A stretch of 64,000 nucleotides of DNA from Polyangiales bacterium (GTDB lineage: Bacteria > Myxococcota_A > Polyangia > Polyangiales > Houyiibacteriaceae): NCBI GenBank assembly GCA_041576815.1, contig JBFGKE010000014.1:8390-72389 (forward strand). The letters run 5' to 3'. The position numbers were made by a program, and so were the translations under genes. Numbering within the stretch: position 1 is the first letter of the stretch; the number at the start of each line of letters is the position of its first letter. Positions 1 to 64,000 of the stretch are shown piece by piece. The notes beneath the pieces are model-generated. The model did no database searches, was not told where the DNA came from, and saw nothing but the letters and a program-made list of their open reading frames with translations.

Positions 1-1110
1 ACAGTACACATCGAGCTCGGCGTCGTTGGGTAAGGTTGCCGTCGCATTGATGATGACACGTCGGTTCCACGTGCCCGGCACGACGAACACTTCCTCGTTC
101 GAAAGCGGGAACTTGGAAAGAATCATCACTCCGTTTTGACCGCGAAAAGCGAGGTCCTGATTTTCGATGGTCTTGCAGCGATCGGCCAACGTACCGATCA
201 CCTCGGTCGGAAGCTGGGTGATCGCGCACGCATAGCAACGCTGCTGTAGCTCGTTTCCGAGGAGCAGGGGTGCGACCGGGAGAAGGCACGCGCTGGCTGC
301 ACACGCGGCGCTGGTGGTTTGACCGGTCGCGTCACCGGTGGTGGAGCAGAAGTCTGCTAGACATTGAGCTGCCTGGTCCACTTGGTCCGCGATGTTGGCC
401 CCTTGGTCGCCGGTGTTCGCGTCGGGACAGGGCACACCGCTCGGCATGCTCGGGATTTGCCCGTTTTGGTCCGTGGGATCGTCGACCGGGGTATCGAGAT
501 CATGCGTGAACGACACGGAGTAGGGAAACTGACCGGCCGCGGCAGCCACGATGGCGTCCTTGTCGGCCTGCTCCCATACCTCTTGCAGACATATGATGTC
601 GGCATCCGTCGTAGGAATGGCGTTGATGATGGGAACGCGTCGCTCGGCCTCGAAAGGGATGAAGGCGCCGGCCAAAGCGACATTGAGAGTCTCCACCGCG
701 ACCTCGATGATCCACTTGAACACTTGCACCCGGGTGCCCACGACGCCGTCACCTTCCAAATCGAGACGGACGATGAGCCTCTGAGCCCCGGGGACCAGGC
801 CGAGAGCGACCGCGTCGAGGTCCGCAGATGCACTGGTGGCCCCTACGAAGTTGGTACCGAAAGCCGAAGTGACGTCGACGACCACCGCACCGTTATCGCT
901 CGAAAGCTCGATCTGGAGAGTCGAATCGGGAGTCAGCGGGGTAACGAAATTCATCGAGACGGTGAACAGGCCCGAGGCTGGAATCGTCTCGCCGGGTTGA
1001 GGCGAGTTGATGATCGCGATCTCTTCCGGCGAGGCGCAGGTCATGCCCGATAGCGGGATCAGTCCAACGCACGTGAGCCAGACGATGATTGTGAGTCGTT
1101 TGGGACGCAT
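1..1110 (-). CDS. Secreted endonuclease/exonuclease/phosphatase (EEP)-family protein; 3' end runs off the window
   Basis: Minus-strand frame is open from ATG 1110 (alt ATG 1122) to the window edge, and is absent from the ORF track because it has no stop. N-terminus MRPKRLTIIVWLTCVGLIPLSGMTC is signal/lipobox-like. DADIICLQEVWE is typical of the EEP fold, and later GVMILSKFPL. Confidence 0.6.
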   Translation of the reverse strand, partial: MRPKRLTIIVWLTCVGLIPLSGMTCASPEEIAIINSPQPGETIPASGLFTVSMNFVTPLTPDSTLQIELSSDNGAVVVDVTSAFGTNFVGATSASADLDAVALGLVPGAQRLIVRLDLEGDGVVGTRVQVFKWIIEVAVETLNVALAGAFIPFEAERRVPIINAIPTTDADIICLQEVWEQADKDAIVAAAAGQFPYSVSFTHDLDTPVDDPTDQNGQIPSMPSGVPCPDANTGDQGANIADQVDQAAQCLADFCSTTGDATGQTTSAACAASACLLPVAPLLLGNELQQRCYACAITQLPTEVIGTLADRCKTIENQDLAFRGQNGVMILSKFPLSNEEVFVVPGTWNRRVIINATATLPNDAELDVYC

Positions 1111-1257
1111 GTCTCGGGGCATACTCGCCGCACTCGCCGCAAAAAAGCAAGCCTCGAAGCCCGGGATGTTCCTGCCGGTCGGCGCTGCGATCTCTGGCGC
1201 GGGAGCTCAGTGGTTTCGGGGGTTTAGAGGGGGGAGACTGTCCCGTGTTAGTGTCTG

Positions 1258-2898
1258 ATGATGACGCGAGGCTGTTTCATTATCTTTCTTTGTCTCCAGC
1301 TCGCCTGTGCCGGCGACGCCCCCGTCGACGACGGCGACGCGGGTATCGACGACGGCGGGATGATGGACGCCGACATTTGCGACACCGTCGAGTGCGACTG
1401 CGATATCGACGACGACTGCGCGGCGCTGGAAGTCTGCGACTCGGCACCGATGGGCCGATTCTGCGTTTGCGCGCCGGGGTATCAAGGTGACGGAAACGCT
1501 TGCGTCTTCGTCGGCGCGCCCCTCGCCCCGGGATTCGACGACGCTGCCCCATGGACGACGACCGGGGGCGCGAGCTTGGACCCGACGGCTCAGGGCAGCG
1601 ATGACCCGGGCGAGGTGAGATGGCCAGGCAACTCGATCTGTGACGGCTCGAGCGTCTTTCAAACGTTTACGATGGCGCCGGCCGATCGGGTCGAGCCCCT
1701 CGCGTTCGAGATCACGTATCGCGGAGAGAATTTGGTGTTCGAGGCACGCCCTCAGGTCGGCATCAACGAATTCTGGTCGCGCTTCCCGAGGCGCGACGAG
1801 TTCTCCACGCAAGCGGTCTGCCTCGGCGAAGCCGGCTACGGCGGCGACATCGAGTTTCGAATCGACGCGACGAGTAACTTCTGCCCGGCGTCGGACGCCC
1901 AAGACGAGCTGATCGTCGACCGATTCGAAATCGTTCGCGCCCAAGACGTCGGCCTCGAATGCCCCGATCCGGGCTTCGCGCTCGACGGCGACTTCGAAGG
2001 CGACGGGACCGCTTGGAGCGCGATCGGCGATGCATCGGTCGTCGACGGAATCGGTCAAGACGGAACGCGCGGAGCCCAGCTTCGAACCGCCACCGTCTGC
2101 AGCACTGCGGCGTTCTCCGGGACGGTCTCGCTACCCCTTCCATCGACGCTTCCGAGCCAAGCGCTTCGGTTCTATTGGGGCGGGACCGCCGGTCGCGCAC
2201 TTCAGGTCTTCGTCGCCGATGGCTTCGTGGCCGAGCTCGTCGCGGGCGGTCCTAGCGGCTCGGCGAGCACGAGCACCGTGTGCCTGCCGCCGCACACGCG
2301 TGGTCTCGCGCGGTCCTTGACCTTCTCCCTGCCCGTCACGTTGGGCATGTGTGGAAGCCCGGACGTGCGAGATTTCGTGGTCGACTCGGTCCAAGTGACG
2401 TTGGAGCCAGCCTGCGGAGACGATCCGTACGTGCTCGACGGTGACTTCGAGCTCGGAGGATCCGCGCTTCCCACCAGCTGGCGGTTCAGCGGTGTCGGCG
2501 AACGGGGCAGCGTTGGGATCGCGGACGGGGTCGCGCAAAGCGGAAACGCCTCTCTTCGCTTCACGGCGCAGCAGCAGGGGGCGTTCGTGTCCGCTCGCAC
2601 CACCGTCGTGGTTCCAAAACCCGACTCGACTGGAGGGCCGGCGATCAAGTATTTCTACCAACTCGGCAACAACCCCGAGACGACGCTCGAATCGAGGCCA
2701 GGCAACGGGCCACTCGACGAAAACACCAGCGGGTTCGTCGAAGAAACGGTTTGCCTCGACGCAGAGCTTGCCACGCAGCCGCTCGAGCTGACGTTCACGA
2801 TGCAGCGAAGCGGCCCGCCCGGCGTCCCGTTCCCCGAAGAGCAAGGATTCATCGACAACGTACGCCTGACCACCGACGCATCGTGCTCCAACCAATGA
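1258..2898 (+). CDS. Secreted Cys-rich protein with EGF-like / Myxococcus Cys-rich repeat N-terminus and repeated LDGDFE modules
   Basis: Track ORF of 546 aa. Hydrophobic N-terminus FIIFLCLQLAC. CDCDIDDDC...CVCAPGYQGDGNAC. Two (A/V)LDGDFE(G/L)(D/G)G motifs suggest sugar-binding-like beta-sandwich repeats. Function unknown. Confidence 0.6.
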   Translation: MMTRGCFIIFLCLQLACAGDAPVDDGDAGIDDGGMMDADICDTVECDCDIDDDCAALEVCDSAPMGRFCVCAPGYQGDGNACVFVGAPLAPGFDDAAPWTTTGGASLDPTAQGSDDPGEVRWPGNSICDGSSVFQTFTMAPADRVEPLAFEITYRGENLVFEARPQVGINEFWSRFPRRDEFSTQAVCLGEAGYGGDIEFRIDATSNFCPASDAQDELIVDRFEIVRAQDVGLECPDPGFALDGDFEGDGTAWSAIGDASVVDGIGQDGTRGAQLRTATVCSTAAFSGTVSLPLPSTLPSQALRFYWGGTAGRALQVFVADGFVAELVAGGPSGSASTSTVCLPPHTRGLARSLTFSLPVTLGMCGSPDVRDFVVDSVQVTLEPACGDDPYVLDGDFELGGSALPTSWRFSGVGERGSVGIADGVAQSGNASLRFTAQQQGAFVSARTTVVVPKPDSTGGPAIKYFYQLGNNPETTLESRPGNGPLDENTSGFVEETVCLDAELATQPLELTFTMQRSGPPGVPFPEEQGFIDNVRLTTDASCSNQ

Positions 2899-2956
2899 CC
2901 CCTTCAGGGGCACAGGCCCCGCAACGGGCGCGACCGGCCCAATGGGCGACACGCCG

Positions 2957-3220
2957 TCAGATGCCGAGCTTGCCGAAGAGAAGCCAGCTCACGTAGGCGA
3001 CCAAGAAAATCAGGACCGGCACGATCACGAGCATGACGCGGCGTCCGATGGCGACCATGCTTTCACTGCGCGCCTGGATTGCTTCGGTTCGGTCTTGGAT
3101 CTTCTCCGCGCGAGCGTACTGGCGTTCGACGAGCTCGGTATGCCGTTTCTGGAGCTCCAGGCTCTCTTTTTGCATGTCTCGTAGCTCGGTGAGCAGCTCT
3201 TCGGTGCGCCGAGTGTCCAT
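2957..3220 (-). CDS. Small coiled-coil protein with C-terminal transmembrane anchor
   Basis: Trimmed from track ORF 2957..3634 to the internal ATG at 3220, which is preceded by a GGGGGA RBS. MDTRRTEELLTELRDMQKESLELQKRHTELVERQ... ends in the hydrophobic VMLVIVPVLIFLVAYVSWLLF. Confidence 0.5.
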   Translation of the reverse strand: MDTRRTEELLTELRDMQKESLELQKRHTELVERQYARAEKIQDRTEAIQARSESMVAIGRRVMLVIVPVLIFLVAYVSWLLFGKLGI

Positions 3221-3279
3221 TGAATCCCCCACTTCGACTGTAACAAACCGTGCCGGCAGCCGAAAGGACGGTGCTCGAC

Positions 3280-4422
3280 TCAGACGATGCCGGCAACCTT
3301 TTCGTCGAGCAGGCGGTGCCACCGCGAGAGAGCCCACTCGAAGCGACCGAACCGGTAGTGCTGGTTGGCGCCGGAGAGTGCGCCGCGCTGAATTCGCTCG
3401 GCCATCGCGAAGTCCTCGTCGAGGGTTTTGATCGTGAAGGCGTGATTCGCACGAAAGTACTGCTCGGCACGCTCGGTTCGAGGGCCGCGGGGAACCAGCG
3501 ACGACAGCTCGATGCGGGTCTGAGACACCGAGAGCGGCGTCATGGTGATCAAGACCACGTGGTCCTCCTGGACCAGGAGCGAGGCATTTGGAAAAAGGCT
3601 GTAAAGCACGTTCGCGTGCTTTCGGAGGCGCCACTCAGACTCGGGCTGCCCGTCGAGTGAAAGAGCCGAAGTGCGTGGCAGCACCGAGCGAATGTGATCG
3701 CCGAAAAACTCGGTGATCGATACGTTGTCGACAAAGAGTCCCGCGATCGTGTCCCGATGCGCGATTTTGAAGTGATACGACTCGAGCCCGCCGTCGACGA
3801 TCAGCTTCCAGTTGGCGTTCCACACACGCGATTCGGTATCGAGCACCTCGAGCTCTTCGGAGTCGAGCCAGGCGAGCTCATCGAGAAGCGGCGAGGGCAG
3901 CGCGTCCGCGGCGCTCGGGCGGTCCGCGGCGGTGGGGGTCACCCACACGAAACCGGAGGCCTGGAAGCAAGGAAGGCGGACGAGCGATGTGCTTTCGACG
4001 TCGAGACTGGGGAAGCCTTCGCCGTGGCGTACGCGGTCGAGCTGTCCGTCAGTGCGGTAGGTCCATGCATGATAGGGGCACACGAAACGCTTGCAGCGGC
4101 CGGACGACCGTGTCTCGACAGTCGCGCCGCGGTGACGGCACACGTTGATGAACGCGCTCGGCTCGCCGTCGTCCCCCCGAACCACGATGATGGGGATTGA
4201 GCCGACGTGGCAGGTGATGAAGTCGCCGGACTCTGCAATACGACTGGAGTGCGCGACTAGATTTGGTATCCGTTCGACGAGAGCGCGCTCGCGCTGGAAG
4301 CGAGCGTCGTCGAGATAATCCGACACCGGTATGAGAGTCTCCTCGCCGTTCATGGCCGCCCGATTAGCCTTTCCAAGGGCAATGCACTCGGCGAGCAGCT
4401 CGATCTCTCTTTCACGTTCCAC
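3280..4422 (-). CDS. Rieske [2Fe-2S] non-heme iron oxygenase, alpha-subunit type
   Basis: CRHRGATV...CPYHAWTY Rieske motif (CxH...CxxH). Downstream DGGLESYHFKIAH mononuclear-iron His pair. 380 aa. Confidence 0.85.
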   Translation of the reverse strand: MEREREIELLAECIALGKANRAAMNGEETLIPVSDYLDDARFQRERALVERIPNLVAHSSRIAESGDFITCHVGSIPIIVVRGDDGEPSAFINVCRHRGATVETRSSGRCKRFVCPYHAWTYRTDGQLDRVRHGEGFPSLDVESTSLVRLPCFQASGFVWVTPTAADRPSAADALPSPLLDELAWLDSEELEVLDTESRVWNANWKLIVDGGLESYHFKIAHRDTIAGLFVDNVSITEFFGDHIRSVLPRTSALSLDGQPESEWRLRKHANVLYSLFPNASLLVQEDHVVLITMTPLSVSQTRIELSSLVPRGPRTERAEQYFRANHAFTIKTLDEDFAMAERIQRGALSGANQHYRFGRFEWALSRWHRLLDEKVAGIV

Positions 4423-4547
4423 CGCTCAGATCTGCGACGTCAGGCGGCGAATCGTCAAGTCGAGGGGGCTACGAGGTGGAGAGTGTCCCTGTCGCCGCTT
4501 GCTTGACCCTCGGAGGAGAGGCCACAGAGACATCTCGGGAGGTGGAC

Positions 4548-4856
4548 ATGAAAGCCGTCTACGTCAGATATCAGGTCGACCCGTCCTTTGCAGAGACCAA
4601 CGCGGAGAACATCCGCAAAGTCATGCAGGCGCTTCAGGAGTCCGGAAGCGACGGCATACGCTATCAGTCGTTTAGAGAAGATGACGGCGTGACGTTCGTA
4701 CACTTCGGGATGTATCGCGACCAGGCTGCGATCGACGAGCTCACGGAAAGTCCGAGCTTCCAAGCCTTTCAGAGTGCGCTCAAAGCCAGCAAGCCGGTTC
4801 AGCCACCTGTGGCGCATTGGCTCGACGTCGTGGGGTCGAGCTACGAGGTTTTCTAG
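4548..4856 (+). CDS. ABM-like (dimeric alpha-beta barrel) small protein
   Basis: Trimmed from 4476..4856 to ATG 4548, which is preceded by GGGAGG. About 100 aa, MKAVYVRYQVDP...VTFVHFGMYRDQAAIDELTESPSFQAF resembles antibiotic-biosynthesis-monooxygenase-type domains. Family call is tentative. Confidence 0.5.
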   Translation: MKAVYVRYQVDPSFAETNAENIRKVMQALQESGSDGIRYQSFREDDGVTFVHFGMYRDQAAIDELTESPSFQAFQSALKASKPVQPPVAHWLDVVGSSYEVF

Positions 4857-4865
4857 CGCTCGAGC

Positions 4866-5027
4866 TTAGGCGGCTGGGCGGCGCTTCGGGCGAAGCCCAC
4901 GGCCCTCTCCCTCGTGCGAGAGGCGCTTGACGAGCTTGATCACGCCCAGTCCGAGCGCACCGCCACCTGCGGCGACCGCCGTGAGCGTCGCGACGGTCAA
5001 AAGAACCACGAGAAGTGCTGTATTCAT
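4866..5027 (-). CDS. Possible small single-pass membrane protein (53 aa)
   Basis: Internal ATG 5027 is preceded by GGGGGGA. MNTALLVVLLTVATLTAVAAGGGALGLGVI followed by a basic tail. No homology recognised. Confidence 0.3.
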   Translation of the reverse strand: MNTALLVVLLTVATLTAVAAGGGALGLGVIKLVKRLSHEGEGRGLRPKRRPAA

Positions 5028-5201
5028 TGATAATTCCCCCCCGGAAACCACCTGGGGGAATCGCCCCCGGTTTTCGGTGAGGTCGCAACTTTGCAATTTC
5101 AACGCACAGCGTCAAGGCTTTTTTCTCCGCACTGCACAGAGGGCCAGCGCAGTCGCGTCGCTTGCCGTGGGATCGCGCAGGCGCATACTCGAGCGTTCGC
5201 C

Positions 5202-5609
5202 GTGGATTGCACGAAGCCCCGAAAACCGCGTTTCCGCTGGCGCGCACATGCGAGCTTGGCGGTCGTCGGGCTGCTTTTTCAGGGCGCGCCTGCCGCGCAC
5301 ATGATGCTCGTCGAGCACACCCGGTGCGCAGAGCACGGTGAGCTGGCTCACGGAGAGCTCGACCACGGGACTCGGGGCGAGACGGCGCGGACAGAGCGGT
5401 GTGAGCTTCGGAGCGACGGCGGCTCGCAGTCTGGTCACGATCACTGCACGCAGGCAGCCGAGCGGCGAGATGCGATAGCCGTTGGCGCCACGACGGAGTC
5501 TCCGGTGCTGCGGCGCCAGCATGCACAGCACTTCATCGTGGGCGACGCACCGCACTTCGAACGCGACGCCCGCTATCGTCTGGCACCCAAGAGCTCCCCT
5601 CCCACCTGA
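5202..5609 (+). CDS. Possible secreted His/Cys-rich protein (strand assignment uncertain)
   Basis: GTG 5202 in the frame of track ORF 5091..5609. Signal-like RKPRFRWRAHASLAVVGLLFQGAPAAH followed by HTRCAEHGELAHGELDHG. Same direction as the downstream receptor gene. The antisense frame 5112..5687 has equal GC3, so either strand could be real. Confidence 0.3.
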   Translation: MDCTKPRKPRFRWRAHASLAVVGLLFQGAPAAHMMLVEHTRCAEHGELAHGELDHGTRGETARTERCELRSDGGSQSGHDHCTQAAERRDAIAVGATTESPVLRRQHAQHFIVGDAPHFERDARYRLAPKSSPPT

Positions 5610-5741
5610 CGTCGAGATCGTCCAGCCGGTTCGCGCCAAGCGCGAACGAACGGTGCCCGCGCTCGCCTTCGGGCTGGAGCGCTGCATCCGGTAGAGGCGT
5701 GGTCCACGCCAAGTCGATCGCCTTCGACGTCGAGGTAGGGA

Positions 5742-8345
5742 ATGGGAAACGAGAAAAGCAATGCTCATGCAGTGTGGCTGCTCGTGGGGATGATCCTCGC
5801 AGCCGGCGCGCCGGTCTACGCACAGGAGGAGACCGCGCCGGACACGGACACCGACACTGACACGGTCACTGACACGGACGCTGACGCTGTCCTCCACCCC
5901 CCTCATCTGGTCGCCGCCCCACCCCCCGACTACCCCCCCGGCCGCGAGGGGGAGGGGTTGCATCCGACCGTCATCCTTCGGATTACCGTGACCGCGGATG
6001 CGCGCGTGGTCGACGTGGTCGTGGAGCACTCCGGTGGCGTCGACTTCGATGCGCAGGCGGTCAAGGCCGTGAAGGGCTGGGCCTTCGAACCGGCGCGTCG
6101 CGGCGACACGCCAGTCTCGAGCCGCGTGCGCGTCGCGGTTCACTTCGAACCGGAGAGCGCAGGCGTCCCACACGAAGGCCAAACCCACGAGCCGCAAGCC
6201 GCGCCGCATACAGCACCCGCGGCGCCGCTTCCCAACGAGCCCGCGGCCGTCTCACCCGCGGTGATCGCACCCGGTCCGGGCACCGACAAGCGAAAGTATG
6301 GGTCGACCGCCGAGGTCGACGCCGAGCGACTGCGGTCGGGCGATCGCGGCGCCGCCGACTTCCAAATCGATCGCAGGGTGCTCGATGCCGCACCCGTCCT
6401 CACCGCGACCGACCTGCTTCAACGCGTCCCCGGCCTCTACAGCCGCAGCGTCGGGAGCCCCGCGGACGGGGACTTCTTCTATCTCCGGGGCTTCAACGCC
6501 GAGCACGGGCAGGACATCGAGTTCAAGCTCGGCGACATCCCCATCAATCAGCCATCGAACGTCCACGGCCAAGGGTACACGTACCTCAACTTCATCATCC
6601 CCGAAGCCGTGCGCGATCTCCGCGTGCTCAACGGGGTCTACGACCCTCGCCAGGGTGACTTCGCGGTCGCGGGTACCGTCCAATACGATCTTGGGGTCGC
6701 CGACCGCGGCATCTACGCCAGAAGCGAGCTCGGCTCGTTCCGCACGTTTCGACAGATTGGGATCTTCGCGCCCGAGGGCAAGCACACGGACACGTTTGGC
6801 GCGTTTCAGTTTCGGCGCACCGACGGGTTCGGACAAAACCGGAGCGGCATCGACGGCTCCGCGATGTTCCAATTCGGCTTTGGCAAACAGGACTGGCGTT
6901 TTCGCGTTCACGGCTCGTTTTGGGGCGCTCGCTACGACTCAGCCGGTGTTCTCCGGCGCGACGACATTCAGACCGGAGAAATCGGCTTCTACGACGTATA
7001 CCCATTCGATACCGCGCGCGCCCAAGAGGCGTTCAACGCCGGGGGCATCCTCGGCTTCCGCGGCGAGCACCGCGGCGCGCGCGAAAAGAACACCAGCTTC
7101 GACCTCTGGCTCCAGCTGCTCGACTACCGCATCGAACAGAACTTCACCGGTTTTCTCGAGAGCCCGGAGGGCGACCTCATCGAGCAGCGCGATCGGCGTT
7201 TCGTAGTCGGCGGCAACGCGCGGCACCGCACGGCCCGCTTCACGCCTTCGGAATACGCACACGGCACTGTCGAGCTAGGCGTCTCCGGGCGGTTCGACTT
7301 CATCAACCCACAGCAGCAGTTCCTGATCGATGGGTCGACGAGCCAAACCACCGAGGAAATCGTCGACGCCAATATCGTCCAGGGCGACGTCGGGCTCTGG
7401 GTCGACCTCGACTGGGACTTCTCGAAGTACATCAATCTCAAAGGCGGCGTCCGGGCCGACGTGCTCTTTTTCGACGTGGAAGATCGAATCGTCGATGCGA
7501 TTCCCAACTTCGAAGATCCCGAGAGCTTCGCGGGCGGGTTTCGTCGGACCGCCGCGGGCATCAACGCGGGCCCACGTATCACGCTCACCGGGAGACCCAC
7601 AGACTGGATCGACATCATCGGCGCCTACGGCGAAGGCTTTCGCTCACCCCAAGCGCGTACGTTGCTCGATGGCGGGAGTGTCCCCTTCAGCAAGGTGCGC
7701 TCCGTCGACTTCGGAGTGCGTTTTCGCGTCGGGCCCGAAGAGCAGCTGAAGCTTTCGCTCACCGGCTATCGCACCTGGCTCAATCGCGACGTGTTCTTCG
7801 AAGCGGCCGAAGGGCAGCTCGAGGAAATCGGACCGACCAGCCGAACCGGCGCGCTCTTCTACGCCACGACCAACCCGCTCCCGTGGTTGAGCGGGGCAAT
7901 CTCGGTCACGTACGTCTACGCGATCCTCGAAGGCCCGCCGCCGGGAGAGCCCGACTCCGGCCTTGGCAAGGGCGACCGCCTTCCATTCGTTCCGCCTTGG
8001 ACGGTCCGGCTCGACGTCGGCGCAAGCGGCGACCTGGCCGACCTCGGCAAGCACCCGCTCCGCGGACATCTTGGCCTCGCGTACAGCTTCATCGGCGCGC
8101 GACCCCTTCCCTTTTCCGGTTCCGCCGACCCGTTCTCGCTGCTCGACGGCTCCGCGCGCCTCTCCTGGTGGTTCCTCGAGCTCGGCTTCCAGGTCTTCAA
8201 TCTCACCGACAAGCAGTACGCTGGAAACGAGCTTGCCTTCGAGTCCAATTGGGATCCGCTAGGCGCCCCATCCCCCAATCCCGCCCGGCACATCACCGCG
8301 GGCCGCCCCCGCACGTTCTTCTTCACGATTGGGATCCGGTTGTAG
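5742..8345 (+). CDS. TonB-dependent outer-membrane receptor with N-terminal TonB C-terminal-like domain
   Basis: GAGGTAGGGA RBS. Signal peptide ...AAGAPVYAQE. PPDYPPGREGEGLHPTVILRITV...AVKGWAFEPARRGD resembles the TonB_C fold. Plug-like DLLQRVPGLYSRS...LRGFN. C-terminal beta-barrel ending ...FFFTIGIRL. Confidence 0.85.
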   Translation: MGNEKSNAHAVWLLVGMILAAGAPVYAQEETAPDTDTDTDTVTDTDADAVLHPPHLVAAPPPDYPPGREGEGLHPTVILRITVTADARVVDVVVEHSGGVDFDAQAVKAVKGWAFEPARRGDTPVSSRVRVAVHFEPESAGVPHEGQTHEPQAAPHTAPAAPLPNEPAAVSPAVIAPGPGTDKRKYGSTAEVDAERLRSGDRGAADFQIDRRVLDAAPVLTATDLLQRVPGLYSRSVGSPADGDFFYLRGFNAEHGQDIEFKLGDIPINQPSNVHGQGYTYLNFIIPEAVRDLRVLNGVYDPRQGDFAVAGTVQYDLGVADRGIYARSELGSFRTFRQIGIFAPEGKHTDTFGAFQFRRTDGFGQNRSGIDGSAMFQFGFGKQDWRFRVHGSFWGARYDSAGVLRRDDIQTGEIGFYDVYPFDTARAQEAFNAGGILGFRGEHRGAREKNTSFDLWLQLLDYRIEQNFTGFLESPEGDLIEQRDRRFVVGGNARHRTARFTPSEYAHGTVELGVSGRFDFINPQQQFLIDGSTSQTTEEIVDANIVQGDVGLWVDLDWDFSKYINLKGGVRADVLFFDVEDRIVDAIPNFEDPESFAGGFRRTAAGINAGPRITLTGRPTDWIDIIGAYGEGFRSPQARTLLDGGSVPFSKVRSVDFGVRFRVGPEEQLKLSLTGYRTWLNRDVFFEAAEGQLEEIGPTSRTGALFYATTNPLPWLSGAISVTYVYAILEGPPPGEPDSGLGKGDRLPFVPPWTVRLDVGASGDLADLGKHPLRGHLGLAYSFIGARPLPFSGSADPFSLLDGSARLSWWFLELGFQVFNLTDKQYAGNELAFESNWDPLGAPSPNPARHITAGRPRTFFFTIGIRL
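5841..5888 (+). repeat. Imperfect hexanucleotide repeat (GACACN)x8 encoding a (Asp-Thr)n linker
   Basis: gacacg gacacc gacact gacacg gtcact gacacg gacgct gacgct, translated DTDTDTDTVTDTDADA, just after the receptor signal peptide. Confidence 0.7.
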
Positions 8346-8399
8346 CGCAACCTGCCCGGCTTGGACGGTGCCTGCCACCCGTGGGAAGCTGAAGCACTC

Positions 8400-9020
8400 G
8401 TGCATTCCCGTCGCAGAATCACCGTCCTTGGAGCGATGATGGTCGTCGCCTGCGGGTTTGTTTTCGGCAACGCGACCATCCGAGGGCAATCGAAGCCCGC
8501 CACCGGGCGCGATCTCACCGGCACCGCCCCACCGGAGTGGACGGTGGGGCCCGAATGGAACGGCTCGAAGCCGCTTCGGCTGCGCGACCTCCGCGGGCAA
8601 GTGGTCATGGTCCGCTTTTGGACGGACACTTGTCCCTATTGCGCGGCAAGCCTGCCCGCGATGCAGAAGCTCGCCGACGAGTTTCGCGGCCAGGATGTAG
8701 TGTTCATCGGGCTCTATCACTCGAAGCCGCTCGGGAGCGAGCGCCCGTGGAAGGAGGCGGTCGCGAGGGCCCGCGAGCTCGGGGTGCGCTTCCCGATCGC
8801 CTATGACCACGACTGGAAGACGGTGCGCCGGTGGTGGCTCGACGGGCGGCAGCGCCCCGCCACGTCCTCGAGCTTCATCATCGGCCGGGACGGACGAATT
8901 GCGTTCGTGCATCCGGGTCCGGCCTTCTTCCCAGGCGACGACGCCGCAGACGCAGAGGCCAACGCCGACTTCGAGGCAATTCGGATGGCGATTCGAAAGG
9001 CGCTCGATACCCGTCGCTGA
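8400..9020 (+). CDS. TlpA/ResA-like thiol-disulfide oxidoreductase (thioredoxin fold), probable lipoprotein
   Basis: FWTDTCPYCAASLPAMQKL has a CxxC redoxin motif. GTG 8400 gives the lipoprotein-like N-terminus VHSRRRITVLGAMMVVAC. The track start (TTG 8361) is also possible. Confidence 0.8.
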   Translation: MHSRRRITVLGAMMVVACGFVFGNATIRGQSKPATGRDLTGTAPPEWTVGPEWNGSKPLRLRDLRGQVVMVRFWTDTCPYCAASLPAMQKLADEFRGQDVVFIGLYHSKPLGSERPWKEAVARARELGVRFPIAYDHDWKTVRRWWLDGRQRPATSSSFIIGRDGRIAFVHPGPAFFPGDDAADAEANADFEAIRMAIRKALDTRR

Positions 9021-9064
9021 AACCCAGGCGCGCAACTCCAACCCAAACTTAAGCAAAAGTAATT

Positions 9065-9117
9065 AGGGGACAGTCCCCTTTGTCCAGGAACGGTCCTGGA
9101 AAAGGGGACTGTCCCCT
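9065..9117. repeat. Two inverted copies of the AGGGGAC(A/T)GTCCCCT palindrome flanking a TCCAGGA/TCCTGGA palindrome
   Basis: aggggacagtcccct (9065-9079) ... tccaggaacggtcctgga ... aggggactgtcccct (9103-9117). The same core recurs at 50567-50579 and 56281-56293. Confidence 0.85.
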
Positions 9118-9157
9118 ATTTGCGGGCGCTGGGGGTTGGGTGGAAGACTGATGGGGG

Positions 9158-9685
9158 ATGGAGGAGCTTCGGCGGAGCTGGAGTGTGCCGGTTTGGCTGT
9201 CGGTGGCGATGGTGCTCGCCCTTGGCGTGCGCGTTGCGCTGGTATGGTCGCAGCTGCCGGACCCGATGGCTTCGCACTTCAGCGGCGGCGGGCAGCCCGA
9301 CGCCTTCATGAGCCGGAGCGGGTTCTTCCTCTGGATGGCGGTCGTCGGAGGTGGCTCCGTCGCGGCCGTCTTCGTTGCCCCCATCTTGCTTCGGATCACA
9401 CCCCGAAAGCTCGTCAACCTGCCCAACCGCGATTACTGGCTCGCCACCAACGAGCGCCGGGATGTAGCGATCGATCGGCTGGCCGGAGTGATGGGGTGGA
9501 TCGGCGCTGCGACTACCGGGCTTCTGGTGATCGCCACCGAGCTCGCGGTCCAGGCCAATCTCGAGAAAACCAACTTCGACGATGCCACGTTTCTCTTCTT
9601 CTTGGCGGTCTACTTCGTCTTCGTGGTCGCCGCGCTCGTCCAAACCGTACGGATCTTCCGAATCCCCGAGGGATCGCGCGTGTGA
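9158..9685 (+). CDS. DUF1648-type integral membrane protein
   Basis: WSQLPDPMASHFSGGGQPDAFMSRSGF after the first TM segment, with four predicted hydrophobic segments. Its stop overlaps the GTG of the next frame (GTGA at 9682-9685). Confidence 0.7.
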   Translation: MEELRRSWSVPVWLSVAMVLALGVRVALVWSQLPDPMASHFSGGGQPDAFMSRSGFFLWMAVVGGGSVAAVFVAPILLRITPRKLVNLPNRDYWLATNERRDVAIDRLAGVMGWIGAATTGLLVIATELAVQANLEKTNFDDATFLFFLAVYFVFVVAALVQTVRIFRIPEGSRV

Positions 9686-9729
9686 CCGCGCGCTTGCCAA
9701 GGGCACCGCTGCGCGGGACACTCCACGAG

Positions 9730-10749
9730 ATGCGAGCCCGGGCACCGATTCTTCTGTTGAGCCTGGCACTCTGCGCCTGCGCGACGGAGGGCACGACCGA
9801 CATCACCCCGACACTCACCTATTCTTTCGAACCGATCGCGGTGGGCCCGGGCGAAGAGGTGAGCGAAGTCTGTCAAAGTTGGACGCTCGACAACGATGAG
9901 ACGCTGTACGTCTCGAAGATTCGGCAGCGAAACGAAGGCGCCTGGCATCACTCGAACTGGTTTTTCGTTCCCGAGGACACTTATGATGGCCCGGACGGCA
10001 CGTGGGACTGCGCCGAGCGCGGCTTCCACGATGTGTCGGCTGCGCTCTCCGGCGGCGTGTTCTTTGCACAGTCCACGCAAACCTTCGAAGAGCTTCAGGC
10101 ATTTCAAGAGGGCGCGGCGCTCGAGATCCCGCCCCGGCATCGAATCGTCGGCGGGGTGCATCTCGTCAACGTATCGGCCTCCCCCATGGACACGGCGCTC
10201 AGCTTCGACATCGAAACCATCGACGAAGAGCAAGTCGACGTCCGCCTTCGGCCGATCGCATTCACCAACACGGCGCTCGACATCGAGCCCCAGGCCGAAT
10301 CGAGATTCGGCATGACCTGTGACCTGGGTGAGCCTTTCGATCGAATGCTCGGGGCGACGCCCGTCTACAACATCTATTACGTCCTCGCCCACTATCACGA
10401 ATGGGGCAACTACTTCCGGCTGAGCTTCGTCGATGAAGCCGGCGGCGATCGCACGGTCTTCGAGCTCAAGAGTGCAATCGGCGAGCCGCTCGGCGCGACT
10501 ATCGATCCCCCGATGAGCTCCAATGGCGCCTCCGGCCTCCGCGTGGAATGCGGCTACATCAACAACACCGATCGCCGACTGAAATACGGTCTTGGTGGGC
10601 AGGAGATGTGCGTGTTTCTAGCCTATAGCGACGCAGATTTGAAAATCGGCGCGGCGTCTTCGGCCAACACCGCCCTCGGCCCGAACGAAGAGGGTGTGTA
10701 CATGAACGAGACGTCCTGCGGCGCGGTGCTCGCTACGCCGGCGGAGTGA
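9730..10749 (+). CDS. Lipoprotein resembling copper type II ascorbate-dependent monooxygenases (PHM/DBH catalytic core)
   Basis: Trimmed from 9136..10749. MRARAPILLLSLALCAC lipobox (alt coupled GTG start at 9682). WHHSNW, GGVHLVN, AHYHEWG and GGQEMCVF occur in the order and spacing of PHM copper ligands HH..H / HxH..M. Confidence 0.6.
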   Translation: MRARAPILLLSLALCACATEGTTDITPTLTYSFEPIAVGPGEEVSEVCQSWTLDNDETLYVSKIRQRNEGAWHHSNWFFVPEDTYDGPDGTWDCAERGFHDVSAALSGGVFFAQSTQTFEELQAFQEGAALEIPPRHRIVGGVHLVNVSASPMDTALSFDIETIDEEQVDVRLRPIAFTNTALDIEPQAESRFGMTCDLGEPFDRMLGATPVYNIYYVLAHYHEWGNYFRLSFVDEAGGDRTVFELKSAIGEPLGATIDPPMSSNGASGLRVECGYINNTDRRLKYGLGGQEMCVFLAYSDADLKIGAASSANTALGPNEEGVYMNETSCGAVLATPAE

Positions 10750-11245
10750 CGCCGCGCACGCCAAACGGTTGGGGCTTCCACATCCGGATGCCGAGCAGAA
10801 ACGGGATCACCCAGTAGGGACCGTTGAAGGCCCAGAACACGAGAGGGTTTCCAGGTGGGGGCCCGATCCAATACTCGTAGATGAAGAACTCGGTGCAGCC
10901 GTGAAGCATCGCGCCGACGTAAACCAGCGCCATCGGCTGAATCCAGTTCTTGCCCTTGATGAAGGCGTACACGAGCAGCAGGTAAAACGGTCCGTACACC
11001 ATCCCGGAAATGCCGGTGTTGACTCGCACGTAAGGGTGATCCGCCAGGAAGAAGTGGTCCTGCGCGATCTCCCCGTACCAGCGGTTGGCGCGGGACCAAA
11101 AGGCGTCGCCTTCGAGCAGGCCGAGCGCGTGCCACGAATCGCTGAAGAAAGACGAGAAGGCGAAAAACGAGAAGCAAACCACGAAAAAAATGTCTTTTCT
11201 TCGCTCGCTCAGCGGTAGCCCTTCGCTCGTGCTCACCATCTGCAA
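10733..11245 (-). CDS. TMEM97 (sigma-2 receptor)/EXPERA-family four-TM membrane protein
   Basis: By-eye alignment to human TMEM97: NRWYGEIAQDHFF vs LKWYAKEFKDPLL; YAFIKGKNWIQPMALVY vs YAFLKGSCKWIRTPAIIY; GPYWVIPFLL vs APYLLIPFIL. 170 aa. Confidence 0.7.
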   Translation of the reverse strand: MQMVSTSEGLPLSERRKDIFFVVCFSFFAFSSFFSDSWHALGLLEGDAFWSRANRWYGEIAQDHFFLADHPYVRVNTGISGMVYGPFYLLLVYAFIKGKNWIQPMALVYVGAMLHGCTEFFIYEYWIGPPPGNPLVFWAFNGPYWVIPFLLGIRMWKPQPFGVRGVTPPA

Positions 11246-11444
11246 TTCCGCTCCCTCGCGCCTGCCCTGTTACTAGAAAGGCCACCTAGTTCACAAGAAA
11301 AGATTTTTCTGTGATCTCGTGAATGCATCGACGTCCGGCCCCGTCTGAGCGCCGCGAAACTTGGCCGAGATCGCTTGCGGCTGATCGTGGATCCGGTCAT
11401 ACCCCGGGCGCCCCGGCGTCGGGGCAGGAGAGAAAGGGCAAGAA

Positions 11445-11867
11445 ATGTTGAAAGAATTCAAGGAGTTTGCGCTCAAGGGCAATGTCATGGACATGGCCGT
11501 GGGCATCATCATCGGTGGCGCATTTGGCAAGATCATCGCATCGTTGGTGGCCGACGTGCTGATGCCGGTGGTCGGGCTGTTCACGGGCGACATCGACTTC
11601 AGCCAGAAATACATCCTGCTCGGTGATGGAAGCTTCGAGTCGCTGGCGGCCGCGGAGGAAGCCGGCGCCGCGGTGCTCAAGTATGGCGCCTTCATCATGA
11701 CGGTCTTCGACTTCGTCATCATCGCGTTCGTGATTTTCATGATGATTCGATGGATGAACTCCCTTCGCAAAAAGGAAGAGGCCGCCGAAGAGGCAGCGCC
11801 GCCGCCGCCCCCGAAGGAAGAGGTTCTCCTCGCAGAGATACGCGACATCCTGGCCAAGCAGCGATAG
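11445..11867 (+). CDS. mscL: Large-conductance mechanosensitive channel
   Basis: [31 protein letters not shown]...DVLMP, a canonical MscL N-terminus. 140 aa. Confidence 0.95.
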
Positions 11868-11899
11868 CCCGCGCGTGCAGGAGCGAGCCGAACCTGGCG

Positions 11900-13060
11900 T
11901 CAGCGTCGTCGTTTGACGGGGCGGCGCGCTGGGCTTCGGCCGCTCGAAGCACCCAGGTGCCGAGCGCACTTTCGCCTGAACTCGCGAATCACGGGGATGG
12001 CGTCGAGCCAAGCCGACGCGTCGGCGCGGTCGTTGTCGTGCTCGCTGAGCTCACCCGCGAAGCCATGGGGGATCTGGCTGAAGTGCTCGGACTCGTCGGC
12101 TGCCTCGTCGAAGAAGTGATACTCGTAGCCCGGGACGAATAGGTCCTCGTCAGCTACGACGTCGATCGTGCGAACACCGAAGGTCGAAAGCTCGGTCGTG
12201 AGCGCCTGCGGCGGAATGATCCACACGTGTCGGGGCCCCGCCATGAAGAGGTATTGAATCTTTCTGTTTCGCGACAGGATTCGAAATCGCTTCAGCACGC
12301 CGCCATACATCGCACTTTTCGACTCGCCGATCTCGAGGATGCCCTCGACGAAGTCGGGCTCGAAGCCGGAGACGATCACCAGCGAGGTAGGATCGTTCCT
12401 CCGCGTGAAGCGCGCGATGCTGCGGCCGCCGTTGATCAGATTTCGACGGTCGGCCTCCGCGCGCCGACGCGGCTGGGTGAAATCACGATAGGGCGCGGTG
12501 CGAGAGCTCGGCGCCCCGCGTAAGATCAAAAACAGCGCCTCCTCGTCGGTCCGTGCCCGCCCAGCCGTTCTCGAGATCGTTTCGAGCGCCGTCTGCATCT
12601 CCAATGGGAGATCCGTAGTCGACTCGACGCATTCCATGATTTCGAAACCGCTCTTGACGATCGTCCTGACGTCGCCCTTGCCAATCCAGAAGTCGCCGTG
12701 ATTTGCGATCAAATGCGAGGCGGCTCGCCAAACCAACGAGAGGTCTTTGTAAAAGATGCGGGCGTAAATCTGAGCGCGCTGTCCCGGCTCCACCGGGGGC
12801 ACGACATAGGCCACGAAAAACCGAACCGCCTCATTTTTCCGTGGGTTGGTGAGAAAGAACCGGTAGCCAAAAAGTGAGATGACGTGCTTGGGCGTATAGC
12901 CGCGCGAAAGCAACGACCGCGGATCGTCGCGCGACTCGCCTCCCACACGAAGCACCGCTCCAGAAGCAAGGATCTTTCGAAAAGCCTGCGCGACTCGCTG
13001 CGGCGGAAGAGGTTCCGGTTGGACGCTGGGCACGATTTCCGTGGGGATGAGATGGGCCAC
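11900..13060 (-). CDS. Conserved-looking hypothetical protein, no family recognised
   Basis: Track ORF of 386 aa with high GC3 and balanced composition (YRFFLTNPRKNEAVRFFVAYVVPP, FWIGKGDVRTIV, VIVSGFEPDFVEGILEIGESKS). The antisense ORFs look spurious. Confidence 0.6.
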   Translation of the reverse strand: MAHLIPTEIVPSVQPEPLPPQRVAQAFRKILASGAVLRVGGESRDDPRSLLSRGYTPKHVISLFGYRFFLTNPRKNEAVRFFVAYVVPPVEPGQRAQIYARIFYKDLSLVWRAASHLIANHGDFWIGKGDVRTIVKSGFEIMECVESTTDLPLEMQTALETISRTAGRARTDEEALFLILRGAPSSRTAPYRDFTQPRRRAEADRRNLINGGRSIARFTRRNDPTSLVIVSGFEPDFVEGILEIGESKSAMYGGVLKRFRILSRNRKIQYLFMAGPRHVWIIPPQALTTELSTFGVRTIDVVADEDLFVPGYEYHFFDEAADESEHFSQIPHGFAGELSEHDNDRADASAWLDAIPVIREFRRKCARHLGASSGRSPARRPVKRRR

Positions 13061-13215
13061 TGGCGCCCGTGCTTACCACGAGGACGCACCGCTCGCCCAG
13101 CGCCGTCGTGGCCATCATGGCGGATTCGATTGCATGTCGCTCGCCACCCGGCGAAGCGCTTCCGAGTTAGCTTTCTAGGCGATCGCTTGGTACTCTTCCT
13201 GCGCTTCGGTCGCCG

Positions 13216-14112
13216 GTGAGCAGCTCGTACTACACCATCGTCAATCGCGCGGCTGGTGGCGGCCGTTGCGGAAAACTGGCCCCGGTTGCGCTCGAAGACC
13301 TCGAACGACGAGGGGTCGAGCTCGACGAGACGGTTTTCACTGAAGCCCCAAAGGATGCGATCGAGCTCGCGAAGCGCGGAGCGGCCGCGGGTCACCGCCG
13401 TTTCCTTTCGGTGGGTGGCGATGGGACCGCCGGCGAGGTCGTCCACGGGCTCGCCGAGGCCGGGGTGTCGCGGGAATGCACTCTCGCCATGCTCCCGCTC
13501 GGCACGGGAAATTCTTTTCTGCGCGACTTCGGGGTGACCAGCGTGGAGCAGGCTTCCGTTGCAATTGCGAGCGATCGAAGCCGACCCATCGACGTCCTTC
13601 GGCTCACGCACGAGGACGGCACCATCCACTTCATCAACACCATGGGGACGGGTTTCGTCGCCCAGGTCGGCGAGCTCGCAAACGAGCGGTTCAAATACCT
13701 CGGCGCCGGCGCCTACGTCGCCGCGGTGTTCCTTTGTATGATCCGGCTCCGGCACGAAGAGACCGTCCTCCGATACGACGGGGTCGTCGACGACCGAGCG
13801 ACCGTGCTGAGCGCGTTTTCGAACAGTCAGTACACGGGCGGCTCGATGCGCTTGGCGCCGGACGCACACGTTGCCGACGGCCTTCTCGATGTCGTGCGCG
13901 CTTCTCCGCGTGGCCGCGCCGCGCTTCTCGCAGCGTTCGTGCGCATCTTCTCGGGGACACACGTCGACCTGGACGACGTCTGGGCACACCAGGTCGATCG
14001 CGTCGATTTCGTCGATCCCACTCGGCAGGCTGTCCTCATCGATGGTGACCTTTTTCATCTCACACCACTTCACATCGACGTGCTGCCCGGCGCGATTCGA
14101 GTCGTGGCATGA
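13216..14112 (+). CDS. Diacylglycerol-kinase-catalytic-domain lipid kinase (YegS/LCB5 type)
   Basis: IVNRAAGGG..., SVGGDGTAGEVVHGL, LPLGTGNSFLRDF. GTG start. ATGA overlap with the next gene. Confidence 0.85.
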   Translation: MSSSYYTIVNRAAGGGRCGKLAPVALEDLERRGVELDETVFTEAPKDAIELAKRGAAAGHRRFLSVGGDGTAGEVVHGLAEAGVSRECTLAMLPLGTGNSFLRDFGVTSVEQASVAIASDRSRPIDVLRLTHEDGTIHFINTMGTGFVAQVGELANERFKYLGAGAYVAAVFLCMIRLRHEETVLRYDGVVDDRATVLSAFSNSQYTGGSMRLAPDAHVADGLLDVVRASPRGRAALLAAFVRIFSGTHVDLDDVWAHQVDRVDFVDPTRQAVLIDGDLFHLTPLHIDVLPGAIRVVA

Positions 14113-14852
14113 AGCGACCCATCACCCTCGTCGATCGAGCCGTCAGCGCGTTGATTTGGATCCTCGCGGGAGGGTTCCTGGTGGTGATGACGACCATCTT
14201 GGCCGTTTCTTACCGAATCGTGCCGGCCGACCGCCTTCAGTGGCTCGAGCGCTTCTATTGCCGGCTCCAGATCGCGTTGACGTTCAACCGCGTCACCCAT
14301 CACGTTCATCCCGCGGTCGACGCCGGCACGTCCTACATTTTTCTCCAGAACCACAGCAGCCAGCTCGACCACGTCGCGATGTACACTGCAACCCCTCACT
14401 TCAAGCAGGGCGTGGAGCTCGAAAGCCACTTCGCGTACCCGTTTTACGGTTGGCTGATGAAAGGCCGAGGGACGATTCCTGTGCCCGCCGGTCGCACGAA
14501 GGCGTTGCGTGCTCTGCGCGATGCAATACGCTCCGAAATCGATGCAGGCCATTCGGTGCTCGGCTTCCCCGAGGGCCACCGGACGATGACAGGACGCGTG
14601 GGCCGCTTCTATGATGGCTTGTTCTGGATCGCCGTAGAGCTAGGCGTCCCCGTCGTTCCGGTCGCAGTGACCGGCCTCTACGAGGTTCTTCACAAAGGCT
14701 CGCTGATCATTCGTCCGGGAAGCCGAATCGAGGTCTTCGTGGAGGAACCGATCGCGACCGAGAGCCTCGAAGCGCAGGACGTTGCCGCGCTTCGCGACCG
14801 CGTGAGGGACATCATTGCAGCGCGGGTCGATGCGCATTTCGCAGATGCGTAG
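14109..14852 (+). CDS. PlsC/LPLAT-family acyltransferase
   Basis: NHSSQLD (HX4D) and GFPEGHRT (EGTR-like) motifs, plus an N-terminal TM segment. Confidence 0.85.
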   Translation: MKRPITLVDRAVSALIWILAGGFLVVMTTILAVSYRIVPADRLQWLERFYCRLQIALTFNRVTHHVHPAVDAGTSYIFLQNHSSQLDHVAMYTATPHFKQGVELESHFAYPFYGWLMKGRGTIPVPAGRTKALRALRDAIRSEIDAGHSVLGFPEGHRTMTGRVGRFYDGLFWIAVELGVPVVPVAVTGLYEVLHKGSLIIRPGSRIEVFVEEPIATESLEAQDVAALRDRVRDIIAARVDAHFADA

Positions 14853-15758
14853 TCACCGGTTTCCTCGACGCGCACGCTTCGTCAGCGTGCGAAACAACCT
14901 CTGAAACATCGCGGCCTCGCGGGAGACGGGCTCGTGCTGATCTTTCTTGTCGCCCGATTCGGGATAGAGCTGATACGCCGCGTTGAGCACGCGGTCGACC
15001 GCGTTCGGCGCGATGCCGTACGCGAACTCGAAGAGGTTTCCAGCCGTGATCGCCACTCGTTTTGGTTGATCGATGATGCCCTCGACGATCAGGTCGGTTG
15101 CCTGCTCTGCATTTCGCATCGGGAAGCTATCGTAGATCGTGGTCGATTCCATCATCGGGGTCTTGACCAGCGGCATGTACACGGTGGTGACCTTGATCCC
15201 GTCTTTGAGCGCTTCGATCGCCAACACGCGGCAGAAGGCGTCCAGCGCAGCCTTGCTGGCGAGATAGGCCCCGTAGCGCGGAACGTTCACCTGCACGCCG
15301 ATGGTCGATACGTTGACGATTTGGCCCTCTTTGCGGGCGCGCATCCCAGGCAGGAAACCCATGATGAGACGAACGGCACCGAGGAAGTTGAGCGCGATCG
15401 TGCGCTCGAAATCATGCACGCGGTCGTACGACTTTGCCACGCTTCGCCGAATCGAAATCCCAGCATTGTTCACCAAGATGTCGACCTGACCGCGTTCGTC
15501 CAAGATCTTCTCGACCGCTCGGCGCGTGTCCTCTTCGCTCGAGAGGTCGCACGGATACACGAACGCCTTTCCCGACCGGGATTCGATGCGCCGCTGGAGC
15601 TCTCGTAGCTTGTCTTCCGAGCGCGCGATCAAAATCACTTCTGCATCCGCGTCGGCCAACCGATTGGCGAGGGCTTCGCCGATGCCGCTCGACGCGCCCG
15701 TCACGACGACGGTTCGGTCCGCAACTCTTTGGCGAAGCGCATCGTCCGTACGTTTCAT
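14853..15758 (-). CDS. Short-chain dehydrogenase/reductase
   Basis: VVVTGASSGIGEAL, NNAG, YLASKAAL catalytic YxxxK. Its stop abuts the stop of the convergent acyltransferase gene with 0 nt between. Confidence 0.9.
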   Translation of the reverse strand: MKRTDDALRQRVADRTVVVTGASSGIGEALANRLADADAEVILIARSEDKLRELQRRIESRSGKAFVYPCDLSSEEDTRRAVEKILDERGQVDILVNNAGISIRRSVAKSYDRVHDFERTIALNFLGAVRLIMGFLPGMRARKEGQIVNVSTIGVQVNVPRYGAYLASKAALDAFCRVLAIEALKDGIKVTTVYMPLVKTPMMESTTIYDSFPMRNAEQATDLIVEGIIDQPKRVAITAGNLFEFAYGIAPNAVDRVLNAAYQLYPESGDKKDQHEPVSREAAMFQRLFRTLTKRARRGNR

Positions 15759-15849
15759 AGTACCTCCTCCGCGTTGGGCGTGAGTCGCTGCTCGCCGAAC
15801 ACGAAAGCTTCGGGCCGCACGAGGCGGAAGTCGATCGCGGCCTTCTCGC

Positions 15850-17565
15850 TCAAGGGAGACGACGCTCCTCGTCGGGCATGTCGAGTGCGAGCGTGCCTCC
15901 CGGATTGAGGATGTTCTTCGGATCGAAGTGGCGCTTCAGCGCGCGAAACACCTCGAGCTCGTTCTTGCCGAGCTGCCCCTCTAGCCACGGCGCGGTCATC
16001 TTCCCGATTCCGTGGTGGTGGCTCATCGTCGCCCCAGACGACTGAATGGCATCCAGCAAGCCGCGGTGAAAGCCCACGAACTCATCGGCGCCCATCTTCG
16101 CGATGAAGATGAAATAGAGGTTCGCACCTTGCGGATAGCAGTGCGACATGTGCGCCATGCACACGGTTTGCGGGCGGCTCTTCACGTAGGCGCGCACGTG
16201 CTGATGCACGTGAGGCAATTGGTCCCAGCTCGTCGCACACTCGAGAGTGTCGATCAAAATCCCGAAGTCCTGCAGGTCCTCACGCATGTAAGGATCGGTG
16301 AAGCGGCCGTGCTCCCACTTCTTGGTGATGAAACCCGTCGCGTACATCCCCCCCTGCGCCCTGCACACACTTCGGATCCGTCGCTTGGCCATCGAGGTGT
16401 ACGCCGCGTCTCCATCGACCGTGCCGAGCATGAGGCAGCGCTCCCCCTTCTTGAACCCGCGAAGGCTCACCAGCGTGTCGATGGGGGTGCCTTCGACGCC
16501 GTAAAGCTTGAATGCGACGTCGGTTTCTTCGGGATCCGAAAGTCGAAACACCGATGGAAAGCCGAACTCGGCCTGCATGATCTCGCGGGCTGCAGCGGTG
16601 GCGCGAGCCCAGTCGGGAAAGATGAAGCTGAAGCGCCGCGTGTTCTCGGGCTGGTAGCGAAACACCTTGAGCGTGACTGCGACCAAGACTCCGAAGGCTC
16701 CCTCGCTGCCGATCATGATTTGGTCGAGGTTTGGGCCGGTCGCATAGGCGGGAACATCCACCGTGCGAATCGTGCCAACCGGCGTCACGTACTCCTGGCT
16801 CAAAACCAAGTCCTCGGCCTTGCCGTAGTACGTCGAGTTTTGGCCGGCCCCGCGCGTCACCACCCATCCGCCCGCCGACGAAAACTCGAACGACTGCGGA
16901 AAATGGCCGCAGGTATACGCGCGCGGCGCTCCGAACCGCCCGGGCGCGTCGTGGAGCGCTTCCTCGAGCGCCGGTCCCAAGATGCCGGGCTCCACCGTGA
17001 CCGTTTGATCGACCGCGTTGAGGGAGAGGACGCGATTCATGTGCTTGCCGAGATGAAGGGACACGCCCCCTCGCACGCACTCCGTGCCTCGCGTCACGCT
17101 CGAGCCGGCCCCGTAGGTGTAAAGCGGGATTTCCTGTTCGTGGCAGTAGCGGACGATCGCCTCGACGTCGTCTCTGTGACGGGGGTACAGCACGAGGTCG
17201 GGAAGGTTTTCGACGCGTTTCTCTCGAAGCCGAAGCGCGTCGAACATCGTCTTTCCGTACGATACGCGAACCCGCGCATAGACGTCCTCGCTGACATTGT
17301 CGTCACCGAGCAGATCGCGGAAGAAGCCTACTCGATCGGGGCTCAATGAGATTGGAACGTCGACCGCGACTTCTTCCAGGCCAAGGTGCTCGGGTGCGCG
17401 AAAATCGTCGTTGGTGAGCTCGAAAAGCTCCTTCATCAAGGCGTAGAGCCGCGGGTTCGGGTGCTTGTAGGCCTCCGGCGCGCCCCATTTGAAAGCGGAG
17501 CGATACGAGCGCGGAGGCAAAGCGCCCTCGAACCAGGGTGGCGTGAAGGATGGCTTGCCCGTCAT
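15850..17565 (-). CDS. FAD-linked oxidase of the alkyl-dihydroxyacetonephosphate synthase (AGPS) type
   Basis: Trimmed from 15850..17856 to ATG 17565. N-terminus FKWGAPEAYKHPNPRLY, FAD-binding PCMH-type region LYPRHRDDVEAIVRYCHEQEIPLYTYGAGSSV, C-terminal HHHGIG. Confidence 0.75.
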   Translation of the reverse strand: MTGKPSFTPPWFEGALPPRSYRSAFKWGAPEAYKHPNPRLYALMKELFELTNDDFRAPEHLGLEEVAVDVPISLSPDRVGFFRDLLGDDNVSEDVYARVRVSYGKTMFDALRLREKRVENLPDLVLYPRHRDDVEAIVRYCHEQEIPLYTYGAGSSVTRGTECVRGGVSLHLGKHMNRVLSLNAVDQTVTVEPGILGPALEEALHDAPGRFGAPRAYTCGHFPQSFEFSSAGGWVVTRGAGQNSTYYGKAEDLVLSQEYVTPVGTIRTVDVPAYATGPNLDQIMIGSEGAFGVLVAVTLKVFRYQPENTRRFSFIFPDWARATAAAREIMQAEFGFPSVFRLSDPEETDVAFKLYGVEGTPIDTLVSLRGFKKGERCLMLGTVDGDAAYTSMAKRRIRSVCRAQGGMYATGFITKKWEHGRFTDPYMREDLQDFGILIDTLECATSWDQLPHVHQHVRAYVKSRPQTVCMAHMSHCYPQGANLYFIFIAKMGADEFVGFHRGLLDAIQSSGATMSHHHGIGKMTAPWLEGQLGKNELEVFRALKRHFDPKNILNPGGTLALDMPDEERRLP

Positions 17566-17609
17566 GTGGTCTCTCTTTCGGCGCCGACCATAGCACCGGC
17601 GCGGCTCGG

Positions 17610-18788
17610 TCAGTATCGGCGTCGCTTCGGAGGAACCGGCATGTCCCACGGCGTTCCCATCAAGGCGAGCTTGATGCGTTGAAGCCGACTCGGTTGGGGA
17701 CGCTCCGGACGAAGGGGGAGCTCGTGCTCTTCGATCAGACCGGAGTCGAGACCCTCGATCAGCTCGAGCCTCCCGTACGGTCGCAGCAGCGCATTGACGG
17801 CTTCGCGATTGGGTGGTGCGAGGCCGCGATACGCGTCCTGGAGCACTTGAAGGCAAAACACCCGGTAGCGCACCACCCTGAGGTTTCGATACACCACCCC
17901 GTGCGCGCGATGATCGAGCCGCTTTTCACCCGCGGCCCAGGCCCGTGCGTTCGCGATCAAGAACGGCCAGTAGGACTGTGCGATCTCGCGGAGGAAGTAT
18001 GCCCAACCCGGCTGTGAGAAATCGCCGAGAGTCGGCTCCCGTCCAAGACGATGTGCACGCGCGTTCCATATGCGGCCCACCCACGCGAAGACTGCAGGGG
18101 CGCGCTCTTCCATGATCCGGCTTGGCGTCGGGTCTTGCGCGTAGTGCCGAAACATCGGACCGAACAAACCGAAGTCTACGAGCGTTGGGTGGCTGCCTAG
18201 AAGGTAGGGTTGCTCCTCCAGCAAGACGCTCATGCTGTCGAGGAGATCGAGATAGCTCTGCGCGATGACGGGCTCGGTCTCGGCGCTGAGGCCGTCGCCC
18301 CGGAGATAAGTGGCGATCTGACGGCGTCCATAGTACCAACCCGCAAGCCAGTTCGGCGCGGGGAAATCGTCGAGCACCTCGTGGCCGATCCGGCGCATCA
18401 ACAGCTTGCGCGACTCCTTCGGCTGCCAGCGCCAGTAGAGCGCCGCACGCCAGCACCACTCGTCGGCATAGTCCTCGACGAGCTTCGACATGAAACGAAG
18501 GACGGGGTCTCGTGGAATCACGGGCGGTTCGGGGTACCGCGAATCGAGCCACTCGATCATCGGCGTCGTATCTTTCAGCCATTGCCCGTTGGCGAGGCGA
18601 AGGACGGGTACCTTCATGAGCCCGGTTGCGGGAAGGATTTCATCCCGCAGCACCTTCATGTCGACGACGCGCCGCTCGAACGGAATCTCCTTGTAGCGCA
18701 GATAGGCCTCCATCTTGCCACTGAAGTACGACATGTCAGCGACGTAGGCGGTGATCGGCTCCCACTGCGGATGTCTCGTCTGCTGCAT
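17610..18788 (-). CDS. GST-like protein (thioredoxin-like N-domain plus long C-terminal helical region)
   Basis: Trimmed from 17610..19058 to ATG 18788. YFSGKMEAYLRYKEIPFE...GLMKVPVL...MIEWLDSRYPEPP matches the GST N-terminal pattern. Confidence 0.6.
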   Translation of the reverse strand: MQQTRHPQWEPITAYVADMSYFSGKMEAYLRYKEIPFERRVVDMKVLRDEILPATGLMKVPVLRLANGQWLKDTTPMIEWLDSRYPEPPVIPRDPVLRFMSKLVEDYADEWCWRAALYWRWQPKESRKLLMRRIGHEVLDDFPAPNWLAGWYYGRRQIATYLRGDGLSAETEPVIAQSYLDLLDSMSVLLEEQPYLLGSHPTLVDFGLFGPMFRHYAQDPTPSRIMEERAPAVFAWVGRIWNARAHRLGREPTLGDFSQPGWAYFLREIAQSYWPFLIANARAWAAGEKRLDHRAHGVVYRNLRVVRYRVFCLQVLQDAYRGLAPPNREAVNALLRPYGRLELIEGLDSGLIEEHELPLRPERPQPSRLQRIKLALMGTPWDMPVPPKRRRY

Positions 18789-18887
18789 CCCGCGTCTCCA
18801 TTTTTCGAGCGCAAAGCTCGACGAATGACGATACCATGCCCGGCATCCGACAGAGGAGCTCGGAATCACGAGCGGAAGGAGTCTCGG

Positions 18888-19685
18888 ATGAGCGGCAATG
18901 AGGTGGCACTGATCACCGGTGCATCGATGGGTATCGGCAAAGAGCTCGCGAAGATCTTCGCGTCCGAAGGGCACGACGTGGTTTTGGTGGCGAGGAGCGA
19001 GAACAAGCTCCAATCCCTGGCGCAAGAGCTCGAGGCGGCGCACGGCATCTCGGCTCACGTCGTTCCGGCCGATTTGACGGATCCAGCGGCGCCCGGGTCG
19101 ATCTTCGGTTCGCTCGAGCAGAAACGAATCGAAGTCGACTATCTAGTCAACAACGCGGGGTTTGGGGCCAACGGGCCCTTCGCGGAGCTGCCGCTCGAGC
19201 CGCAGATGGACATGCTCCAGGTCAACATCGATGCGCTCGTCGCGCTCACGCACCTCGCGCTACGAGGCATGCTCGCGCGCGGAAAGGGGCGCATCTTGAA
19301 CATCGCGTCGACCGCCGCTTTTCAGGCAGGCCCTGACATGGCGGTCTATTACGCGACGAAAGGCTTCGTGCTGCTGTTCTCGGAAGGCATCGCAGAAGAG
19401 GTCAAAGGGTCCGGGGTGAGCGTCACGGCGCACTGTCCGGGCGCGACCGACACCGCCTTTTCGGGAAAGGCGGGCAACGACCAGAGCATCTTGTTCAAGC
19501 TCGGCGCTGCATCGGCGGACAAGGTGGCGAGGCACGCCTACAAGTCCATGATGAAGGGCAAGGTCATCGCGATCGAGGGCTTCGTCAACTGGCTGGCGGC
19601 GTTTAGCGTGCGTTTCTCGCCGCGAGCGATGGTGAGAAAGCTCGCGCGTTGGCTCAACCGCAGTCCGGCTACGCGTACTTCTTGA
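18888..19685 (+). CDS. Short-chain dehydrogenase/reductase
   Basis: Trimmed from 18210..19685 to ATG 18888. [29 protein letters not shown]. Confidence 0.9.
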
Positions 19686-20877
19686 GCTCGAGGCGTGCGA
19701 CCATGCCGCGGTGCACCTCGTCGGGCCCATCGGCGATGCGGAGCGCGCGCGCCATGGCGAGCAGGCGGGTGAGCTCGGGATCGGACATGCCTTCGCCGCC
19801 GTGGATCTGAATCGCCGCGTCGACGACCGACTGCAAGACGTTCGGGGCGACCACTTTGATTGCGGAGATGTCGACCAGCGCGCCGAAGGTGCCCATCGTG
19901 TCGAGCGCCCACGCCGCCTTCATGGTCAAGAGCCGGGCCTGATCGATCGCCATGCGGGAGTTTGCGATGATGTCGCGATTGCCGCCGAGATTGGCAAGCG
20001 GCTTGCCAAACGCCACGCGATGCACGGCCCGCTGGCAAAGCCGCTCGAGCGCACGCTCCGCCGCGCCGATCGCACGCATGCAGTGGTGGATGCGGCCCGG
20101 ACCGAGGCGGCCCTGCGCGATCTCGAAGCCGCGCCCCGGCCCAGCGATGATGCTGTCGACCGGAAGACGCACGTCCTCGAACAAGACCTCGGCATGGCCG
20201 TGAGGCTCGTCGAGGTGGCCGAAGATCGGCAACATGCGCAGGATCTTCACGCCGGGAGCGTCAATCGGGACGAGCACCATCGAGTGCCGCTCGTGCCGGC
20301 CCGCGTTGGGGTCGGTCACGCCCATGAAAATCAGGAATGCGCATCTCGGATCGCCGACCCCGCTCGTCCACCACTTCTGCCCGTTGAGGACGACCTCGTC
20401 GCCGACGACCTCGCAGGTCGCCTGCATGTTGGTGGCGTCGCTCGATGCTACCGCCGGCTCCGTCATCGCAAACGCGGAGCGGATTTCGCCCTCGAGCAAG
20501 GGAGCGAGCCATCGTTCCTTCTGTGCGACGGAGCCATACTTGACCAAGACTTCGGCATTGCCGGTGTCCGGTGCGCTGCAGTTGAAGACCTCCGGCGCCA
20601 AAAAGCTGCGCCCCGTGATCTCGGCGACGGGCGCGTAATCGCGGTTGTCGAGGCCGGCACCGAGCTCCGCGTCGGGCAAAAAGAGATTCCACAGCCCGAG
20701 CCCTTTTGCCTCGGCTTTGAGCTCCTCGACAATCGGGGGGATCTTCCAATCCCGCCAATCGTCGGTGCCAGCAAGCTGGTCGTAGTAGAGCTGTTCGCTG
20801 GGGAGGACCCGCTCTCGAACGAATCGCTCGGCTTGCGCGATCACGCCCTTCGCCTTTTCGGAGTGCTCGAAGTCCAT
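19669..20877 (-). CDS. Acyl-CoA dehydrogenase
   Basis: 402 aa. [22 protein letters not shown], and C-terminal IHGGEG...[10 protein letters not shown] are typical of ACADs. Confidence 0.9.
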
Positions 20878-20957
20878 CGTTGAAGTCTATTACCGCAAGC
20901 GCGGAAGGTTTTCACGCCTGAAGTCCGCAGTTCTAGTGCTAGGTTCCAGCAGCACCC

Positions 20958-22742
20958 ATGGTGAACCCGAAGAACCCTCTGATCGACGACGGCCTGGTCG
21001 ATTTCCTGCTCTATTCGATCTTGGATGCCGAGTCGCTCTGCCAGCTCGACGCCTTTGGGCAGCATTCCAAGGAGACGTTCGACCTGTTCATCGACAGCGT
21101 TCGCCGATTCGCGCGTCAGGACTTGCTGCCCACCTACAAGGCGATGGATGAGCAGGCGCCGGTGTTTCGCGATGGGCGCATCCACACGCACCCTGCCCTC
21201 CCTGAGCTCTACGAGCAGATGGTCGAGCTCGGTGTCCTGACCGCACCGCGGCCCGAGGCGGTCGGCGGTCAGCAAATGCCAATGCTCTTGCACACGATGG
21301 CAAGCGCATACCTGATGGCGGCGAACCTCGGGGCCTACGGCTACATCGGTCTCACCGCCGGCGCCGCGCATTTGGTCGAGGCGTTTGGCTCGGACGAGGT
21401 CAAGGCGAGGTTCATGGAGCCGATGTACTCGGGACGTTGGACGGGAACGATGGCACTCACCGAGCCCCAGGCCGGCAGCAGCCTCGCCGACATCACGACG
21501 ACCGCAAGGCCCACCGATGACGGCCACTATCTCATCAAGGGGAGCAAGATTTTCATCTCCGGCGCGGATCATCAGGTCACGGAGAACGTCGTCAATCTGA
21601 CGCTCGCGAGGATCGAGGGCGCACCCGACGGCACCAAAGGCATCTCGCTGTTCGCGATACCGAGGCTTCGCCACGACGGTGAGCGGCTGGTACCGAACGA
21701 CGTGACGATCGCCGGGATGATTCACAAGATCGGATGGAAGGGGCTCCCGAGCCTCGCGCTCGAGTTCGGCGACCGAGGCGATTGCCGAGGCTGGCTGGTG
21801 GGCGAGCCCCACCAGGGCCTTCGCTACATGTTCCAAATGATGAACGAGGCGCGCATCATGGTCGGCGTCAACGGTTTTGCGACGGCGTCGGCGGCGTATC
21901 ACGAGGCGAGGCTGTACGCGCTCGAACGCAAGCAGGGGCGTGCCCTCGGCCAACGCGGCGGCGAGCCGGTGCCGATCATCGAGCACGCCGACGTTCGCCG
22001 CATGCTTCTCCGCCAAAAAGCAATCGTGGAGGGGAGCCTCGCCCTACTTGCAACCGTAGCCAAGTACGCGGACGTGTCCGAGCACGGCGAAAACGAGCAG
22101 AAGCGAGAGCGCGCAGGGCTGTTGCTCGACCTGCTCACGCCGGTCGCGAAGACGTTTCCCGCCGAGCGTGGCTTCGAGTCCAACACGCTCGCTCTTCAGA
22201 TCCATGGAGGCTACGGCTACACGAGTGAGTACGTGCTGGAAGCGTACCTTCGCGACCAGAAGCTCAACTCGCTTCACGAGGGCACGAGCGGCATTCAAAG
22301 CCTCGATTTGCTGGGCCGCAAGGTCATGGCGAAGAGTGGCGCCCCCCTGCGAGCGCTCGCCGAAGAGATCCACGGAACCCTCACGCGGGCGCGGGAAGCC
22401 GGTTGCGATGAACGGCTGTGCGCAACGCTCGAGGAGGCGCTCACGACGGTGGCCTCCACGACCGCCGAGCTGGGGCGGCGAGGCATGTCGGGAGACGCGG
22501 ACGGGATGCTCGGACACAGCTGGGACTATCTCGACATGTTTGCGACGCTGGTAGTCGGGTGGCAGTGGCTCCAAATGGATGCTGGAGCGCGCACGACTCG
22601 GGTCGCCGAGGACCGTAGGCTCGGCACCGAGGCGGCGGCGCGCTATTGGATTCTCACCGAGCTCCCCCGCATCGCAATCCTCGCCGAGCTGTGTAATGCG
22701 AACGAGGACTCGTACCTCGGCGCGCAGCCCAGCTGGTTCTAG
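20958..22742 (+). CDS. Long-form acyl-CoA dehydrogenase (about 590 aa, with C-terminal extension)
   Basis: TGTMALTEPQAGSSLADI, GSKIFISGADH, QIHGGYGYTSEY. Confidence 0.9.
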   Translation: MVNPKNPLIDDGLVDFLLYSILDAESLCQLDAFGQHSKETFDLFIDSVRRFARQDLLPTYKAMDEQAPVFRDGRIHTHPALPELYEQMVELGVLTAPRPEAVGGQQMPMLLHTMASAYLMAANLGAYGYIGLTAGAAHLVEAFGSDEVKARFMEPMYSGRWTGTMALTEPQAGSSLADITTTARPTDDGHYLIKGSKIFISGADHQVTENVVNLTLARIEGAPDGTKGISLFAIPRLRHDGERLVPNDVTIAGMIHKIGWKGLPSLALEFGDRGDCRGWLVGEPHQGLRYMFQMMNEARIMVGVNGFATASAAYHEARLYALERKQGRALGQRGGEPVPIIEHADVRRMLLRQKAIVEGSLALLATVAKYADVSEHGENEQKRERAGLLLDLLTPVAKTFPAERGFESNTLALQIHGGYGYTSEYVLEAYLRDQKLNSLHEGTSGIQSLDLLGRKVMAKSGAPLRALAEEIHGTLTRAREAGCDERLCATLEEALTTVASTTAELGRRGMSGDADGMLGHSWDYLDMFATLVVGWQWLQMDAGARTTRVAEDRRLGTEAAARYWILTELPRIAILAELCNANEDSYLGAQPSWF

Positions 22743-22755
22743 AGCGCCTCGGCGA

Positions 22756-23481
22756 TCATCGAACGAAGGGGATGCGAAGCCGCAGCAGGCGCATCCGATC
22801 TCGTGCAAGCGGCACGGTAGGGCTCTCGGGAAGATCCAGAGCGAGGCGAAATCGTCGCGCGCCAATGGGCTCGATTCGCCGGATTCGATCCAGCCGCACG
22901 ATGCAGCCCCTGTGGGACTGGAAGAACACCAAATCGTCGAGTTGCTCCGCGAGGCTCGCGAGGGTCCAGTCGATCTCGAAGCGGTCGCTGGCGGTGACCG
23001 CCCACACGAGCTCTTCGCGCGCCTCGAAGTACACGATGTCGCGGAGGTCGACGACGACGTAGGCACCCCTCCTTCGAACGGCAAAGCCCTGCAGCTTTGA
23101 GGCCGAAGACGGGCACGCACGCACCTCTGCCACCCGCTCGAGCGTGCGTTGCAACCGCTCGAGCCTAACCGGCTTGAGCAAATAGTCGGTCACGCGCGCG
23201 TCAAAGCCGCGAATCGCGCCATCATCGTGTGCGGACACGATGACGACGTCGAGGTCGGGCTGCTGTTGACGAAGCGCCTCTGCCAGCACGAGTCCGTCCT
23301 GCCCGGGCATGCGCAGGTCGACGAACGCGACCTCCGGGCGAGTCTCTTCACAGAGCCGTTGGGCCTCCGAAGCAGACGGCGCCTCGCCAACGACTTCGAC
23401 GCTTTGGCACTGGCCGAGCAGGAAAGCGAGCTCGTCGCGTGCTAGCGGCTCGTCGTCGACGATGATCGCACGAAGTGTCAC
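22756..23481 (-). CDS. Response regulator with LytTR DNA-binding domain
   Basis: Trimmed from 22756..24444 to GTG 23481, which overlaps the fni stop (GTGA). Receiver: IIVDDEPLARDEL...FVDLRMPG...YLLKP. LytTR: DIVYFEAREELVWAV...FFQSHRGCIVRLDRI. Confidence 0.85.
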   Translation of the reverse strand: MTLRAIIVDDEPLARDELAFLLGQCQSVEVVGEAPSASEAQRLCEETRPEVAFVDLRMPGQDGLVLAEALRQQQPDLDVVIVSAHDDGAIRGFDARVTDYLLKPVRLERLQRTLERVAEVRACPSSASKLQGFAVRRRGAYVVVDLRDIVYFEAREELVWAVTASDRFEIDWTLASLAEQLDDLVFFQSHRGCIVRLDRIRRIEPIGARRFRLALDLPESPTVPLARDRMRLLRLRIPFVR

Positions 23482-24575
23482 GGGGTGTCCCCAGAGACCC
23501 TCAACCAGGCGTCGAGCTCGCCCGTCACCACGCGAGGCGCGCGGTGGAGCTCTGCGACCGTCCGCGCGCCCGTGAGCAGCATCACGGCGCGCAGCTCTCC
23601 AATCACTTCGTCGAGCCGCTCTCGGAGTCCTACTTCGCCGCCGTTCACGAACGCTTGCAAGACCGGTCTTGCGATCCCGCCTGCGTGGGCACCGAGCGCA
23701 ATCGCGCGGGCGACATCGAGCCCCGAGCGAATACCGCCCGTTGCGACGACGGTCATCGAGGCACGCGCTGCATACCGCACCGAAGCGGCGGTTGGGATTC
23801 CCCAATCCCAGAGCTCGCGCCCCAAGCTCCGCCGGGATCCTTGGGCACGCAGCGTCTCGACACCGACCCACGAGGTCCCTCCCGAGCCCGACGTGTCGAC
23901 GTAACGGATGCCCGCCGAGGCGAGCTTTTCGATCGTTTGCGGGCTCAGCCCATTGCCGGTTTCCTTGGCAATGACCGGGAATGGAAGCTCTTTGCAGAGC
24001 CGTTCGAGGGTCTTTACGCAGCCGCGGAAGTCGCGATCGCCCTCGGCTTGAATGAGCTCCATGGCAGGATTGAGATGTACGCAGAGTGCATCGGCGCCGA
24101 CGTCTGCGACGAGACGTTCGAGGTCTTTGGTGGAGGTTTCGCGCGCTTGCACGACACCGATGTTGCCGAGGAGCAGCACGTCCGGCGCCCACTCGCGCAC
24201 TCGATACGTCCACCGAGTGCCGGCATCGCGTTGCATTGCGCGCTGACTTCCGAGACCGAAGCCGAGCCCTCGAGATTGCGCCGCAGTCGCGAGGGCGCGG
24301 TTGATCTCGGCTGCGCGTTCGTGTCCGCCGGTCATCGCAGCGATGATGAGCGGTGCCTGAAGCCGCCGACCGAGGAGGTCGATCGACAGGCTCACCTCGT
24401 CCGTCGCTAGCTCGGGAAGTGACTGATGGAGAAGGTGCACGCACTCGAGAAGGGTGCTTTTGGCGCGAAAGCCGACTTCGTCACCTGCACACAAATCGAG
24501 GTGGTCTGCTTTGCGGGCACCGATGTCCGCATTGCCTTCCGCAATGCTGGCCCGCTCAAGCCGTGGCGCGGGCAT
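23478..24575 (-). CDS. fni: Type 2 (FMN-dependent) isopentenyl-diphosphate isomerase
   Basis: RKADHLDL, APLIIAAMTGG, GLGFGLGSQR, GGTSW, VVATGGIRSG. Confidence 0.9.
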   Translation of the reverse strand: MPAPRLERASIAEGNADIGARKADHLDLCAGDEVGFRAKSTLLECVHLLHQSLPELATDEVSLSIDLLGRRLQAPLIIAAMTGGHERAAEINRALATAAQSRGLGFGLGSQRAMQRDAGTRWTYRVREWAPDVLLLGNIGVVQARETSTKDLERLVADVGADALCVHLNPAMELIQAEGDRDFRGCVKTLERLCKELPFPVIAKETGNGLSPQTIEKLASAGIRYVDTSGSGGTSWVGVETLRAQGSRRSLGRELWDWGIPTAASVRYAARASMTVVATGGIRSGLDVARAIALGAHAGGIARPVLQAFVNGGEVGLRERLDEVIGELRAVMLLTGARTVAELHRAPRVVTGELDAWLRVSGDTP

Positions 24576-25656
24576 GGCCTCGAAGCGTTTCGTACCGCCA
24601 CATGTCGACCGGCTCCCGGCGCCTGACGTCCTCGTCGACGTCGGCGGCCCAACGACCTTCCACAGCTCTGGGGCCGGCCGAGAGCTCGAGCAGCTCCGAC
24701 CCGTAGCCTGACCCGTAAGAGAAAGCCGCGACGCGCGTACCTTCGCTCAAACCGGCCAGCGCATGCGCAACGGAGATCCAAAGGCTGGCGGTGTACGCAT
24801 TGCCGCTCAGCCGGTTCCACTCGAGGGTGTCTTCGACCTTTTCTTGGTAGAACCGCTCCGCGTCGAGCGGCGACCACCCCGCACGTTCACCGAAGTGGAG
24901 AACCGCCTTCTTGACCATCTTGGGAAACGGGACGTGAAAGCAGATCCGACGGTACTCGGACAGCGCTGTCTTCGGATCGCGCTCACCGATGAGCTTGCCA
25001 AAGCACTCGCTGACGGCTTCGCGGTAGCAGTCGAGGCTCAACTGCCCGTCGACCGACGGAAACGCGTCGCCGACGGGTCGCCAGAAATCAAACGCGGGTT
25101 TGCTGAACGGAAACGAAGTCGGCGCGATCTCGGCTACCAACGGCTCGTCGACGATCATCGCAACGGCGCCCGCACCTTGGGTCGGCTCGCCCGGATCGCC
25201 GGGCGCGTAGAGCGCGACGTCCGAAGCGATCACGAGCGCGGCCTTTCCTGCACCTGCGCCGGACCATTTCCACTCGAGCGCTTGGCGTAACGCGAGCGTA
25301 CCGCCGTAGCAGGCGTGTTTCACCTCGTACGAACGAATGGCGCCCGACAGGCCCAACTCCGCGGCGACCCATGCGCTCAGCGGACGGCTCATGTCCTTTG
25401 CGCTTTCGGTTCCGACCGCGATCAGACCGATGTCCACAGCCGACCCCTTCCAGCGCGAAAGCGCCCTTTTCGCGGCTCCAACGGCCAGTGTAACCGCGTC
25501 CTCGCCCGGCGGACAAAGCGCGATGTCTCGGCAGTCTAGCCCCTTCGTGAACTTGTCGGGGTCCACTCGTCGAAGCTCCGCGAGCTCGGTAACCGGCATG
25601 AAAAGCGGGGGTAGCTGAAGTCCGATCGATGCAATGCCTGCGCGCTTGTCGTTCAT
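24556..25656 (-). CDS. mvaS: Hydroxymethylglutaryl-CoA synthase
   Basis: Trimmed to ATG 25656, which is preceded by GGGAGG. Thiolase-like: AGIASIGLQLP, EDAVTLAVGAA, KHACYGGT, SYGSGYGS. Overlaps the fni start by 20 nt. Confidence 0.9.
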   Translation of the reverse strand: MNDKRAGIASIGLQLPPLFMPVTELAELRRVDPDKFTKGLDCRDIALCPPGEDAVTLAVGAAKRALSRWKGSAVDIGLIAVGTESAKDMSRPLSAWVAAELGLSGAIRSYEVKHACYGGTLALRQALEWKWSGAGAGKAALVIASDVALYAPGDPGEPTQGAGAVAMIVDEPLVAEIAPTSFPFSKPAFDFWRPVGDAFPSVDGQLSLDCYREAVSECFGKLIGERDPKTALSEYRRICFHVPFPKMVKKAVLHFGERAGWSPLDAERFYQEKVEDTLEWNRLSGNAYTASLWISVAHALAGLSEGTRVAAFSYGSGYGSELLELSAGPRAVEGRWAADVDEDVRRREPVDMWRYETLRGHARATA

Positions 25657-25982
25657 TGATTTGCCTCCCGTATCGTGGTGACCACGCAAGTCTATGTACT
25701 GCCTCGCGTGAACGATGAACGTAAAAAGATGTGACTCGTTCGTGAAGTTGGATCAGCGGTTCACACTGAACGTTGAACCGAGATCAACAGCGATCGATGT
25801 CGACTAAGCCAACGCAAAGTAAAGTTGTGCACGTGTCGCCGTCGATCCAAGACGACACGCTGTAAAGATTCGGAACACGTCGAACCGTTCGTGTGCGGAT
25901 TGGGACGATCGAACCAGCGCGACGATCCGCCGAGCCGATTGTTCTAGCGACCGCAGACCGGCGCTGGATACTGACATGCGAG
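25657..25982. promoter_or_regulatory. Divergent promoter region (mvaS operon / sterol operon) packed with TGAACG/CGTTCR repeats
   Basis: Lower GC than its flanks. tgaacgatgaacg (25709-25721), cgttcgtg (25737-25744), cggttcacactgaacgttgaaccg (25757-25780, nested palindromes), ccgttcgtg (25885-25893). Confidence 0.55.
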
Positions 25983-27362
25983 ATGGAATCGTTTCGCGAC
26001 GAGATCTCGATGGGGGGGATCAAAAATCACTACGACGCCGTAGTCGTTGGCGCCGGTCCAGGCGGTTGTGCGGCGGCGGCATCCCTTGCAGTGCGTGGCG
26101 CGACGGTGTTGCTCGTCGAGTCGAATCCGCGGGCGGCGCGTCGATTTGCAGGCGAGTGGATCCACCCTGCAGGCGTTCGGGTCCTGCGAGAGCTCGGGCT
26201 TCTCGATGAGCTTCGTCCCAGCGTTTCGTCCCACGGCTTCGCAGTGCTGCCGAACGACGGGCTCGGACCGATCGAGCTCGACTATCCCGACGGCGAAGGG
26301 CTGTGCTGCGAGCACGCGACGCTGGTTCGGCACGTTCGCAAGCGCGTTTCCGAGCTGCACGGTGTGCACTACGTCGAAGGCGTCCGCGCCCGGCTCGTCG
26401 GCGACGGAGCGGTCGAGCTCGCCATCGACCACGGAGAACGGGCCCGGGTTCACGCAGAGAAAGTGATCGTGGCCGCCGGCCGATCGTACCGAAAGGCACG
26501 AGCGGTGCCGGCCGGCGTCGCGTCGATCTCCCAAATGGCGGGGCTCATCATCAACGATGCGGCGCTTCCCTTCGAAGGGTATGGGCACGTGATCCTCGGC
26601 GGCCCCGGTCCTGCGCTGGCGTACCGGATCGACGACCAACGGGTTCGAGTATGCCTCGACGTGCCGAGCTCGATTCGGCCCGGAGCGACGACGACGAGGT
26701 GGATTGGAGAGTCGTTCGCGGACGTTCTGCCGCGTTCACTGAGGGACGGCTTTCGAGACAGCCTCGCCCAGGCGCCGATCGTGTGGGCATCGAACTCGTT
26801 TGGGCCCCGGGACTACGACGGGGCGGGGGTAGCTCTCGTCGGAGACGCCGCTGGCTTCTTTCACCCCTTGACCGCGATGGGCATCACCATGTCGGTTCTC
26901 GACGCCCAGTCAGCCGCGCGCGACGACGCGCGCGAGCATCATGCAGCGCGTCGAGCCCGCGAGACACACGTCCCGGAGCTACTCTCGAACGCGATCTACC
27001 AGGCGTTTACTCGAGACGACCCCGGGTCACTCGAGATTCGGAACGCCATCCTTCGAACCTGGCGGGCCAACGACGCCCAGCGAAGGCGGACGATGAGGCT
27101 GCTGGCGGCAGACGACACCAACAGGGCCGAGTTTCTACGCGCGTTCGCCATCGTTGCGGCGAGAGCCGGAGTGCACGCAGCCGCGCGCAATCCAGAGGCT
27201 CTGCCTGGGTTGGTGAATTGGCTTCGCTGGCCGTGGGCGAGCCTGCACGCACATCGCGAGGTGCGCCGTCGATCGGTTTCTTGGGCGGCGCCGGAGTCGT
27301 GGAGCACACGGGGACGGATCGGCCCGCTCATCGCGGGGAGGGAGAGGCAGCATGCAAACTGA
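25983..27362 (+). CDS. FAD-dependent squalene monooxygenase (epoxidase)-like enzyme
   Basis: DAVVVGAGPGG dinucleotide fold. FAGEWIHPAG resembles the squalene-epoxidase GELLQPGG. VALVGDAAGFFHPLTAMGITM resembles GDA.NMRHPLTGGGMT. Start ATG 25983 or 26010. Confidence 0.75.
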   Translation: MESFRDEISMGGIKNHYDAVVVGAGPGGCAAAASLAVRGATVLLVESNPRAARRFAGEWIHPAGVRVLRELGLLDELRPSVSSHGFAVLPNDGLGPIELDYPDGEGLCCEHATLVRHVRKRVSELHGVHYVEGVRARLVGDGAVELAIDHGERARVHAEKVIVAAGRSYRKARAVPAGVASISQMAGLIINDAALPFEGYGHVILGGPGPALAYRIDDQRVRVCLDVPSSIRPGATTTRWIGESFADVLPRSLRDGFRDSLAQAPIVWASNSFGPRDYDGAGVALVGDAAGFFHPLTAMGITMSVLDAQSAARDDAREHHAARRARETHVPELLSNAIYQAFTRDDPGSLEIRNAILRTWRANDAQRRRTMRLLAADDTNRAEFLRAFAIVAARAGVHAAARNPEALPGLVNWLRWPWASLHAHREVRRRSVSWAAPESWSTRGRIGPLIAGRERQHAN

Positions 27363-28428
27363 CTGGGATTTCTGCACGGAGAGCTTGAGAAACGTGTCCC
27401 GCACGTTCTCACGGCCGATCGAGGTGCTGCGTGACGATCTACGACGGTCCGTCACCTGCGGATACTTGCTTTGCCGCATCGTCGATACGATCGAGGACAA
27501 CCCGCGGTTCACGGTGAACGAACGTGACGAACGCTATCGCGCCTTTCACGACGTGCTGCGTAGTGCAACGGATGGTCGAGCGTTCGAGCGCTCGTGGGAA
27601 ACGGTCGAGGGATCCCCAGAGCACGAGGTTCGGCTCTGTGCACAGGTCCGCCGCGTCATGGCCGTGCTCGACCACGTGCCCCACGAGATGCGCACCGCCG
27701 TGTTGCGATGGGTCTCGGAAATGGCCCGCGGCATGCAGATCTACAGTCACCGTTCGGCGGATCGCGACGGTGTGATCGCACCGACGACCAGCGAGGACCT
27801 GCAGCGCTACTGCTACTTCGTGGCTGGGACCGTCGGCAACATGCTCACGGAGCTGTTCGTTATCGAAATCGGCCTCGACGCTGATGACCCAGTGACACAG
27901 CGGCTCTACGCGCACGCAGAGGCGTTTGGGACCGGCCTTCAGCTCGTCAACATCCTCAAGGACGTCGGGGACGACATGAAGCGCGGCTGGTCATTCGTTC
28001 CGAGATCGCTTTGCCAGACCGAGGGCCTTCGCAACCAACAGCTCACGGACCCGAGCCGTCGAACGGATGCGCATCGCGCCGTCGCCCCCCTATTCCAGCT
28101 CGCGCGCGTGAACCTCGACCGCGCCCTGACGTACGCGCTTGCCGTGCCGCCAAACCACCGAGATATACGTCTGTTCTGCTTGCTACCGCTGTGGTTGGCG
28201 GTGAAGACGGTGGCTGTCGCATACGGCAACGACGCGATGTTCACCGACAGCGAACCGGTCAAGGTGAGTCGACAGGAAGTCGAGGCGGTCATCGAGCATT
28301 GCATGAGTGCATGCGGGGACGACGCGCGGCTGCGGGCCAATTACGAGGCGATGTGGAACCCGGTGGTTCGACTCATGGTTGCGGACTCCGGCGCCGAAGG
28401 TTGGTCCTCGGGTTTGGACGCGGCATGA
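27352..28428 (+). CDS. Squalene synthase (squalene/phytoene synthase family)
   Basis: SRTFSRPI, YLLCRIVDTIEDN (first Asp-rich box), YCYFVAGTVG, GLQLVNILKDVGDD (second box). Confidence 0.85.
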   Translation: MQTDWDFCTESLRNVSRTFSRPIEVLRDDLRRSVTCGYLLCRIVDTIEDNPRFTVNERDERYRAFHDVLRSATDGRAFERSWETVEGSPEHEVRLCAQVRRVMAVLDHVPHEMRTAVLRWVSEMARGMQIYSHRSADRDGVIAPTTSEDLQRYCYFVAGTVGNMLTELFVIEIGLDADDPVTQRLYAHAEAFGTGLQLVNILKDVGDDMKRGWSFVPRSLCQTEGLRNQQLTDPSRRTDAHRAVAPLFQLARVNLDRALTYALAVPPNHRDIRLFCLLPLWLAVKTVAVAYGNDAMFTDSEPVKVSRQEVEAVIEHCMSACGDDARLRANYEAMWNPVVRLMVADSGAEGWSSGLDAA

Positions 28429-29723
28429 AAGCCAAAGCGCTTCCCACGCCGCCCGCTCGACCTTCGTCGCGCATTCCGGGGTTCTATCGGCTCGAGATCG
28501 ACGGACGGCATCGGGAGCTTGCAAACCGATTCGGTCTGAACGAGCTCGAGCTCGAGCTCCTTTGCGGCGCCGGTACGGACGGTGTCGCCATCGCGGACAA
28601 GATGGTCGAAAACTGCGTCGGCGTGCTTCGGCTTCCGGTAGGTCTCGGGCTGAATTTCCAAGTCAATGGGCGCGACTACGTCGTTCCCATGGCGGTCGAG
28701 GAGCCGTCGGTCGTGGCGGCTGCAAGCAACTCGGCGCGTCTCGTGCGGGCTTCGGGCGGCTTCGAAGCGGAGGCCTCCGAATCGTTGATGATCGCGCAGG
28801 TGCAGGTGCTCGGGCTCACCGACCGTGCGCACGCACGCGAGGCGCTCGAGAGTGCGGAGCGGCGAATCCTCGATGGCGCTAACGCGCGCCACGCCAACAT
28901 GGTTGCGCGCGGAGGCGGTGCGAAGTCGATCGAGGTCCGCTTGCTCGACGCCGAGCCCGAGATGCTCGTCGTTCATCTCCTCGTCGACTGCAGAGATGCC
29001 ATGGGCGCCAACATCGTCAACGACATGGCCGAGGCAGTGGCCCCGATCGTCGAAGCGGTGAGCGGCGGCCGGGTTCGGCTGCGCATCTTGAGCAACCTCG
29101 CTGACCGGCGGCTTGCCCGGGCGCGCTGCGCCATCCGAGAAGACCTGCTCGCGCTTCAGGGGCGCGCCGGCGCCGAAGTCGCCGAGGGCATCGTCGAGGC
29201 GTATCGGTTGGCGGCCGCCGATCCCTACCGCGCCGCGACACACAACAAGGGCGTGATGAACGGAATCGATGCGGTCGCGATCGCGACCGGAAACGACTGG
29301 AGAGGGCTCGAGGCCGGCGCGCACGCATACGCGGCACGGCGCGGGCAATACGAGCCCCTGACGCGCTGGTGGCGAAACGCGGGCTGTCTGCACGGGGAGA
29401 TCGAGCTCCCGATGGCGGTCGGGACCGTCGGAGGGTCGACTCGAGTTCAACCGGCGCTCGAGGTGCTTCGCAAGCTCTTGCGTGCCGACACTGCGCCGGA
29501 GCTTGCGACCGTGATGGCCTCGGTGGGCCTCGCGCAGAACTTTGGCGCGCTCTGCGCACTGGCCACTGAAGGCATTCAACGAGGGCACATGAGCCTGCAC
29601 GCGCGATCGGTCGCGCTTTCCGCGGGGGTCGCCGAGGACCAAGTCGACGCCGTCGCGGCGACGCTCGTGCGGATCGGGGACTACAGCGCGTCTGCCGCAC
29701 GCAAGATCGCGGATGGCAAGTGA
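28425..29723 (+). CDS. mvaA: Class II HMG-CoA reductase
   Basis: Trimmed from 28011..29723 to ATG 28425 (ATGA overlap with the SQS stop). ENCVGVLRLPVGLGLNFQVNGRDYVVPMAVEEPSVVAAASN, DAMGANIVN, ATHNKGVMNGIDAV. Confidence 0.9.
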   Translation: MKAKALPTPPARPSSRIPGFYRLEIDGRHRELANRFGLNELELELLCGAGTDGVAIADKMVENCVGVLRLPVGLGLNFQVNGRDYVVPMAVEEPSVVAAASNSARLVRASGGFEAEASESLMIAQVQVLGLTDRAHAREALESAERRILDGANARHANMVARGGGAKSIEVRLLDAEPEMLVVHLLVDCRDAMGANIVNDMAEAVAPIVEAVSGGRVRLRILSNLADRRLARARCAIREDLLALQGRAGAEVAEGIVEAYRLAAADPYRAATHNKGVMNGIDAVAIATGNDWRGLEAGAHAYAARRGQYEPLTRWWRNAGCLHGEIELPMAVGTVGGSTRVQPALEVLRKLLRADTAPELATVMASVGLAQNFGALCALATEGIQRGHMSLHARSVALSAGVAEDQVDAVAATLVRIGDYSASAARKIADGK

Positions 29724-31749
29724 AATGATGACGGCTCCGCGGGCGCACGACGGCGACGTCTCCTGGGTTGCATCCGTCGTGGACCGCGGGGCGGACGCGC
29801 TGTTGCGATTGCAGCGACGCGACGGCGGCTGGGAGGGTGAGTGCGTCTGGTGCCCGATGCTGACCGCGCAGTACGTGATGACAGCACATGCGATCGGACT
29901 CACGATCTCACCCACGCGCCGGTCGCGGATCCTGCTCCACTTCCGAACGACCCAACACGAATCCGGGCTCTGGGGGCTTCACCCGAAAGACGATGGCAGC
30001 CTCTTCGTGACCACGCTGGTTTACGTTGCTGCCCGCCTGCTCGGCGCTGCTCCTGACGAAGCGTGGCTCCGGCCGACGCGCGACTGGTTCGCGCGCCAAG
30101 GAGGGGTGCAGGCGATCCCGACGTGGGGGAAAGTTTGGCTGGCCGTTCTCGGGCTCTACGGCTGGAACGGCATCCACCCCATCCTGCCCGAAGCCTGGCT
30201 TCTATCGCCGCGCCTCCCGATCCATCCGGCGCATTTCTATTGTCACACACGCTCGATTTACATGGGGCTCGCCGTTCTGTACGGAGAGCGCGCGACCGCT
30301 CGCCCTCACCCGACGCGCGACGCCCTTCGAGACGAGCTTTACCTGGGGCACTACGATCGGATCGACTTCGCCGCGCACGCGAACGACGTGCGAGCCGAGG
30401 ATGCGCCCTTTCGCCCCACGCGCGCGCTTCGCGCGGTGTACGCGGTGAGCCATGCGTTCGAGAAGCTGCGGCTCGTGACGGTCCGACGTCGTGCGGTCGC
30501 ACGGCTTCGCGATCGGTTGCGGGCAGGCCTTCGCTCGAGCGATTTCCTCGGTTTATCCCCGGTAAACGGGCTCCTGACCATTCTCGCACTTTGGTTCGAG
30601 GACCCGCAGGACGCTCACCTCGAGAAGGCCATCGCGCGACTCGAGTCCTGGTTTTGGGAAGACGATCGCGAAGGATCGAGGGTGGCCGGTGCGGGAAGCA
30701 TCTGCTGGGACACGGCCTTTGCATTGCAGGCGCTGAGCCCGCTTGCGTCCGGCCCTGGCGAGGCATCGACCCGACGAGCCGCCTCGTTCCTCGCCAGCCA
30801 GCAGATCGAGCATCCACGCTTCGATTTCGAGGCGGCGTATCGAATCGATCCGACTGGAGGGTGGTGTTTTTCGGAAGTGGGGCACGGGTGGCCGGTGAGC
30901 GACTGCACGGCGGAGGCGCTCGTCTCGATCCTCGACACCCATCCGGATGAGCTCGGACGCGAGGGTGCGGCGCGTGCGGCCCGCTTCATCTTGCGTTGTC
31001 AAAACCAAGACGGTGGTTTCGGGAGCTATGAGCCTCGCAAGACCGCCGTGCCGCTCGAGTGGATGAACCCCTCCGAGATGTTCGGCGCATGTATGACCGA
31101 GCGGTCTTACGTCGAATGCACGGCCTCGTGCCTCCTCGCGCTTCGAGCGGTTCAAGCGCGGTATCCCGATCTGCTCCAAGTCCGACTGGACGCGACGCTC
31201 GAGAGCGGGCGACGTTTCCTGACACGCGCACAGAACGCCGATGGTGCTTGGACCGGTGCATGGGGTGTTCATTTCGTCTACGGCACGATGTTTGGCGTGC
31301 GGGGGTTGCTCGCGGCGGGCGTCCCACACGACGACGAACGGATTCGAAAGGCCTGCGGCTGGCTCTTGGCACACCAGCGTTCGGACGGCGCTTGGGGAGA
31401 GCACCATTCGAGCGCGCGCCTGCGGCAGCACGTCAGCCAAGCGGAGGGCTCGCCGGTGCAAACCGCGTGGGCACTGATGGCGCTCGTCGACGCACGAGAG
31501 CCGAACCGCCGGGCGCTGCTTCGCGCTGGCCGGTTCTTGGAACGGACCCAACGGCAATCCGGAGAATGGCCCGACGGCGAGCTCGTCGGCGTGTTCTTCG
31601 AAACCGCGCTTCTCAACTACCGGTACTACCCTCTCTACTTTCCGGTGATGGCCGTCTCGCGGCTCCACGCCTACCTCACTCAACACGAACGAAGCGAGAG
31701 TAACGATGCACGCAACCGACCTCCGTACGGTCTCCGCGCCTCCGCGTGA
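29713..31749 (+). CDS. Oxidosqualene cyclase (sterol-forming triterpene cyclase)
   Basis: GWPVSDCTAEAL catalytic Asp motif of oxidosqualene cyclases (squalene-hopene cyclases have DxDDTA). QW-type repeats (RRDGGWEG, QNQDGGFGSYE, QNADGAWTG, QRSDGAWGE, QRQSGEWP). Confidence 0.9.
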   Translation: MASEMMTAPRAHDGDVSWVASVVDRGADALLRLQRRDGGWEGECVWCPMLTAQYVMTAHAIGLTISPTRRSRILLHFRTTQHESGLWGLHPKDDGSLFVTTLVYVAARLLGAAPDEAWLRPTRDWFARQGGVQAIPTWGKVWLAVLGLYGWNGIHPILPEAWLLSPRLPIHPAHFYCHTRSIYMGLAVLYGERATARPHPTRDALRDELYLGHYDRIDFAAHANDVRAEDAPFRPTRALRAVYAVSHAFEKLRLVTVRRRAVARLRDRLRAGLRSSDFLGLSPVNGLLTILALWFEDPQDAHLEKAIARLESWFWEDDREGSRVAGAGSICWDTAFALQALSPLASGPGEASTRRAASFLASQQIEHPRFDFEAAYRIDPTGGWCFSEVGHGWPVSDCTAEALVSILDTHPDELGREGAARAARFILRCQNQDGGFGSYEPRKTAVPLEWMNPSEMFGACMTERSYVECTASCLLALRAVQARYPDLLQVRLDATLESGRRFLTRAQNADGAWTGAWGVHFVYGTMFGVRGLLAAGVPHDDERIRKACGWLLAHQRSDGAWGEHHSSARLRQHVSQAEGSPVQTAWALMALVDAREPNRRALLRAGRFLERTQRQSGEWPDGELVGVFFETALLNYRYYPLYFPVMAVSRLHAYLTQHERSESNDARNRPPYGLRASA

Positions 31750-32776
31750 AGCCCCAAACGAACGCTGGCTCCAAGTCATTCGCCTGGAGGTCGACACCCA
31801 CCTCCACGAGTTCTTCGAGCGAAAGAGACGCGAAATGGAGGCGATGTCGCCACCTACGCTTCAGCTGCTGCACGAGGTGGAAGCCCTCACGATGCGGGGA
31901 GGAAAGCGACTTCGTCCGGCGGTTGCGACGGCGGGGTATCGATGTGTGTTTCCGGGATACGGGATGGAACGCCTCGTCGAGCTCTCGGCGTCGCTCGAGC
32001 TCCTTCAGAGCTACCTGCTGATTCATGACGACTGGATGGACGGCGACGACGTGCGGCGCGGAGGCGCGGCTGTTCACGCGAGCCTCCAACAACGCCACGG
32101 GGACGCGCACCTCGGCTGCGCGCTCGGCGTCCTCGCAGGCGATCTGGCGGCGACGTATGCGTGGGAGCTCTTCTTGGAGGCCCCCTACCCGGTCCAAACG
32201 TGGCCGAACGCAAGCCGCCTCTTCTTGCAAATTCAAAAGGAAGTCTATTGCGGTCAACAGCTCGACCTGACCTGCGACCAGGACGTATCGAGGATGCACG
32301 CCCTCAAGACCACGAGCTACTCGGTGCGCGGCCCTCTGCTGCTCGGAGCCATGCTGGCGAATGCCACCGGCGAACAATTGGAAGCCCTCAGCCGATGGGC
32401 GGTGCCCATTGGAGAGGCGTTTCAGATCCGCGACGACATTCTCGGCACGATGGGCTCGCCCGACAGCACCGGGAAGCCCGGGTTGGACATCCCGCATGGA
32501 AAAGCGACCAGCGTTCTCGCCGAGCTGCGCCGATCGATCGCCCCCGGCGATCGACGGCCGGTCGAATCCCTCGTCGGGCGAGCGGAGTTCACGCACGATG
32601 ACGTCGAGCGCGCGCAGGTCTTCTTGCTCGATTCCGGCGTCATCGGCAGGCTGGAGGAGCGCATCGCTCGCCTGCGCAGCGAGGCCCTCGCTGCCGTCGA
32701 TGCCGGCCCGTTCAACCCGCAGGGCCGCGGCATGCTCGCCGAGCTCGCGGACAAGCTGACGAACCGGCGAGCCTGA
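31706..32776 (+). CDS. trans-Prenyl diphosphate synthase (FPP/GGPP synthase family)
   Basis: GGKRLRP, LLIHDDWMDGDDVRRG (first Asp-rich motif), GEAFQIRDDILG (second). Overlaps the OSC 3' end by 44 nt; alt start ATG 31835. Confidence 0.85.
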   Translation: MHATDLRTVSAPPREAPNERWLQVIRLEVDTHLHEFFERKRREMEAMSPPTLQLLHEVEALTMRGGKRLRPAVATAGYRCVFPGYGMERLVELSASLELLQSYLLIHDDWMDGDDVRRGGAAVHASLQQRHGDAHLGCALGVLAGDLAATYAWELFLEAPYPVQTWPNASRLFLQIQKEVYCGQQLDLTCDQDVSRMHALKTTSYSVRGPLLLGAMLANATGEQLEALSRWAVPIGEAFQIRDDILGTMGSPDSTGKPGLDIPHGKATSVLAELRRSIAPGDRRPVESLVGRAEFTHDDVERAQVFLLDSGVIGRLEERIARLRSEALAAVDAGPFNPQGRGMLAELADKLTNRRA

Positions 32777-32839
32777 AAACGCGGGCCTTCCGGGGCGCGG
32801 CCGTTGGACGCCTGCGCGAAGCTGGCGTAGAAAGCCGCG

Positions 32840-33697
32840 ATGGAAAAAGCGATTCTCACCTGTGCGGTGACCGGCGTGCTGACCAACCCCAAGCAGCACC
32901 CCGTCCCGGTCACGCCCGAAGAAATGGCCGCGTCTGCGCGCGACGCCTACAACGCGGGTGCATCGATCATGCACGTTCATTTTCGCCGCCAGGAGCCAGG
33001 GATGGGTCACCTGCCGTCTTGGGATCCCGACGTAGCCGCCGCGGCAAGCGATGCGATCCGCGAGGCCTGTCCCGATGTCATCATCAACCAAACGACCGGC
33101 GTGATCGATGACGACGTGTCGGGGCCGGTCGCATGCCTCCAACGGATCCGACCGGAGATCGCGGCCTGCAACGCGGGCAGCCTGAACTACCTGAAGCTCA
33201 AAAAAGACAACACCTGGGCATGGCCGCCGATGATATTTCTCAACGGTGTTCCGAAGGTGCAGAAGATGCTCGACGCGATGGCGGAAACGCACACGATTCC
33301 CGAGATGGAGTGCTTCGACGTGGGCATCGTTCGGTCGGTCGGCCTCTACCAGCGCGCAGGCATGGCCGAAGAGATGCACTACAACTTCGTGATGGGGGTC
33401 GCTTCGGGAATGCCGTGTGACCCGGACCTCCTCGAGCTGCTGCTGAAATACAAGCACGGCGACGCCCACTGGCAGGCCACGCTCATCGGTCGCGAGGAGA
33501 TCTGGGAAACCCACCAGCGTGCGGCGGACCTCGGCGGCATGCTGAGGACGGGGCTCGAAGACACCTTTTACCTCCCCAACGGCGACAAGGCGTCTGGCAA
33601 CGGCCCGCTGATCGAAGCGCTCGCCGAATGCGCGCGCAACGCAGGACGAGAGGTAGCTTCGCCGACGGAAACCCGCCAGATGCTCGGCCTGAATTAG
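32840..33697 (+). CDS. Beta-keto acid cleavage enzyme (BKACE/DUF849, 3-keto-5-aminohexanoate cleavage type)
   Basis: ILTCAVTGVLTNPKQHPVPVTPEEMAASARDAYNAGASIMHVHFR is a canonical BKACE N-terminus. Confidence 0.85.
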   Translation: MEKAILTCAVTGVLTNPKQHPVPVTPEEMAASARDAYNAGASIMHVHFRRQEPGMGHLPSWDPDVAAAASDAIREACPDVIINQTTGVIDDDVSGPVACLQRIRPEIAACNAGSLNYLKLKKDNTWAWPPMIFLNGVPKVQKMLDAMAETHTIPEMECFDVGIVRSVGLYQRAGMAEEMHYNFVMGVASGMPCDPDLLELLLKYKHGDAHWQATLIGREEIWETHQRAADLGGMLRTGLEDTFYLPNGDKASGNGPLIEALAECARNAGREVASPTETRQMLGLN

Positions 33698-33741
33698 CCC
33701 CGAGGATTGTCACCCTTCGATCGGAGAGGTAAAGACGACCC

Positions 33742-34446
33742 ATGGCCAACAAGGTGTATCCCGACGCGACAGCTGCGCTCGACGGCCTGCTCACCGATGA
33801 CATGATGCTGATGTCGGGCGGCTTTGGGCTCTGCGGCATCCCTGAAGCGCTGATCGATGCGGTCGCAAAGTCGGGTGTCAAAAGGCTGACGGTCGTCTCC
33901 AACAACGCAGGCGTCGACGGCATCGGCCTCGGCGTCATGCTCGAGACACGACAAATCTCGAAAATGATTTCGTCCTACGTCGGCGAAAACAAGCTGTTTG
34001 CAAAACAATTCCTCGACGGCGACCTCACGGTGGAATTCAACCCCCAGGGCACCCTCGCAGAGCGGATCCGCGCCGGCGGGGCAGGCATTCCGGCGTTTTA
34101 CACCAAGACGGGGGTCGGCACCGTGGTTGCGGAGGGCAAAGAGGTGCGCGAGCTCGACGGCGCGAAGTACGTGATGGAGCGAGCGCTCTTCGCCGACGTC
34201 GCGATCGTCCATGCCTGGAAAGGCGACACGGAAGGCAATCTCGTCTACCGAAAAACCGCGCGTAACTTCAATCCGATGATGGCTACCGCGGCCAAGGTGA
34301 CGGTGGCCGAGGTCGAGCACCTCGTCCAGCCGGGTGAGCTCGAGCCGGACCACATCATGACCCCGGGCATCTACGTCGACCGCATCATCCACTTTCCAAA
34401 CCCTTCGAAGCACATCGAGCAGCGCACCACGCGCCCACGCCCCTGA
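33742..34446 (+). CDS. scoA: 3-oxoacid CoA-transferase subunit A
   Basis: [59 protein letters not shown]. Confidence 0.9.
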
Positions 34447-34456
34447 GGAGACGTTC

Positions 34457-35095
34457 ATGGCCTGGACTCGTGACCAAATGGCAGCCCGCGCAGCGAAAGA
34501 GCTTCGAGACGGTTTCTACGTGAATCTCGGCATCGGCATTCCGACGCTCGTCTCCAATCACATCCCGGACGGCGTCAGCGTTCAGCTTCAGAGTGAAAAC
34601 GGGATGCTCGGCATGGGGCCCTTTCCGTACGAGGGCGAAGAGGACGCCGACCTGATCAATGCGGGAAAGCAAACGGTGACCGAGCTTCCGAGCACCAGCT
34701 TCTTTTCGAGCGCGGAGTCCTTCGCGATGATTCGCGGCGGCCACATCGACCTCTCGATCCTCGGCGCGATGCAGGTTGCCGAGAACGGCGACCTCGCCAA
34801 CTGGATGATCCCGGGCAAGATGGTCAAGGGGATGGGGGGCGCCATGGACCTCGTCGCAGGCGTCAAGCGCGTCGTCGTCGTCATGGAGCACACCGCCAAA
34901 GGCAAGCCGAAGCTCTTGAAGGAGTGCACGCTGCCCCTGACCGGCACGGAGGTGGTCGATTTGCTGATCACCGATCTCGGGGTCTTCGAGATCGACGAAA
35001 AGGGCCTGCGTCTGATCGAGATCGCGGACGGCGTCACGAAACAGGAAATCGCGGAGAACACCGAAGCGGCGTACACCGTAGCGCCCGGGCTCTGA
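34457..35095 (+). CDS. scoB: 3-oxoacid CoA-transferase subunit B
   Basis: [35 protein letters not shown]. Confidence 0.9.
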
Positions 35096-35101
35096 CGATT
35101 T

Positions 35102-36109
35102 TCAGAACGTGGCTCGAATCGCCTTGAGAAGAGCCATGCCTTCGGCGCCCATCTTTTTCGCTACGCGGTCCGGAACGTTCTTTTGTTTGGCTTTGAATGC
35201 CGCGAGCTCTTCGGGAGTTGGCTCGTAGATGTCGTAGCCGTATCGCGCGAGGTTCTTCAGCAGGACTGGCTCGATCTTGCGGACCTGGTCGCGCCCCCAA
35301 ACCGTCAGCCCGTGATCGAGACTGGTGATGATCTGCTGAAAGTCATCGGGCAGGGTCTCGAACCACTTCTTCGAGTAGACGAGAAGCGCGGGCTGGTAGC
35401 AGTGGCGGCTCAGAAAGATGTGCCGCTCCCCTTCTTTGAGCCCCTGATACCAGCTTCCGGCCATGGCAAAGAGGGGGGTGTTGTCGAACCCGTCGACGAC
35501 ACCGGTCTGCACGCTCATGAGCGTGTTCCCGACATCGATGGGAACGGCGGTCGCACCGAACGCCTCGTAGGTTACGACGTGCACCATCGATTCTTGCGAC
35601 CGAAAGCGAACCCCCTTCATGTCGTCCGGCGTGCGGATCTTGTGTTTGCTGAAATACGACCGATAGCCGTTCTCCGCCCAAATCCCAAATACGAGGCCGC
35701 GTTTCGAGAGGACCTTCTTGATTTGCTCTTTGACCTTCGGATTGTCGGGCGCCGTGTCGGCTTTCTCGGGGCTCTCAAACACGTACGGGGACTCGATGAC
35801 GTTGACCTCTCGGACGATGGAGCTCATCCCGCCAACCGACCCGGCGAACGCCTGCATGCTTCCCATCTGCGTGCGGCGAGCGAGCGACCGCTCGTTTCCA
35901 CGACCGAGTCGAAGCTTTACCTTCAAGCGACCATTGGTTTTCTCCTGCACCTCGGCTTTGAAGCGTTGGAGCTGCTCGGCCCACGGGCTGCCACTTGGCG
36001 CCACGGTCCCGACCTCCATCAAAAACTCGGGTTCCTCGGCGATAGCCGGCCCCCCGATCGCAAGCGAAAGCGCGGCGAGCGCGCCAACGGCGAAAGCTGA
36101 TTTCGACAT
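35102..36109 (-). CDS. TRAP-transporter DctP-type solute-binding protein (no DctQ/DctM partner nearby)
   Basis: Trimmed to ATG 36109. Signal peptide MSKSAFAVGALAALSLAIGGPAIA. VAPSGSPWAEQLQRFKAEVQEKTNGRLKV matches the DctP pattern. Confidence 0.8.
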   Translation of the reverse strand: MSKSAFAVGALAALSLAIGGPAIAEEPEFLMEVGTVAPSGSPWAEQLQRFKAEVQEKTNGRLKVKLRLGRGNERSLARRTQMGSMQAFAGSVGGMSSIVREVNVIESPYVFESPEKADTAPDNPKVKEQIKKVLSKRGLVFGIWAENGYRSYFSKHKIRTPDDMKGVRFRSQESMVHVVTYEAFGATAVPIDVGNTLMSVQTGVVDGFDNTPLFAMAGSWYQGLKEGERHIFLSRHCYQPALLVYSKKWFETLPDDFQQIITSLDHGLTVWGRDQVRKIEPVLLKNLARYGYDIYEPTPEELAAFKAKQKNVPDRVAKKMGAEGMALLKAIRATF

Positions 36110-36224
36110 AGACGACCCTTCTAGCGACTTGCGCCGAGAAAATAAAGGTCGATTTCGCAACGCCCGGCGTCCGTTTGACCCGGAATGCTCCCCGCGCATC
36201 TTTTATTCGAAAGGAGGCTGAGAA

Positions 36225-36632
36225 ATGACCGGCTCAGCTCAGGGAGGGTGTGTCTGCGGCGCCGTCGCGTTCGAAATCGAAGGCCCCTTTCGAGGGTTTC
36301 AGTACTGTCATTGCAGCCGCTGCCGCAAAAAGAGCGGCTCTTTCGCCGCGGCCAACATCTTCGTCCCAAGAGATCAGCTGCGCTGGAAGCGCGGCGAGGA
36401 CAAAGTTCGACGATTCGAGCTGCCCGACACGAAGTACTGGAGCACCTGCTTCTGCTCCAATTGTGGCTCCGCGATGCCGTGGCTATCAAAGACCGGCAAA
36501 GCCTTCATCGTGCCGGCAGGCGCGCTCGAAGACGACCCGGGGATTCGGCCTCTCTACAACGTCTATTACGGCTCACGCGCACCCTGGTACGTACATCCCT
36601 CCGAGATCGAAACGCACGAGACGCTGCCCTAG
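36225..36632 (+). CDS. GFA-family (glutathione-dependent formaldehyde-activating / CENP-V-like) zinc protein
   Basis: GGCVCGAVAFEI, YCHCSRCRKKSG, FCSNCGS Cys clusters. Confidence 0.85.
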   Translation: MTGSAQGGCVCGAVAFEIEGPFRGFQYCHCSRCRKKSGSFAAANIFVPRDQLRWKRGEDKVRRFELPDTKYWSTCFCSNCGSAMPWLSKTGKAFIVPAGALEDDPGIRPLYNVYYGSRAPWYVHPSEIETHETLP

Positions 36633-36667
36633 TCTCGAGGTCCGCGCTGAGCTGCACTCAAGTCCGC

Positions 36668-38092
36668 TCAGTCTGCGAGCGTCGGCCAAGCGCGCGCCTG
36701 CTCGAGCTCGAGCGCAAGCTCCAACAGTGTGCGCTCACCCCCGAGAGCGGCCGCAAGCTGCACGCCGAGGGGGAGCCCGTCCCGGCTTTGGCCGAGTGGA
36801 AGCGAAACCGCTGGCCCCCCGGCGACGTTCTGCATCGGGGTAAAGGGAATGAACCACTTCAAGCGCTCTAGGGCGGTATCGAAGTCGACGTCCGGGCCGA
36901 TGTAACCGTGCTCGGGCGGAGGCATGCCGACGGTCGGGTTCATGAGCACGTCATAGCGGTCGAATCCGCGCGCGTACCGTCGTGCAAATCCACGCAGACG
37001 AAGAACCGCGCCGGGCGCCCGATGCGCACGGCCCGTGAAATAGCGCGCCAACCCCTCGGTGAACGGCTCGATTCTCGACCGGTCGAATTCGGGATGGATG
37101 AGCTTGGTTCCAAATCGCGTGATAGCGAACGCCATGCTCGCCCAAAACAAGAAGAAATCTTCATGGAAGCTGTCTTCGAAGGGCGGCGTCACGTGCTCGA
37201 CCGTGTGCCCGAGGCTTTCGAGAAGCCTCGCCGCCTCGTTGCAGGCAGCGGTGCAATCCGGATGAGACGGTGTCTGATCGTCGAGCTCCGTGAAGAACCC
37301 GACGTGAAGGCGACGGCCGGGGTGTGTGACCAAACCGATTTCGGGTAGCCGTGGGTTCCGATGGCGACGTTCGGCAGCATGATAGAAGGCCGCGGTGTCT
37401 CGAACCGAACGGCTCACCATGCCCTGATGAAGAATGTTGATCGGGAGTAGGTGCGAGCCCTCCACCTCGGCAAGCCGCCCGCGGGATGGCTTCAAGCCGA
37501 CGAGACCGCAGCACGATGCGGGAATGCGAATCGATCCTCCGCCGTCGTTCGCGTGGGCCAGAGGCACCACCCCTGCGGCCACCAACGCGGCGGCACCCCC
37601 CGACGAGCCGCCAGGGGAAACACCGAGCCGCCAGGGGTTGTGGGTGGGGCCGTACACGAGCGCTTCGGTCGTGCCCGTGAGGCCGAGCTCCGGCGTCGTG
37701 GTTTTGCCGAGGTTGATCAGACCGAGCGACAGGAACTGCTTCACGAAAGGCGTGCTCTCCCTCGAAGGCGTGGTTGGCAGCCCGCGCGAGCCGAAGCGCA
37801 TGGGCGATCCCTCGACGGCATCGGTGTCTTTGATGAACGTCGGCACACCCGCGAAAGGCCCTGCGCACGGCGTCTCGGCCGCTGTGCGCGCCGCCTCGAA
37901 CAGCGGCGCCGCAATCGCGTTGAGCAACGGATCGACCCGCTCCGCCCGCGCGATTGCGGCTTCGACCGCTTCTCGGGAGCTAATCTCGCCGTCCCTGATG
38001 CGACGCGCGATCTCGACGGCGTCGGCTTTTCCGAGCACGTCGCCGCAGAACGAGGTCACCTGGCGGGTCTGGGGTACACCATCAACTCGCAC
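36668..38092 (-). CDS. Amidase-signature family amidase
   Basis: GGSSGGAAALVAAG...GGGSIRIPASCCGLVGLKPSRG. Confidence 0.9.
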   Translation of the reverse strand: MRVDGVPQTRQVTSFCGDVLGKADAVEIARRIRDGEISSREAVEAAIARAERVDPLLNAIAAPLFEAARTAAETPCAGPFAGVPTFIKDTDAVEGSPMRFGSRGLPTTPSRESTPFVKQFLSLGLINLGKTTTPELGLTGTTEALVYGPTHNPWRLGVSPGGSSGGAAALVAAGVVPLAHANDGGGSIRIPASCCGLVGLKPSRGRLAEVEGSHLLPINILHQGMVSRSVRDTAAFYHAAERRHRNPRLPEIGLVTHPGRRLHVGFFTELDDQTPSHPDCTAACNEAARLLESLGHTVEHVTPPFEDSFHEDFFLFWASMAFAITRFGTKLIHPEFDRSRIEPFTEGLARYFTGRAHRAPGAVLRLRGFARRYARGFDRYDVLMNPTVGMPPPEHGYIGPDVDFDTALERLKWFIPFTPMQNVAGGPAVSLPLGQSRDGLPLGVQLAAALGGERTLLELALELEQARAWPTLAD

Positions 38093-38121
38093 CGGAGGGC
38101 AATATCACATAGCCTCGCGCC

Positions 38122-39069
38122 ATGGCATCCGGCTCCACCAAGGCGATTCTTGCGGCATTGTTCGCGAATCTCGGAATCGCAATCGCGAAATTCGTCGGCT
38201 ATTTCGTCACTGGCGCTTCGTCCATGCTGGCCGAGGCGATCCACTCCGTCGCCGACACCTCGAACCAGGCCCTCCTGCTCTGGGGCGGCAGTCAAGCCAA
38301 GAAGCACGCGACCGCGGAGCATCCGTTTGGCTACGGCCGCGAGCGATATTTCTGGTCGTTCATCGTCGCGCTGGTGCTTTTCTCGCTCGGCGGTTTGTTT
38401 GCGATCTACGAGGGCTCGCACAAGCTCGGCGAGACGAGTCACGAGCTCACCAACGTCGGCTGGGCCATCGGGATTCTCGTCCTCGGCATTTTTCTAGAGG
38501 GCTACTCTTTCCGAACGGCAGTCGTCGAGTCGCGCCGGATCAAAGGCAGCGCCTCTTGGTGGCAGTTCATTCGGCACTCGCGGTCGCCCGAGCTTCCCGT
38601 GGTACTGCTCGAGGACTTCGGTGCGCTCACCGGATTGGCGCTGGCTCTAGCCGGGGTGAGCTTGTCGGCGGCAACGGGCAATTCGCGATGGGACGCGTAC
38701 GCCACGATCTCGATTGGCGTCTTGCTGGTCTTGATCGCAGCGGTTCTCGTCTATGAGATGAAGAGCCTTCTCATCGGCGAATCCGCAAGCAGACCCGTCC
38801 GTGGCAAGATCGTCACGGCCATCGAGGGAAGTGAAGGCGTGGACGCGCTCCTCGACTTGCGAACGCAGCACATCGGGCCTGACCAGCTCCTCGTGGCCGC
38901 CGAGCTCAAGATGGACCCGGGCCTCGACACGGCTGGCGTCGCTTCGGCGATCGACGCTGCGGAGGCGCGCATCCGCCAGGCTGTGCGGATCGCGACGATG
39001 ATCTACCTCGAGCCCGATCTTCCCAAGCTCGATCCGAAAAGCGCCGAAGCGCATACTACCAATCGATGA
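38122..39069 (+). CDS. Cation diffusion facilitator (CDF) metal efflux transporter
   Basis: ANLGIAIAKFVGYFVTGASSMLAEAIHSVADTSNQ, with a C-terminal cytoplasmic domain. 315 aa. Confidence 0.9.
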   Translation: MASGSTKAILAALFANLGIAIAKFVGYFVTGASSMLAEAIHSVADTSNQALLLWGGSQAKKHATAEHPFGYGRERYFWSFIVALVLFSLGGLFAIYEGSHKLGETSHELTNVGWAIGILVLGIFLEGYSFRTAVVESRRIKGSASWWQFIRHSRSPELPVVLLEDFGALTGLALALAGVSLSAATGNSRWDAYATISIGVLLVLIAAVLVYEMKSLLIGESASRPVRGKIVTAIEGSEGVDALLDLRTQHIGPDQLLVAAELKMDPGLDTAGVASAIDAAEARIRQAVRIATMIYLEPDLPKLDPKSAEAHTTNR

Positions 39070-40087
39070 TGGCCGCGCCCCAGGTGAAACCCGAGCCGAA
39101 TGCGACGGTCGCGATCTTCATCCCGCGCTCCAGCCTGCCCTCGCCCTGCGCCTCGGCAAGCATGATCGGAATCGTTGCGGCGGTCGTGTTCCCGTAGCGC
39201 TCGATGTTGTGATAGAGCTTGTCTTCCGCGAGCCCGAGCTGTTTGGCGACGTACTGGTTGATTCTCAGGTTGGCCTGATGAAAGAAGTAGAGATCGACGT
39301 CGTCGAGCGTGAGGCTCTGCTTTTGAAACTCTTTCATGAGAGCGCCGATCATTCGCTCGACGGCGTTCTTGAAAACCAGTCGACCCTCCATGTGCGCGAA
39401 CATGAGGTCTGGCTGAACCTGCCCGACGCCCTCGTCGTTCTGCGGGATGAAGGGACGCTTTCGGATGTCCCAGACCTTTTGGGAGAGCGCATCGGCGTGC
39501 CGGCCGTCGGCGCCGAGGTGCCAGCTGCGAACGCCGCGGTCCTCGTCTGTCGCGCTGACGACGACTGCGCCGGCTCCATCGCCGAAGAGTGAAGCCACGT
39601 TCCGGCCGCGTGTAGTGAGATCCAACGCCGCGGAGTGCACTTCCGCACCCACGACCACGACGTTGTCGACAGCGCCCGCCTGGACCATCGACGCGGCCGT
39701 CGCCAACCCGTACAGAAACCCAGAGCACTGATTTCGAACGTCGAGGCAGCCCACGAAGTGGCCGACGTCCGCGTCGGTCAGCCCGAGCTTGGTTTGAAGG
39801 TACACCCCGGAGCCGGGGAAGCAGTGCTCGGGAGACAGGGTTGCAAAGACGATCAGTCCAATGTCGGTCTTCGAAAGCCCCGCACGCTCCAAGGCCATCT
39901 CGACGGCCGGTACGGCGAGGTCCGCGGTCCCCACGCCTTCCTCGGCAAAGCGTCGCGCTTCGATGCCGGTGCGCTGCTCGATCCACTCGTGCGTCGTGTC
40001 GATGCCGTATCGAGTTGCGAGCTCGGTATTGGTGACGACGTTGTCGGGAACGTGGAAGCCGGTTCCAGAAATGTACGCGTTCGGCAC
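39056..40087 (-). CDS. fabH: 3-oxoacyl-ACP synthase III
   Basis: ISGTGFHVPDNVVTNTEL...EWIEQRTGIEARR, NQCSGFLYGL active-site Cys, FHQAN, GNTTAATIP. Confidence 0.9.
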   Translation of the reverse strand: MPNAYISGTGFHVPDNVVTNTELATRYGIDTTHEWIEQRTGIEARRFAEEGVGTADLAVPAVEMALERAGLSKTDIGLIVFATLSPEHCFPGSGVYLQTKLGLTDADVGHFVGCLDVRNQCSGFLYGLATAASMVQAGAVDNVVVVGAEVHSAALDLTTRGRNVASLFGDGAGAVVVSATDEDRGVRSWHLGADGRHADALSQKVWDIRKRPFIPQNDEGVGQVQPDLMFAHMEGRLVFKNAVERMIGALMKEFQKQSLTLDDVDLYFFHQANLRINQYVAKQLGLAEDKLYHNIERYGNTTAATIPIMLAEAQGEGRLERGMKIATVAFGSGFTWGAAIIDW

Positions 40088-40215
40088 TTTACCCTCCAGG
40101 GCCCCTACTCGTGCGAGTATGACACCAAACCCCGAGGCTCGTAGTTAAATCTATAGTCGACTGCGAACGGCGCTTCTGACACGATGCGGCCGTCCGAGGG
40201 AGAGGGCGTTGGACG

Positions 40216-40794
40216 GTGAAGCTGAAGTACATCCCCAACATGATCTGCGTAGCGCGCATCATTCTCGTGGGGCCAATCGTGTGGAGCCTTTTGCAGGGGC
40301 GCTACGGCCTCGCGCTCGGCATGATTCTCGTCGCCGGTCTTTCCGACGCCCTAGACGGTTATCTTGCGAGGCGCTTCGACTGGCGAACTCGTCTCGGGGG
40401 CTTGCTCGACCCCGCGGCAGACAAGCTTCTGATGTTCGCGTCGTTCGTGACCCTGACCTGGATCGGGCTGGTGCCGCCGTGGTTCACGGCGATCGTCGTC
40501 GGGCGTGACGTGGTGATCATCGGGGGGACGACGTTCTACCAGCTCTTCGTCGCGCCGCTGCACGGTGAGCCCACGGGGGCAAGCAAGCTCAACACCGTGC
40601 TTCAAATTCTCTTCATCCTCCTGACGATCAGCCACGCATGGCTCGCCCAACCGCCGCAAATCGTGCTGCACGCCCTCGCCGCCGCCATCCTCGTCACCAT
40701 CGCAGTCAGCACCGCCCAATACGTCACCACAGGCATCCGCCGCACCCGCCAAAGAGAAAAAACGGGTCAGGCACCTTTTCGGAGGGGTCAATGA
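40216..40794 (+). CDS. CDP-alcohol phosphatidyltransferase (PgsA-like)
   Basis: SDALDGYLARRFDWRTRLGGLLDPAADKL matches D-G-x2-A-R-x8-G-x3-D-x3-D. GTG start. The last 12 codons lie inside a repeat unit. Confidence 0.85.
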   Translation: MKLKYIPNMICVARIILVGPIVWSLLQGRYGLALGMILVAGLSDALDGYLARRFDWRTRLGGLLDPAADKLLMFASFVTLTWIGLVPPWFTAIVVGRDVVIIGGTTFYQLFVAPLHGEPTGASKLNTVLQILFILLTISHAWLAQPPQIVLHALAAAILVTIAVSTAQYVTTGIRRTRQREKTGQAPFRRGQ

Positions 40795-40830
40795 AAAAGG
40801 AGTCTGGCACCTTTTTGGAAGGGCTAAGTG
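40758..40830. repeat. Tandem 36/37-nt imperfect direct repeat with core GTC(A/T)GGCACCTTTT
   Basis: Unit 1 is 40758-40793 and unit 2 is 40794-40830, about 28/36 identical by eye. It spans the stop codon of the phosphatidyltransferase gene, between convergent genes. Confidence 0.55.
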
Positions 40831-40835
40831 CGGCG

Positions 40836-41525
40836 TCACGTCGGCGGCGTCGGGAGCTTGCTGTTTGGAGTCTTGCCTTCCATGCGGTGTGCCACGAAAT
40901 CCGCGAGCGACTGGTGTTGTAGATACGGGTTTTCTTTGAGCTCTTCGTCGAGCGTCGACACGGTGACGGGGCCGTAGTTGTGGCCCGGATACATGCGGGT
41001 CTCCCTCGGTAAGGCTTCGGTGAGGCTCTTGAGGGTTTGATACATGACCCCGGGGTCGCCGCCGACGAAATCGCAGCGTCCGCAGCCCTGAATGAACAAG
41101 GTGTCGCCGGTCACGATCGCGTCGCGAATCCGATAAGTGGTCGAGCCCGGCGTGTGCCCGGGCGTATGTACCATCGTCAGGTCGAGGTCTTCACCGATGC
41201 GCACGACATCGCCAGGGCTACTTCGACGAAGGTTCTCGCATTGGAAGCCGGAGAAGTCGATCTCCTCCCCGAGCATGTGAACCGGTACGTCGCGCTTTTC
41301 GAGAATCGCATCGACACGATTGACGTGATCGAAGTGGCTGTGTGTGCAGAGGATGTCGGTGATTTCGACGTCGAGGCGCTCGGCCTCCGCAAGGATGAAA
41401 TCGGCGTCCCAGGCGGGGTCGACGACCGCGCACCGGCGGGTGGCCCGATCGCCGATGAAATAAATGAAATTTTCCCAGGGCCCCAGCTCGAACTGATGGA
41501 CGAAGATGCCCGACTCGCCCGCCAT
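40836..41525 (-). CDS. MBL-fold metallo-hydrolase (glyoxalase II-like thioesterase)
   Basis: CTHSHFDHV (HxHxDH), HTPGHTPGS. Starts 1 nt after the stop of the upstream dehydrogenase gene. Confidence 0.85.
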   Translation of the reverse strand: MAGESGIFVHQFELGPWENFIYFIGDRATRRCAVVDPAWDADFILAEAERLDVEITDILCTHSHFDHVNRVDAILEKRDVPVHMLGEEIDFSGFQCENLRRSSPGDVVRIGEDLDLTMVHTPGHTPGSTTYRIRDAIVTGDTLFIQGCGRCDFVGGDPGVMYQTLKSLTEALPRETRMYPGHNYGPVTVSTLDEELKENPYLQHQSLADFVAHRMEGKTPNSKLPTPPT

Positions 41526-41526
41526 G

Positions 41527-43411
<1,885 letters not shown>

Positions 43412-43462
43412 GGGGGCGGAGTATATGGAAGGGTGCCGCTCGCCGCTACGGAAAGCGACCGA

Positions 43463-44536
43463 ATGAAATCCAACAAACGACGCCTCTCCTTTCGCGATCG
43501 CTACCTGACCCTCTGGATCTTCGCCGCCATGGGCTTCGGCGTGGCGCTCGGCCGCCTCGTCCCGGGCGTCGCCGACGCGCTCGATGCGATGAGCATCGGG
43601 ACGACGTCGATTCCAATAGCCGTCGGGTTGATCCTCATGATGTACCCGCCGCTCGCCAAAGTCCGTTACGAGAAGATGGGGCGGATCTTTCGAAACAAGA
43701 AGGTTCTCTCTCTGTCGCTCGTCCAGAACTGGATCATCGGGCCGATGCTGATGTTCGGGCTGGCGATCACGTTTCTGCCGGACAAGCCCGAGTACATGGT
43801 AGGGCTGATCGTAATCGGCCTGGCGCGCTGCATCGCCATGGTCATCGTGTGGAACGACCTCGCCCGCGGCGATCGCGAGTACGCGGCGGGACTGGTGGCG
43901 TTCAATTCGATCTTCCAGATCCTGTTCTTTTCCATATACGCGTGGTTTTTCGTGACCTGGCTGCCCGGGAAGCTCGGCCTCGAAGGCGCCGTGGTCGACA
44001 TCACGATCGGCGAGATCGCAAAAAGCGTCGCCATCTATCTCGGTATCCCGTTCGCGGCCGGTTTCCTCACGCGCTATTTTCTGATCAAATCCAAGGGGCG
44101 CGAATGGTTCGAACGATCCTTTGCGCCGAAGATCGCCCCCATCACGCTCGTTGCCCTTCTGTTCACCATCGTGGTGATGTTCTCGCTCAAGGGAGACATG
44201 ATCGTCGAGCTTCCCTTTGATGTGGTGCGCGTCGCCATTCCGCTCCTGATCTACTTCGTAGTGATGTTTTTCGTTTCGTTCTTGCTCTCCAAGGTCGCGG
44301 GCGCCAACTACGAAGAGGCGACGACGCTGTCTTTCACCGCGGCCTCCAACAACTTCGAGCTGGCGATTGCCGTGGCCGTTGCGACCTTCGGCATCCACCA
44401 CGGCGCGGCGTTTGCGACGGTCATCGGACCGCTGGTCGAGGTGCCGGTGCTGATCGGCCTCGTGAACGTCGCCCTTCGGATCCGCAAACGCTACCGTCCC
44501 GCCATGGTCGAGGCCGAGGCTACCGCCGAAAGCTAG
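43463..44536 (+). CDS. acr3: ACR3-family arsenite efflux permease
   Basis: Trimmed to ATG 43463. [47 protein letters not shown]. Confidence 0.9.
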
Positions 44537-45144
44537 GACACGCGGGAAAAGGCGTACAGCATCTCGGTAGCGATTTGACGGCAGCGCGCGTCGTACAGAG
44601 CAGCTTCGCCGGGCGTTCCATCGGCGACTTTGGGATCGTCGTACCGTATCGCCAGTCGCGCGGACGCACCTTGAACGACGGGACACGCTTCGTCGGCATC
44701 CGAGCAAGTCATGATGGCCGTGAAGCCGTCCGCCGGATTGTGCGCATCGTCATAAGTCTTGGAAAAACACTCCACGGCCGGCTCATCCTCGGAAAAGGCG
44801 ACGCGGTATCGGGGGTTGTCCCCCCCCGGGGCGGTGATCTCGAAGCCGGCGCGCTCTAGCGCGGCCACGGCCCGCGGATTGAAAGCCGTGACTTCGGTGC
44901 CTCCGGAATGCGTGCGCACGCCGTCGATCCCGAAATGCGCGGCCGCCACCGCCGCCCAAATCTGCCCCACCTGGCTGCGCCGAGAATTGTGCGTGCAGAT
45001 GAATACCAAGTCCGCAGCTTTCCCGGCCCGGCGCTTCTGACCGACGATGGCGGCCAACTGGTCGAGCAGGCGCTTTCGACTCTGGGAGATTTCGCCGACG
45101 TGCAAGAGCGCGCGTTCGATGTATCGTTCGATCCGCGAGTACAT
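44533..45144 (-). CDS. arsC: Arsenate reductase, LMW-PTP / thioredoxin-coupled type
   Basis: Trimmed to ATG 45144. [10 protein letters not shown] (CX5R P-loop) and [11 protein letters not shown] (second Cys pair). About 60-aa N-terminal extension. Confidence 0.8.
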
Positions 45145-45196
45145 CGCTCGGTACCTACCGCGCTTTGCTCCGAACGGCGAGATCTCCTTGAGCAAC

Positions 45197-45796
45197 GTGA
45201 CAAAACGGTTGGCCCTGACTGCAGCGGTTGCGTGGATTGGCTGCAGTGACTCCGGAAGTGCTCCGGCACTGATTGCCGCCGTGGTCGAGTCACAAGACAA
45301 CATTGTCTCCGAAGACGGCGTGTTGGCCCTGACTTCCGGCACGCTGTCGGTTCAATCGGTCTCGCTCATCGGTTCGGGAGAGCCCGTGCAGCTCGTCGGG
45401 CCCGTCGTGATCGACCTCTCGGTTTCCAATCAAACGATGAGGCTTCTTTCAGACGTACCGGCCGGTGAGTACACGGGTCTCTCGATCGAGCTCGGGCCGA
45501 CAAGCGAAGGAGACGAGACTCTCGACGTGGAGATTCGATCGGTCGAGGATCAGACGTCGGTACGGGCGACCTCGCAGTTGAAGATGAGCGGAAGCATCGA
45601 CTTCGTCGAGGGGGTGCGCACAGTCTCCGAGGGATCGGAGGTGGAGCTCCGGCTGTTCTTGCGCGGCATGTTCTTCTATCTCTACCCGCTCAGCGACGCG
45701 GTGGAGGGCCGGTATGTGGCCGGCGAACCCGACCGGGGCTTTTTGACCATGGACCTAATTGGGCTGTTCGACCTGCGCGTATCGGAGATGCCATAG
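45197..45796 (+). CDS. Putative lipoprotein (DUF4382-like, tentative)
   Basis: GTG 45197 gives VTKRLALTAAVAWIGCSD, a lipobox. The track ORF start (45047) would overlap the divergent arsC. Confidence 0.45.
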   Translation: MTKRLALTAAVAWIGCSDSGSAPALIAAVVESQDNIVSEDGVLALTSGTLSVQSVSLIGSGEPVQLVGPVVIDLSVSNQTMRLLSDVPAGEYTGLSIELGPTSEGDETLDVEIRSVEDQTSVRATSQLKMSGSIDFVEGVRTVSEGSEVELRLFLRGMFFYLYPLSDAVEGRYVAGEPDRGFLTMDLIGLFDLRVSEMP

Positions 45797-46744
45797 CGAC
45801 GTGATTGCGCTCCCGGCGAAAATGGCTGCAATCGCGACGATGCTTCCCGGCGCGAGCAACGGAACACCCGTCAATCCGTGCCCCACGGTGCATCCGGCGG
45901 CTAAGGACGCACCCACGCCAAGACCCAACCCGCCGGCGAACCGCTTCCCCGCGTCCGTGATGCTCACCTTGGACGCACCGATCGGCCCCGTAGCACGAGC
46001 TGCCAGAAACGCGCCGACCGGAATACCGAGCACGAAGAGCACATCCCATGTCAGGAAACGGCGAAGCGGCTCGGCAAACACCCCGACGGTCCCCGGAATG
46101 ATGGCCATGCCGAAGTCCCGCGCGCCGAGGCTCGACAGCGGCCAAGCGAGAGCACCGAGCACGCCAATCGCGATGCCCGTTCGGCGCCAAGACCAGTCTC
46201 CCGCAACGCCTGGAGCAGTACGCCAAAGCGCGGCGATCACGACGACGCCGGCGATCGGCGCGTACGCCCAGACCTCGAGCGCGCCGTCGCCGACGGACGG
46301 CCCCATCGCTTGTACCGCCGCGCGGAAACCCGACAGCGGTCCGAGCTCGAGCAGAACGGCGCCAAGGGCCATCCCCAACACCGCCGCAACCGAGCCGATG
46401 CTGCCCGAACCCGCCTTGTACCAAACCCCTGCAGCGCACCCACCGGCCCACCGCATCGACGCGCCGAACAGCAAGCCCCCAACGACGGCGCCTACCGGCA
46501 ACAAGGCTGGATAGGTGGGGCTCGACAACCCGGCGGCAAAGACCACCGGAACCGCAACCATCTGCAGCGCAATCGCAAGCGCGTAAGCTTTGACTTTGGT
46601 CGTATTGCGCTCCGCAACCGCCATGCGGAAGCCGGAGTTCATGCAGAAGGCCCCGCGCTGCGATACGTAGCCGTAGCCGGCGCCGATGACGAGTCCCGTG
46701 ACCGCTGCAAAGTACGTCATTCCCAACGAAGTAGGATACCCCAA
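45755..46744 (-). CDS. YeeE/YedE-family sulfur-compound transporter
   Basis: QRGAFCMNSGFR and a second half with GGCAAG/AAGCTVGHG motifs. Polytopic membrane protein. Confidence 0.8.
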   Translation of the reverse strand: MGYPTSLGMTYFAAVTGLVIGAGYGYVSQRGAFCMNSGFRMAVAERNTTKVKAYALAIALQMVAVPVVFAAGLSSPTYPALLPVGAVVGGLLFGASMRWAGGCAAGVWYKAGSGSIGSVAAVLGMALGAVLLELGPLSGFRAAVQAMGPSVGDGALEVWAYAPIAGVVVIAALWRTAPGVAGDWSWRRTGIAIGVLGALAWPLSSLGARDFGMAIIPGTVGVFAEPLRRFLTWDVLFVLGIPVGAFLAARATGPIGASKVSITDAGKRFAGGLGLGVGASLAAGCTVGHGLTGVPLLAPGSIVAIAAIFAGSAITSLWHLRYAQVEQPN

Positions 46745-46769
46745 TCCCGAGCGATGAGGAGTCGAGCCC

Positions 46770-48899
46770 TCAGAGCTCGAGCGTGCGCAGGCGGAGGGAG
46801 TTCGCGATGACGGAAACCGAGCTGAAGCTCATCGCGGCGGCTGCAACCATTGGACTGAGGAGAACGCCGAAAACCGGATAGGCGACGCCCGCCGCGATCG
46901 GCACCCCCAGCGCGTTGTACACGAACGCGAAGAAGAGGTTTTGCTTGATGTTGGCCATGGTCGCCCGGCTGAGCTTTCGCGCGCGCACGATGCCTCGAAG
47001 GTCCCCTTTGACGAGCGTTGCCCCGGCGCTTTCGATCGCGACGTCGGTGCCGGTCCCCATCGCGATGCCCACGTCCGATTGCGCCAAAGCGGGAGCGTCG
47101 TTGATGCCGTCGCCCGCCATGGCCACGACGCGCCCCTCTCGTTGGAGCCGTTTGACGGCCTCTGCCTTCGCGTCCGGCAGAACCTCCGCGATCACTTCGT
47201 CAATCGAAAGCGTTGCAGCAACCGACTCCGCGGTCTGGCGATTGTCGCCGGTGAGCATGACCACGCGGAGCCCTTCTTGGTGAAGCAAGGCGATCGCGCT
47301 CCGGGCGCTGTCCTTGATCGGATCGGCCACGCCCAGAATCGCGGCAACCTCGCCATCCAGCACGGCGAACACGACCGTTTGACCCTCCCGGCGAAGCACA
47401 TCCGCTCGTTCGGCGAGTGGGCCGGCTGACAATGCGAGCTCTTCGAGCAACTTGCGGCTGCCCACGGCGACGACGCGCCCGTCGATCCGCCCCACCACGC
47501 CTTTGCCCGTGATCGATTCGAATGAATCCACGCTCGAAATCGATGCGCCGCGCTCACGCGCTCCCGCGACGATGGCAGCGGCCAAGGGGTGCTCACTCGC
47601 GTGCTCGAGGCTGGCCACCGCCGCCATCAATGCGTTTTGGTCGACGCCCGTAGCAGTCTCGATTGCGACAAGCGCCGGCTTTCCGACGGTCAGCGTACCG
47701 GTCTTGTCGACCACGACTGTGTCTACCTTGCGCATGAGCTCTATGGCTTCGGCATTCCTGAAGAGGACGCCAGCACTGGCACCCTTGCCCATTGCAACCA
47801 TGATCGACATGGGAGTCGCGAGGCCCAAGGCGCACGGGCAAGCGATGATGAGGACAGCAACCGCGTTGATGATCGCGTAAGCCATACGCGGCGCGGGACC
47901 GAAGAGCCCCCACACGATGAAGGTGATCGCGGCGACCGCGATCACGATCGGGACGAAATAGCTGGACACGACGTCGGCTAGCTTTTGAATCGGCGCACGC
48001 GTCCGCTGCGCCTCCGCAACCATTGCGACGATGCGCGAAAGCAGGGTCTCGGCGCCCACCTTCTCAGCGCGCACGACCAGCATGCCAGTTCCGTTGATCG
48101 TGGCGCCAATCACGGCATCGCTCTCGCGCTTGTGAACAGGAATGGGCTCTCCCGTCACCATGGACTCGTCCACGGGGCTGGAGCCCTCGATCACGATGCC
48201 GTCGACGGGAATTTTTTCGCCGGGACGCACTCGCAATCGGTCGCCCACGCGAACGTTCTCGAGTGCGACGTCCTCCTCGACTCCATCGTCTCGGATTCGG
48301 CTCGCCGTCTTGGCCGCCAAGCCGAGTAGCTTCTTGATCGCGGCACCCGTCTGGCTTCGCGCACGAAGCTCGAGAACCTGACCCAGCAGAATCAAGGTGA
48401 CGATTACGGCCGCCGCCTCGAAGTACACCGCGACCTGACCAGCGTGATCGCGAAAAGAAGCGGGAAAGATATGTGGAGCCAACGCTGCGACGACGCTGTA
48501 CCCATACGCGACACTGACGCCCAATCCGATCAACGTCCACATGTTCAGGCTTCTGTTCTTCAACGACTGAACGAAGCGAACGTAGAACGGCCATGCCGAC
48601 CACAGGCAAACCGGCGTCGCGAAAGCGAGCTCGAGCAGGGTCCGTGTCCTGGAAGAAAACAATCGTGAGAACAGCTCGCCGGGAACGAGATGGCCCATGG
48701 CGAGCGCGAACACGGGGATCGTGAGAGCTACAGCCACCCACAGGCGGCGCGTCATCTCGATCAGCTCGGGGTTTTCATCGTCGTCGTCCGCGCGAGCATC
48801 ACGCGGTTCGAGAGCCATGCCGCAAATCGGACAGCTTCCGGGCCTCGAGCGGACGATCTCGGGGTGCATCGGACAAGTCCACTCGGTGGGTCCGGCCAT
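46770..48899 (-). CDS. copA: Heavy-metal (Cu+-type) translocating P1B-ATPase
   Basis: N-terminal CPMHPE...CPICGM metal-binding motif, [25 protein letters not shown]. Confidence 0.9.
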
Positions 48900-48968
48900 G
48901 AAGGGAGAATACCGGCTGTCGGCAGGAAGCGCCCCCGACGCTTCGCTCGCCCTTGGCGAGCGGACGGG

Positions 48969-49331
48969 CTAGTGCAGGAGCAGGATGTAGAGCATGGCGC
49001 CGGCGGCGACTAGCAGGGCGCCGAGGGCGATCACGATCGGGCCGCGCATCGCCACGGGAAACATGCCGCGTTCGAGATTGCGCGCCACCCAGAGATAGCG
49101 GCTCACCGCATAGATCAAGCAAAGCCCACCGAAGCTGATGAAGCCGATTCCGGCCGCCATCGCGACCGACGGCTCGCCGCCTGCGCCGAGCCGCTCGAGC
49201 AGCACACCGAGCCCGACGAGACCGAGGGCCGTTCGCACCCACGCCAAGAACGTACGCTCGTTCGCTAGGTGGTCGCGCGCCGTGCTGTCGCGATTCTCGA
49301 CGATGTCCCCCACTGTGGGACGCCATAGCAC
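48969..49331 (-). CDS. DUF202 (YidH-like) membrane protein
   Basis: RDHLANERTFLAWVRTAL followed by three hydrophobic segments. Confidence 0.8.
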   Translation of the reverse strand: MLWRPTVGDIVENRDSTARDHLANERTFLAWVRTALGLVGLGVLLERLGAGGEPSVAMAAGIGFISFGGLCLIYAVSRYLWVARNLERGMFPVAMRGPIVIALGALLVAAGAMLYILLLH

Positions 49332-49561
49332 ATGCGATTCTGCCGTCTGACGGCAAGACTTGGTGCGTTAGGGTACGCCGGAAAGGTGATGGTCCGCGTC
49401 CGCAAAGACGAAGCTTTGAGTAAAAACCTGGGTCCGATCGTCGAGCTATTCGACAAAGAAGCGTCAGACATGCTCGAGAAAGCCGCACCTTCGTATTGAC
49501 GAGGGCGTGGTTCCTTGTGACTCTCGGCGGACTCTCGCGCGACGGGAAAGGGTTGATTCGA

Positions 49562-50563
49562 ATGAAGCGTCGTTTTGTACCAATTTTGCTACTTGCCGCA
49601 GCGGCTGTTGCGCTGCCCGGGACCACGAAGACCACCAAAGCCGAGCAGTCGTACACGCTGCGAATCGCTTCGCTTGCGCCGGCAGGCTCGTCGTGGATGA
49701 AGATCCTCAACGCCTGGAACAAGACGCTTCAAGAAAAAACCGAGGGGCGGCTGAAGTTGCGATTTTATCCGGGCGGATCGCAGGGTGACGAGCGCGACTT
49801 CGTCCGCAAGATGCGGGTCGGGCAGCTCGATGGCGGCGTGGTGACGATGACCGGCATGAGCATGTTGGTCCCGGCGATGAACGTGCTCACGTTGCCGGGC
49901 TTCCTCGACACGTATGAAGAGCTCGATCGCGTGCGCGACCGGATGGCGCCTCAGTTCGAAGAGATGTTCACCAAAGAAGGCTTCAAGCTCGTTGGCTGGG
50001 GCGACGCCGGCAAGACCCGGTTGTTTTCCGTGAACCCGATCAAGTCGCCCAACGAGATCAAGGCCATGCGGCCGTGGGTCTGGAAGGACGACCCAATCTT
50101 CGTCGAGTTCTATCAGGTGATTGGCGCAAACGCCGTACGGCTCGGCGTACCGGAGGTCTACCCGGCGCTTCAGACGCGCATGGTCGACGTCATCTCGTCG
50201 TCGGCGCTCACCGCGGTTGCGCTTCAGTGGTACACGCGCGTCAAGTACATGACTGCCCACAACTCGGCAATCATCGCTGGCGGAACGATGATGCGGAAAG
50301 ACAAGTTCGACGAGCTACCGGCGGATCTCCAAAAAGTGTTCCAGACTACGGCGGACCGGGCGCACGAGCTGCTCAACAAGACCATCCGCAAAGACGATCA
50401 GAAGGCTTACAGCATCGTCACGAAGAAGGGCATCGAAGCGGTCGAAGCGGGCGACGCGGCCTCCGAATGGGCAGCCGCGCACAAAAAAGTCCGCGACAAC
50501 CTCACCGGCCGCATGTTCTCGAAGAGCCTAGTCCAAGCAGTCGCTCAAGCCGCCAAGCCATAA
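49562..50563 (+). CDS. TRAP-transporter DctP-type solute-binding protein (second orphan copy)
   Basis: Trimmed to ATG 49562. Signal peptide MKRRFVPILLLAAAAVALPG. LAPAGSSWMKILNAWNKTLQEKTEGRLKL. Confidence 0.8.
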   Translation: MKRRFVPILLLAAAAVALPGTTKTTKAEQSYTLRIASLAPAGSSWMKILNAWNKTLQEKTEGRLKLRFYPGGSQGDERDFVRKMRVGQLDGGVVTMTGMSMLVPAMNVLTLPGFLDTYEELDRVRDRMAPQFEEMFTKEGFKLVGWGDAGKTRLFSVNPIKSPNEIKAMRPWVWKDDPIFVEFYQVIGANAVRLGVPEVYPALQTRMVDVISSSALTAVALQWYTRVKYMTAHNSAIIAGGTMMRKDKFDELPADLQKVFQTTADRAHELLNKTIRKDDQKAYSIVTKKGIEAVEAGDAASEWAAAHKKVRDNLTGRMFSKSLVQAVAQAAKP

Positions 50564-50584
50564 AAAGGGGACAGTCCCCTTTTT
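50562..50584. terminator. Bidirectional hairpin terminator built on the GGGGACAGTCCCC element
   Basis: aaaaaGGGGacagtCCCCttttt sits exactly between the stop codons of convergent genes (TAA 50561-50563, TGA complement 50584-50586). Confidence 0.65.
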
Positions 50585-52203
50585 CAAGCTTTGAGCTGGG
50601 CTGCTAGCTGGCTCGAGAGCTTGTGGACGAGGCCGTAGATCGAGAGCTGCGGGTTGGCACCGATGCTCGTCGGGAAGAGGGAGCCATCCATCACGTAAAG
50701 GTGGTCGAGGTGGTGGAACTTGCCGTTGGAGTCGGTGACGCTTCGCTCCGGGTCGTCGCCCATCGGACAGCCGCCCATGACGTGCGCGCTGCCGACCTTG
50801 GATTTGTGCGCGACCACGTCGAGCTCCGCCAGCGCCGCCTTGGCTGACTTCCACGACGTGTAGTGACGGGCATCGACGTGTGCCGGGCGCGCCGATCTTG
50901 CCCCGGTGGCGAACTGCATCTCCAGCATGACACTCCACGCCCGCTTCACGCCTTCGAGCAGATACCGGTCGACCGGGTAGTCGATCACCGGCTGCCCCTG
51001 GTCGCCGAGCTCGACGGTGCCGCCTTGGCTGTCTTCGTGAAAACCGTCTCGCATCAGCGCGATCATGCACTGCGTGTGGTCGAGCTGGTCCATGCACTCG
51101 GCAATCTCTTCGCCCGCAGCCGTGTAGAAGGCCGCAGCAAAAGCCGGCTGCAGCGGCGGCACCTCGAGCTTGAAGCAGATGGGCCCCGTATCGACACGCT
51201 GCCACTGAAAGTGGTCGGAGTAGATCGACTGAGGTGCGCCGTAGAAAGGGTTGATCCCACCTTCGTAGATGCCCATCGTCAGCGTGGTCGGGTGCAGGAA
51301 CGTTCGCTTGCCGATGCGGCCGTGCGGGTCGGGCACACTGGAGCGAAGCAAGAGCGCCGGCGAGTTCATCGCGCCCCCCGCAACGACGGTTCGGGCCGCC
51401 CGCACCGTGATCTTCTGGCCGGTGGTGCCGCGCACGTTGGGCGTGAGCGCCTCGGCCTCGACGCCCTGGACGGCTTCGCCCTCCCCGAAGAGCCGCACGG
51501 CGCGCGCGTGGTGCACGAGCTTGGCTTTGTTGTCCAGCGCAGCCGGAATCGTCGTGGTGAGCATCGACTGCTTCGCGTCGACCGGGCAGCCGAGCCCACA
51601 GTAGCCGAGGTTCAAGCACCCTCGCACGTTGCGGTGGATCTTTTCCCAGGAATAGCCGAGCTTTTCGGCTGCGCGCTGTAGCATTGCGTTGTTTTCGTTT
51701 GGCGCCTGCGGCCATTCGTGGATGTTGAGCCGCTCTTCCATGTGCTCGAAGTGAGGGGCCATCTCCTCGACGGAGCAGCCGCTCACGCCCATGTTCTCCG
51801 CCCAAAACCTCAAGGTCTCGGGTGGGGTCCGGAAGCTGGTGGTCCAGTTGACCGTCGTCGAGCCACCGACCGACCGGCCCTGGAGGATCACCATGCCGCC
51901 GTCTTTCGTTCCGCGGCCGGTGCCTTCTTGGTAGAGGTCGCGATACGCGGCGCGCTCCTGCATGTCGAACAGGCTCGACGTCTTGAGGGGCCCGGCTTCG
52001 AGCATGACCACGCGCAGCCCGGCGCTGCTCAGCGTCTCGGCCGCGGTACCTCCCCCAGCACCCGTCCCGATGATGACGACGTCGGCCTCGAGCTCGAGCG
52101 GCGCCTCGAGCTTGCTCGCATCGGTGATGTCCCAGCCGCGCTCCGCCGCCTTGTTGTAGGGGTCGGTGCTGTTGTTGAGCGTGATTTGCGAAAGATCGAT
52201 CAC
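50584..52203 (-). CDS. GMC-family FAD oxidoreductase (large subunit, no signal peptide of its own)
   Basis: Trimmed from 50584..52431 to GTG 52203 (GTGA overlap with the upstream stop). DVVIIGTGAGGGTAA, GRSVGGSTTVNW, and C-terminal HVMGGCPMG...MDGSLFPTSIGANPQ. Confidence 0.85.
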   Translation of the reverse strand: MIDLSQITLNNSTDPYNKAAERGWDITDASKLEAPLELEADVVIIGTGAGGGTAAETLSSAGLRVVMLEAGPLKTSSLFDMQERAAYRDLYQEGTGRGTKDGGMVILQGRSVGGSTTVNWTTSFRTPPETLRFWAENMGVSGCSVEEMAPHFEHMEERLNIHEWPQAPNENNAMLQRAAEKLGYSWEKIHRNVRGCLNLGYCGLGCPVDAKQSMLTTTIPAALDNKAKLVHHARAVRLFGEGEAVQGVEAEALTPNVRGTTGQKITVRAARTVVAGGAMNSPALLLRSSVPDPHGRIGKRTFLHPTTLTMGIYEGGINPFYGAPQSIYSDHFQWQRVDTGPICFKLEVPPLQPAFAAAFYTAAGEEIAECMDQLDHTQCMIALMRDGFHEDSQGGTVELGDQGQPVIDYPVDRYLLEGVKRAWSVMLEMQFATGARSARPAHVDARHYTSWKSAKAALAELDVVAHKSKVGSAHVMGGCPMGDDPERSVTDSNGKFHHLDHLYVMDGSLFPTSIGANPQLSIYGLVHKLSSQLAAQLKA

Positions 52204-52766
52204 GGCGCCACCTCCTGCGCCTTCGCGGTAGCGGGCACCTCTCCGACGACTCTCTTCGGCGGCCCAGGGTATCCGGCGGTGGCGGCGTTCTCGGGTATCA
52301 GGTACCAGGCGCTGATGATCAACCGGATGACAGCGGCGTAGACCGCGTTCAGAAGCCCGAGGCTGCTGTCTTTGAGGCGTGCAAGAGCCCCTTCTGCATC
52401 TTCCAACGAGGCTTTCGACCAGCTCGACCACTGCCCGACCAGCAGGCCGCGTGTCGGCGCGAAGCTCAACAGATCGAACGCCTGCTGGACCCCCGCGACC
52501 ACCGGCTCCGATAGATCGTCCATCAGCGTGTCGAACGACTCGATCGTTTGGTCGAGGCCGGCGCTGTCCTCCGGCCTGATCTTGCCCTTCATCACGGCGG
52601 GCGTGAGCGCCCGCAGTAGATCGACGTCTTCAGGCCGAAGCCGTTTCATGCCGGAGGCGGGTCCGCTCGACGTGCATCCGGACAAGCTGGCACCGGTGCT
52701 AATCGTCGTCAGTGTCGCGGCGCCGACCATCGTCAGCTTCAAAAAGTCGCGGCGGTCGGTTTGCAT
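52200..52766 (-). CDS. Tat-signal small subunit (gluconate 2-dehydrogenase subunit 3-like)
   Basis: Trimmed to ATG 52766. MQTDRRDFLKLTMVGAATL is a twin-arginine motif. Its position immediately upstream of a GMC enzyme matches membrane-bound dehydrogenase small subunits. Confidence 0.7.
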   Translation of the reverse strand: MQTDRRDFLKLTMVGAATLTTISTGASLSGCTSSGPASGMKRLRPEDVDLLRALTPAVMKGKIRPEDSAGLDQTIESFDTLMDDLSEPVVAGVQQAFDLLSFAPTRGLLVGQWSSWSKASLEDAEGALARLKDSSLGLLNAVYAAVIRLIISAWYLIPENAATAGYPGPPKRVVGEVPATAKAQEVAP

Positions 52767-52817
52767 CGAGGAAGGATCGCCGCAAACGGCGCTCACCGTC
52801 CAGGGAAAAACACAGTG

Positions 52818-53546
52818 CTAGCCATACGCGCTTCGCACGAAGTACTCGCTCATCGTCACGCTTGTGATTTTCCAGATGGGGAGGAAGTGCGCCACGCTCC
52901 GCAACATGATGGCCATGTTCTTGACGAGCTCGAGTCGATTGCGCGCGCCGTAGAAGAGGAACGGGTTGGTGATGTGCTTTGCAGACGGCCAAGACTCTTC
53001 GACGATGCCTTCGTAGGGCACGGCCCCGGGTGTCAAAACCTCTTCGACGACGTTGCGGACATACCGGCACCGCGGCTGCATCTTCTCGGACATCGGCCCC
53101 TGCCGGTTGAACCAATGACGCATCCATCTGGCTTTCGGGATTCGCCGCGGGCGCTCCAAAGGGGTGACGCTGACGACCCCCGGCGAACGTCGACCGTCGG
53201 GCCAGTCGCGCGTCCTGCCGTGCTCGTTGCCTCCGTAGTCGGTGTAGAGGTGCTCGCGAACGCGATAGCCGGCAATGTCGAGCCCGGCGTCGAGCAAGAC
53301 CGTTTCGAGCCGACCGCGGACTTCGATGTCGTCGATCCAGGCGCTGACCTCGGCAACGAACGGATCGGTGAAGCGTGTCGTCGGCGCCGGCGATGGCACG
53401 GCTGCGTCCTCGTCGTCGACGCGGACGGTGAGATAGCGCGCGCCCGCGTCCAAGAGCGCAGGTGCGCAGTGGCTGAGTAGCCGCCGCCGGCGCTCGGGCG
53501 GCTCCATGGGCTCTCGAGGCCAAACCAGATAGATGAGCTTGATCAT
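52818..53546 (-). CDS. Two-domain EthD-like (dimeric alpha-beta barrel) protein (tentative)
   Basis: MIKLIYLVWPRE... and a second half, IPKARWMRHWFNRQGPMSEKMQP...YVRNVV, resemble EthD domains. ATGA overlap with the upstream gene. Confidence 0.55.
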   Translation of the reverse strand: MIKLIYLVWPREPMEPPERRRRLLSHCAPALLDAGARYLTVRVDDEDAAVPSPAPTTRFTDPFVAEVSAWIDDIEVRGRLETVLLDAGLDIAGYRVREHLYTDYGGNEHGRTRDWPDGRRSPGVVSVTPLERPRRIPKARWMRHWFNRQGPMSEKMQPRCRYVRNVVEEVLTPGAVPYEGIVEESWPSAKHITNPFLFYGARNRLELVKNMAIMLRSVAHFLPIWKITSVTMSEYFVRSAYG

Positions 53547-54607
53547 CGCGCGGCCTTGAAGCGATCGTGCGTCGCGCGGAAGTCCTGCATGAGCTGCGGG
53601 ATGCCCTCGGCCGAGGAGGTGCGCGGCTCGTAGCCGAGGTGGGCGCGCGCCTTGTCGATCCGAAAAGACGCGTCTCTGGAAACCGAAAGCACGCCACGGC
53701 GAGTGAGCGTCGGGAACGGTCCACCCAAGTAGTGCAACAACTCGGAGAAGTGGGCGAACGCGTACGCGAGGCGATGCGGGATGCGGATTTTCGGCCAGGC
53801 ATAGCCCAGTGCGTCGACGATGGGGCGATACCAGAGGACGGGATTGGTCGGCTCTCCGTCACTGACGAAGTACGCCTCGCCTCCGACGAGGCCGGGGTCC
53901 TCGCTCAGCATCTTTGCAACCAGCAGATGGGCGTCTACGACGGAATCCACGTGCACGTTGTCCGTCACCGACGTGCCGTTGCCGATCATCGCCTTGAACT
54001 GACCCGCGGCGAGATGCTCGAGGAAATCGTCGACGACCATCGCTCCCTCACCGGGACCCCAAACCCCGCCCGGACGGACCGCGGCGGTTCGAAGCCCGCC
54101 GGCACGGTCCGCGGCGAGCACGCGTTGCTCCGCCAGTGCTTTGGTCTGCGAGTAGAGGTCGGGGAGACCACCGGGTCCAACGTAGGGCGCGGTCTCGTCG
54201 CCGCCGCGAATTGGAGCATCGACCGCCACCGTGATCGAGCTGGTGAAGACCAACTTCTTCACGCCCGCATCTTGGCAAGCCTCGATGACGCGCTCCGTAC
54301 CGAGCACGTTGACGCCAAATACCTGCCTGCGAACCCTCGGCCGAGCGAGGGTGAGTGTGTTGATGATGGCGGCGGCATGGAAGACGGTGTTCGCTCCCTC
54401 GGTCGCAGCGCGGAGGTCGCTGATCCGTCGGATGTCGCCAACGATGCCGCGCACGCTGGCGTCGCCCTCGAAAGGCGCGAGATCGAAGGCTCTCACCTCG
54501 CACCCGAGGTCGGCGAGGCGGCGAACCAGGTGCTTGCCGACGTAGCCATTGCTGCCGGTCACCAGACACACGGGACCGACTTGATACGGATCGACGGGCA
54601 GCTCCAT
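53543..54607 (-). CDS. 3-beta-hydroxysteroid dehydrogenase/isomerase-family NAD(P) oxidoreductase
   Basis: Trimmed from 53543..54826 to ATG 54607. CLVTGSNGYVGKHLV, VFHAAA, YSQTKALAE (YxxxK), RPGGVWGPGE. Confidence 0.85.
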   Translation of the reverse strand: MELPVDPYQVGPVCLVTGSNGYVGKHLVRRLADLGCEVRAFDLAPFEGDASVRGIVGDIRRISDLRAATEGANTVFHAAAIINTLTLARPRVRRQVFGVNVLGTERVIEACQDAGVKKLVFTSSITVAVDAPIRGGDETAPYVGPGGLPDLYSQTKALAEQRVLAADRAGGLRTAAVRPGGVWGPGEGAMVVDDFLEHLAAGQFKAMIGNGTSVTDNVHVDSVVDAHLLVAKMLSEDPGLVGGEAYFVSDGEPTNPVLWYRPIVDALGYAWPKIRIPHRLAYAFAHFSELLHYLGGPFPTLTRRGVLSVSRDASFRIDKARAHLGYEPRTSSAEGIPQLMQDFRATHDRFKAAR

Positions 54608-54654
54608 GGAACCGCTGCGGAACTTGAACCGCCGTGCTAGCTTGCGCAATCCAG

Positions 54655-56277
54655 ATGAGCAGCCCGACGCCACTCGTTGTCGAAGACGTGGACGGCATGC
54701 GCTGGGATGACGAGGCCGACCTGGTCGTCGTCGGCATGGGCGCCGCGGGGCTGACGGCGGCGGTGGAGGCTCGCGAGCGCGGCGCTGACGTCCTCGTGCT
54801 GGACCGGTTCGGGGGCGGAGGCGCAACCGCGATTAGCGGGGGCGTTTTTTATGCCGGCGGCGGCACGCACATCCAGGAAGAGGCGGGCGTCGAGGATACC
54901 GTGGAGAACATGTACCGCTACCTGTCGATGGAGGTGCAAGACGCGGTTTCCGAAGAAACCCTGCGGCGCTTCTGCGAAACGAGCGCGGAAAACGTCAAGT
55001 GGCTCGCCGACCGAGGTGTTCCGTTCTTCGGGAACCTCTGCCCGGACAAGACGTCATATCCCACGAACGAGTTCCACCTGTACTACTCCGGCAACGAAAC
55101 GGTTCCTCCGTACAATAAGAGGGCCACGCCGGCGGCACGCGGTCATCGTGTCGATGGGGGTGCGTTTCCAGGGGCCAACCTCGTCGAGCCGCTTCGTAGG
55201 GTTGCGATGGACTTAGGGGTCGAGGTTCGGCTTCAATCTCGAGTCAGTCGGCTGATCGTCGGTCTGTCAGGTCGGGTCGTGGGTGTGGAATACCAGCAGC
55301 TCACATCGACGTTCTGGCGGGTGCTTCACCGGTGGCTGCACGGCTGGGACACCGAGCTCGCGAAGGTGGCCCCGAAGGCCGCCGCTCGCCTGCGGCGGGT
55401 TTGTAGCTCGATCGAGGCGAAGCGATCGTCTCCGAAGCGCGTACGCGCCCGTCGCGGGGTCGTGCTGTGCGCGGGCGGGTTCATCTTCAACCCCGAGATG
55501 GTCGCGGAGCACGTGCCTGATTTCGTTCTTGGCCTGGCCATCGGAACCGCGGGCGACGATGGGGTCGGCATTCGGCTCGGACAGGGCGTTGGAGGCAAGG
55601 TCGCGCAGATGCACCGGGCGTCGGCATGGCGTTTCCTCTACCCACCGAACGCATTCGCACAGGGGGTCCTCGTCAACGGGCGAGGTGAGCGGTTTGTGAA
55701 CGAGCTCTGGTACGGCGCGAAGATCGGCGAGGCGATGGTCGAGCAGAACGACGGCATCGCAACTCTCATCATCGACGAGGATTTGAAAAAGCTCGCGCAC
55801 GAGCAGTGCAAGCCGGGTCGGCTGCAGTGGTTTCAGCGCGGTGTTGCGCTGATGAACCTGTACTTCAACTGCAGGAAAGCAGACGACGTCGATGCTCTCG
55901 CGACCATGCTCGACGTGCCGCGAGGAAATCTTCAGAAGACCCTCGACGACTATCGCGATGCGGCGCAGGGCAGGCGTGCGGACCGGTTCGAAAAGTCGGG
56001 CGACAGCATTCATCCGATGAGGGACGGCCCCTTTTTCGCAATCGATTGCTCGCTCGGCTCGAAGCGTCACGTGTGCGCCGTGATGACCCTCGGCGGCCTC
56101 GCTGTCGACGAGCGAACCGGCCAGGTGTTGAGCGAAAACGGCGGAGTGGTGCCGGGCCTCTACGCGGCAGGCCGAAACGCCGTAGGCATCTGCTCCCGCC
56201 AGTACGTCAGCGGCCTCTCGATCGCCGACTGCGTCTTCAGCGCCCGCCGCGCCGCCCACCACGCAACGACTAATTAG
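54655..56277 (+). CDS. FAD-binding dehydrogenase of the 3-ketosteroid dehydrogenase / fumarate reductase flavoprotein type
   Basis: DLVVVGMGAAGLTAAVEA, GGGATAISGGVFYAGG, and C-terminal VPGLYAAGRNA. Start ATG 54655 (alt GTG 54634). Confidence 0.85.
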   Translation: MSSPTPLVVEDVDGMRWDDEADLVVVGMGAAGLTAAVEARERGADVLVLDRFGGGGATAISGGVFYAGGGTHIQEEAGVEDTVENMYRYLSMEVQDAVSEETLRRFCETSAENVKWLADRGVPFFGNLCPDKTSYPTNEFHLYYSGNETVPPYNKRATPAARGHRVDGGAFPGANLVEPLRRVAMDLGVEVRLQSRVSRLIVGLSGRVVGVEYQQLTSTFWRVLHRWLHGWDTELAKVAPKAAARLRRVCSSIEAKRSSPKRVRARRGVVLCAGGFIFNPEMVAEHVPDFVLGLAIGTAGDDGVGIRLGQGVGGKVAQMHRASAWRFLYPPNAFAQGVLVNGRGERFVNELWYGAKIGEAMVEQNDGIATLIIDEDLKKLAHEQCKPGRLQWFQRGVALMNLYFNCRKADDVDALATMLDVPRGNLQKTLDDYRDAAQGRRADRFEKSGDSIHPMRDGPFFAIDCSLGSKRHVCAVMTLGGLAVDERTGQVLSENGGVVPGLYAAGRNAVGICSRQYVSGLSIADCVFSARRAAHHATTN

Positions 56278-56280
56278 ATA

Positions 56281-56298
56281 GGGGACAGTCCCCTTTTT
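56281..56298. terminator. GGGGACAGTCCCC hairpin plus T-tract after the flavoprotein gene
   Basis: taattagataGGGGacagtCCCCttttt. It shares the upstream TAATTAG with the copy at 9062-9079. Confidence 0.6.
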
Positions 56299-56363
56299 GG
56301 TGAATTTCGGCTTTGAATGCCGGCTCTTGGGGCCCGTCTATCTAGAGACAAGGGGTTTTCACC

Positions 56364-56801
56364 ATGCGCTTTTCCATGACTTCACGCTTCACTTGGTTGG
56401 GGATTGCTTTGCTCGCCCCCATGCTTTCCGGATGTATTTTCGTCGGGGATTTCGAGGATGTGTACGTTCCCCCGGGCCCGACGGCCATCACCTACGAAGT
56501 CTGTTATTCGAACATCGATTGCTTCGCGGGTGATTCTTGCGCAGAGCTCGCCGTACCGGCGGATCACTACACGGACTACGTCAACGCGATCTGTACGGTG
56601 GGCTGCTTCGACGACCTCGACTGCCCAGTTTCCGAGTTCAACGGCCTTCCGGGGGCTTGCCTCGACCACGTCATCCTCGGTGGCCCGTTCTCTTCGCGCA
56701 TCTGTCTCGAGCGCTGTGAGATCGACGCGGATTGCGACGTTGTAGCGGGTTTCGGGTGCGGGTTCGTCGATGGAGATCGCCTCTGCATTCCGGTTCGTTG
56801 A
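56364..56801 (+). CDS. Cys-rich lipoprotein
   Basis: LLAPMLSGC lipobox. 12 further Cys in DxDC-type spacing (IDCFAGDSC, DDLDCPV, IDADCDV). Confidence 0.65.
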   Translation: MRFSMTSRFTWLGIALLAPMLSGCIFVGDFEDVYVPPGPTAITYEVCYSNIDCFAGDSCAELAVPADHYTDYVNAICTVGCFDDLDCPVSEFNGLPGACLDHVILGGPFSSRICLERCEIDADCDVVAGFGCGFVDGDRLCIPVR

Positions 56802-56858
56802 GGCTGGAACGAATGCCTGAAATTCCGTATTCTGGCGGCACGCGCGAGGAGGTGCCCC

Positions 56859-57125
56859 ATGAGCGCGGCAAAGTCATTCAACGTAGAAATCCATGTGGTC
56901 GAAGATGGCCCGACGACGGACGCGAGGGCTAGCATCACGATCGGCGGCGAGCAGATCTCGGCGACGGGCCGAGCCCGCCGTAACCCGGACGATCCCGATC
57001 GACCGATGATCGGCGACGAGCTCGCGATCGCGCGATCGCTCGTCGTGCTGGCGCGGGAGCTCGGCAAGAAGGTGGATGAAGGCATTGCGGCCTACGAGGG
57101 CCACGAGGTTCACATCCAGCTCTAG
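56859..57125 (+). CDS. DUF1876-like small protein
   Basis: FNVEIHVVEDGPTTDARASI...TGRARRNPDDPDRPMIGDELAIARSL matches the DUF1876 pattern. 88 aa. Confidence 0.65.
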   Translation: MSAAKSFNVEIHVVEDGPTTDARASITIGGEQISATGRARRNPDDPDRPMIGDELAIARSLVVLARELGKKVDEGIAAYEGHEVHIQL

Positions 57126-57178
57126 AAGTCGCGGCCCCAAGAAGCGATGGCTGTGGTAGCGTTCCTCGCGGAGGACGC

Positions 57179-57838
57179 GTGGCACGATTTCTCATCACCG
57201 GCGCGAACCGGGGCATCGGTCTCGAGCTCAGCAGGCAGCTCACCGCGCGTGGCGATGAGGTCATCGCGCTCTGCCGAAGGCCGAGTGAAGAGCTGGTCGC
57301 ACTCGGCGTCGAGGTGTTCGACGGCGTCGACGTCACCGATCCGACGGCTCTCGGTGCGGTGTCCGACGGCCTCAGGACCACCCCGATCGACGTGCTGGTC
57401 AACAACGCCGGCATCTTCACCCACGAATCCTTCGACGACCTCGATTTCGCACAGATCCGAGCGAATTTCGAAGTCAACGCCCTCGGCGCGCTCCGAGTCA
57501 CCTCGGTGTTTCACGAGCACCTTCGTCGGGGCTCGAAAGTGATTCTGATCACCAGTCGCATGGGCTCGATCGGCGACAACGGCTCCGGTAGCTACTACGG
57601 CTATCGGATGTCGAAGGCGGCGCTCAACATGGCGGGAGTGAACCTCGCCCACGACCTTCGCAGAGATGGCATCGCGGTCGCGATTCTTCATCCGGGCATG
57701 GTCGCGACGTCGATGACCGGGCACAGCGGAATCCCGGTGGAGGAGTCGGCGAACGGGTTGATCGCGCGCATCGACGAGCTCCAACTCGAGGACTCGGGCG
57801 GCTTCTGGCATGCCGACGGGCAGCGACTTCCTTGGTGA
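57179..57838 (+). CDS. CsgA/Sniffer-like short-chain dehydrogenase
   Basis: FLITGANRGIGLEL. ITSRMGSIGDNGSGSYYGYRMSKAALNM and the C-terminal GGFWHADGQRLPW closely resemble Myxococcus CsgA as I recall it. GTG start. Confidence 0.85.
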   Translation: MARFLITGANRGIGLELSRQLTARGDEVIALCRRPSEELVALGVEVFDGVDVTDPTALGAVSDGLRTTPIDVLVNNAGIFTHESFDDLDFAQIRANFEVNALGALRVTSVFHEHLRRGSKVILITSRMGSIGDNGSGSYYGYRMSKAALNMAGVNLAHDLRRDGIAVAILHPGMVATSMTGHSGIPVEESANGLIARIDELQLEDSGGFWHADGQRLPW

Positions 57839-58898
57839 GGTTGTTGTCCGGCGAAGTGAGATCCGGCAAGCTGCGCGGACTGTGCACGTCGATTGGGAAA
57901 ACCTGCCCACCGAAGAGCTTCTGGACGTGCGCCTCCGCGAGCTCGGCCTGACGATCGGCGGCACCTGGCTCGAGGACTGCGTCGAACGGCTCCGTGAAGA
58001 GCTCGACGAGGCCGGTCTCCACAGGTTTCGCCCTCACACGTGGCTGAGCGACGAGTGGTGCTCACCCGACGGCATTCCCGGCATCGGTATCCCATTTTAT
58101 TTGGCGCACCCGCGGCTGATCCGGCTCGAGCGGCAAATGATGTTCGAAGTCGAGGGCGGAACCCGGATGGAGTGCATGCGCCTCTTGCGACACGAGGCTG
58201 GCCATGCGCTTCAGCACGCGTACAACCTGCAGCGGCGAAAGCGCTGGCAGCAAGCCTTCGGTCGTGCATCCGAGCCCTACCCCGATTTCTACCGACCCAA
58301 CCCTCTGAGCAGGGGATTCGTCGAGCACCTGGACGGCTGGTACGCGCAGGCCCACCCGGTCGAGGACTTCGCCGAGACGTTCGCGGTGTGGCTCGCGCCG
58401 CGCTCCAATTGGCGAAAGCGGTACGAGCACTCCGACGCCCTCGACAAGCTCGAGTACATCGACGAGCTGGTTGCGGACCTGTCCGACAAGAAGCCTCTGG
58501 TCAACTCGCGTGCACGCCCGTACTCGCTTCCACAGCTTCGCCACACGCTGCGCCGTCACTACGAGCGCCGCCAGGAGCACTACAGCCCCGGGTTCAGCGA
58601 CGAATATGACCGAGACCTTCTCAAGATCTTCGGTGACTCTCCGCGCTATCGAAACAACGAAACGGCCGCATCGTTTTTGCGCCGAAATCGCCGACAGATT
58701 CGCGAGCAAATCTCGCTTTTCACCGGCGAATATCAGTTCACCGTGGACCAGGTGCTCCGTGATATCATCGGGCGGTGTCGCGAGCTCCGGCTCCGGCTCA
58801 CCAAGGGGGAGCGTCAGACGAAGCTCGACTTTGCCATCATGTTGACGGTGCATACCGTGCACCTTCTGCACCGGCGAGATACATGGCATCCACTCTAA
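57810..58898 (+). CDS. Putative zinc metallopeptidase (HExxH)
   Basis: LLRHEAGHALQH HExxH motif with downstream EDFAETFA. Overlaps the SDR 3' end by 29 nt and the ATP-grasp 5' end by 16 nt. Confidence 0.7.
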   Translation: MPTGSDFLGEVVVRRSEIRQAARTVHVDWENLPTEELLDVRLRELGLTIGGTWLEDCVERLREELDEAGLHRFRPHTWLSDEWCSPDGIPGIGIPFYLAHPRLIRLERQMMFEVEGGTRMECMRLLRHEAGHALQHAYNLQRRKRWQQAFGRASEPYPDFYRPNPLSRGFVEHLDGWYAQAHPVEDFAETFAVWLAPRSNWRKRYEHSDALDKLEYIDELVADLSDKKPLVNSRARPYSLPQLRHTLRRHYERRQEHYSPGFSDEYDRDLLKIFGDSPRYRNNETAASFLRRNRRQIREQISLFTGEYQFTVDQVLRDIIGRCRELRLRLTKGERQTKLDFAIMLTVHTVHLLHRRDTWHPL

Positions 58899-59914
58899 AG
58901 CGTCGGCGAATCATCGTTCTGGTGCACGAGAGCCTCATCCCCCCGGAAGACATCAGCCAGCTCACGCCGACCGAAATCGAGCCGTTTAAAACCGAGTTCG
59001 ACGTGCGCGAGGGTCTTCTATCCCTCGGCCACGAGGTACTGATGGTCGGGTTGAGCGACGAGCTCGCGCCGCTTCGAACCGCCATCGAGGAGCTCAAGCC
59101 CCACGTCGTCTTCAACTTGCTCGAGGAGTTCGGCGGCGAGGCGAGCTTCGATGCGCACGTCGTCGGGTACCTCGAGCTTCAGCGAACACCCTACACCGGG
59201 TGCAATCCGCGCGGGCTCTTCCTCGCTCGCGACAAGGCGCTCTCGAAGAAGGTGCTTACGTATCACCGCATCCAGGTGCCGCAATTTCGCGTCTTTCCAC
59301 GCTACCGGAAGATCAGGCGACCGAAGAAGCTCGAGTTCCCGCTCATCGTCAAGTCACTCATCGAAGAGGGCAGCTACGGAATCGCGCAGGCATCGGTGGT
59401 GAACAACGACAGCGCCCTCGAAGAACGCGTGTCGTTCATCCACGAAAAGATCCTCACCGATGCCGTCGTCGAACAATACATCCCGGGACGCGAGCTCTAC
59501 GTCTCCGTGCTCGGAAACCACCGGCTCCAGGTCCTCCCGACGTGGGAGATCTTTCTCGATAAGCTGCCCGAGGACGCGCCGAAGATCGCCACCAGCAAAG
59601 TGAAATGGAACCTCGAGTACCAAGAGAAGTACGGCGTTCGGATCGGGCGGGCCAAAGGTCTCTCCGAAGACATGGAGCGCAGAATCGCGACGCTCTCGCG
59701 GCGCATCTGCCGACGCCTCGGTACCGATGGCTGCGTTCGGATCGACTTTCGCCTCCACGAGTCGGGTCAGCTCTACTTTCTCGAAGCAAATCCAAACCCG
59801 GACATCGGTGAGGGCGAAGAGTTCGCGAGCGCTGCCAAGGCCAACGGAATCGGGTATGCAGCGCTGCTGCAGAAGATCGTCAACCTCGGCATTCGCCGCG
59901 CCGAGCACGGCTGA
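58883..59914 (+). CDS. ATP-grasp ligase (D-alanine--D-alanine ligase-like)
   Basis: Trimmed to ATG 58883. DKALSKKVL, FPLIVKSLIEEGSYGI, VEQYIPGRELYVSVLGN, RIDFRL...LYFLEANPNP. Confidence 0.85.
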   Translation: MASTLKRRRIIVLVHESLIPPEDISQLTPTEIEPFKTEFDVREGLLSLGHEVLMVGLSDELAPLRTAIEELKPHVVFNLLEEFGGEASFDAHVVGYLELQRTPYTGCNPRGLFLARDKALSKKVLTYHRIQVPQFRVFPRYRKIRRPKKLEFPLIVKSLIEEGSYGIAQASVVNNDSALEERVSFIHEKILTDAVVEQYIPGRELYVSVLGNHRLQVLPTWEIFLDKLPEDAPKIATSKVKWNLEYQEKYGVRIGRAKGLSEDMERRIATLSRRICRRLGTDGCVRIDFRLHESGQLYFLEANPNPDIGEGEEFASAAKANGIGYAALLQKIVNLGIRRAEHG

Positions 59915-59924
59915 GCGCTGCGCC

Positions 59925-60401
59925 TCAGTTGCTCATGTCGTGCAGGTAGGACCGGAAGCAGTCGAGCTCGTCGTTGCTCCATGCGGGGGCGAGGATCGGC
60001 ATCCGCTCGCCCGAGCCGGGATCACTCGTGAGCTTCGTCAGGATGTTGCTGCAGTCCGGGTCGAAGCCGTCGACGATCAGGTCGCCGTTGGTTGCCAAAG
60101 TCGACGAGAGCGGAGCCAACGCGCTCTGCACGGAAGGGCCCGCTAGATCGATCTCGAAGGTCGCTGCGTTCATCCCATGACAGCCATCAGCCGTGCAGCC
60201 TTCGAGCTTGGTGCGAAGCGCCGAATCGTCGCTCATCGAGTAGCCGGTGAGCCCGCATGAAACGGCCGGGACCTCGGGATTCTCGCAGTAGACGAGGTTG
60301 CGAAGCCGGGGCTCGGAGGTGGCGTCCTCGCCGCAGGCGACGAGCAGGGCCCCAAAGGCCAGAAGAAGAAACCGCATCGAGCGCTTGGATGTGTAAGCCA
60401 T
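59925..60401 (-). CDS. Lipoprotein with a cytochrome-c-like C-x4-CHG motif
   Basis: FLLLAFGALLVAC lipobox. LEGCTADGCHGMNAATFEIDL resembles Planctomycete PSCyt-type motifs but is not canonical CxxCH. Confidence 0.65.
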   Translation of the reverse strand: MAYTSKRSMRFLLLAFGALLVACGEDATSEPRLRNLVYCENPEVPAVSCGLTGYSMSDDSALRTKLEGCTADGCHGMNAATFEIDLAGPSVQSALAPLSSTLATNGDLIVDGFDPDCSNILTKLTSDPGSGERMPILAPAWSNDELDCFRSYLHDMSN

Positions 60402-60652
60402 GTTTTCCTGATCACTCCTGTTAGAAATTTCTGCCTAGGGTCTAAATAATGGGTAAAAACAACAACGTTTCCAAAAGAAAATTTCAGGCGGACTTTTTCC
60501 CTGAAATTCTCGCATGCTGCGAAGCGAGCGCAAGGTAGCTCACTCAATAAATTAACTCTAAAGGATTATAAACTGCCGGTATGAGAGTGTGGGACGCCAA
60601 ATTTTTAGTCCTGCAGGGTGTTTTTTCGCATGTTAGGCTGTCAGCTGTGCAG
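60402..60652. promoter_or_regulatory. AT-rich divergent intergenic region with GAAA(A)TTTC palindromes
   Basis: Far lower GC than its surroundings. agaaatttct (60423-60432). Inverted repeat gaaaatttcagg (60477-60488) / cctgaaattctc (60500-60511), 11/12 complementary. Confidence 0.55.
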
Positions 60653-62851
60653 ATGAGTTACCGGTGTATCAATGGCAACCTAAAGGGTGGGTTTTTCCTC
60701 CTGGTGCTCGGCGCGGCGCTTACCGTCTCCGGCTGCAAGGAAGATCCGACGCTCTTTGGCGGCTGCTCGACCAACAACATCAACGCGTGTCCGCAGTCGG
60801 ATGGGTTTGAAAACCCGTACGAAGGGCAGCTCGAGCTGCTCACGTGGAACGAGACGCTTCGAAAGGCGAGCCTCGAGCTCACCGGTAGGCTCCCGACCCC
60901 GCGACAGCAGCAGATCACCGAGCAGAATGGCCAGCTCGGGCTCGAGGCGTCGCTTGCAGAGATGATGAGGACGCCGGCGTTCTACGACCGGATGATGGAG
61001 CTCTACAACGACCATTTCCTCACCGACAAGTACCTCGGGCGAGAGAATGCGATCGAGCTTCTCGATGAAGAGCGGTGGCCGAACCTGCGATGGTTCGAGA
61101 CCAAGTTTCCGGACGACGACGAGACGGCGCGAGTCACCAACGACTCGCTTGCGAGGGAGCCGCTGGAGCTCATCGCGAACGTGATTCGCAAAGAGGTGCC
61201 TTTCACGGAGATCTTGACCGCGAATTACACCATGGCCAACGGCTTCTCGCAGCTTTCCTTGGTGGGGCTGCCCGACATCCCGCTGGGGCTCGGTGAAGAC
61301 CCGATGGGCTTCCGCGAGATCGAGGTTCCAGGCATTCCGCACGCGGGCATTCTGACCTCGGCGATGTTCCTCAATCGATTTCCGACGAGTGACACCAACA
61401 TCAACCGTCACCGCTCCCGAATGGCCTACTGGTTCTTTCTCGACATCGACATCAACAAGTTCGGAAGTCGTCCCGTCGATGCAAGCAGTGACTTCGGCGA
61501 AAATCCGACGCTCAACAATCCTGACTGCACGGTGTGCCATACGACGATGGATCCCGTTGCAGGTCTATTCATGAATTGGAACGAGAGCGGCGAATATAGC
61601 GGCGAAGGCGAGTGGTTCGGCCCCGACTACATTCTTCCCCCGGGCTTCAACGGCGAAGCGTTGCCGAACAGCAACCGCCGAAACGCGCTTCAGTGGTTTG
61701 CCCAAGAGGTCTCACGCAATCCGCGCTTCGCGCAAGCCACCGTGAAGACGGTGTTCCAGGGCATGACCGGCCAGGAGGTCCTCGACATCACGGTGCCGCA
61801 GGCGCCCCCGATGCAGGACCCGCCGATGGATCCGCCCCCGATGGGCGGCGGCGGCATGGGCGGCATGGGTGGCACGATGAGCGGCACCGGCGGCATGGGC
61901 GGCATGGGCGGCGCTGGTGGCGTGGGCGGCGCGGCCGGCATGGGCGGCGTCGGTGGCATGGGCGCCGGCGGCATGGGCGGCACCCCGCCTCCACCTCCGC
62001 CTCCCCCACCCCCACCGCTTCCCGAGGAAGATCCGATGATCGACCCGGACGTGCATCCTGCGCTCGAGCGTGCATACAACCTCCAGCAGCAGATCCTGCG
62101 CACGATTCAGCAGCGCTTCATCGATAGCGACTACAACTTCAAGCTCCTCGTCCGGGAGATCGTGCTGAGCCCCTACTTCCGGGCCAAGAACGCGGCCCCG
62201 CTCACCAGCGATTTGGAGATCGAGCTCTCGACCTTCGGAACGGCGCGCTTACTCACGCCAGAGCACTTGTCGCGCAAGATCGAGGCCACCACCGGCGTGC
62301 GGTGGCGACGAGACCCGAATCGCGACGACTACCTCCTCGATCAGTACCGCATCTTCTACGGCGGCATCGATTCGGATCTGGTGACGCAGCGCGTGACCGA
62401 GCCCAACGGCGTCATGGCGAGCCTCGCGCAGCGCATGGCCTACGAGGTGGCTTGCTTCGCGGTGCCCTACGACTTCTCGAAGCCGCGAGACGAACGGGTC
62501 ATGTTCCCGAACATCGACCAAGGGACGCCCGTCGACGGCTCGGATGCCACCCGCGAGGCGGTTCGGCATTTACACCTACAGCTCCTCGGCGAAGACCTTC
62601 CGATTTCGGACCCGGAAATCGATGCCACGATGGCGGTCTTGACCGAGACGCACATGCTGGGAAGCCAGGGCCTTGGCAACGGCTCCGTCTCCGAAGAGCT
62701 CGCGGGCCCATGCAGGCTTTTCGATGACCGAATCACCGGCGCCGACCTGCCTCAGTCGCGCGTCATCAACCGTGACAGCAACTACAACATCCGCGCCTGG
62801 ATGGCTGCAGTCAGTTACCTGCTGTCCGATTACCGCTACCTGTACGAGTGA
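60653..62851 (+). CDS. Large lipoprotein related to Planctomycete PSD-type (DUF1588/DUF1585-like) proteins, with a Met/Gly-rich and poly-Pro insert
   Basis: Trimmed from 60581 to ATG 60653, giving a ...LGAALTVSGC lipobox. ILTANYTMANGF and PDCTVCHTTMDPVAGLF (C-x2-CH-x3-DP-x-G). Precise family assignment uncertain. Confidence 0.8.
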   Translation: MSYRCINGNLKGGFFLLVLGAALTVSGCKEDPTLFGGCSTNNINACPQSDGFENPYEGQLELLTWNETLRKASLELTGRLPTPRQQQITEQNGQLGLEASLAEMMRTPAFYDRMMELYNDHFLTDKYLGRENAIELLDEERWPNLRWFETKFPDDDETARVTNDSLAREPLELIANVIRKEVPFTEILTANYTMANGFSQLSLVGLPDIPLGLGEDPMGFREIEVPGIPHAGILTSAMFLNRFPTSDTNINRHRSRMAYWFFLDIDINKFGSRPVDASSDFGENPTLNNPDCTVCHTTMDPVAGLFMNWNESGEYSGEGEWFGPDYILPPGFNGEALPNSNRRNALQWFAQEVSRNPRFAQATVKTVFQGMTGQEVLDITVPQAPPMQDPPMDPPPMGGGGMGGMGGTMSGTGGMGGMGGAGGVGGAAGMGGVGGMGAGGMGGTPPPPPPPPPPPLPEEDPMIDPDVHPALERAYNLQQQILRTIQQRFIDSDYNFKLLVREIVLSPYFRAKNAAPLTSDLEIELSTFGTARLLTPEHLSRKIEATTGVRWRRDPNRDDYLLDQYRIFYGGIDSDLVTQRVTEPNGVMASLAQRMAYEVACFAVPYDFSKPRDERVMFPNIDQGTPVDGSDATREAVRHLHLQLLGEDLPISDPEIDATMAVLTETHMLGSQGLGNGSVSEELAGPCRLFDDRITGADLPQSRVINRDSNYNIRAWMAAVSYLLSDYRYLYE
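61841..62016 (+). repeat. Coding low-complexity tract: (Gly/Met)n followed by Pro11
   Basis: MGGGGMGGMGGTMSGTGGMGGMGGAGGVGGAAGMGGVGGMGAGGMGGTPPPPPPPPPPPLP, from reiterated ggcatgggc/ggcggc units. Confidence 0.8.
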
Positions 62852-62863
62852 GGGAGGACTAGC

Positions 62864-64000
62864 TGTGGATCGTCGTGACTTCTTACGCATTGCTGGAGCA
62901 GCCGGGCTCACCTGTGTGTTGCCGGCGACGGTAGACCCGCTTCGCGCGACCGCCCAGTCGATTGCGGCGTCGGGCTACACCGGCACGTATTGGATCTTCA
63001 TGCACGCGGGCGGCGGCTGGGACCCCACGCATCTCTGCGACCCGAAGGGCCGCGTCAACGAAAACGAAAACAACCCGATGGGCCGGTTCCTCAAGAGCGA
63101 CATCCGGACCGCGGGCAACATCGAGTACGCGCCGCTCGGCGACGACGGCACCGCCCTCGATGCGTTCTTCCAAACGCACTACCAGCGGCTGCTCGTCATC
63201 AACGGAATGGACACCGGCACGAACGGCCACGACCAGGGCACACGCGGCACGTGGAGTGGCCGGACCGCTGAAGGACACCCTCCGATCGGCGCGCTCATCG
63301 CGGCGACCCACGGTCCGAACCTGCCGATGCCGCTCATCGGCTACGGGGGCTACCTCGATACCCAGGGCGTGACCAACGCGGTCCCTCTCGGCGACGGCGG
63401 TCTACTGCACAACCTCGCGCACCCGTCGCGCCCCGACCCGACCGGCTCGGAGGAGAACTACTTCGGCCATCCGGACATTCCCGGAATCGTCCAGCGAGAG
63501 CAGGAGCTTCGTATTCTCAGGCTGCAGGGCAGACAGCGCTTGCCCCGAATCTGGGCTGGCCAAAACGAGCTCATGCTCGCACGGCTCGGGCAGGACGACC
63601 TCAAGCGGGTCTCCGAATCGCTTCCAGACGACTTCTCGGACAACCAAATCGAGCGGCAAATCCAAGTCGCGCTCGCGTCGTATCAGGCCGGCCTTTCGGT
63701 CAGCGTGAGCGTCAGCACGGGCGGATTCGACACCCATGGCAACCACGACAACAACCACCTTCCGCGCCTCGTCGACTTCGTGAACGGTGCGAGCTTCGCG
63801 ATGCAGGAAGCCGAGCGGCTCGGCGTGGCGGACAAGGTGGCCATCGTCATGGGGTCCGACTTCGGTCGAACGCCCGGTTACAACAACGGCAACGGCAAAG
63901 ACCACTGGCCAATCAGCAGCATGATGATGATGGGCCCGGGCATTCCAGGGAACCGCGTGGTGGGCGGCACGGACGACCGGCACGGCCTGTACCTCGTCGA
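62864..64000 (+). CDS. DUF1501-family Tat-exported protein (sulfatase/phosphatase-like fold); 3' end runs off the window
   Basis: GGGAGGA RBS, then GTG 62864. VDRRDFLRIAGAAGL twin-arginine signal. GGFDTHGNHD, GSDFGRTPGYN, GKDHWP hallmarks. Open to the window edge, so absent from the ORF track. Confidence 0.85.

Follow-up and report, generated by a model that had tools for sequence, protein, structure and literature searches.

We describe a lipoprotein gene from a marine myxobacterial genome whose product, judged from family profiles and a structural model, is a very distant yet genuine relative of the catalytic core of PHM and DBH, with all six copper-ligand residues kept. PHM amidates peptide hormones and DBH makes noradrenaline; both are animal enzymes and textbook copper enzymes, in which two coppers lie ~11 Å apart. 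How these coppers cooperate across 11 Å is still debated, and nearly all work has been done on the animal proteins. The original prediction for this gene regarded the enzyme family as essentially animal, and the literature we searched agrees in treating it as eukaryotic, either listing it under eukaryotes only (PMC7435645) or describing it as widespread in eukaryotes (PMC8812541). We searched the literature for bacterial enzymes of the PHM/DBH type that have been characterised and found none; the myxothiazol ‘PHM domain’ is an assembly-line monooxygenase domain (PMC9396620). Coordinates below refer to the window, the whole stretch of 64,000 nucleotides that was analysed, and features lie on its + strand unless stated otherwise.

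The relationship to PHM and DBH is visible only to family profiles and structure, since the Pfam Cu2_monooxygen HMMs (PF01082 for the N domain and PF03712 for the C domain) give no match; taken alone, a check with these two models would have spoken against the PHM/DBH assignment. Searches of the protein against Pfam and NCBIfam returned no matching model (in Pfam, none at E <= 1), and PF03712 reached two divergent relatives at sub-threshold scores of 17.0 and 13.9 bits, where the cutoff is 23. PDB searches with the single sequence and with a close-family profile likewise gave noise only (Fab chains, a methyltransferase). When a profile of 48 diverse relatives (alignment A2, 28-52% identity) was compared with PDB sequences, the top 12 matches were DBH (E 0.0038) and PHM (E 0.0045), and the alignments placed HyH of the family on HTH, and EMC on (D/E)EMC. 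A profile-profile comparison with hhalign between the family and a 27-sequence PHM alignment gave 98.3% probability (E 1.6e-14, 262 columns). The AlphaFold model of the protein has a pLDDT of 85.2 and a pTM of 0.82, and a Foldseek search of the PDB with this model returned PHM or DBH for all of its top 31 matches (E 5e-15 to 5e-10, ~300 aligned columns, TM up to 0.66), the following match having a TM of 0.2. The PHM/DBH-type fold that had originally been proposed from motifs is thus recovered by Foldseek, by the family profile against the PDB and by the profile-profile alignment.

The motifs on which that proposal was built are all present in the open frame that spans 9136..10749, which contains MRARAPILLLSLALCAC and then, in order, CQSW (C48), WHHSNW (H73 and H74), GGVHLVN (H144), AHYHEWG (H221 and H223) and GGQEMCVF (M293). 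Model strands and the alignment with the PHM N domain delimit an N-terminal beta-sandwich domain (~residues 28-165, 9811..10224) that carries a putative CuH site and the C48/C94 pair. In this domain, the codons of H73-H74 (9946..9951) correspond to PHM H107/H108, by conservation and by alignment with the PHM HH pair, and that of H144 (10159..10161) corresponds to PHM H172, with GGVHLVN aligned to PHM LQVHYG. The C-terminal beta-sandwich domain (~residues 170-337, 10237..10740) carries a putative CuM site together with C197, C274, C294 and C330. Here H221-Y-H223 (10390..10398) matches PHM H242-T-H244, aligned with HTH of both PHM and DBH, and E292-M293-C294 (10603..10611) matches PHM E313-M314-C315, which reads DEMC in PHM and EEMC in DBH; M293 (codon 10606-10608) would be the CuM methionine. 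Ligand order is that of PHM and the spacing is close to it, at 70, 77 and 70 residues for 74 to 144, 144 to 221 and 223 to 293, against 64, 70 and 70 in PHM, as had been anticipated.

Conservation among relatives speaks against a chance occurrence of these residues. All six are invariant in the 30 closer relatives of alignment A1 (55-82% identity), and in A2 they are kept in 43 (H73) and 45 (H74) of 48 sequences, in 45 each for H144, H221 and H223, and in 43 for M293, with E292 and C294 present in 48/48. Where ligands are missing, in members P0200, P0223 and P0238, several are missing together, as would be expected if the residues act jointly as metal sites. The family also has invariant motifs of its own, WHHSNW and FAQSTQ, which PHM does not have.

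The closest well-studied counterpart is the PHM core (rat PHMcc; PDB 1PHM, 1OPM and 1SDW; PF01082 plus PF03712), which shares with the bacterial protein a two-domain beta-sandwich fold of ~300 residues, the six ligands in equal order at near-identical spacing and the EMC motif. Both are stand-alone cores of ~310-320 residues that belong to an oxidising extracytoplasmic compartment, and the cysteines of three PHM disulfides are kept in the bacterial protein: the profile-profile alignment equates C48 with C81, C94 with C126, C197 with C227, C274 with C293 and C294 with C315, and we infer that the sixth conserved cysteine also falls on a PHM disulfide cysteine. Unlike PHM, the bacterial protein is predicted to be lipid-anchored, and it shares only 13-15% identity with PHM and has no Pfam match. 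The same profile-profile alignment replaces PHM R240, N316 and Y318 by L219, V295 and L297; every sequence of the PHM alignment has R240, and we take these three residues to bind the peptide C-terminus in PHM. DBH (human, PDB 4ZEL) and tyramine beta-monooxygenase have the core fold in common with our protein (TMq 0.63, E 5e-11), and DBH is the best PDB sequence match of the family profile, with HTH and EEMC aligned. In contrast to DBH, our protein has neither a DOMON nor a C-terminal dimerisation domain, measures 339 aa against 550-580 aa in solved DBH chains and offers nothing that points to a phenylethylamine substrate; no DOMON domain was matched in Pfam, and the core begins ~10 residues after the lipobox. 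A low-sensitivity tblastn search with an approximate rat PAL query, which covered the window and 85 related loci, found no PAL lyase. Given the replaced anchoring residues, the lack of a DOMON domain and the lack of a PAL gene nearby, we consider the protein an orthologue of neither PHM nor DBH.

The protein belongs to a bacterial family of 768 representatives, and its closer relatives all come from Myxococcota metagenome-assembled genomes (MAGs). At least 14 among the 150 representatives listed have a further domain at the C terminus, in which CX4CH is invariant and MP follows downstream. A profile of this domain found as its best PDB matches the dihaem cytochrome FoxE (E 0.0022) and cytochromes c6, and three of four CX4CH domains gave sub-threshold PSCyt1 matches. 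The longer members (for example P0131, P0145 and P0150) match the family profile at E ~1e-60 to 1e-90 and have the catalytic core and ligands of the window protein, but extend it by ~110 residues that look like class I c-type cytochromes, have invariant C-x4-C-H and M-P, and are absent from the window protein. The presence of a cytochrome-c-like domain in one subfamily suggests a protein electron donor in place of ascorbate; the window protein, having no CX4CH domain, would need a separate donor, for which a CX4CH lipoprotein encoded elsewhere in the window (59925..60401) is a candidate.

The gene itself, encoding a protein of 339 aa, is placed at 9730..10749 (stop codon included) on the basis of the open frame, fold and homology. 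Its first 51 nucleotides (9730..9780) encode a signal peptide, MRARAPILLLSLALCAC, with the lipobox L-C-A-C17 and a predicted lipidated C17. The lipobox column is cysteine in 30/30 of the A1 relatives and in 44/48 of the more distant A2 set, so the original assignment as a lipoprotein holds on this motif and its conserved cysteine; residues 1-22 have a pLDDT below 50 in the AlphaFold model. An alternative GTG start at 9682, which would lengthen the signal peptide by 16 residues, overlaps the TGA stop of the upstream DUF1648 gene (9683-9685) as GTGA. This overlap, noted originally, can be read directly in the sequence, and the GTG is preceded at 8 nt by a Shine-Dalgarno-like GAGGGA that is better than what precedes ATG 9730. 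The public gene call for an identical protein, on a contig with the window's gene order, also takes the GTG, giving 355 aa. In the A1 relatives, the protein begins with MR at the position of ATG 9730, not at that of the GTG. Either start may be used, the relatives favouring ATG and the Shine-Dalgarno-like sequence favouring GTG; the mature protein is identical either way. A scan for promoters and terminators gave no signal exceeding shuffled expectation, and a search for RNA evidence of the sequence returned occurrences in DNA metagenome runs only.

The original prediction also coupled the lipoprotein to the DUF1648 membrane protein encoded just upstream (9158..9685, 175 aa; PF07853, E 1.2e-10), and this part did not survive comparison with related loci. 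We compared loci in three sets (3, 4 and 80) by tblastn, phmmer and all-against-all clustering. In this window the two genes are probably co-transcribed: they share a strand and are separated by a 44-nt gap, if translation starts at ATG 9730, or joined by the 4-nt GTGA overlap. A dedicated two-gene unit with translational coupling through GTGA would be favoured by this arrangement, by the GAGGGA ahead of the GTG and by the public gene call, yet a DUF1648 gene lies within 6 kb in 0/85 related loci, the relatives begin at the ATG position, and orthologues of 75-79% identity sit beside unrelated genes (a methyltransferase and an ABC transporter ATPase; DUF5684 and an enoyl-CoA hydratase; radical SAM and CMD proteins). 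We therefore regard such a unit as improbable, and read the DUF1648 pairing as a local arrangement. Nor did the other neighbours yield a conserved partner for the window's orthologue group among the compared loci. The predicted 17-nt overlap between the end of the lipoprotein gene (10749) and a convergent TMEM97-like gene is present, Pfam assigning the latter (10733..11245, - strand) to the EXPERA/EBP family (PF05241, E 3.3e-11); among the 85 related loci, this convergent adjacency recurs in L031 and L058 only. The TonB-dependent receptor (5742..8345; Pfam Plug, barrel and a fused N-terminal TonB_C) and the AhpC-TSA/Redoxin (TlpA-like) gene (8361..9020; Pfam, E 1e-14) expected upstream are both there, but a redoxin beside the lipoprotein gene was found in 0/85 related loci; TonB receptor orthologues (59-62% identity) occur near a 48%-identical lipoprotein paralogue in L077-L079. 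The predicted CopA ATPase corresponds to a P1B ATPase-like ORF with DKTGT and CPC (46773..48968, - strand), which lies 36 kb off and is uninformative on the lipoprotein gene. One paralogue group lies in a syntenic block with YceI, YchF, PHO4 and PhoU. Two tandem ~600-aa proteins in this block looked PHM-like by eye (HH...H...HxH...EM), but with an hhalign probability of 0.3% against the PHM alignment and no PDB match they are unconfirmed candidates only.

Two further readings concern what the protein does rather than how its gene is arranged. On one of them, the protein is a double jelly-roll without metal, of the kind seen in PNGase F (not a metalloenzyme of the PHM type) or in carbohydrate-binding proteins, and its His/Met pattern means nothing. 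PNGase F, a secreted bacterial double jelly-roll protein, represents the bacterial branch of the fold and shares Pfam clan CL0612 with PHM (PMC8812541). Structures of PNGase F type and others that bind sugars do appear low in the Foldseek list (rank 46, E 2.5e-5, TM 0.28), but the scores of PHM and DBH are better by 8-10 orders of magnitude, in full-length alignment, the profile-profile match is specifically to PHM, and the ligands are conserved and lost together where they are lost; we consider this reading very improbable indeed. Somewhat less remote, though still unlikely, is a non-catalytic protein that has copper in one site or in both and serves as a periplasmic carrier, buffer or sensor on a PHM scaffold. 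None of the PHM substrate-binding residues is shared, the compared loci reveal no conserved partner gene, three paralogues per genome are frequent in the set of 80 loci and the genome has a copper-exporting ATPase-like gene, albeit at the distance given above, all of which would suit such a role. Set against it are the His3 and His2Met sites in two separate domains, an arrangement specific to redox enzymes, the conservation of EMC and of three structural disulfides across 28-80% identity, and the cytochrome-c-like fusion in the sister subfamily, which points to electron transfer, not storage.

We propose, with a probability of roughly 0.7 and by analogy with PHM, DBH and TBH, that the protein is an exported, lipid-anchored enzyme built on the core of the non-coupled binuclear copper monooxygenases. 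In this enzyme, H73, H74 and H144 of the N domain would hold CuH, which would take up electrons, while H221, H223 and M293 of the C domain would hold CuM, which would bind O2 and then take hydrogen from a substrate C-H bond to give a hydroxylated product. The three disulfides, presumably inherited from a common ancestor, would brace the fold. Ascorbate is not known as a reductant of the bacterial periplasm. The sister subfamily with a fused cytochrome-c-like domain makes a periplasmic redox protein, not ascorbate, the probable donor. The replacement of the carboxylate-anchoring residues argues against a glycine-extended peptide bound in the manner of PHM as the substrate.

The absence of a Pfam or NCBIfam model for the family leaves hundreds of such genes labelled ‘hypothetical’, a gap that a model of the family would close. 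For the study of mechanism, a bacterial homologue that consists of one compact core and has all ligands present would be a new system, and perhaps a more tractable one, and the cytochrome-fused relatives provide a natural case of a built-in electron donor. We suggest tentatively, and with more doubt than for the enzyme assignment itself, that myxobacteria harbour a large unrecognised radiation of binuclear copper monooxygenases, driven by cytochrome c (fused or separate), that hydroxylate envelope or secreted molecules. Candidate substrates would then be lipids, sterol-like compounds or peptides, the recurrence of EXPERA as a neighbour being a hint at the first two. If this is true, the chemistry of PHM and DBH, so far regarded as eukaryotic, would extend to an ancient branch in bacteria that draws its electrons from another source.

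The 339-aa lipoprotein encoded at 9730..10749 (+) is almost certainly a member of the superfamily of peptidylglycine alpha-hydroxylating monooxygenase (PHM) and dopamine beta-hydroxylase (DBH). Searches of Pfam and NCBIfam with the protein return no family at E <= 1, so a check against the Cu2_monooxygenase N and C domain models, proposed with the original prediction, fails as stated; PDB sequence searches likewise give no meaningful match, whether the query is the single sequence or a profile built from 30 close relatives. The predicted relationship is recovered by structure comparison, by searching a family profile against the PDB, and by profile-profile alignment. An AlphaFold2 model built on an alignment of close relatives (55-82% identity) is almost all beta (mean pLDDT 85.2, pTM 0.82), and its top 31 Foldseek matches in the PDB are all PHM or DBH: PHM structures fill ranks 1-29 (E between 5e-15 and 6e-12; alignments of 282-324 columns; TM at most about 0.67) and human DBH ranks 30-31. 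The next rank is seven orders of magnitude worse, at a TM of 0.2. In a PDB search with a profile of 48 full-length representatives (28-52% identity), the twelve best sequences all belong to DBH (at E 0.0038) or PHM (at E 0.0045-0.0063); the alignments place the family's HyH on HTH and its EMC on DEMC or EEMC. The same profile aligns by hhalign over 262 columns (98.3% probability, E 1.6e-14) with 27 sequences that carry PF01082 and/or PF03712, headed by rat PHMcc, and two divergent family members give sub-threshold matches to PF03712.

The frame is open over 9136..10749, and reading from the ATG at 9730 gives an N-terminus, MRARAPILLLSLALCAC-ATEG..., that comprises a short signal peptide and the lipobox L-C-A-C17, in agreement with the predicted lipoprotein. 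This position is the start (MR...) in all 29 relatives of the close alignment. An in-frame GTG at 9682-9684, correctly noted as sharing bases with the upstream gene's TGA (9683-9685) in the sequence GTGA, has the better ribosome-binding look, with GAGGGA 8 nt upstream, and an identical public protein of 355 aa is annotated from it. The choice leaves the mature protein unchanged; the two versions differ in how long the cleaved signal peptide is.

All of the motifs originally quoted are present: CQSW (C48), WHHSNW (H73, H74), GGVHLVN (H144), AHYHEWG (H221, H223) and GGQEMCVF (M293). In the PHM alignment, numbered as alignment index + 44, H73, H74 and H144 correspond to the CuH ligands H107, H108 and H172 of PHM, and H221, H223 and M293 to the CuM ligands H242, H244 and M314. 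Disulfide cysteines correspond as well (C48 and C94 to C81 and C126, C274 and C294 to C293 and C315, C197 to C227); C330, the partner of C197, lies outside the aligned block and probably corresponds to C334. These ligands and cysteines do not vary among close relatives. Among the 48 more divergent sequences the ligands are kept in 43-45, C48, C94, C274 and C294 in all, and C197 and C330 in 47. The exceptions lose ligands jointly, five or six in family members P0200 and P0223 and four in P0238, the pattern expected if the ligands act as units. These three proteins, which retain the cysteines and fold-defining motifs, are probably pseudo-enzymes or repurposed.

We regard the fold, the homology, the complete and conserved ligand set, the disulfide framework and export as a lipoprotein as established, and we infer, with a probability of about 0.7, that the protein is an active copper-dependent oxygenase. 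It would bind two coppers, with CuM activating O2 and hydroxylating a C-H bond, CuH relaying electrons, and a periplasmic redox protein serving as donor. A role in binding copper without catalysis is unlikely; a PNGase F-type protein without metal, set beside this ligand set and the PHM and DBH matches, is very improbable.

The neighbours originally named are all confirmed by Pfam: a DUF1648 gene directly upstream (+; PF07853, E 1.2e-10), an AhpC-TSA/Redoxin gene (8361..9020, +), a TonB-dependent receptor gene (5742..8345, +), and a convergent gene for an EXPERA/EBP-family (sterol isomerase/TMEM97-like) membrane protein (10733..11245, -; PF05241, E 3.3e-11), which overlaps the lipoprotein gene's 3' end by 17 nt as reported. 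Comparison with other loci does not bear out the originally proposed DUF1648 coupling: among 85 related loci, searched by tblastn and phmmer over flanks of up to 6-8 kb per side where the contig allows, neither DUF1648 nor redoxin occurs. Orthologues of 75-79% identity lie instead beside a D12 methyltransferase and an ABC ATPase/MlaE pair, DUF5684 and enoyl-CoA hydratase, or a radical-SAM and a CMD-family protein, and the window's gene order is repeated only on a contig with an identical protein. The pairing does not extend beyond this genome, and a true DUF1648 partnership, which would be a matter of context and not of chemistry, is improbable. The CopA ATPase of the original prediction is present as a P1B-type ATPase-like frame (46773..48968, -) with DKTGT, CPC and a short Cys-rich N-terminus (CPMH...CPICG), but at 36 kb it is too distant to bear on the lipoprotein.

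Two other neighbours recur. A convergent EXPERA gene lies immediately downstream of the PHM-like gene in the window, at an orthologue locus, L031 (1780..2265, -; 72% identical to the window's EXPERA protein), and at L058 (5256..5744, -; 32%), where the PHM-like gene is a paralogue of 51% identity; it is absent from the closest relatives of both loci. The recurrence may be accidental, or it may hint at a substrate of the lipid or sterol type. At three loci (L077-L079), orthologues of the TonB-dependent receptor (59-62% identity) are found some 1.7 kb away from a lipoprotein paralogue of 48% identity, with a gene between them that looks by eye like a flavin monooxygenase. Both recurrences are too infrequent to assign a substrate. 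The window's receptor unusually has a TonB C-terminal domain (PF03544) fused N-terminally, before plug and barrel, and at L078 the gene separating paralogue and receptor (7034..8563, -) reads by eye as that of a 509-aa flavin-containing (Baeyer-Villiger/FMO-type) monooxygenase-like protein. At another paralogue locus, L004 (2904..4685 and 4810..6642, +), and also at L005, the paralogue is preceded by a tandem pair of lipoproteins, each about 600 aa long, in a block with YceI and a 180-aa protein. By eye both begin with a CX4CH domain and continue with HH...H...HxH...EM in PHM-like order; as PHM-type cores they are unconfirmed (hhalign against PHM 0.3% probability, no PDB match).

The protein is set apart from the characterised enzymes. 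PHM's R240, N316 and Y318, which we take to hold the peptide C-terminal carboxylate, and of which R240 is invariant in the 27-sequence alignment, are replaced by L219, V295 and L297. The DOMON domain of DBH and tyramine beta-monooxygenase (TBH) is absent, the core starting about ten residues past the lipobox. A low-sensitivity tblastn of the window and the 85 related loci with an approximate rat sequence of PAL, PHM's amidating lyase partner, found no PAL-like gene. PHM, DBH and TBH are therefore superfamily relatives of the protein and not its orthologues.

Relatives suggest how electrons may be supplied. Among 150 listed representatives, 18 are long (505-583 aa), and at least 14 end in an extension of about 110 residues, in which a C-x4-C-H and an M-P some 65 residues further on are both invariant. 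Three of four extension domains tested give sub-threshold matches to the Pfam family PSCyt1 (E 0.013-0.085; 'Planctomycete cytochrome C'). In the PDB, a profile of the extension best matches FoxE, a dihaem c-type cytochrome (E 0.0022), and then cytochromes c6 (E 0.057 and 0.072); these alignments put the CH over the CH that binds haem and the MP over the region of the axial Met. On this weak but coherent evidence, a sister subfamily appears to fuse a haem domain to the copper core, which would fit a protein donor, in place of ascorbate, passing single electrons to CuH. Unlike these long members, the window protein lacks the CX4CH domain. The window does, however, encode this CX4CH...MP cytochrome-c-like domain on its own, in a lipoprotein of 158 aa (59925..60401, -; tblastn with the family member P0150, E 8e-6) adjoined by a 756-aa protein containing DCTVCH (60581..62851, +). 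The lipoprotein is a possible separate electron carrier; its gene lies 49 kb from the PHM-like gene, with no link between the two.

An exhaustive profile search finds 768 representative proteins at E <= 1e-3; the 506 relatives from a word-indexed search are all unnamed or 'hypothetical', none with a precomputed Pfam domain. In a one-genome-per-species scan based on two family-specific peptide patterns, and hence silent on more distant lineages, nearly all of the best 80 loci bear a Myxococcota, Polyangiales, Sandaracinaceae or 'delta proteobacterium' label, and all 80 come from metagenome-assembled genomes, many of which contribute three loci each. The window's sequence also occurs in marine metagenomes. 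One assembly labelled 'uncultured Coxiellaceae bacterium' (CAXMND) holds typical myxobacterial PHM-like genes (L031 and L080), and its label or binning looks wrong.

Some bacterial proteins in sequence databases match the Pfam models, so a bacterial PHM-like protein is in itself no new idea. A full-text literature search found no characterised bacterial member, and a metalloproteome review assigns PHM and DBM to eukaryotes alone (PMC7435645). What is new here is a large family missed by curated models and, as read from its sequences, a putative lipid-anchored bare core that has PHM's ligands without PHM's substrate site and has apparently cytochrome-fused relatives.

What the first reader, a model, noticed from the sequence alone, without database searches (positions are those of the whole stretch)
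10733..11245. Bacterial homologue of the eukaryotic sigma-2 receptor TMEM97 / EXPERA (EBP-type) sterol-handling fold
Seen: a 170-aa four-TM protein aligns by eye along its whole length with human TMEM97 (FSDSW vs FMDLQ, NRWYGEIAQDHFF vs LKWYAKEFKDPLL, YAFIKGKNWIQPMALVY vs YAFLKGSCKWIRTPAIIY, GPYWVIPFLL vs APYLLIPFIL). This includes both Asp residues (human D29 and D56) that are needed for ligand binding. Established: the EXPERA fold comprises TMEM97 (sterol/oxysterol binding, NPC1 partner), EBP (sterol delta8-delta7 isomerase) and TM6SF proteins, and is overwhelmingly eukaryotic. Inference: in a genome that encodes sterol synthesis 12 kb away, this is a candidate bacterial sterol isomerase, sensor or carrier.
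Basis: partly seen in the sequence, partly recalled or inferred. Interest (0 to 1): 0.7.

Follow-up and report, generated by a model that had tools for sequence, protein, structure and literature searches.

The report
Bacterial sigma-2/TMEM97-like sterol-pocket membrane protein
A sterol-making myxobacterium encodes a small membrane protein that really is a relative of the human sigma-2 receptor (TMEM97), and related bacterial copies sit inside sterol gene clusters, so bacteria may offer a simple system for finding out what this poorly understood protein family does.

Summary
Window 10733-11245 (-) is a real 170-aa, four-helix gene. It passes the Pfam EXPERA threshold and aligns end to end with human TMEM97 (hhalign 96.9%). 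Its AlphaFold model matches only sigma-2 receptor and EBP structures.

The protein belongs to the TMEM97 branch, not the EBP branch. It lacks EBP's catalytic His76 and Glu122, and none of about 105 relatives has them. It also lacks TMEM97's second pocket acid (Ser80 instead). Across the family, one carboxylate sits at position 36 or at position 80, in a swap pattern.

The 12-18 kb distance to the window's sterol genes is not conserved synteny. Homologues are nevertheless tied to sterol genes repeatedly:
- inside cyanobacterial sterol operons that also carry an ERG2/sigma-1-type isomerase;
- next to a sterol methyltransferase cluster in the window's own clade;
- directly after a delta14-sterol-reductase homologue in Spirochaetota;
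- overlapping or fused with DUF1295 reductase-like proteins.

Bacteroidota copies show no such context.

Best reading: a sterol-binding accessory protein, not the delta8-delta7 isomerase. Databases already label such proteins EXPERA/DUF2781; none has been studied.

The parts
10733..11245 (-). EXPERA-fold (TMEM97/sigma-2-like) membrane protein gene, 170 aa. Model helices: 17-40, 49-61 and 64-67 (loop cap), 71-97, 102-127, 134-154.
   Evidence: ORF and codon-position GC; Pfam PF05241; hhalign to TMEM97; AlphaFold2 model and Foldseek; 82 homologues.
11251..11255 (-). Likely Shine-Dalgarno sequence GGGAG, 5 nt before the TTG start at 11245. An alternative ATG start is at 11239.
   Evidence: Read directly from the minus strand. 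No sigma-70-like promoter was found in the scan.
11138..11140 (-). Codon for Asp36, the single buried pocket carboxylate. It is equivalent to TMEM97 Asp29 and EBP Glu80.
   Evidence: hhalign; HMM alignment to EBP; Asp or Glu in 91 of 105 relatives, with a swap to position 80 in others.
11057..11059 (-). Codon for Asp63, in the loop-1 cap. It is equivalent to TMEM97 Asp56 and EBP Asp108.
   Evidence: Invariant in A1; Asp in 98 of 106 sequences; aligned to bovine D56 by HMMER.
11006..11008 (-). Codon for Ser80, which stands where TMEM97 has Glu73 and EBP has Thr125. It covaries with position 36.
23478..32776 (.). Context: mevalonate and sterol block. IDI2 (23478-24575 -), HMG-CoA synthase (24556-25689 -), squalene epoxidase (25893-27362 +), squalene synthase (27352-28428 +), HMG-CoA reductase (within ORF 28011-29723 +), oxidosqualene cyclase (29713-31749 +), FPP synthase (31706-32776 +).
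   Evidence: Pfam; cyclase closest to human lanosterol synthase; same gene order in L082; block absent between ACAD2 and BKACE in L015, L019, L021 and L124.
13216..17856 (.). Context: the neighbourhood that is actually conserved in the closest relatives. Lipid kinase (13216-14112 +), acyltransferase (14109-14852 +), SDR (14853-15758 -), alkyl-DHAP synthase homologue (15850-17856 -). This looks like an ether-lipid gene set.
   Evidence: Pfam; AGPS 2uuu E=4.4e-70; synteny in L003, L008, L010, L029, L044, L091, L092 and L111.
11445..11867 (+). MscL gene on the opposite strand. It separates the EXPERA gene from the upstream same-strand gene, so the EXPERA gene is monocistronic here.
   Evidence: Pfam MscL E=2.9e-46. 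The same arrangement occurs in L091.

Best explanation
This is a real gene for a four-helix EXPERA-fold inner-membrane protein of the TMEM97/sigma-2 branch.

Shown: the fold, and conservation of a pocket with one buried carboxylate (Asp36, backed by Ser80), surrounding tyrosines (Y57, Y88, Y109, Y144) and a capping loop held by Asp63.

Inferred: a sterol or sterol intermediate enters sideways from the bilayer and is held in this pocket, as cholesterol is in sigma-2 receptor and TM6SF1. The protein then serves as an accessory to membrane sterol-modifying enzymes, as a substrate holder, hand-off partner or sensor. The likeliest partners are C=C reductases of the ERG4/ERG24 and DUF1295 type. It is not the pathway's EBP-type delta8-delta7 isomerase.
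For: Fold and family:
- Pfam EXPERA 43.9 bits.
- Profile hits to TM6SF1, sigma-2 and EBP.
- hhalign 96.9% to TMEM97 but 35% to EBP.
- Foldseek finds only sigma-2 and EBP.

Pocket:
- 101 of 105 relatives have an acid at position 36 or 80. These two positions are 3 A apart in sigma-2 (bioRxiv 10.1101/2021.04.29.441652).
- The pattern is D/S in 63 sequences and the reverse in 10, at three or more separate places in the tree.

Sterol context in homologues:
- Rivularia and Calothrix copies lie between a Rieske oxygenase and a GGR-like reductase. The same-strand operon also holds SQS, ERG24, SQMO-OSC, ERG2, 3beta-HSD and CYP51.
- In the window's clade (72-74% identity), L051, L139, L143 and L146 have EXPERA-SDR beside FAD_binding_4, a KshA-like Rieske protein and a sterol methyltransferase.
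- In Spirochaetota a MaSR1-like delta14-sterol reductase (4quv, E=4.5e-130) lies 72-320 bp upstream on the same strand, in L054, L055, L063, L064, L077 and L084-L089.
- In actinomycete MAGs a DUF1295 gene overlaps the EXPERA start (L060, L062). P0361 and P0451 are DUF1295-EXPERA fusions.

Against catalysis:
- His76 and Glu122 equivalents are absent family-wide.
- An ERG2-type isomerase is already present in the cyanobacterial operon.
- Sigma-2 and TM6SF1 bind cholesterol but do not convert zymostenol to lathosterol (bioRxiv 10.1101/2021.04.29.441652; 10.64898/2026.04.01.715928).
- Human TMEM97 knockout accumulates FF-MAS, the substrate of delta14-reductase (PMC13382799). This parallels the reductase pairing.
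Against: - No binding or activity data exist for any bacterial member.
- In the window the gene is monocistronic, and its conserved neighbours are ether-lipid genes rather than sterol genes.
- Bacteroidota copies, Catellatospora and most Myxococcota loci show no sterol gene within 10 kb.
- Genes embedded in biosynthetic operons are more often enzymes than accessories.
- The human TMEM97 study found no co-immunoprecipitation with TM7SF2 (PMC13382799).
- Model coordinates could not be inspected, so pocket geometry is inferred from alignment to sigma-2.
- Each phylum-level association may stem from a single ancestral event.
Confidence: 0.45

Rival explanations
1. It is a catalytic sterol double-bond isomerase (delta8 to delta7, or another shift such as to or from delta8(14)). 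It would use Asp36 as the general acid/base, with Tyr or Ser partners. It would be a bacterial counterpart of EBP that replaces or supplements the ERG2-type enzyme.
For: - It sits in biosynthetic operons.
- In Spirochaetota it takes the place beside the delta14-reductase gene that a 'C-8 isomerase' gene holds in Methylomicrobium (MEALZ_1312/1311; PMC10202945, Supplementary Data 1). This looks like non-orthologous displacement.
- Six of the eleven EBP residues found essential by alanine scanning are kept or conservatively replaced: E80/D36, Y104/Y57, D108/D63, T125/S80, N193/N141, W196/Y144 (PMC4263179).
- At positions 36 and 80 the acid-plus-hydroxyl pattern matches EBP (Glu80/Thr125) better than TMEM97.
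Against: - Equivalents of His76 and Glu122, two of EBP's three catalytic residues, are absent from all of about 105 relatives.
- Sigma-2 and TM6SF1, which keep more of these residues, are inactive as isomerases (bioRxiv 10.1101/2021.04.29.441652; 10.64898/2026.04.01.715928).
- The cyanobacterial operons carry both this gene and an ERG2-type isomerase.
- hhalign to EBP gives only 35% probability.
Confidence: 0.22
2. It handles a membrane lipid other than sterols, for example ether lipids, polyprenols or other isoprenoids, or oxidised fatty acids. The sterol links seen in some lineages would then be secondary recruitments.
For: - The neighbourhood conserved in the closest Myxococcota relatives is AGPS, SDR, acyltransferase and lipid kinase, not sterol genes.
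- Bacteroidota and Catellatospora copies have unrelated neighbours.
- DUF1295 partners are not known to be sterol-specific.
- One relative is fused to a lipoxygenase (P0357).
- No OSC was seen near the spirochaete pairs.
Against: - Every characterised EXPERA protein binds or converts sterols.
- Sterol-specific genes (OSC, ERG24, ERG2, CYP51, sterol methyltransferase) recur beside homologues in three phyla, including the window's own clade.
- The window genome itself encodes an OSC.
Confidence: 0.2
3. It is a sterol-responsive sensor or scaffold that couples membrane sterol level to another process. This is what is proposed for TM6SF1 and TMEM97 in animals. It would take no part in biosynthesis.
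For: - The gene is monocistronic in the window, beside MscL and envelope genes.
- TM6SF1 and TMEM97 are described as cholesterol-binding regulators (10.64898/2026.04.01.715928; PMC13382799).
Against: - No signalling partner recurs beside it.
- Operon embedding and fusions point to enzymes as partners.
Confidence: 0.1
4. It is a chance ORF, or a spurious similarity between hydrophobic low-complexity sequences.
For: Single-sequence phmmer against PDB gave no TMEM97 or EBP hit. NCBIfam has no model for it.
Against: - The Pfam score is above threshold.
- Homologues are 46-95% identical across many metagenomes.
- Invariant polar residues match TMEM97 motifs.
- The model is confident and its fold match is specific.
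Confidence: 0.01

Closest known systems
TMEM97 / sigma-2 receptor (human; bovine structures 7M93-7M96, 7MFI)
   Same: - Same size and four-helix EXPERA topology.
- Full-length profile alignment (96.9%).
- Best size-normalised structural match (TM 0.72-0.76).
- Conserved R8/E11 (R15/D18), D29 (D36), Y50 (Y57), D56 (D63), P79 (P86), the YAF-KG motif, Y103 (Y109), the PY-IP motif (P143, Y144, P148) and an acidic residue after helix 3 (E124).
   Different: - The second pocket acid, Glu73, is Ser80.
- His21, Gln77 and Tyr147 are Phe28, Tyr84 and Asn141.
- There is no ER-retention tail.
- It is bacterial.
- About 22% identity.
EBP, the delta8-delta7 sterol isomerase (human structures 6OHT, 8W0R)
   Same: - Same EXPERA core fold (TM 0.66-0.69).
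- Acids at EBP positions 80 and 108 are kept.
- Thr125, Asn193, Tyr104 and Trp196 have conservative counterparts.
- Like the EBP-DHCR7 pairing in animals (my own knowledge), bacterial relatives pair with ERG4/ERG24-type reductases.
   Different: - Catalytic His76 and Glu122 are missing (S32, T77).
- EBP's extra N-terminal helix is absent.
- The profile match is weak (E=0.003; hhalign 35%).
TM6SF1 / TM6SF2 (structure 10up)
   Same: Best PDB sequence hit of the family profile (E=4.4e-9), aligning over the full second EXPERA repeat. These proteins bind cholesterol and are not isomerases (10.64898/2026.04.01.715928).
   Different: TM6SF proteins have ten helices with two EXPERA repeats. This protein has one repeat. 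Tandem forms do exist among relatives (P0332 from a Heimdallarchaeota MAG, and P0393).
Bacterial 'C-8 sterol isomerase' of Enhygromyxa, Calothrix and Methylomicrobium (Lee et al. 2023, PMC10202945)
   Same: Encoded in the same kinds of bacterial sterol clusters, and adjacent to delta14-reductase genes in methanotrophs.
   Different: That protein is of the ERG2/sigma-1 type. Pfam ERG2_Sigma1R scores E=5.8e-61 for the gene at L052 8384-8980. It has an unrelated fold and coexists with the EXPERA gene in the same cyanobacterial operon.

Membership tests
EXPERA superfamily (Pfam PF05241) | Score above the Pfam gathering threshold | tested here: met
   43.9 bits against a cut-off of 25.7, E=3.3e-11, residues 51-155.
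EXPERA superfamily (Pfam PF05241) | Four-transmembrane-helix bundle superposable on EBP and sigma-2 | tested here: met
   AlphaFold2 pLDDT 92.5. Foldseek hits are only EBP and sigma-2, TM 0.66-0.76, probability 1.0.
EXPERA superfamily (Pfam PF05241) | Conserved acidic residues at EBP positions 80 and 108 (Sanchez-Pulido and Ponting 2014, PMC4263179) | tested here: met
   D36 and D63. D63 is invariant and D36 nearly invariant.
TMEM97 / sigma-2 receptor family | Full-length homology to TMEM97, closer than to EBP | tested here: met
   hhalign 96.9% over 150 columns, against 35% for EBP. HMM 38.7 bits against 20.5 bits.
TMEM97 / sigma-2 receptor family | Asp29 and Asp56 equivalents | tested here: met
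   D36 and D63.
TMEM97 / sigma-2 receptor family | Second conserved pocket acid (Glu73), hydrogen-bonded to Asp29 | tested here: not met
   Ser80 in the window protein. The pair is D/S in 63 of 105 relatives. Two acids occur only in a clade that holds human TMEM97, E. huxleyi and Heimdallarchaeota sequences.
TMEM97 / sigma-2 receptor family | High-affinity binding of sigma-2 ligands or cholesterol | not testable with these tools
   Requires binding assays.
EBP-type delta8-delta7 sterol isomerase | Catalytic triad His76, Glu80, Glu122 | tested here: not met
   The equivalents are S32, D36 and T77. No relative has His at position 32 or an acid at position 77.
EBP-type delta8-delta7 sterol isomerase | Five helices, with an extra N-terminal helix, about 230 aa | tested here: not met
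   170 aa and four transmembrane helices.
EBP-type delta8-delta7 sterol isomerase | Isomerase activity (zymostenol to lathosterol; erg2 rescue) | not testable with these tools
   Requires an experiment.
TM6SF family | Two tandem EXPERA repeats, ten helices | tested here: not met
   Single repeat.
Bacterial sterol biosynthesis gene cluster component | Co-transcribed with, or adjacent to, sterol pathway genes | tested here: inconclusive
   - Window: monocistronic, 12-18 kb from the block, and the synteny is not conserved.
- Homologues: inside operons in two cyanobacteria; beside a sterol methyltransferase cluster in four contigs of the same clade; after ERG24 in Spirochaetota.
- No sterol context in Bacteroidota.
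Bacterial sterol biosynthesis gene cluster component | Genome-level co-occurrence with OSC | not tested
The other contigs of those genomes could not be read.

The most novel reading that the evidence does not exclude
TMEM97-like EXPERA proteins and membrane sterol C=C reductases (ERG4/ERG24 and DUF1295 types) form an ancient two-part module that predates eukaryotes. The EXPERA partner holds or presents the unsaturated sterol to the reductase. This single idea would explain four things:
- the bacterial operon pairs and fusions;
- the animal EBP-DHCR7 complex;
- the accumulation of the delta14-reductase substrate FF-MAS in human TMEM97 knockouts;
- why sigma-2 looks like an enzyme but has no activity of its own.

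Bacterial operons that hold both a sigma-1-type (ERG2) and a sigma-2-type (EXPERA) gene would then be the simplest system for defining sigma-2 biochemistry.
Probability: 0.18. Interest if true: 0.8.

Novelty: new member of a known kind. Interest (0 to 1): 0.6.

Why it matters
- The biochemical role of TMEM97/sigma-2, a drug and imaging target, is unresolved. It has an enzyme-like pocket, binds cholesterol and has no known activity. A bacterial relative with a simpler one-acid pocket, encoded next to defined sterol enzymes, could be tested in E. coli sterol-producing hosts.
- For bacterial sterol biology it adds an unassigned but recurrent cluster gene. No paper found here discusses it.
- For evolution it shows that the TMEM97 branch of EXPERA, like OSC, CYP51, ERG24 and ERG2, has bacterial members. 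A possible Asgard member also exists, though it rests on one 3-kb contig.
- The window protein itself is an ordinary member of this bacterial clade.

Tried and rejected
- **P450 neighbour.** The P450 gene divergently adjacent to the EXPERA gene in many Myxococcota loci (L022, L027, L031, L100, L125-L127 and others) was considered as CYP51. Its best PDB matches are CYP97/LUT5, CYP4 and BM3, not CYP51. It does not count as sterol evidence.
- **GGR-like reductase near L014.** It clustered with the cyanobacterial C-24-reductase-like gene by BLASTP, but was not recovered by tblastn at 1e-8. Dropped.
- **Window Rieske oxygenase (3280-4422) as SdmA.** It shows no similarity to the cyanobacterial SdmA or KshA-like genes.
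- **Equal contig length (5837 bp)** of an OSC contig and the EXPERA contig L032 suggested one contig. They are different records.
- **Genome-level co-occurrence with OSC.** I tried to match assembly prefixes of OSC-bearing contigs. Only CAJIBU01 holds both (L081, L091), and it is held in the metagenome-contig collection, so it may be a whole-community assembly rather than a single genome and this is not informative.
- **Negative or uninformative searches.** Single-sequence PDB search and NCBIfam found nothing. The promoter and terminator scan found nothing useful.
- **Gene-call error.** My first call for 28341-29915 (-) was wrong. The real gene there is HMG-CoA reductase on the plus strand.
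- **NJ tree.** The tree of 106 sequences is star-like. It is used only to show that the acid swap occurs in separate places, not for deep phylogeny.
- **Search bias.** Both homologue scans used one short peptide pattern each, so divergent clades are under-sampled.
Full report
**The gene**

Window 10733-11245 (minus strand) is an ORF of 170 codons. It starts at TTG, with GGGAG 5 nt upstream, and there is an in-frame ATG two codons later. GC by codon position (0.54/0.42/0.81) is the coding pattern for this 63% GC window. MscL lies on the opposite strand just upstream. A convergent lipoprotein gene overlaps the 3' end by 17 bp. The gene therefore stands alone here.

**Fold and family**

- Pfam EXPERA (PF05241) matches at E=3.3e-11, 43.9 bits, against a cut-off of 25.7. 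NCBIfam has no model, and a single-sequence PDB search fails.
- A profile of 38 homologues (A1) finds TM6SF1 (E=4.4e-9), sigma-2 receptor (7.4e-9) and EBP (0.003) among PDB sequences.
Against EBP it gives only 35%.
- The AlphaFold2 model is confident (pLDDT 92.5). Foldseek against the PDB returns only EBP and sigma-2 chains (TM 0.66-0.76) before dropping to noise.

**Residues**

- Residues conserved between the bacterial family and TMEM97 are R15/D18 (R8/E11), D36 (D29), Y57 (Y50), D63 (D56), P86, the YAF-KG motif, Y109 (Y103), and P143, Y144 and P148.
- TMEM97's second pocket acid, Glu73, is Ser80 here. In sigma-2 it lies 3 A from Asp29 (bioRxiv 10.1101/2021.04.29.441652).
- EBP's triad is His76, Glu80, Glu122 (10.64898/2026.04.01.715928). 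Here the equivalents are S32, D36 and T77.
- I aligned 106 sequences: representatives from an exhaustive profile search plus labelled sequences. In that set 101 of 105 have an acid at position 36 or 80. The pair is D/S in 63 and reversed in 10, including the cyanobacterial operon copies, at three or more separate places in the tree. Both positions are acidic in 15, including human TMEM97, Emiliania and a Heimdallarchaeota protein. None has an EBP-like His at 32 or an acid at 77. Fisher's exact test gives p=6e-5, not corrected for phylogeny.
- One carboxylate at this spot therefore appears to be the conserved requirement.

**Distribution**

- The profile finds 786 clusters (at 50% identity) among 1.84 billion representatives at E<=1e-3, and 319 at E<=1e-10. 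The family is small.
- Carriers include many Myxococcota MAGs (70-95% identical). Cyanobacteria (Rivularia, Calothrix rhizosoleniae), Spirochaetota/Leptospirales, Bacteroidota and Actinomycetota carry copies at 31-45% identity.
- NCBI already names them DUF2781, EXPERA or emopamil-binding family proteins.
- I found no paper that discusses bacterial members.

**The window's sterol genes**

A block at 23.5-32.8 kb holds IDI2, HMGS, squalene epoxidase, squalene synthase, HMG-CoA reductase, an OSC and FPP synthase. The OSC's best PDB hit is human lanosterol synthase. Contig L082 has the same order. In L015, L019, L021 and L124, however, the flanking genes ACAD2 and BKACE abut, and the EXPERA gene is retained nearby. 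The proximity is therefore not conserved. What is conserved in the closest relatives is an ether-lipid-like set: a lipid kinase, an acyltransferase, an SDR, and an alkyl-DHAP synthase homologue (2uuu, E=4e-70).

**Context of homologues**

1. *Cyanobacteria.* In Rivularia sp. MS3 (L052) and C. rhizosoleniae (L053) the gene lies mid-operon on one strand. The order is SQS, ERG24-type reductase, SQMO-OSC fusion, ERG2/sigma-1-type isomerase, KshA-like Rieske protein, EXPERA, GGR-like reductase, 3beta-HSD/epimerase, CYP51, Rieske SdmA-like protein.
2. *The window's own clade.* In four contigs (L051, L139, L143, L146; 72-74% identity) an EXPERA-SDR pair sits beside FAD_binding_4, a KshA-like Rieske protein and a sterol methyltransferase with the Sterol_MT_C domain. 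Bacterial enzymes of this kind are known from marine Sandaracinus-type MAGs (PMC10070321).
3. *Spirochaetota.* In five species-level genomes and further contigs, a full-length ERG4/ERG24 gene precedes the EXPERA gene by 72-320 bp on the same strand. That gene's best PDB hit is the Methylomicrobium delta14-sterol reductase 4quv (E=4.5e-130).
4. *Actinomycetota.* In two MAGs a DUF1295 gene overlaps the EXPERA start. P0361 and the Emiliania protein P0451 are DUF1295-EXPERA fusions.
5. *No sterol context.* Bacteroidota copies and Catellatospora sp. KI3 have unrelated neighbours.

The P450 that often sits next to Myxococcota copies is not CYP51.

**Mechanism**

All characterised non-EBP EXPERA proteins (sigma-2, TM6SF1) hold cholesterol in the intramembrane pocket. 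In direct tests they fail to isomerise zymostenol (bioRxiv 10.1101/2021.04.29.441652; 10.64898/2026.04.01.715928). The bacterial clade keeps even fewer EBP catalytic residues, and it coexists with an ERG2-type isomerase in cyanobacterial operons. The isomerase annotated in bacteria by Lee et al. (PMC10202945) is 43% identical to yeast ERG2.

I therefore favour a sterol-binding accessory that works with membrane sterol enzymes, especially ERG4/ERG24- and DUF1295-type reductases (confidence 0.45). Human TMEM97 knockouts accumulate FF-MAS, the substrate of delta14-reductase (PMC13382799), which fits this pairing. That study found no co-immunoprecipitation.

The rivals are a non-canonical isomerase (0.22), a non-sterol lipid role (0.20), a sensor or scaffold (0.10) and an artefact (0.01).

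**Limits**

- No experiment exists for any bacterial member.
- Model coordinates could not be inspected.
- Genome-level co-occurrence with OSC could not be tested.
- The homologue scans relied on single peptide patterns.
- Each phylum-level association may reflect one ancestral event.

**Verdict**

The protein is a new, uncharacterised bacterial member of a known superfamily. It is interesting mainly because of the cross-phylum sterol-gene context found here.

Noticed in passing
window 13216-17856: A eukaryote-like ether-lipid gene set: a DAGK/YegS-type lipid kinase, an acyltransferase, an SDR and an alkyl-DHAP synthase homologue (PDB 2uuu, E=4.4e-70). It is syntenic with the EXPERA gene in the closest Myxococcota relatives.
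   Followed up: partly
window 23478-32776; L015, L019, L021, L124; L082: The mevalonate-plus-sterol block (IDI2, HMGS, SQMO, SQS, HMGR, OSC, FPPS) behaves as a 9-kb insertion or deletion between ACAD2 and BKACE. It is present in the window and in L082, and absent in several relatives.
   Followed up: partly
window 50584-56277: A GMC oxidoreductase (cholesterol-oxidase-like family), a 427-aa 3beta-HSD family protein and a divergent FAD_binding_2 protein (the family of ketosteroid dehydrogenases). This may be a second steroid-modifying locus.
   Followed up: no
L052 8384-10501; L053: A sigma-1-type (ERG2_Sigma1R, E=5.8e-61) gene and a sigma-2-type (EXPERA) gene lie in the same cyanobacterial sterol operon, separated only by a KshA-like Rieske oxygenase gene.
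   Followed up: partly
L052 4924-8268; P0137-P0202: Squalene epoxidase and oxidosqualene cyclase are fused into one protein of about 1110-1150 aa in cyanobacteria and in many Myxococcota, Sandaracinaceae and Polyangium sequences. The window has them as separate genes.
   Followed up: no
P0332 (TFG08474.1), 3-kb contig: A tandem-EXPERA protein of 368 aa with TM6SF-like architecture, labelled Candidatus Heimdallarchaeota, scores E=1.7e-38 against the bacterial profile. It groups with human TMEM97 in the NJ tree and has both pocket acids. The short contig means contamination cannot be excluded.
   Followed up: partly
P0357 / P0464 (719 aa, metagenomic): An N-terminal EXPERA domain is fused to a lipoxygenase domain.
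   Followed up: no
window 5742-8345: An 867-aa protein combines a TonB C-terminal domain (residues 60-136) with the plug and beta-barrel of a TonB-dependent receptor. This is an unusual fusion.
   Followed up: no
L042, L051 (CAXMND01, labelled 'uncultured Coxiellaceae'): These contigs are 61-63% GC and carry Myxococcota-like genes, including two EXPERA copies and a sterol methyltransferase cluster. The bin label looks wrong.
   Followed up: partly
L012 and L025 (both from MAG MFD09779.bin.2.182): One bin holds two EXPERA loci with the same flanking synteny (87% and 82% identity to the window protein). This suggests a mixed bin or a large duplication.
   Followed up: no
window 43337-44536: A 399-aa protein of the sodium/bile-acid symporter family (SBF, E=2.5e-63) in a sterol-producing genome.
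   Followed up: no
L022, L027, L031, L100, L125-L127, L131, L154: A CYP97/CYP4-like P450 (not CYP51) is divergently adjacent to the EXPERA gene in one Myxococcota subclade. Its substrate is unknown.
   Followed up: partly
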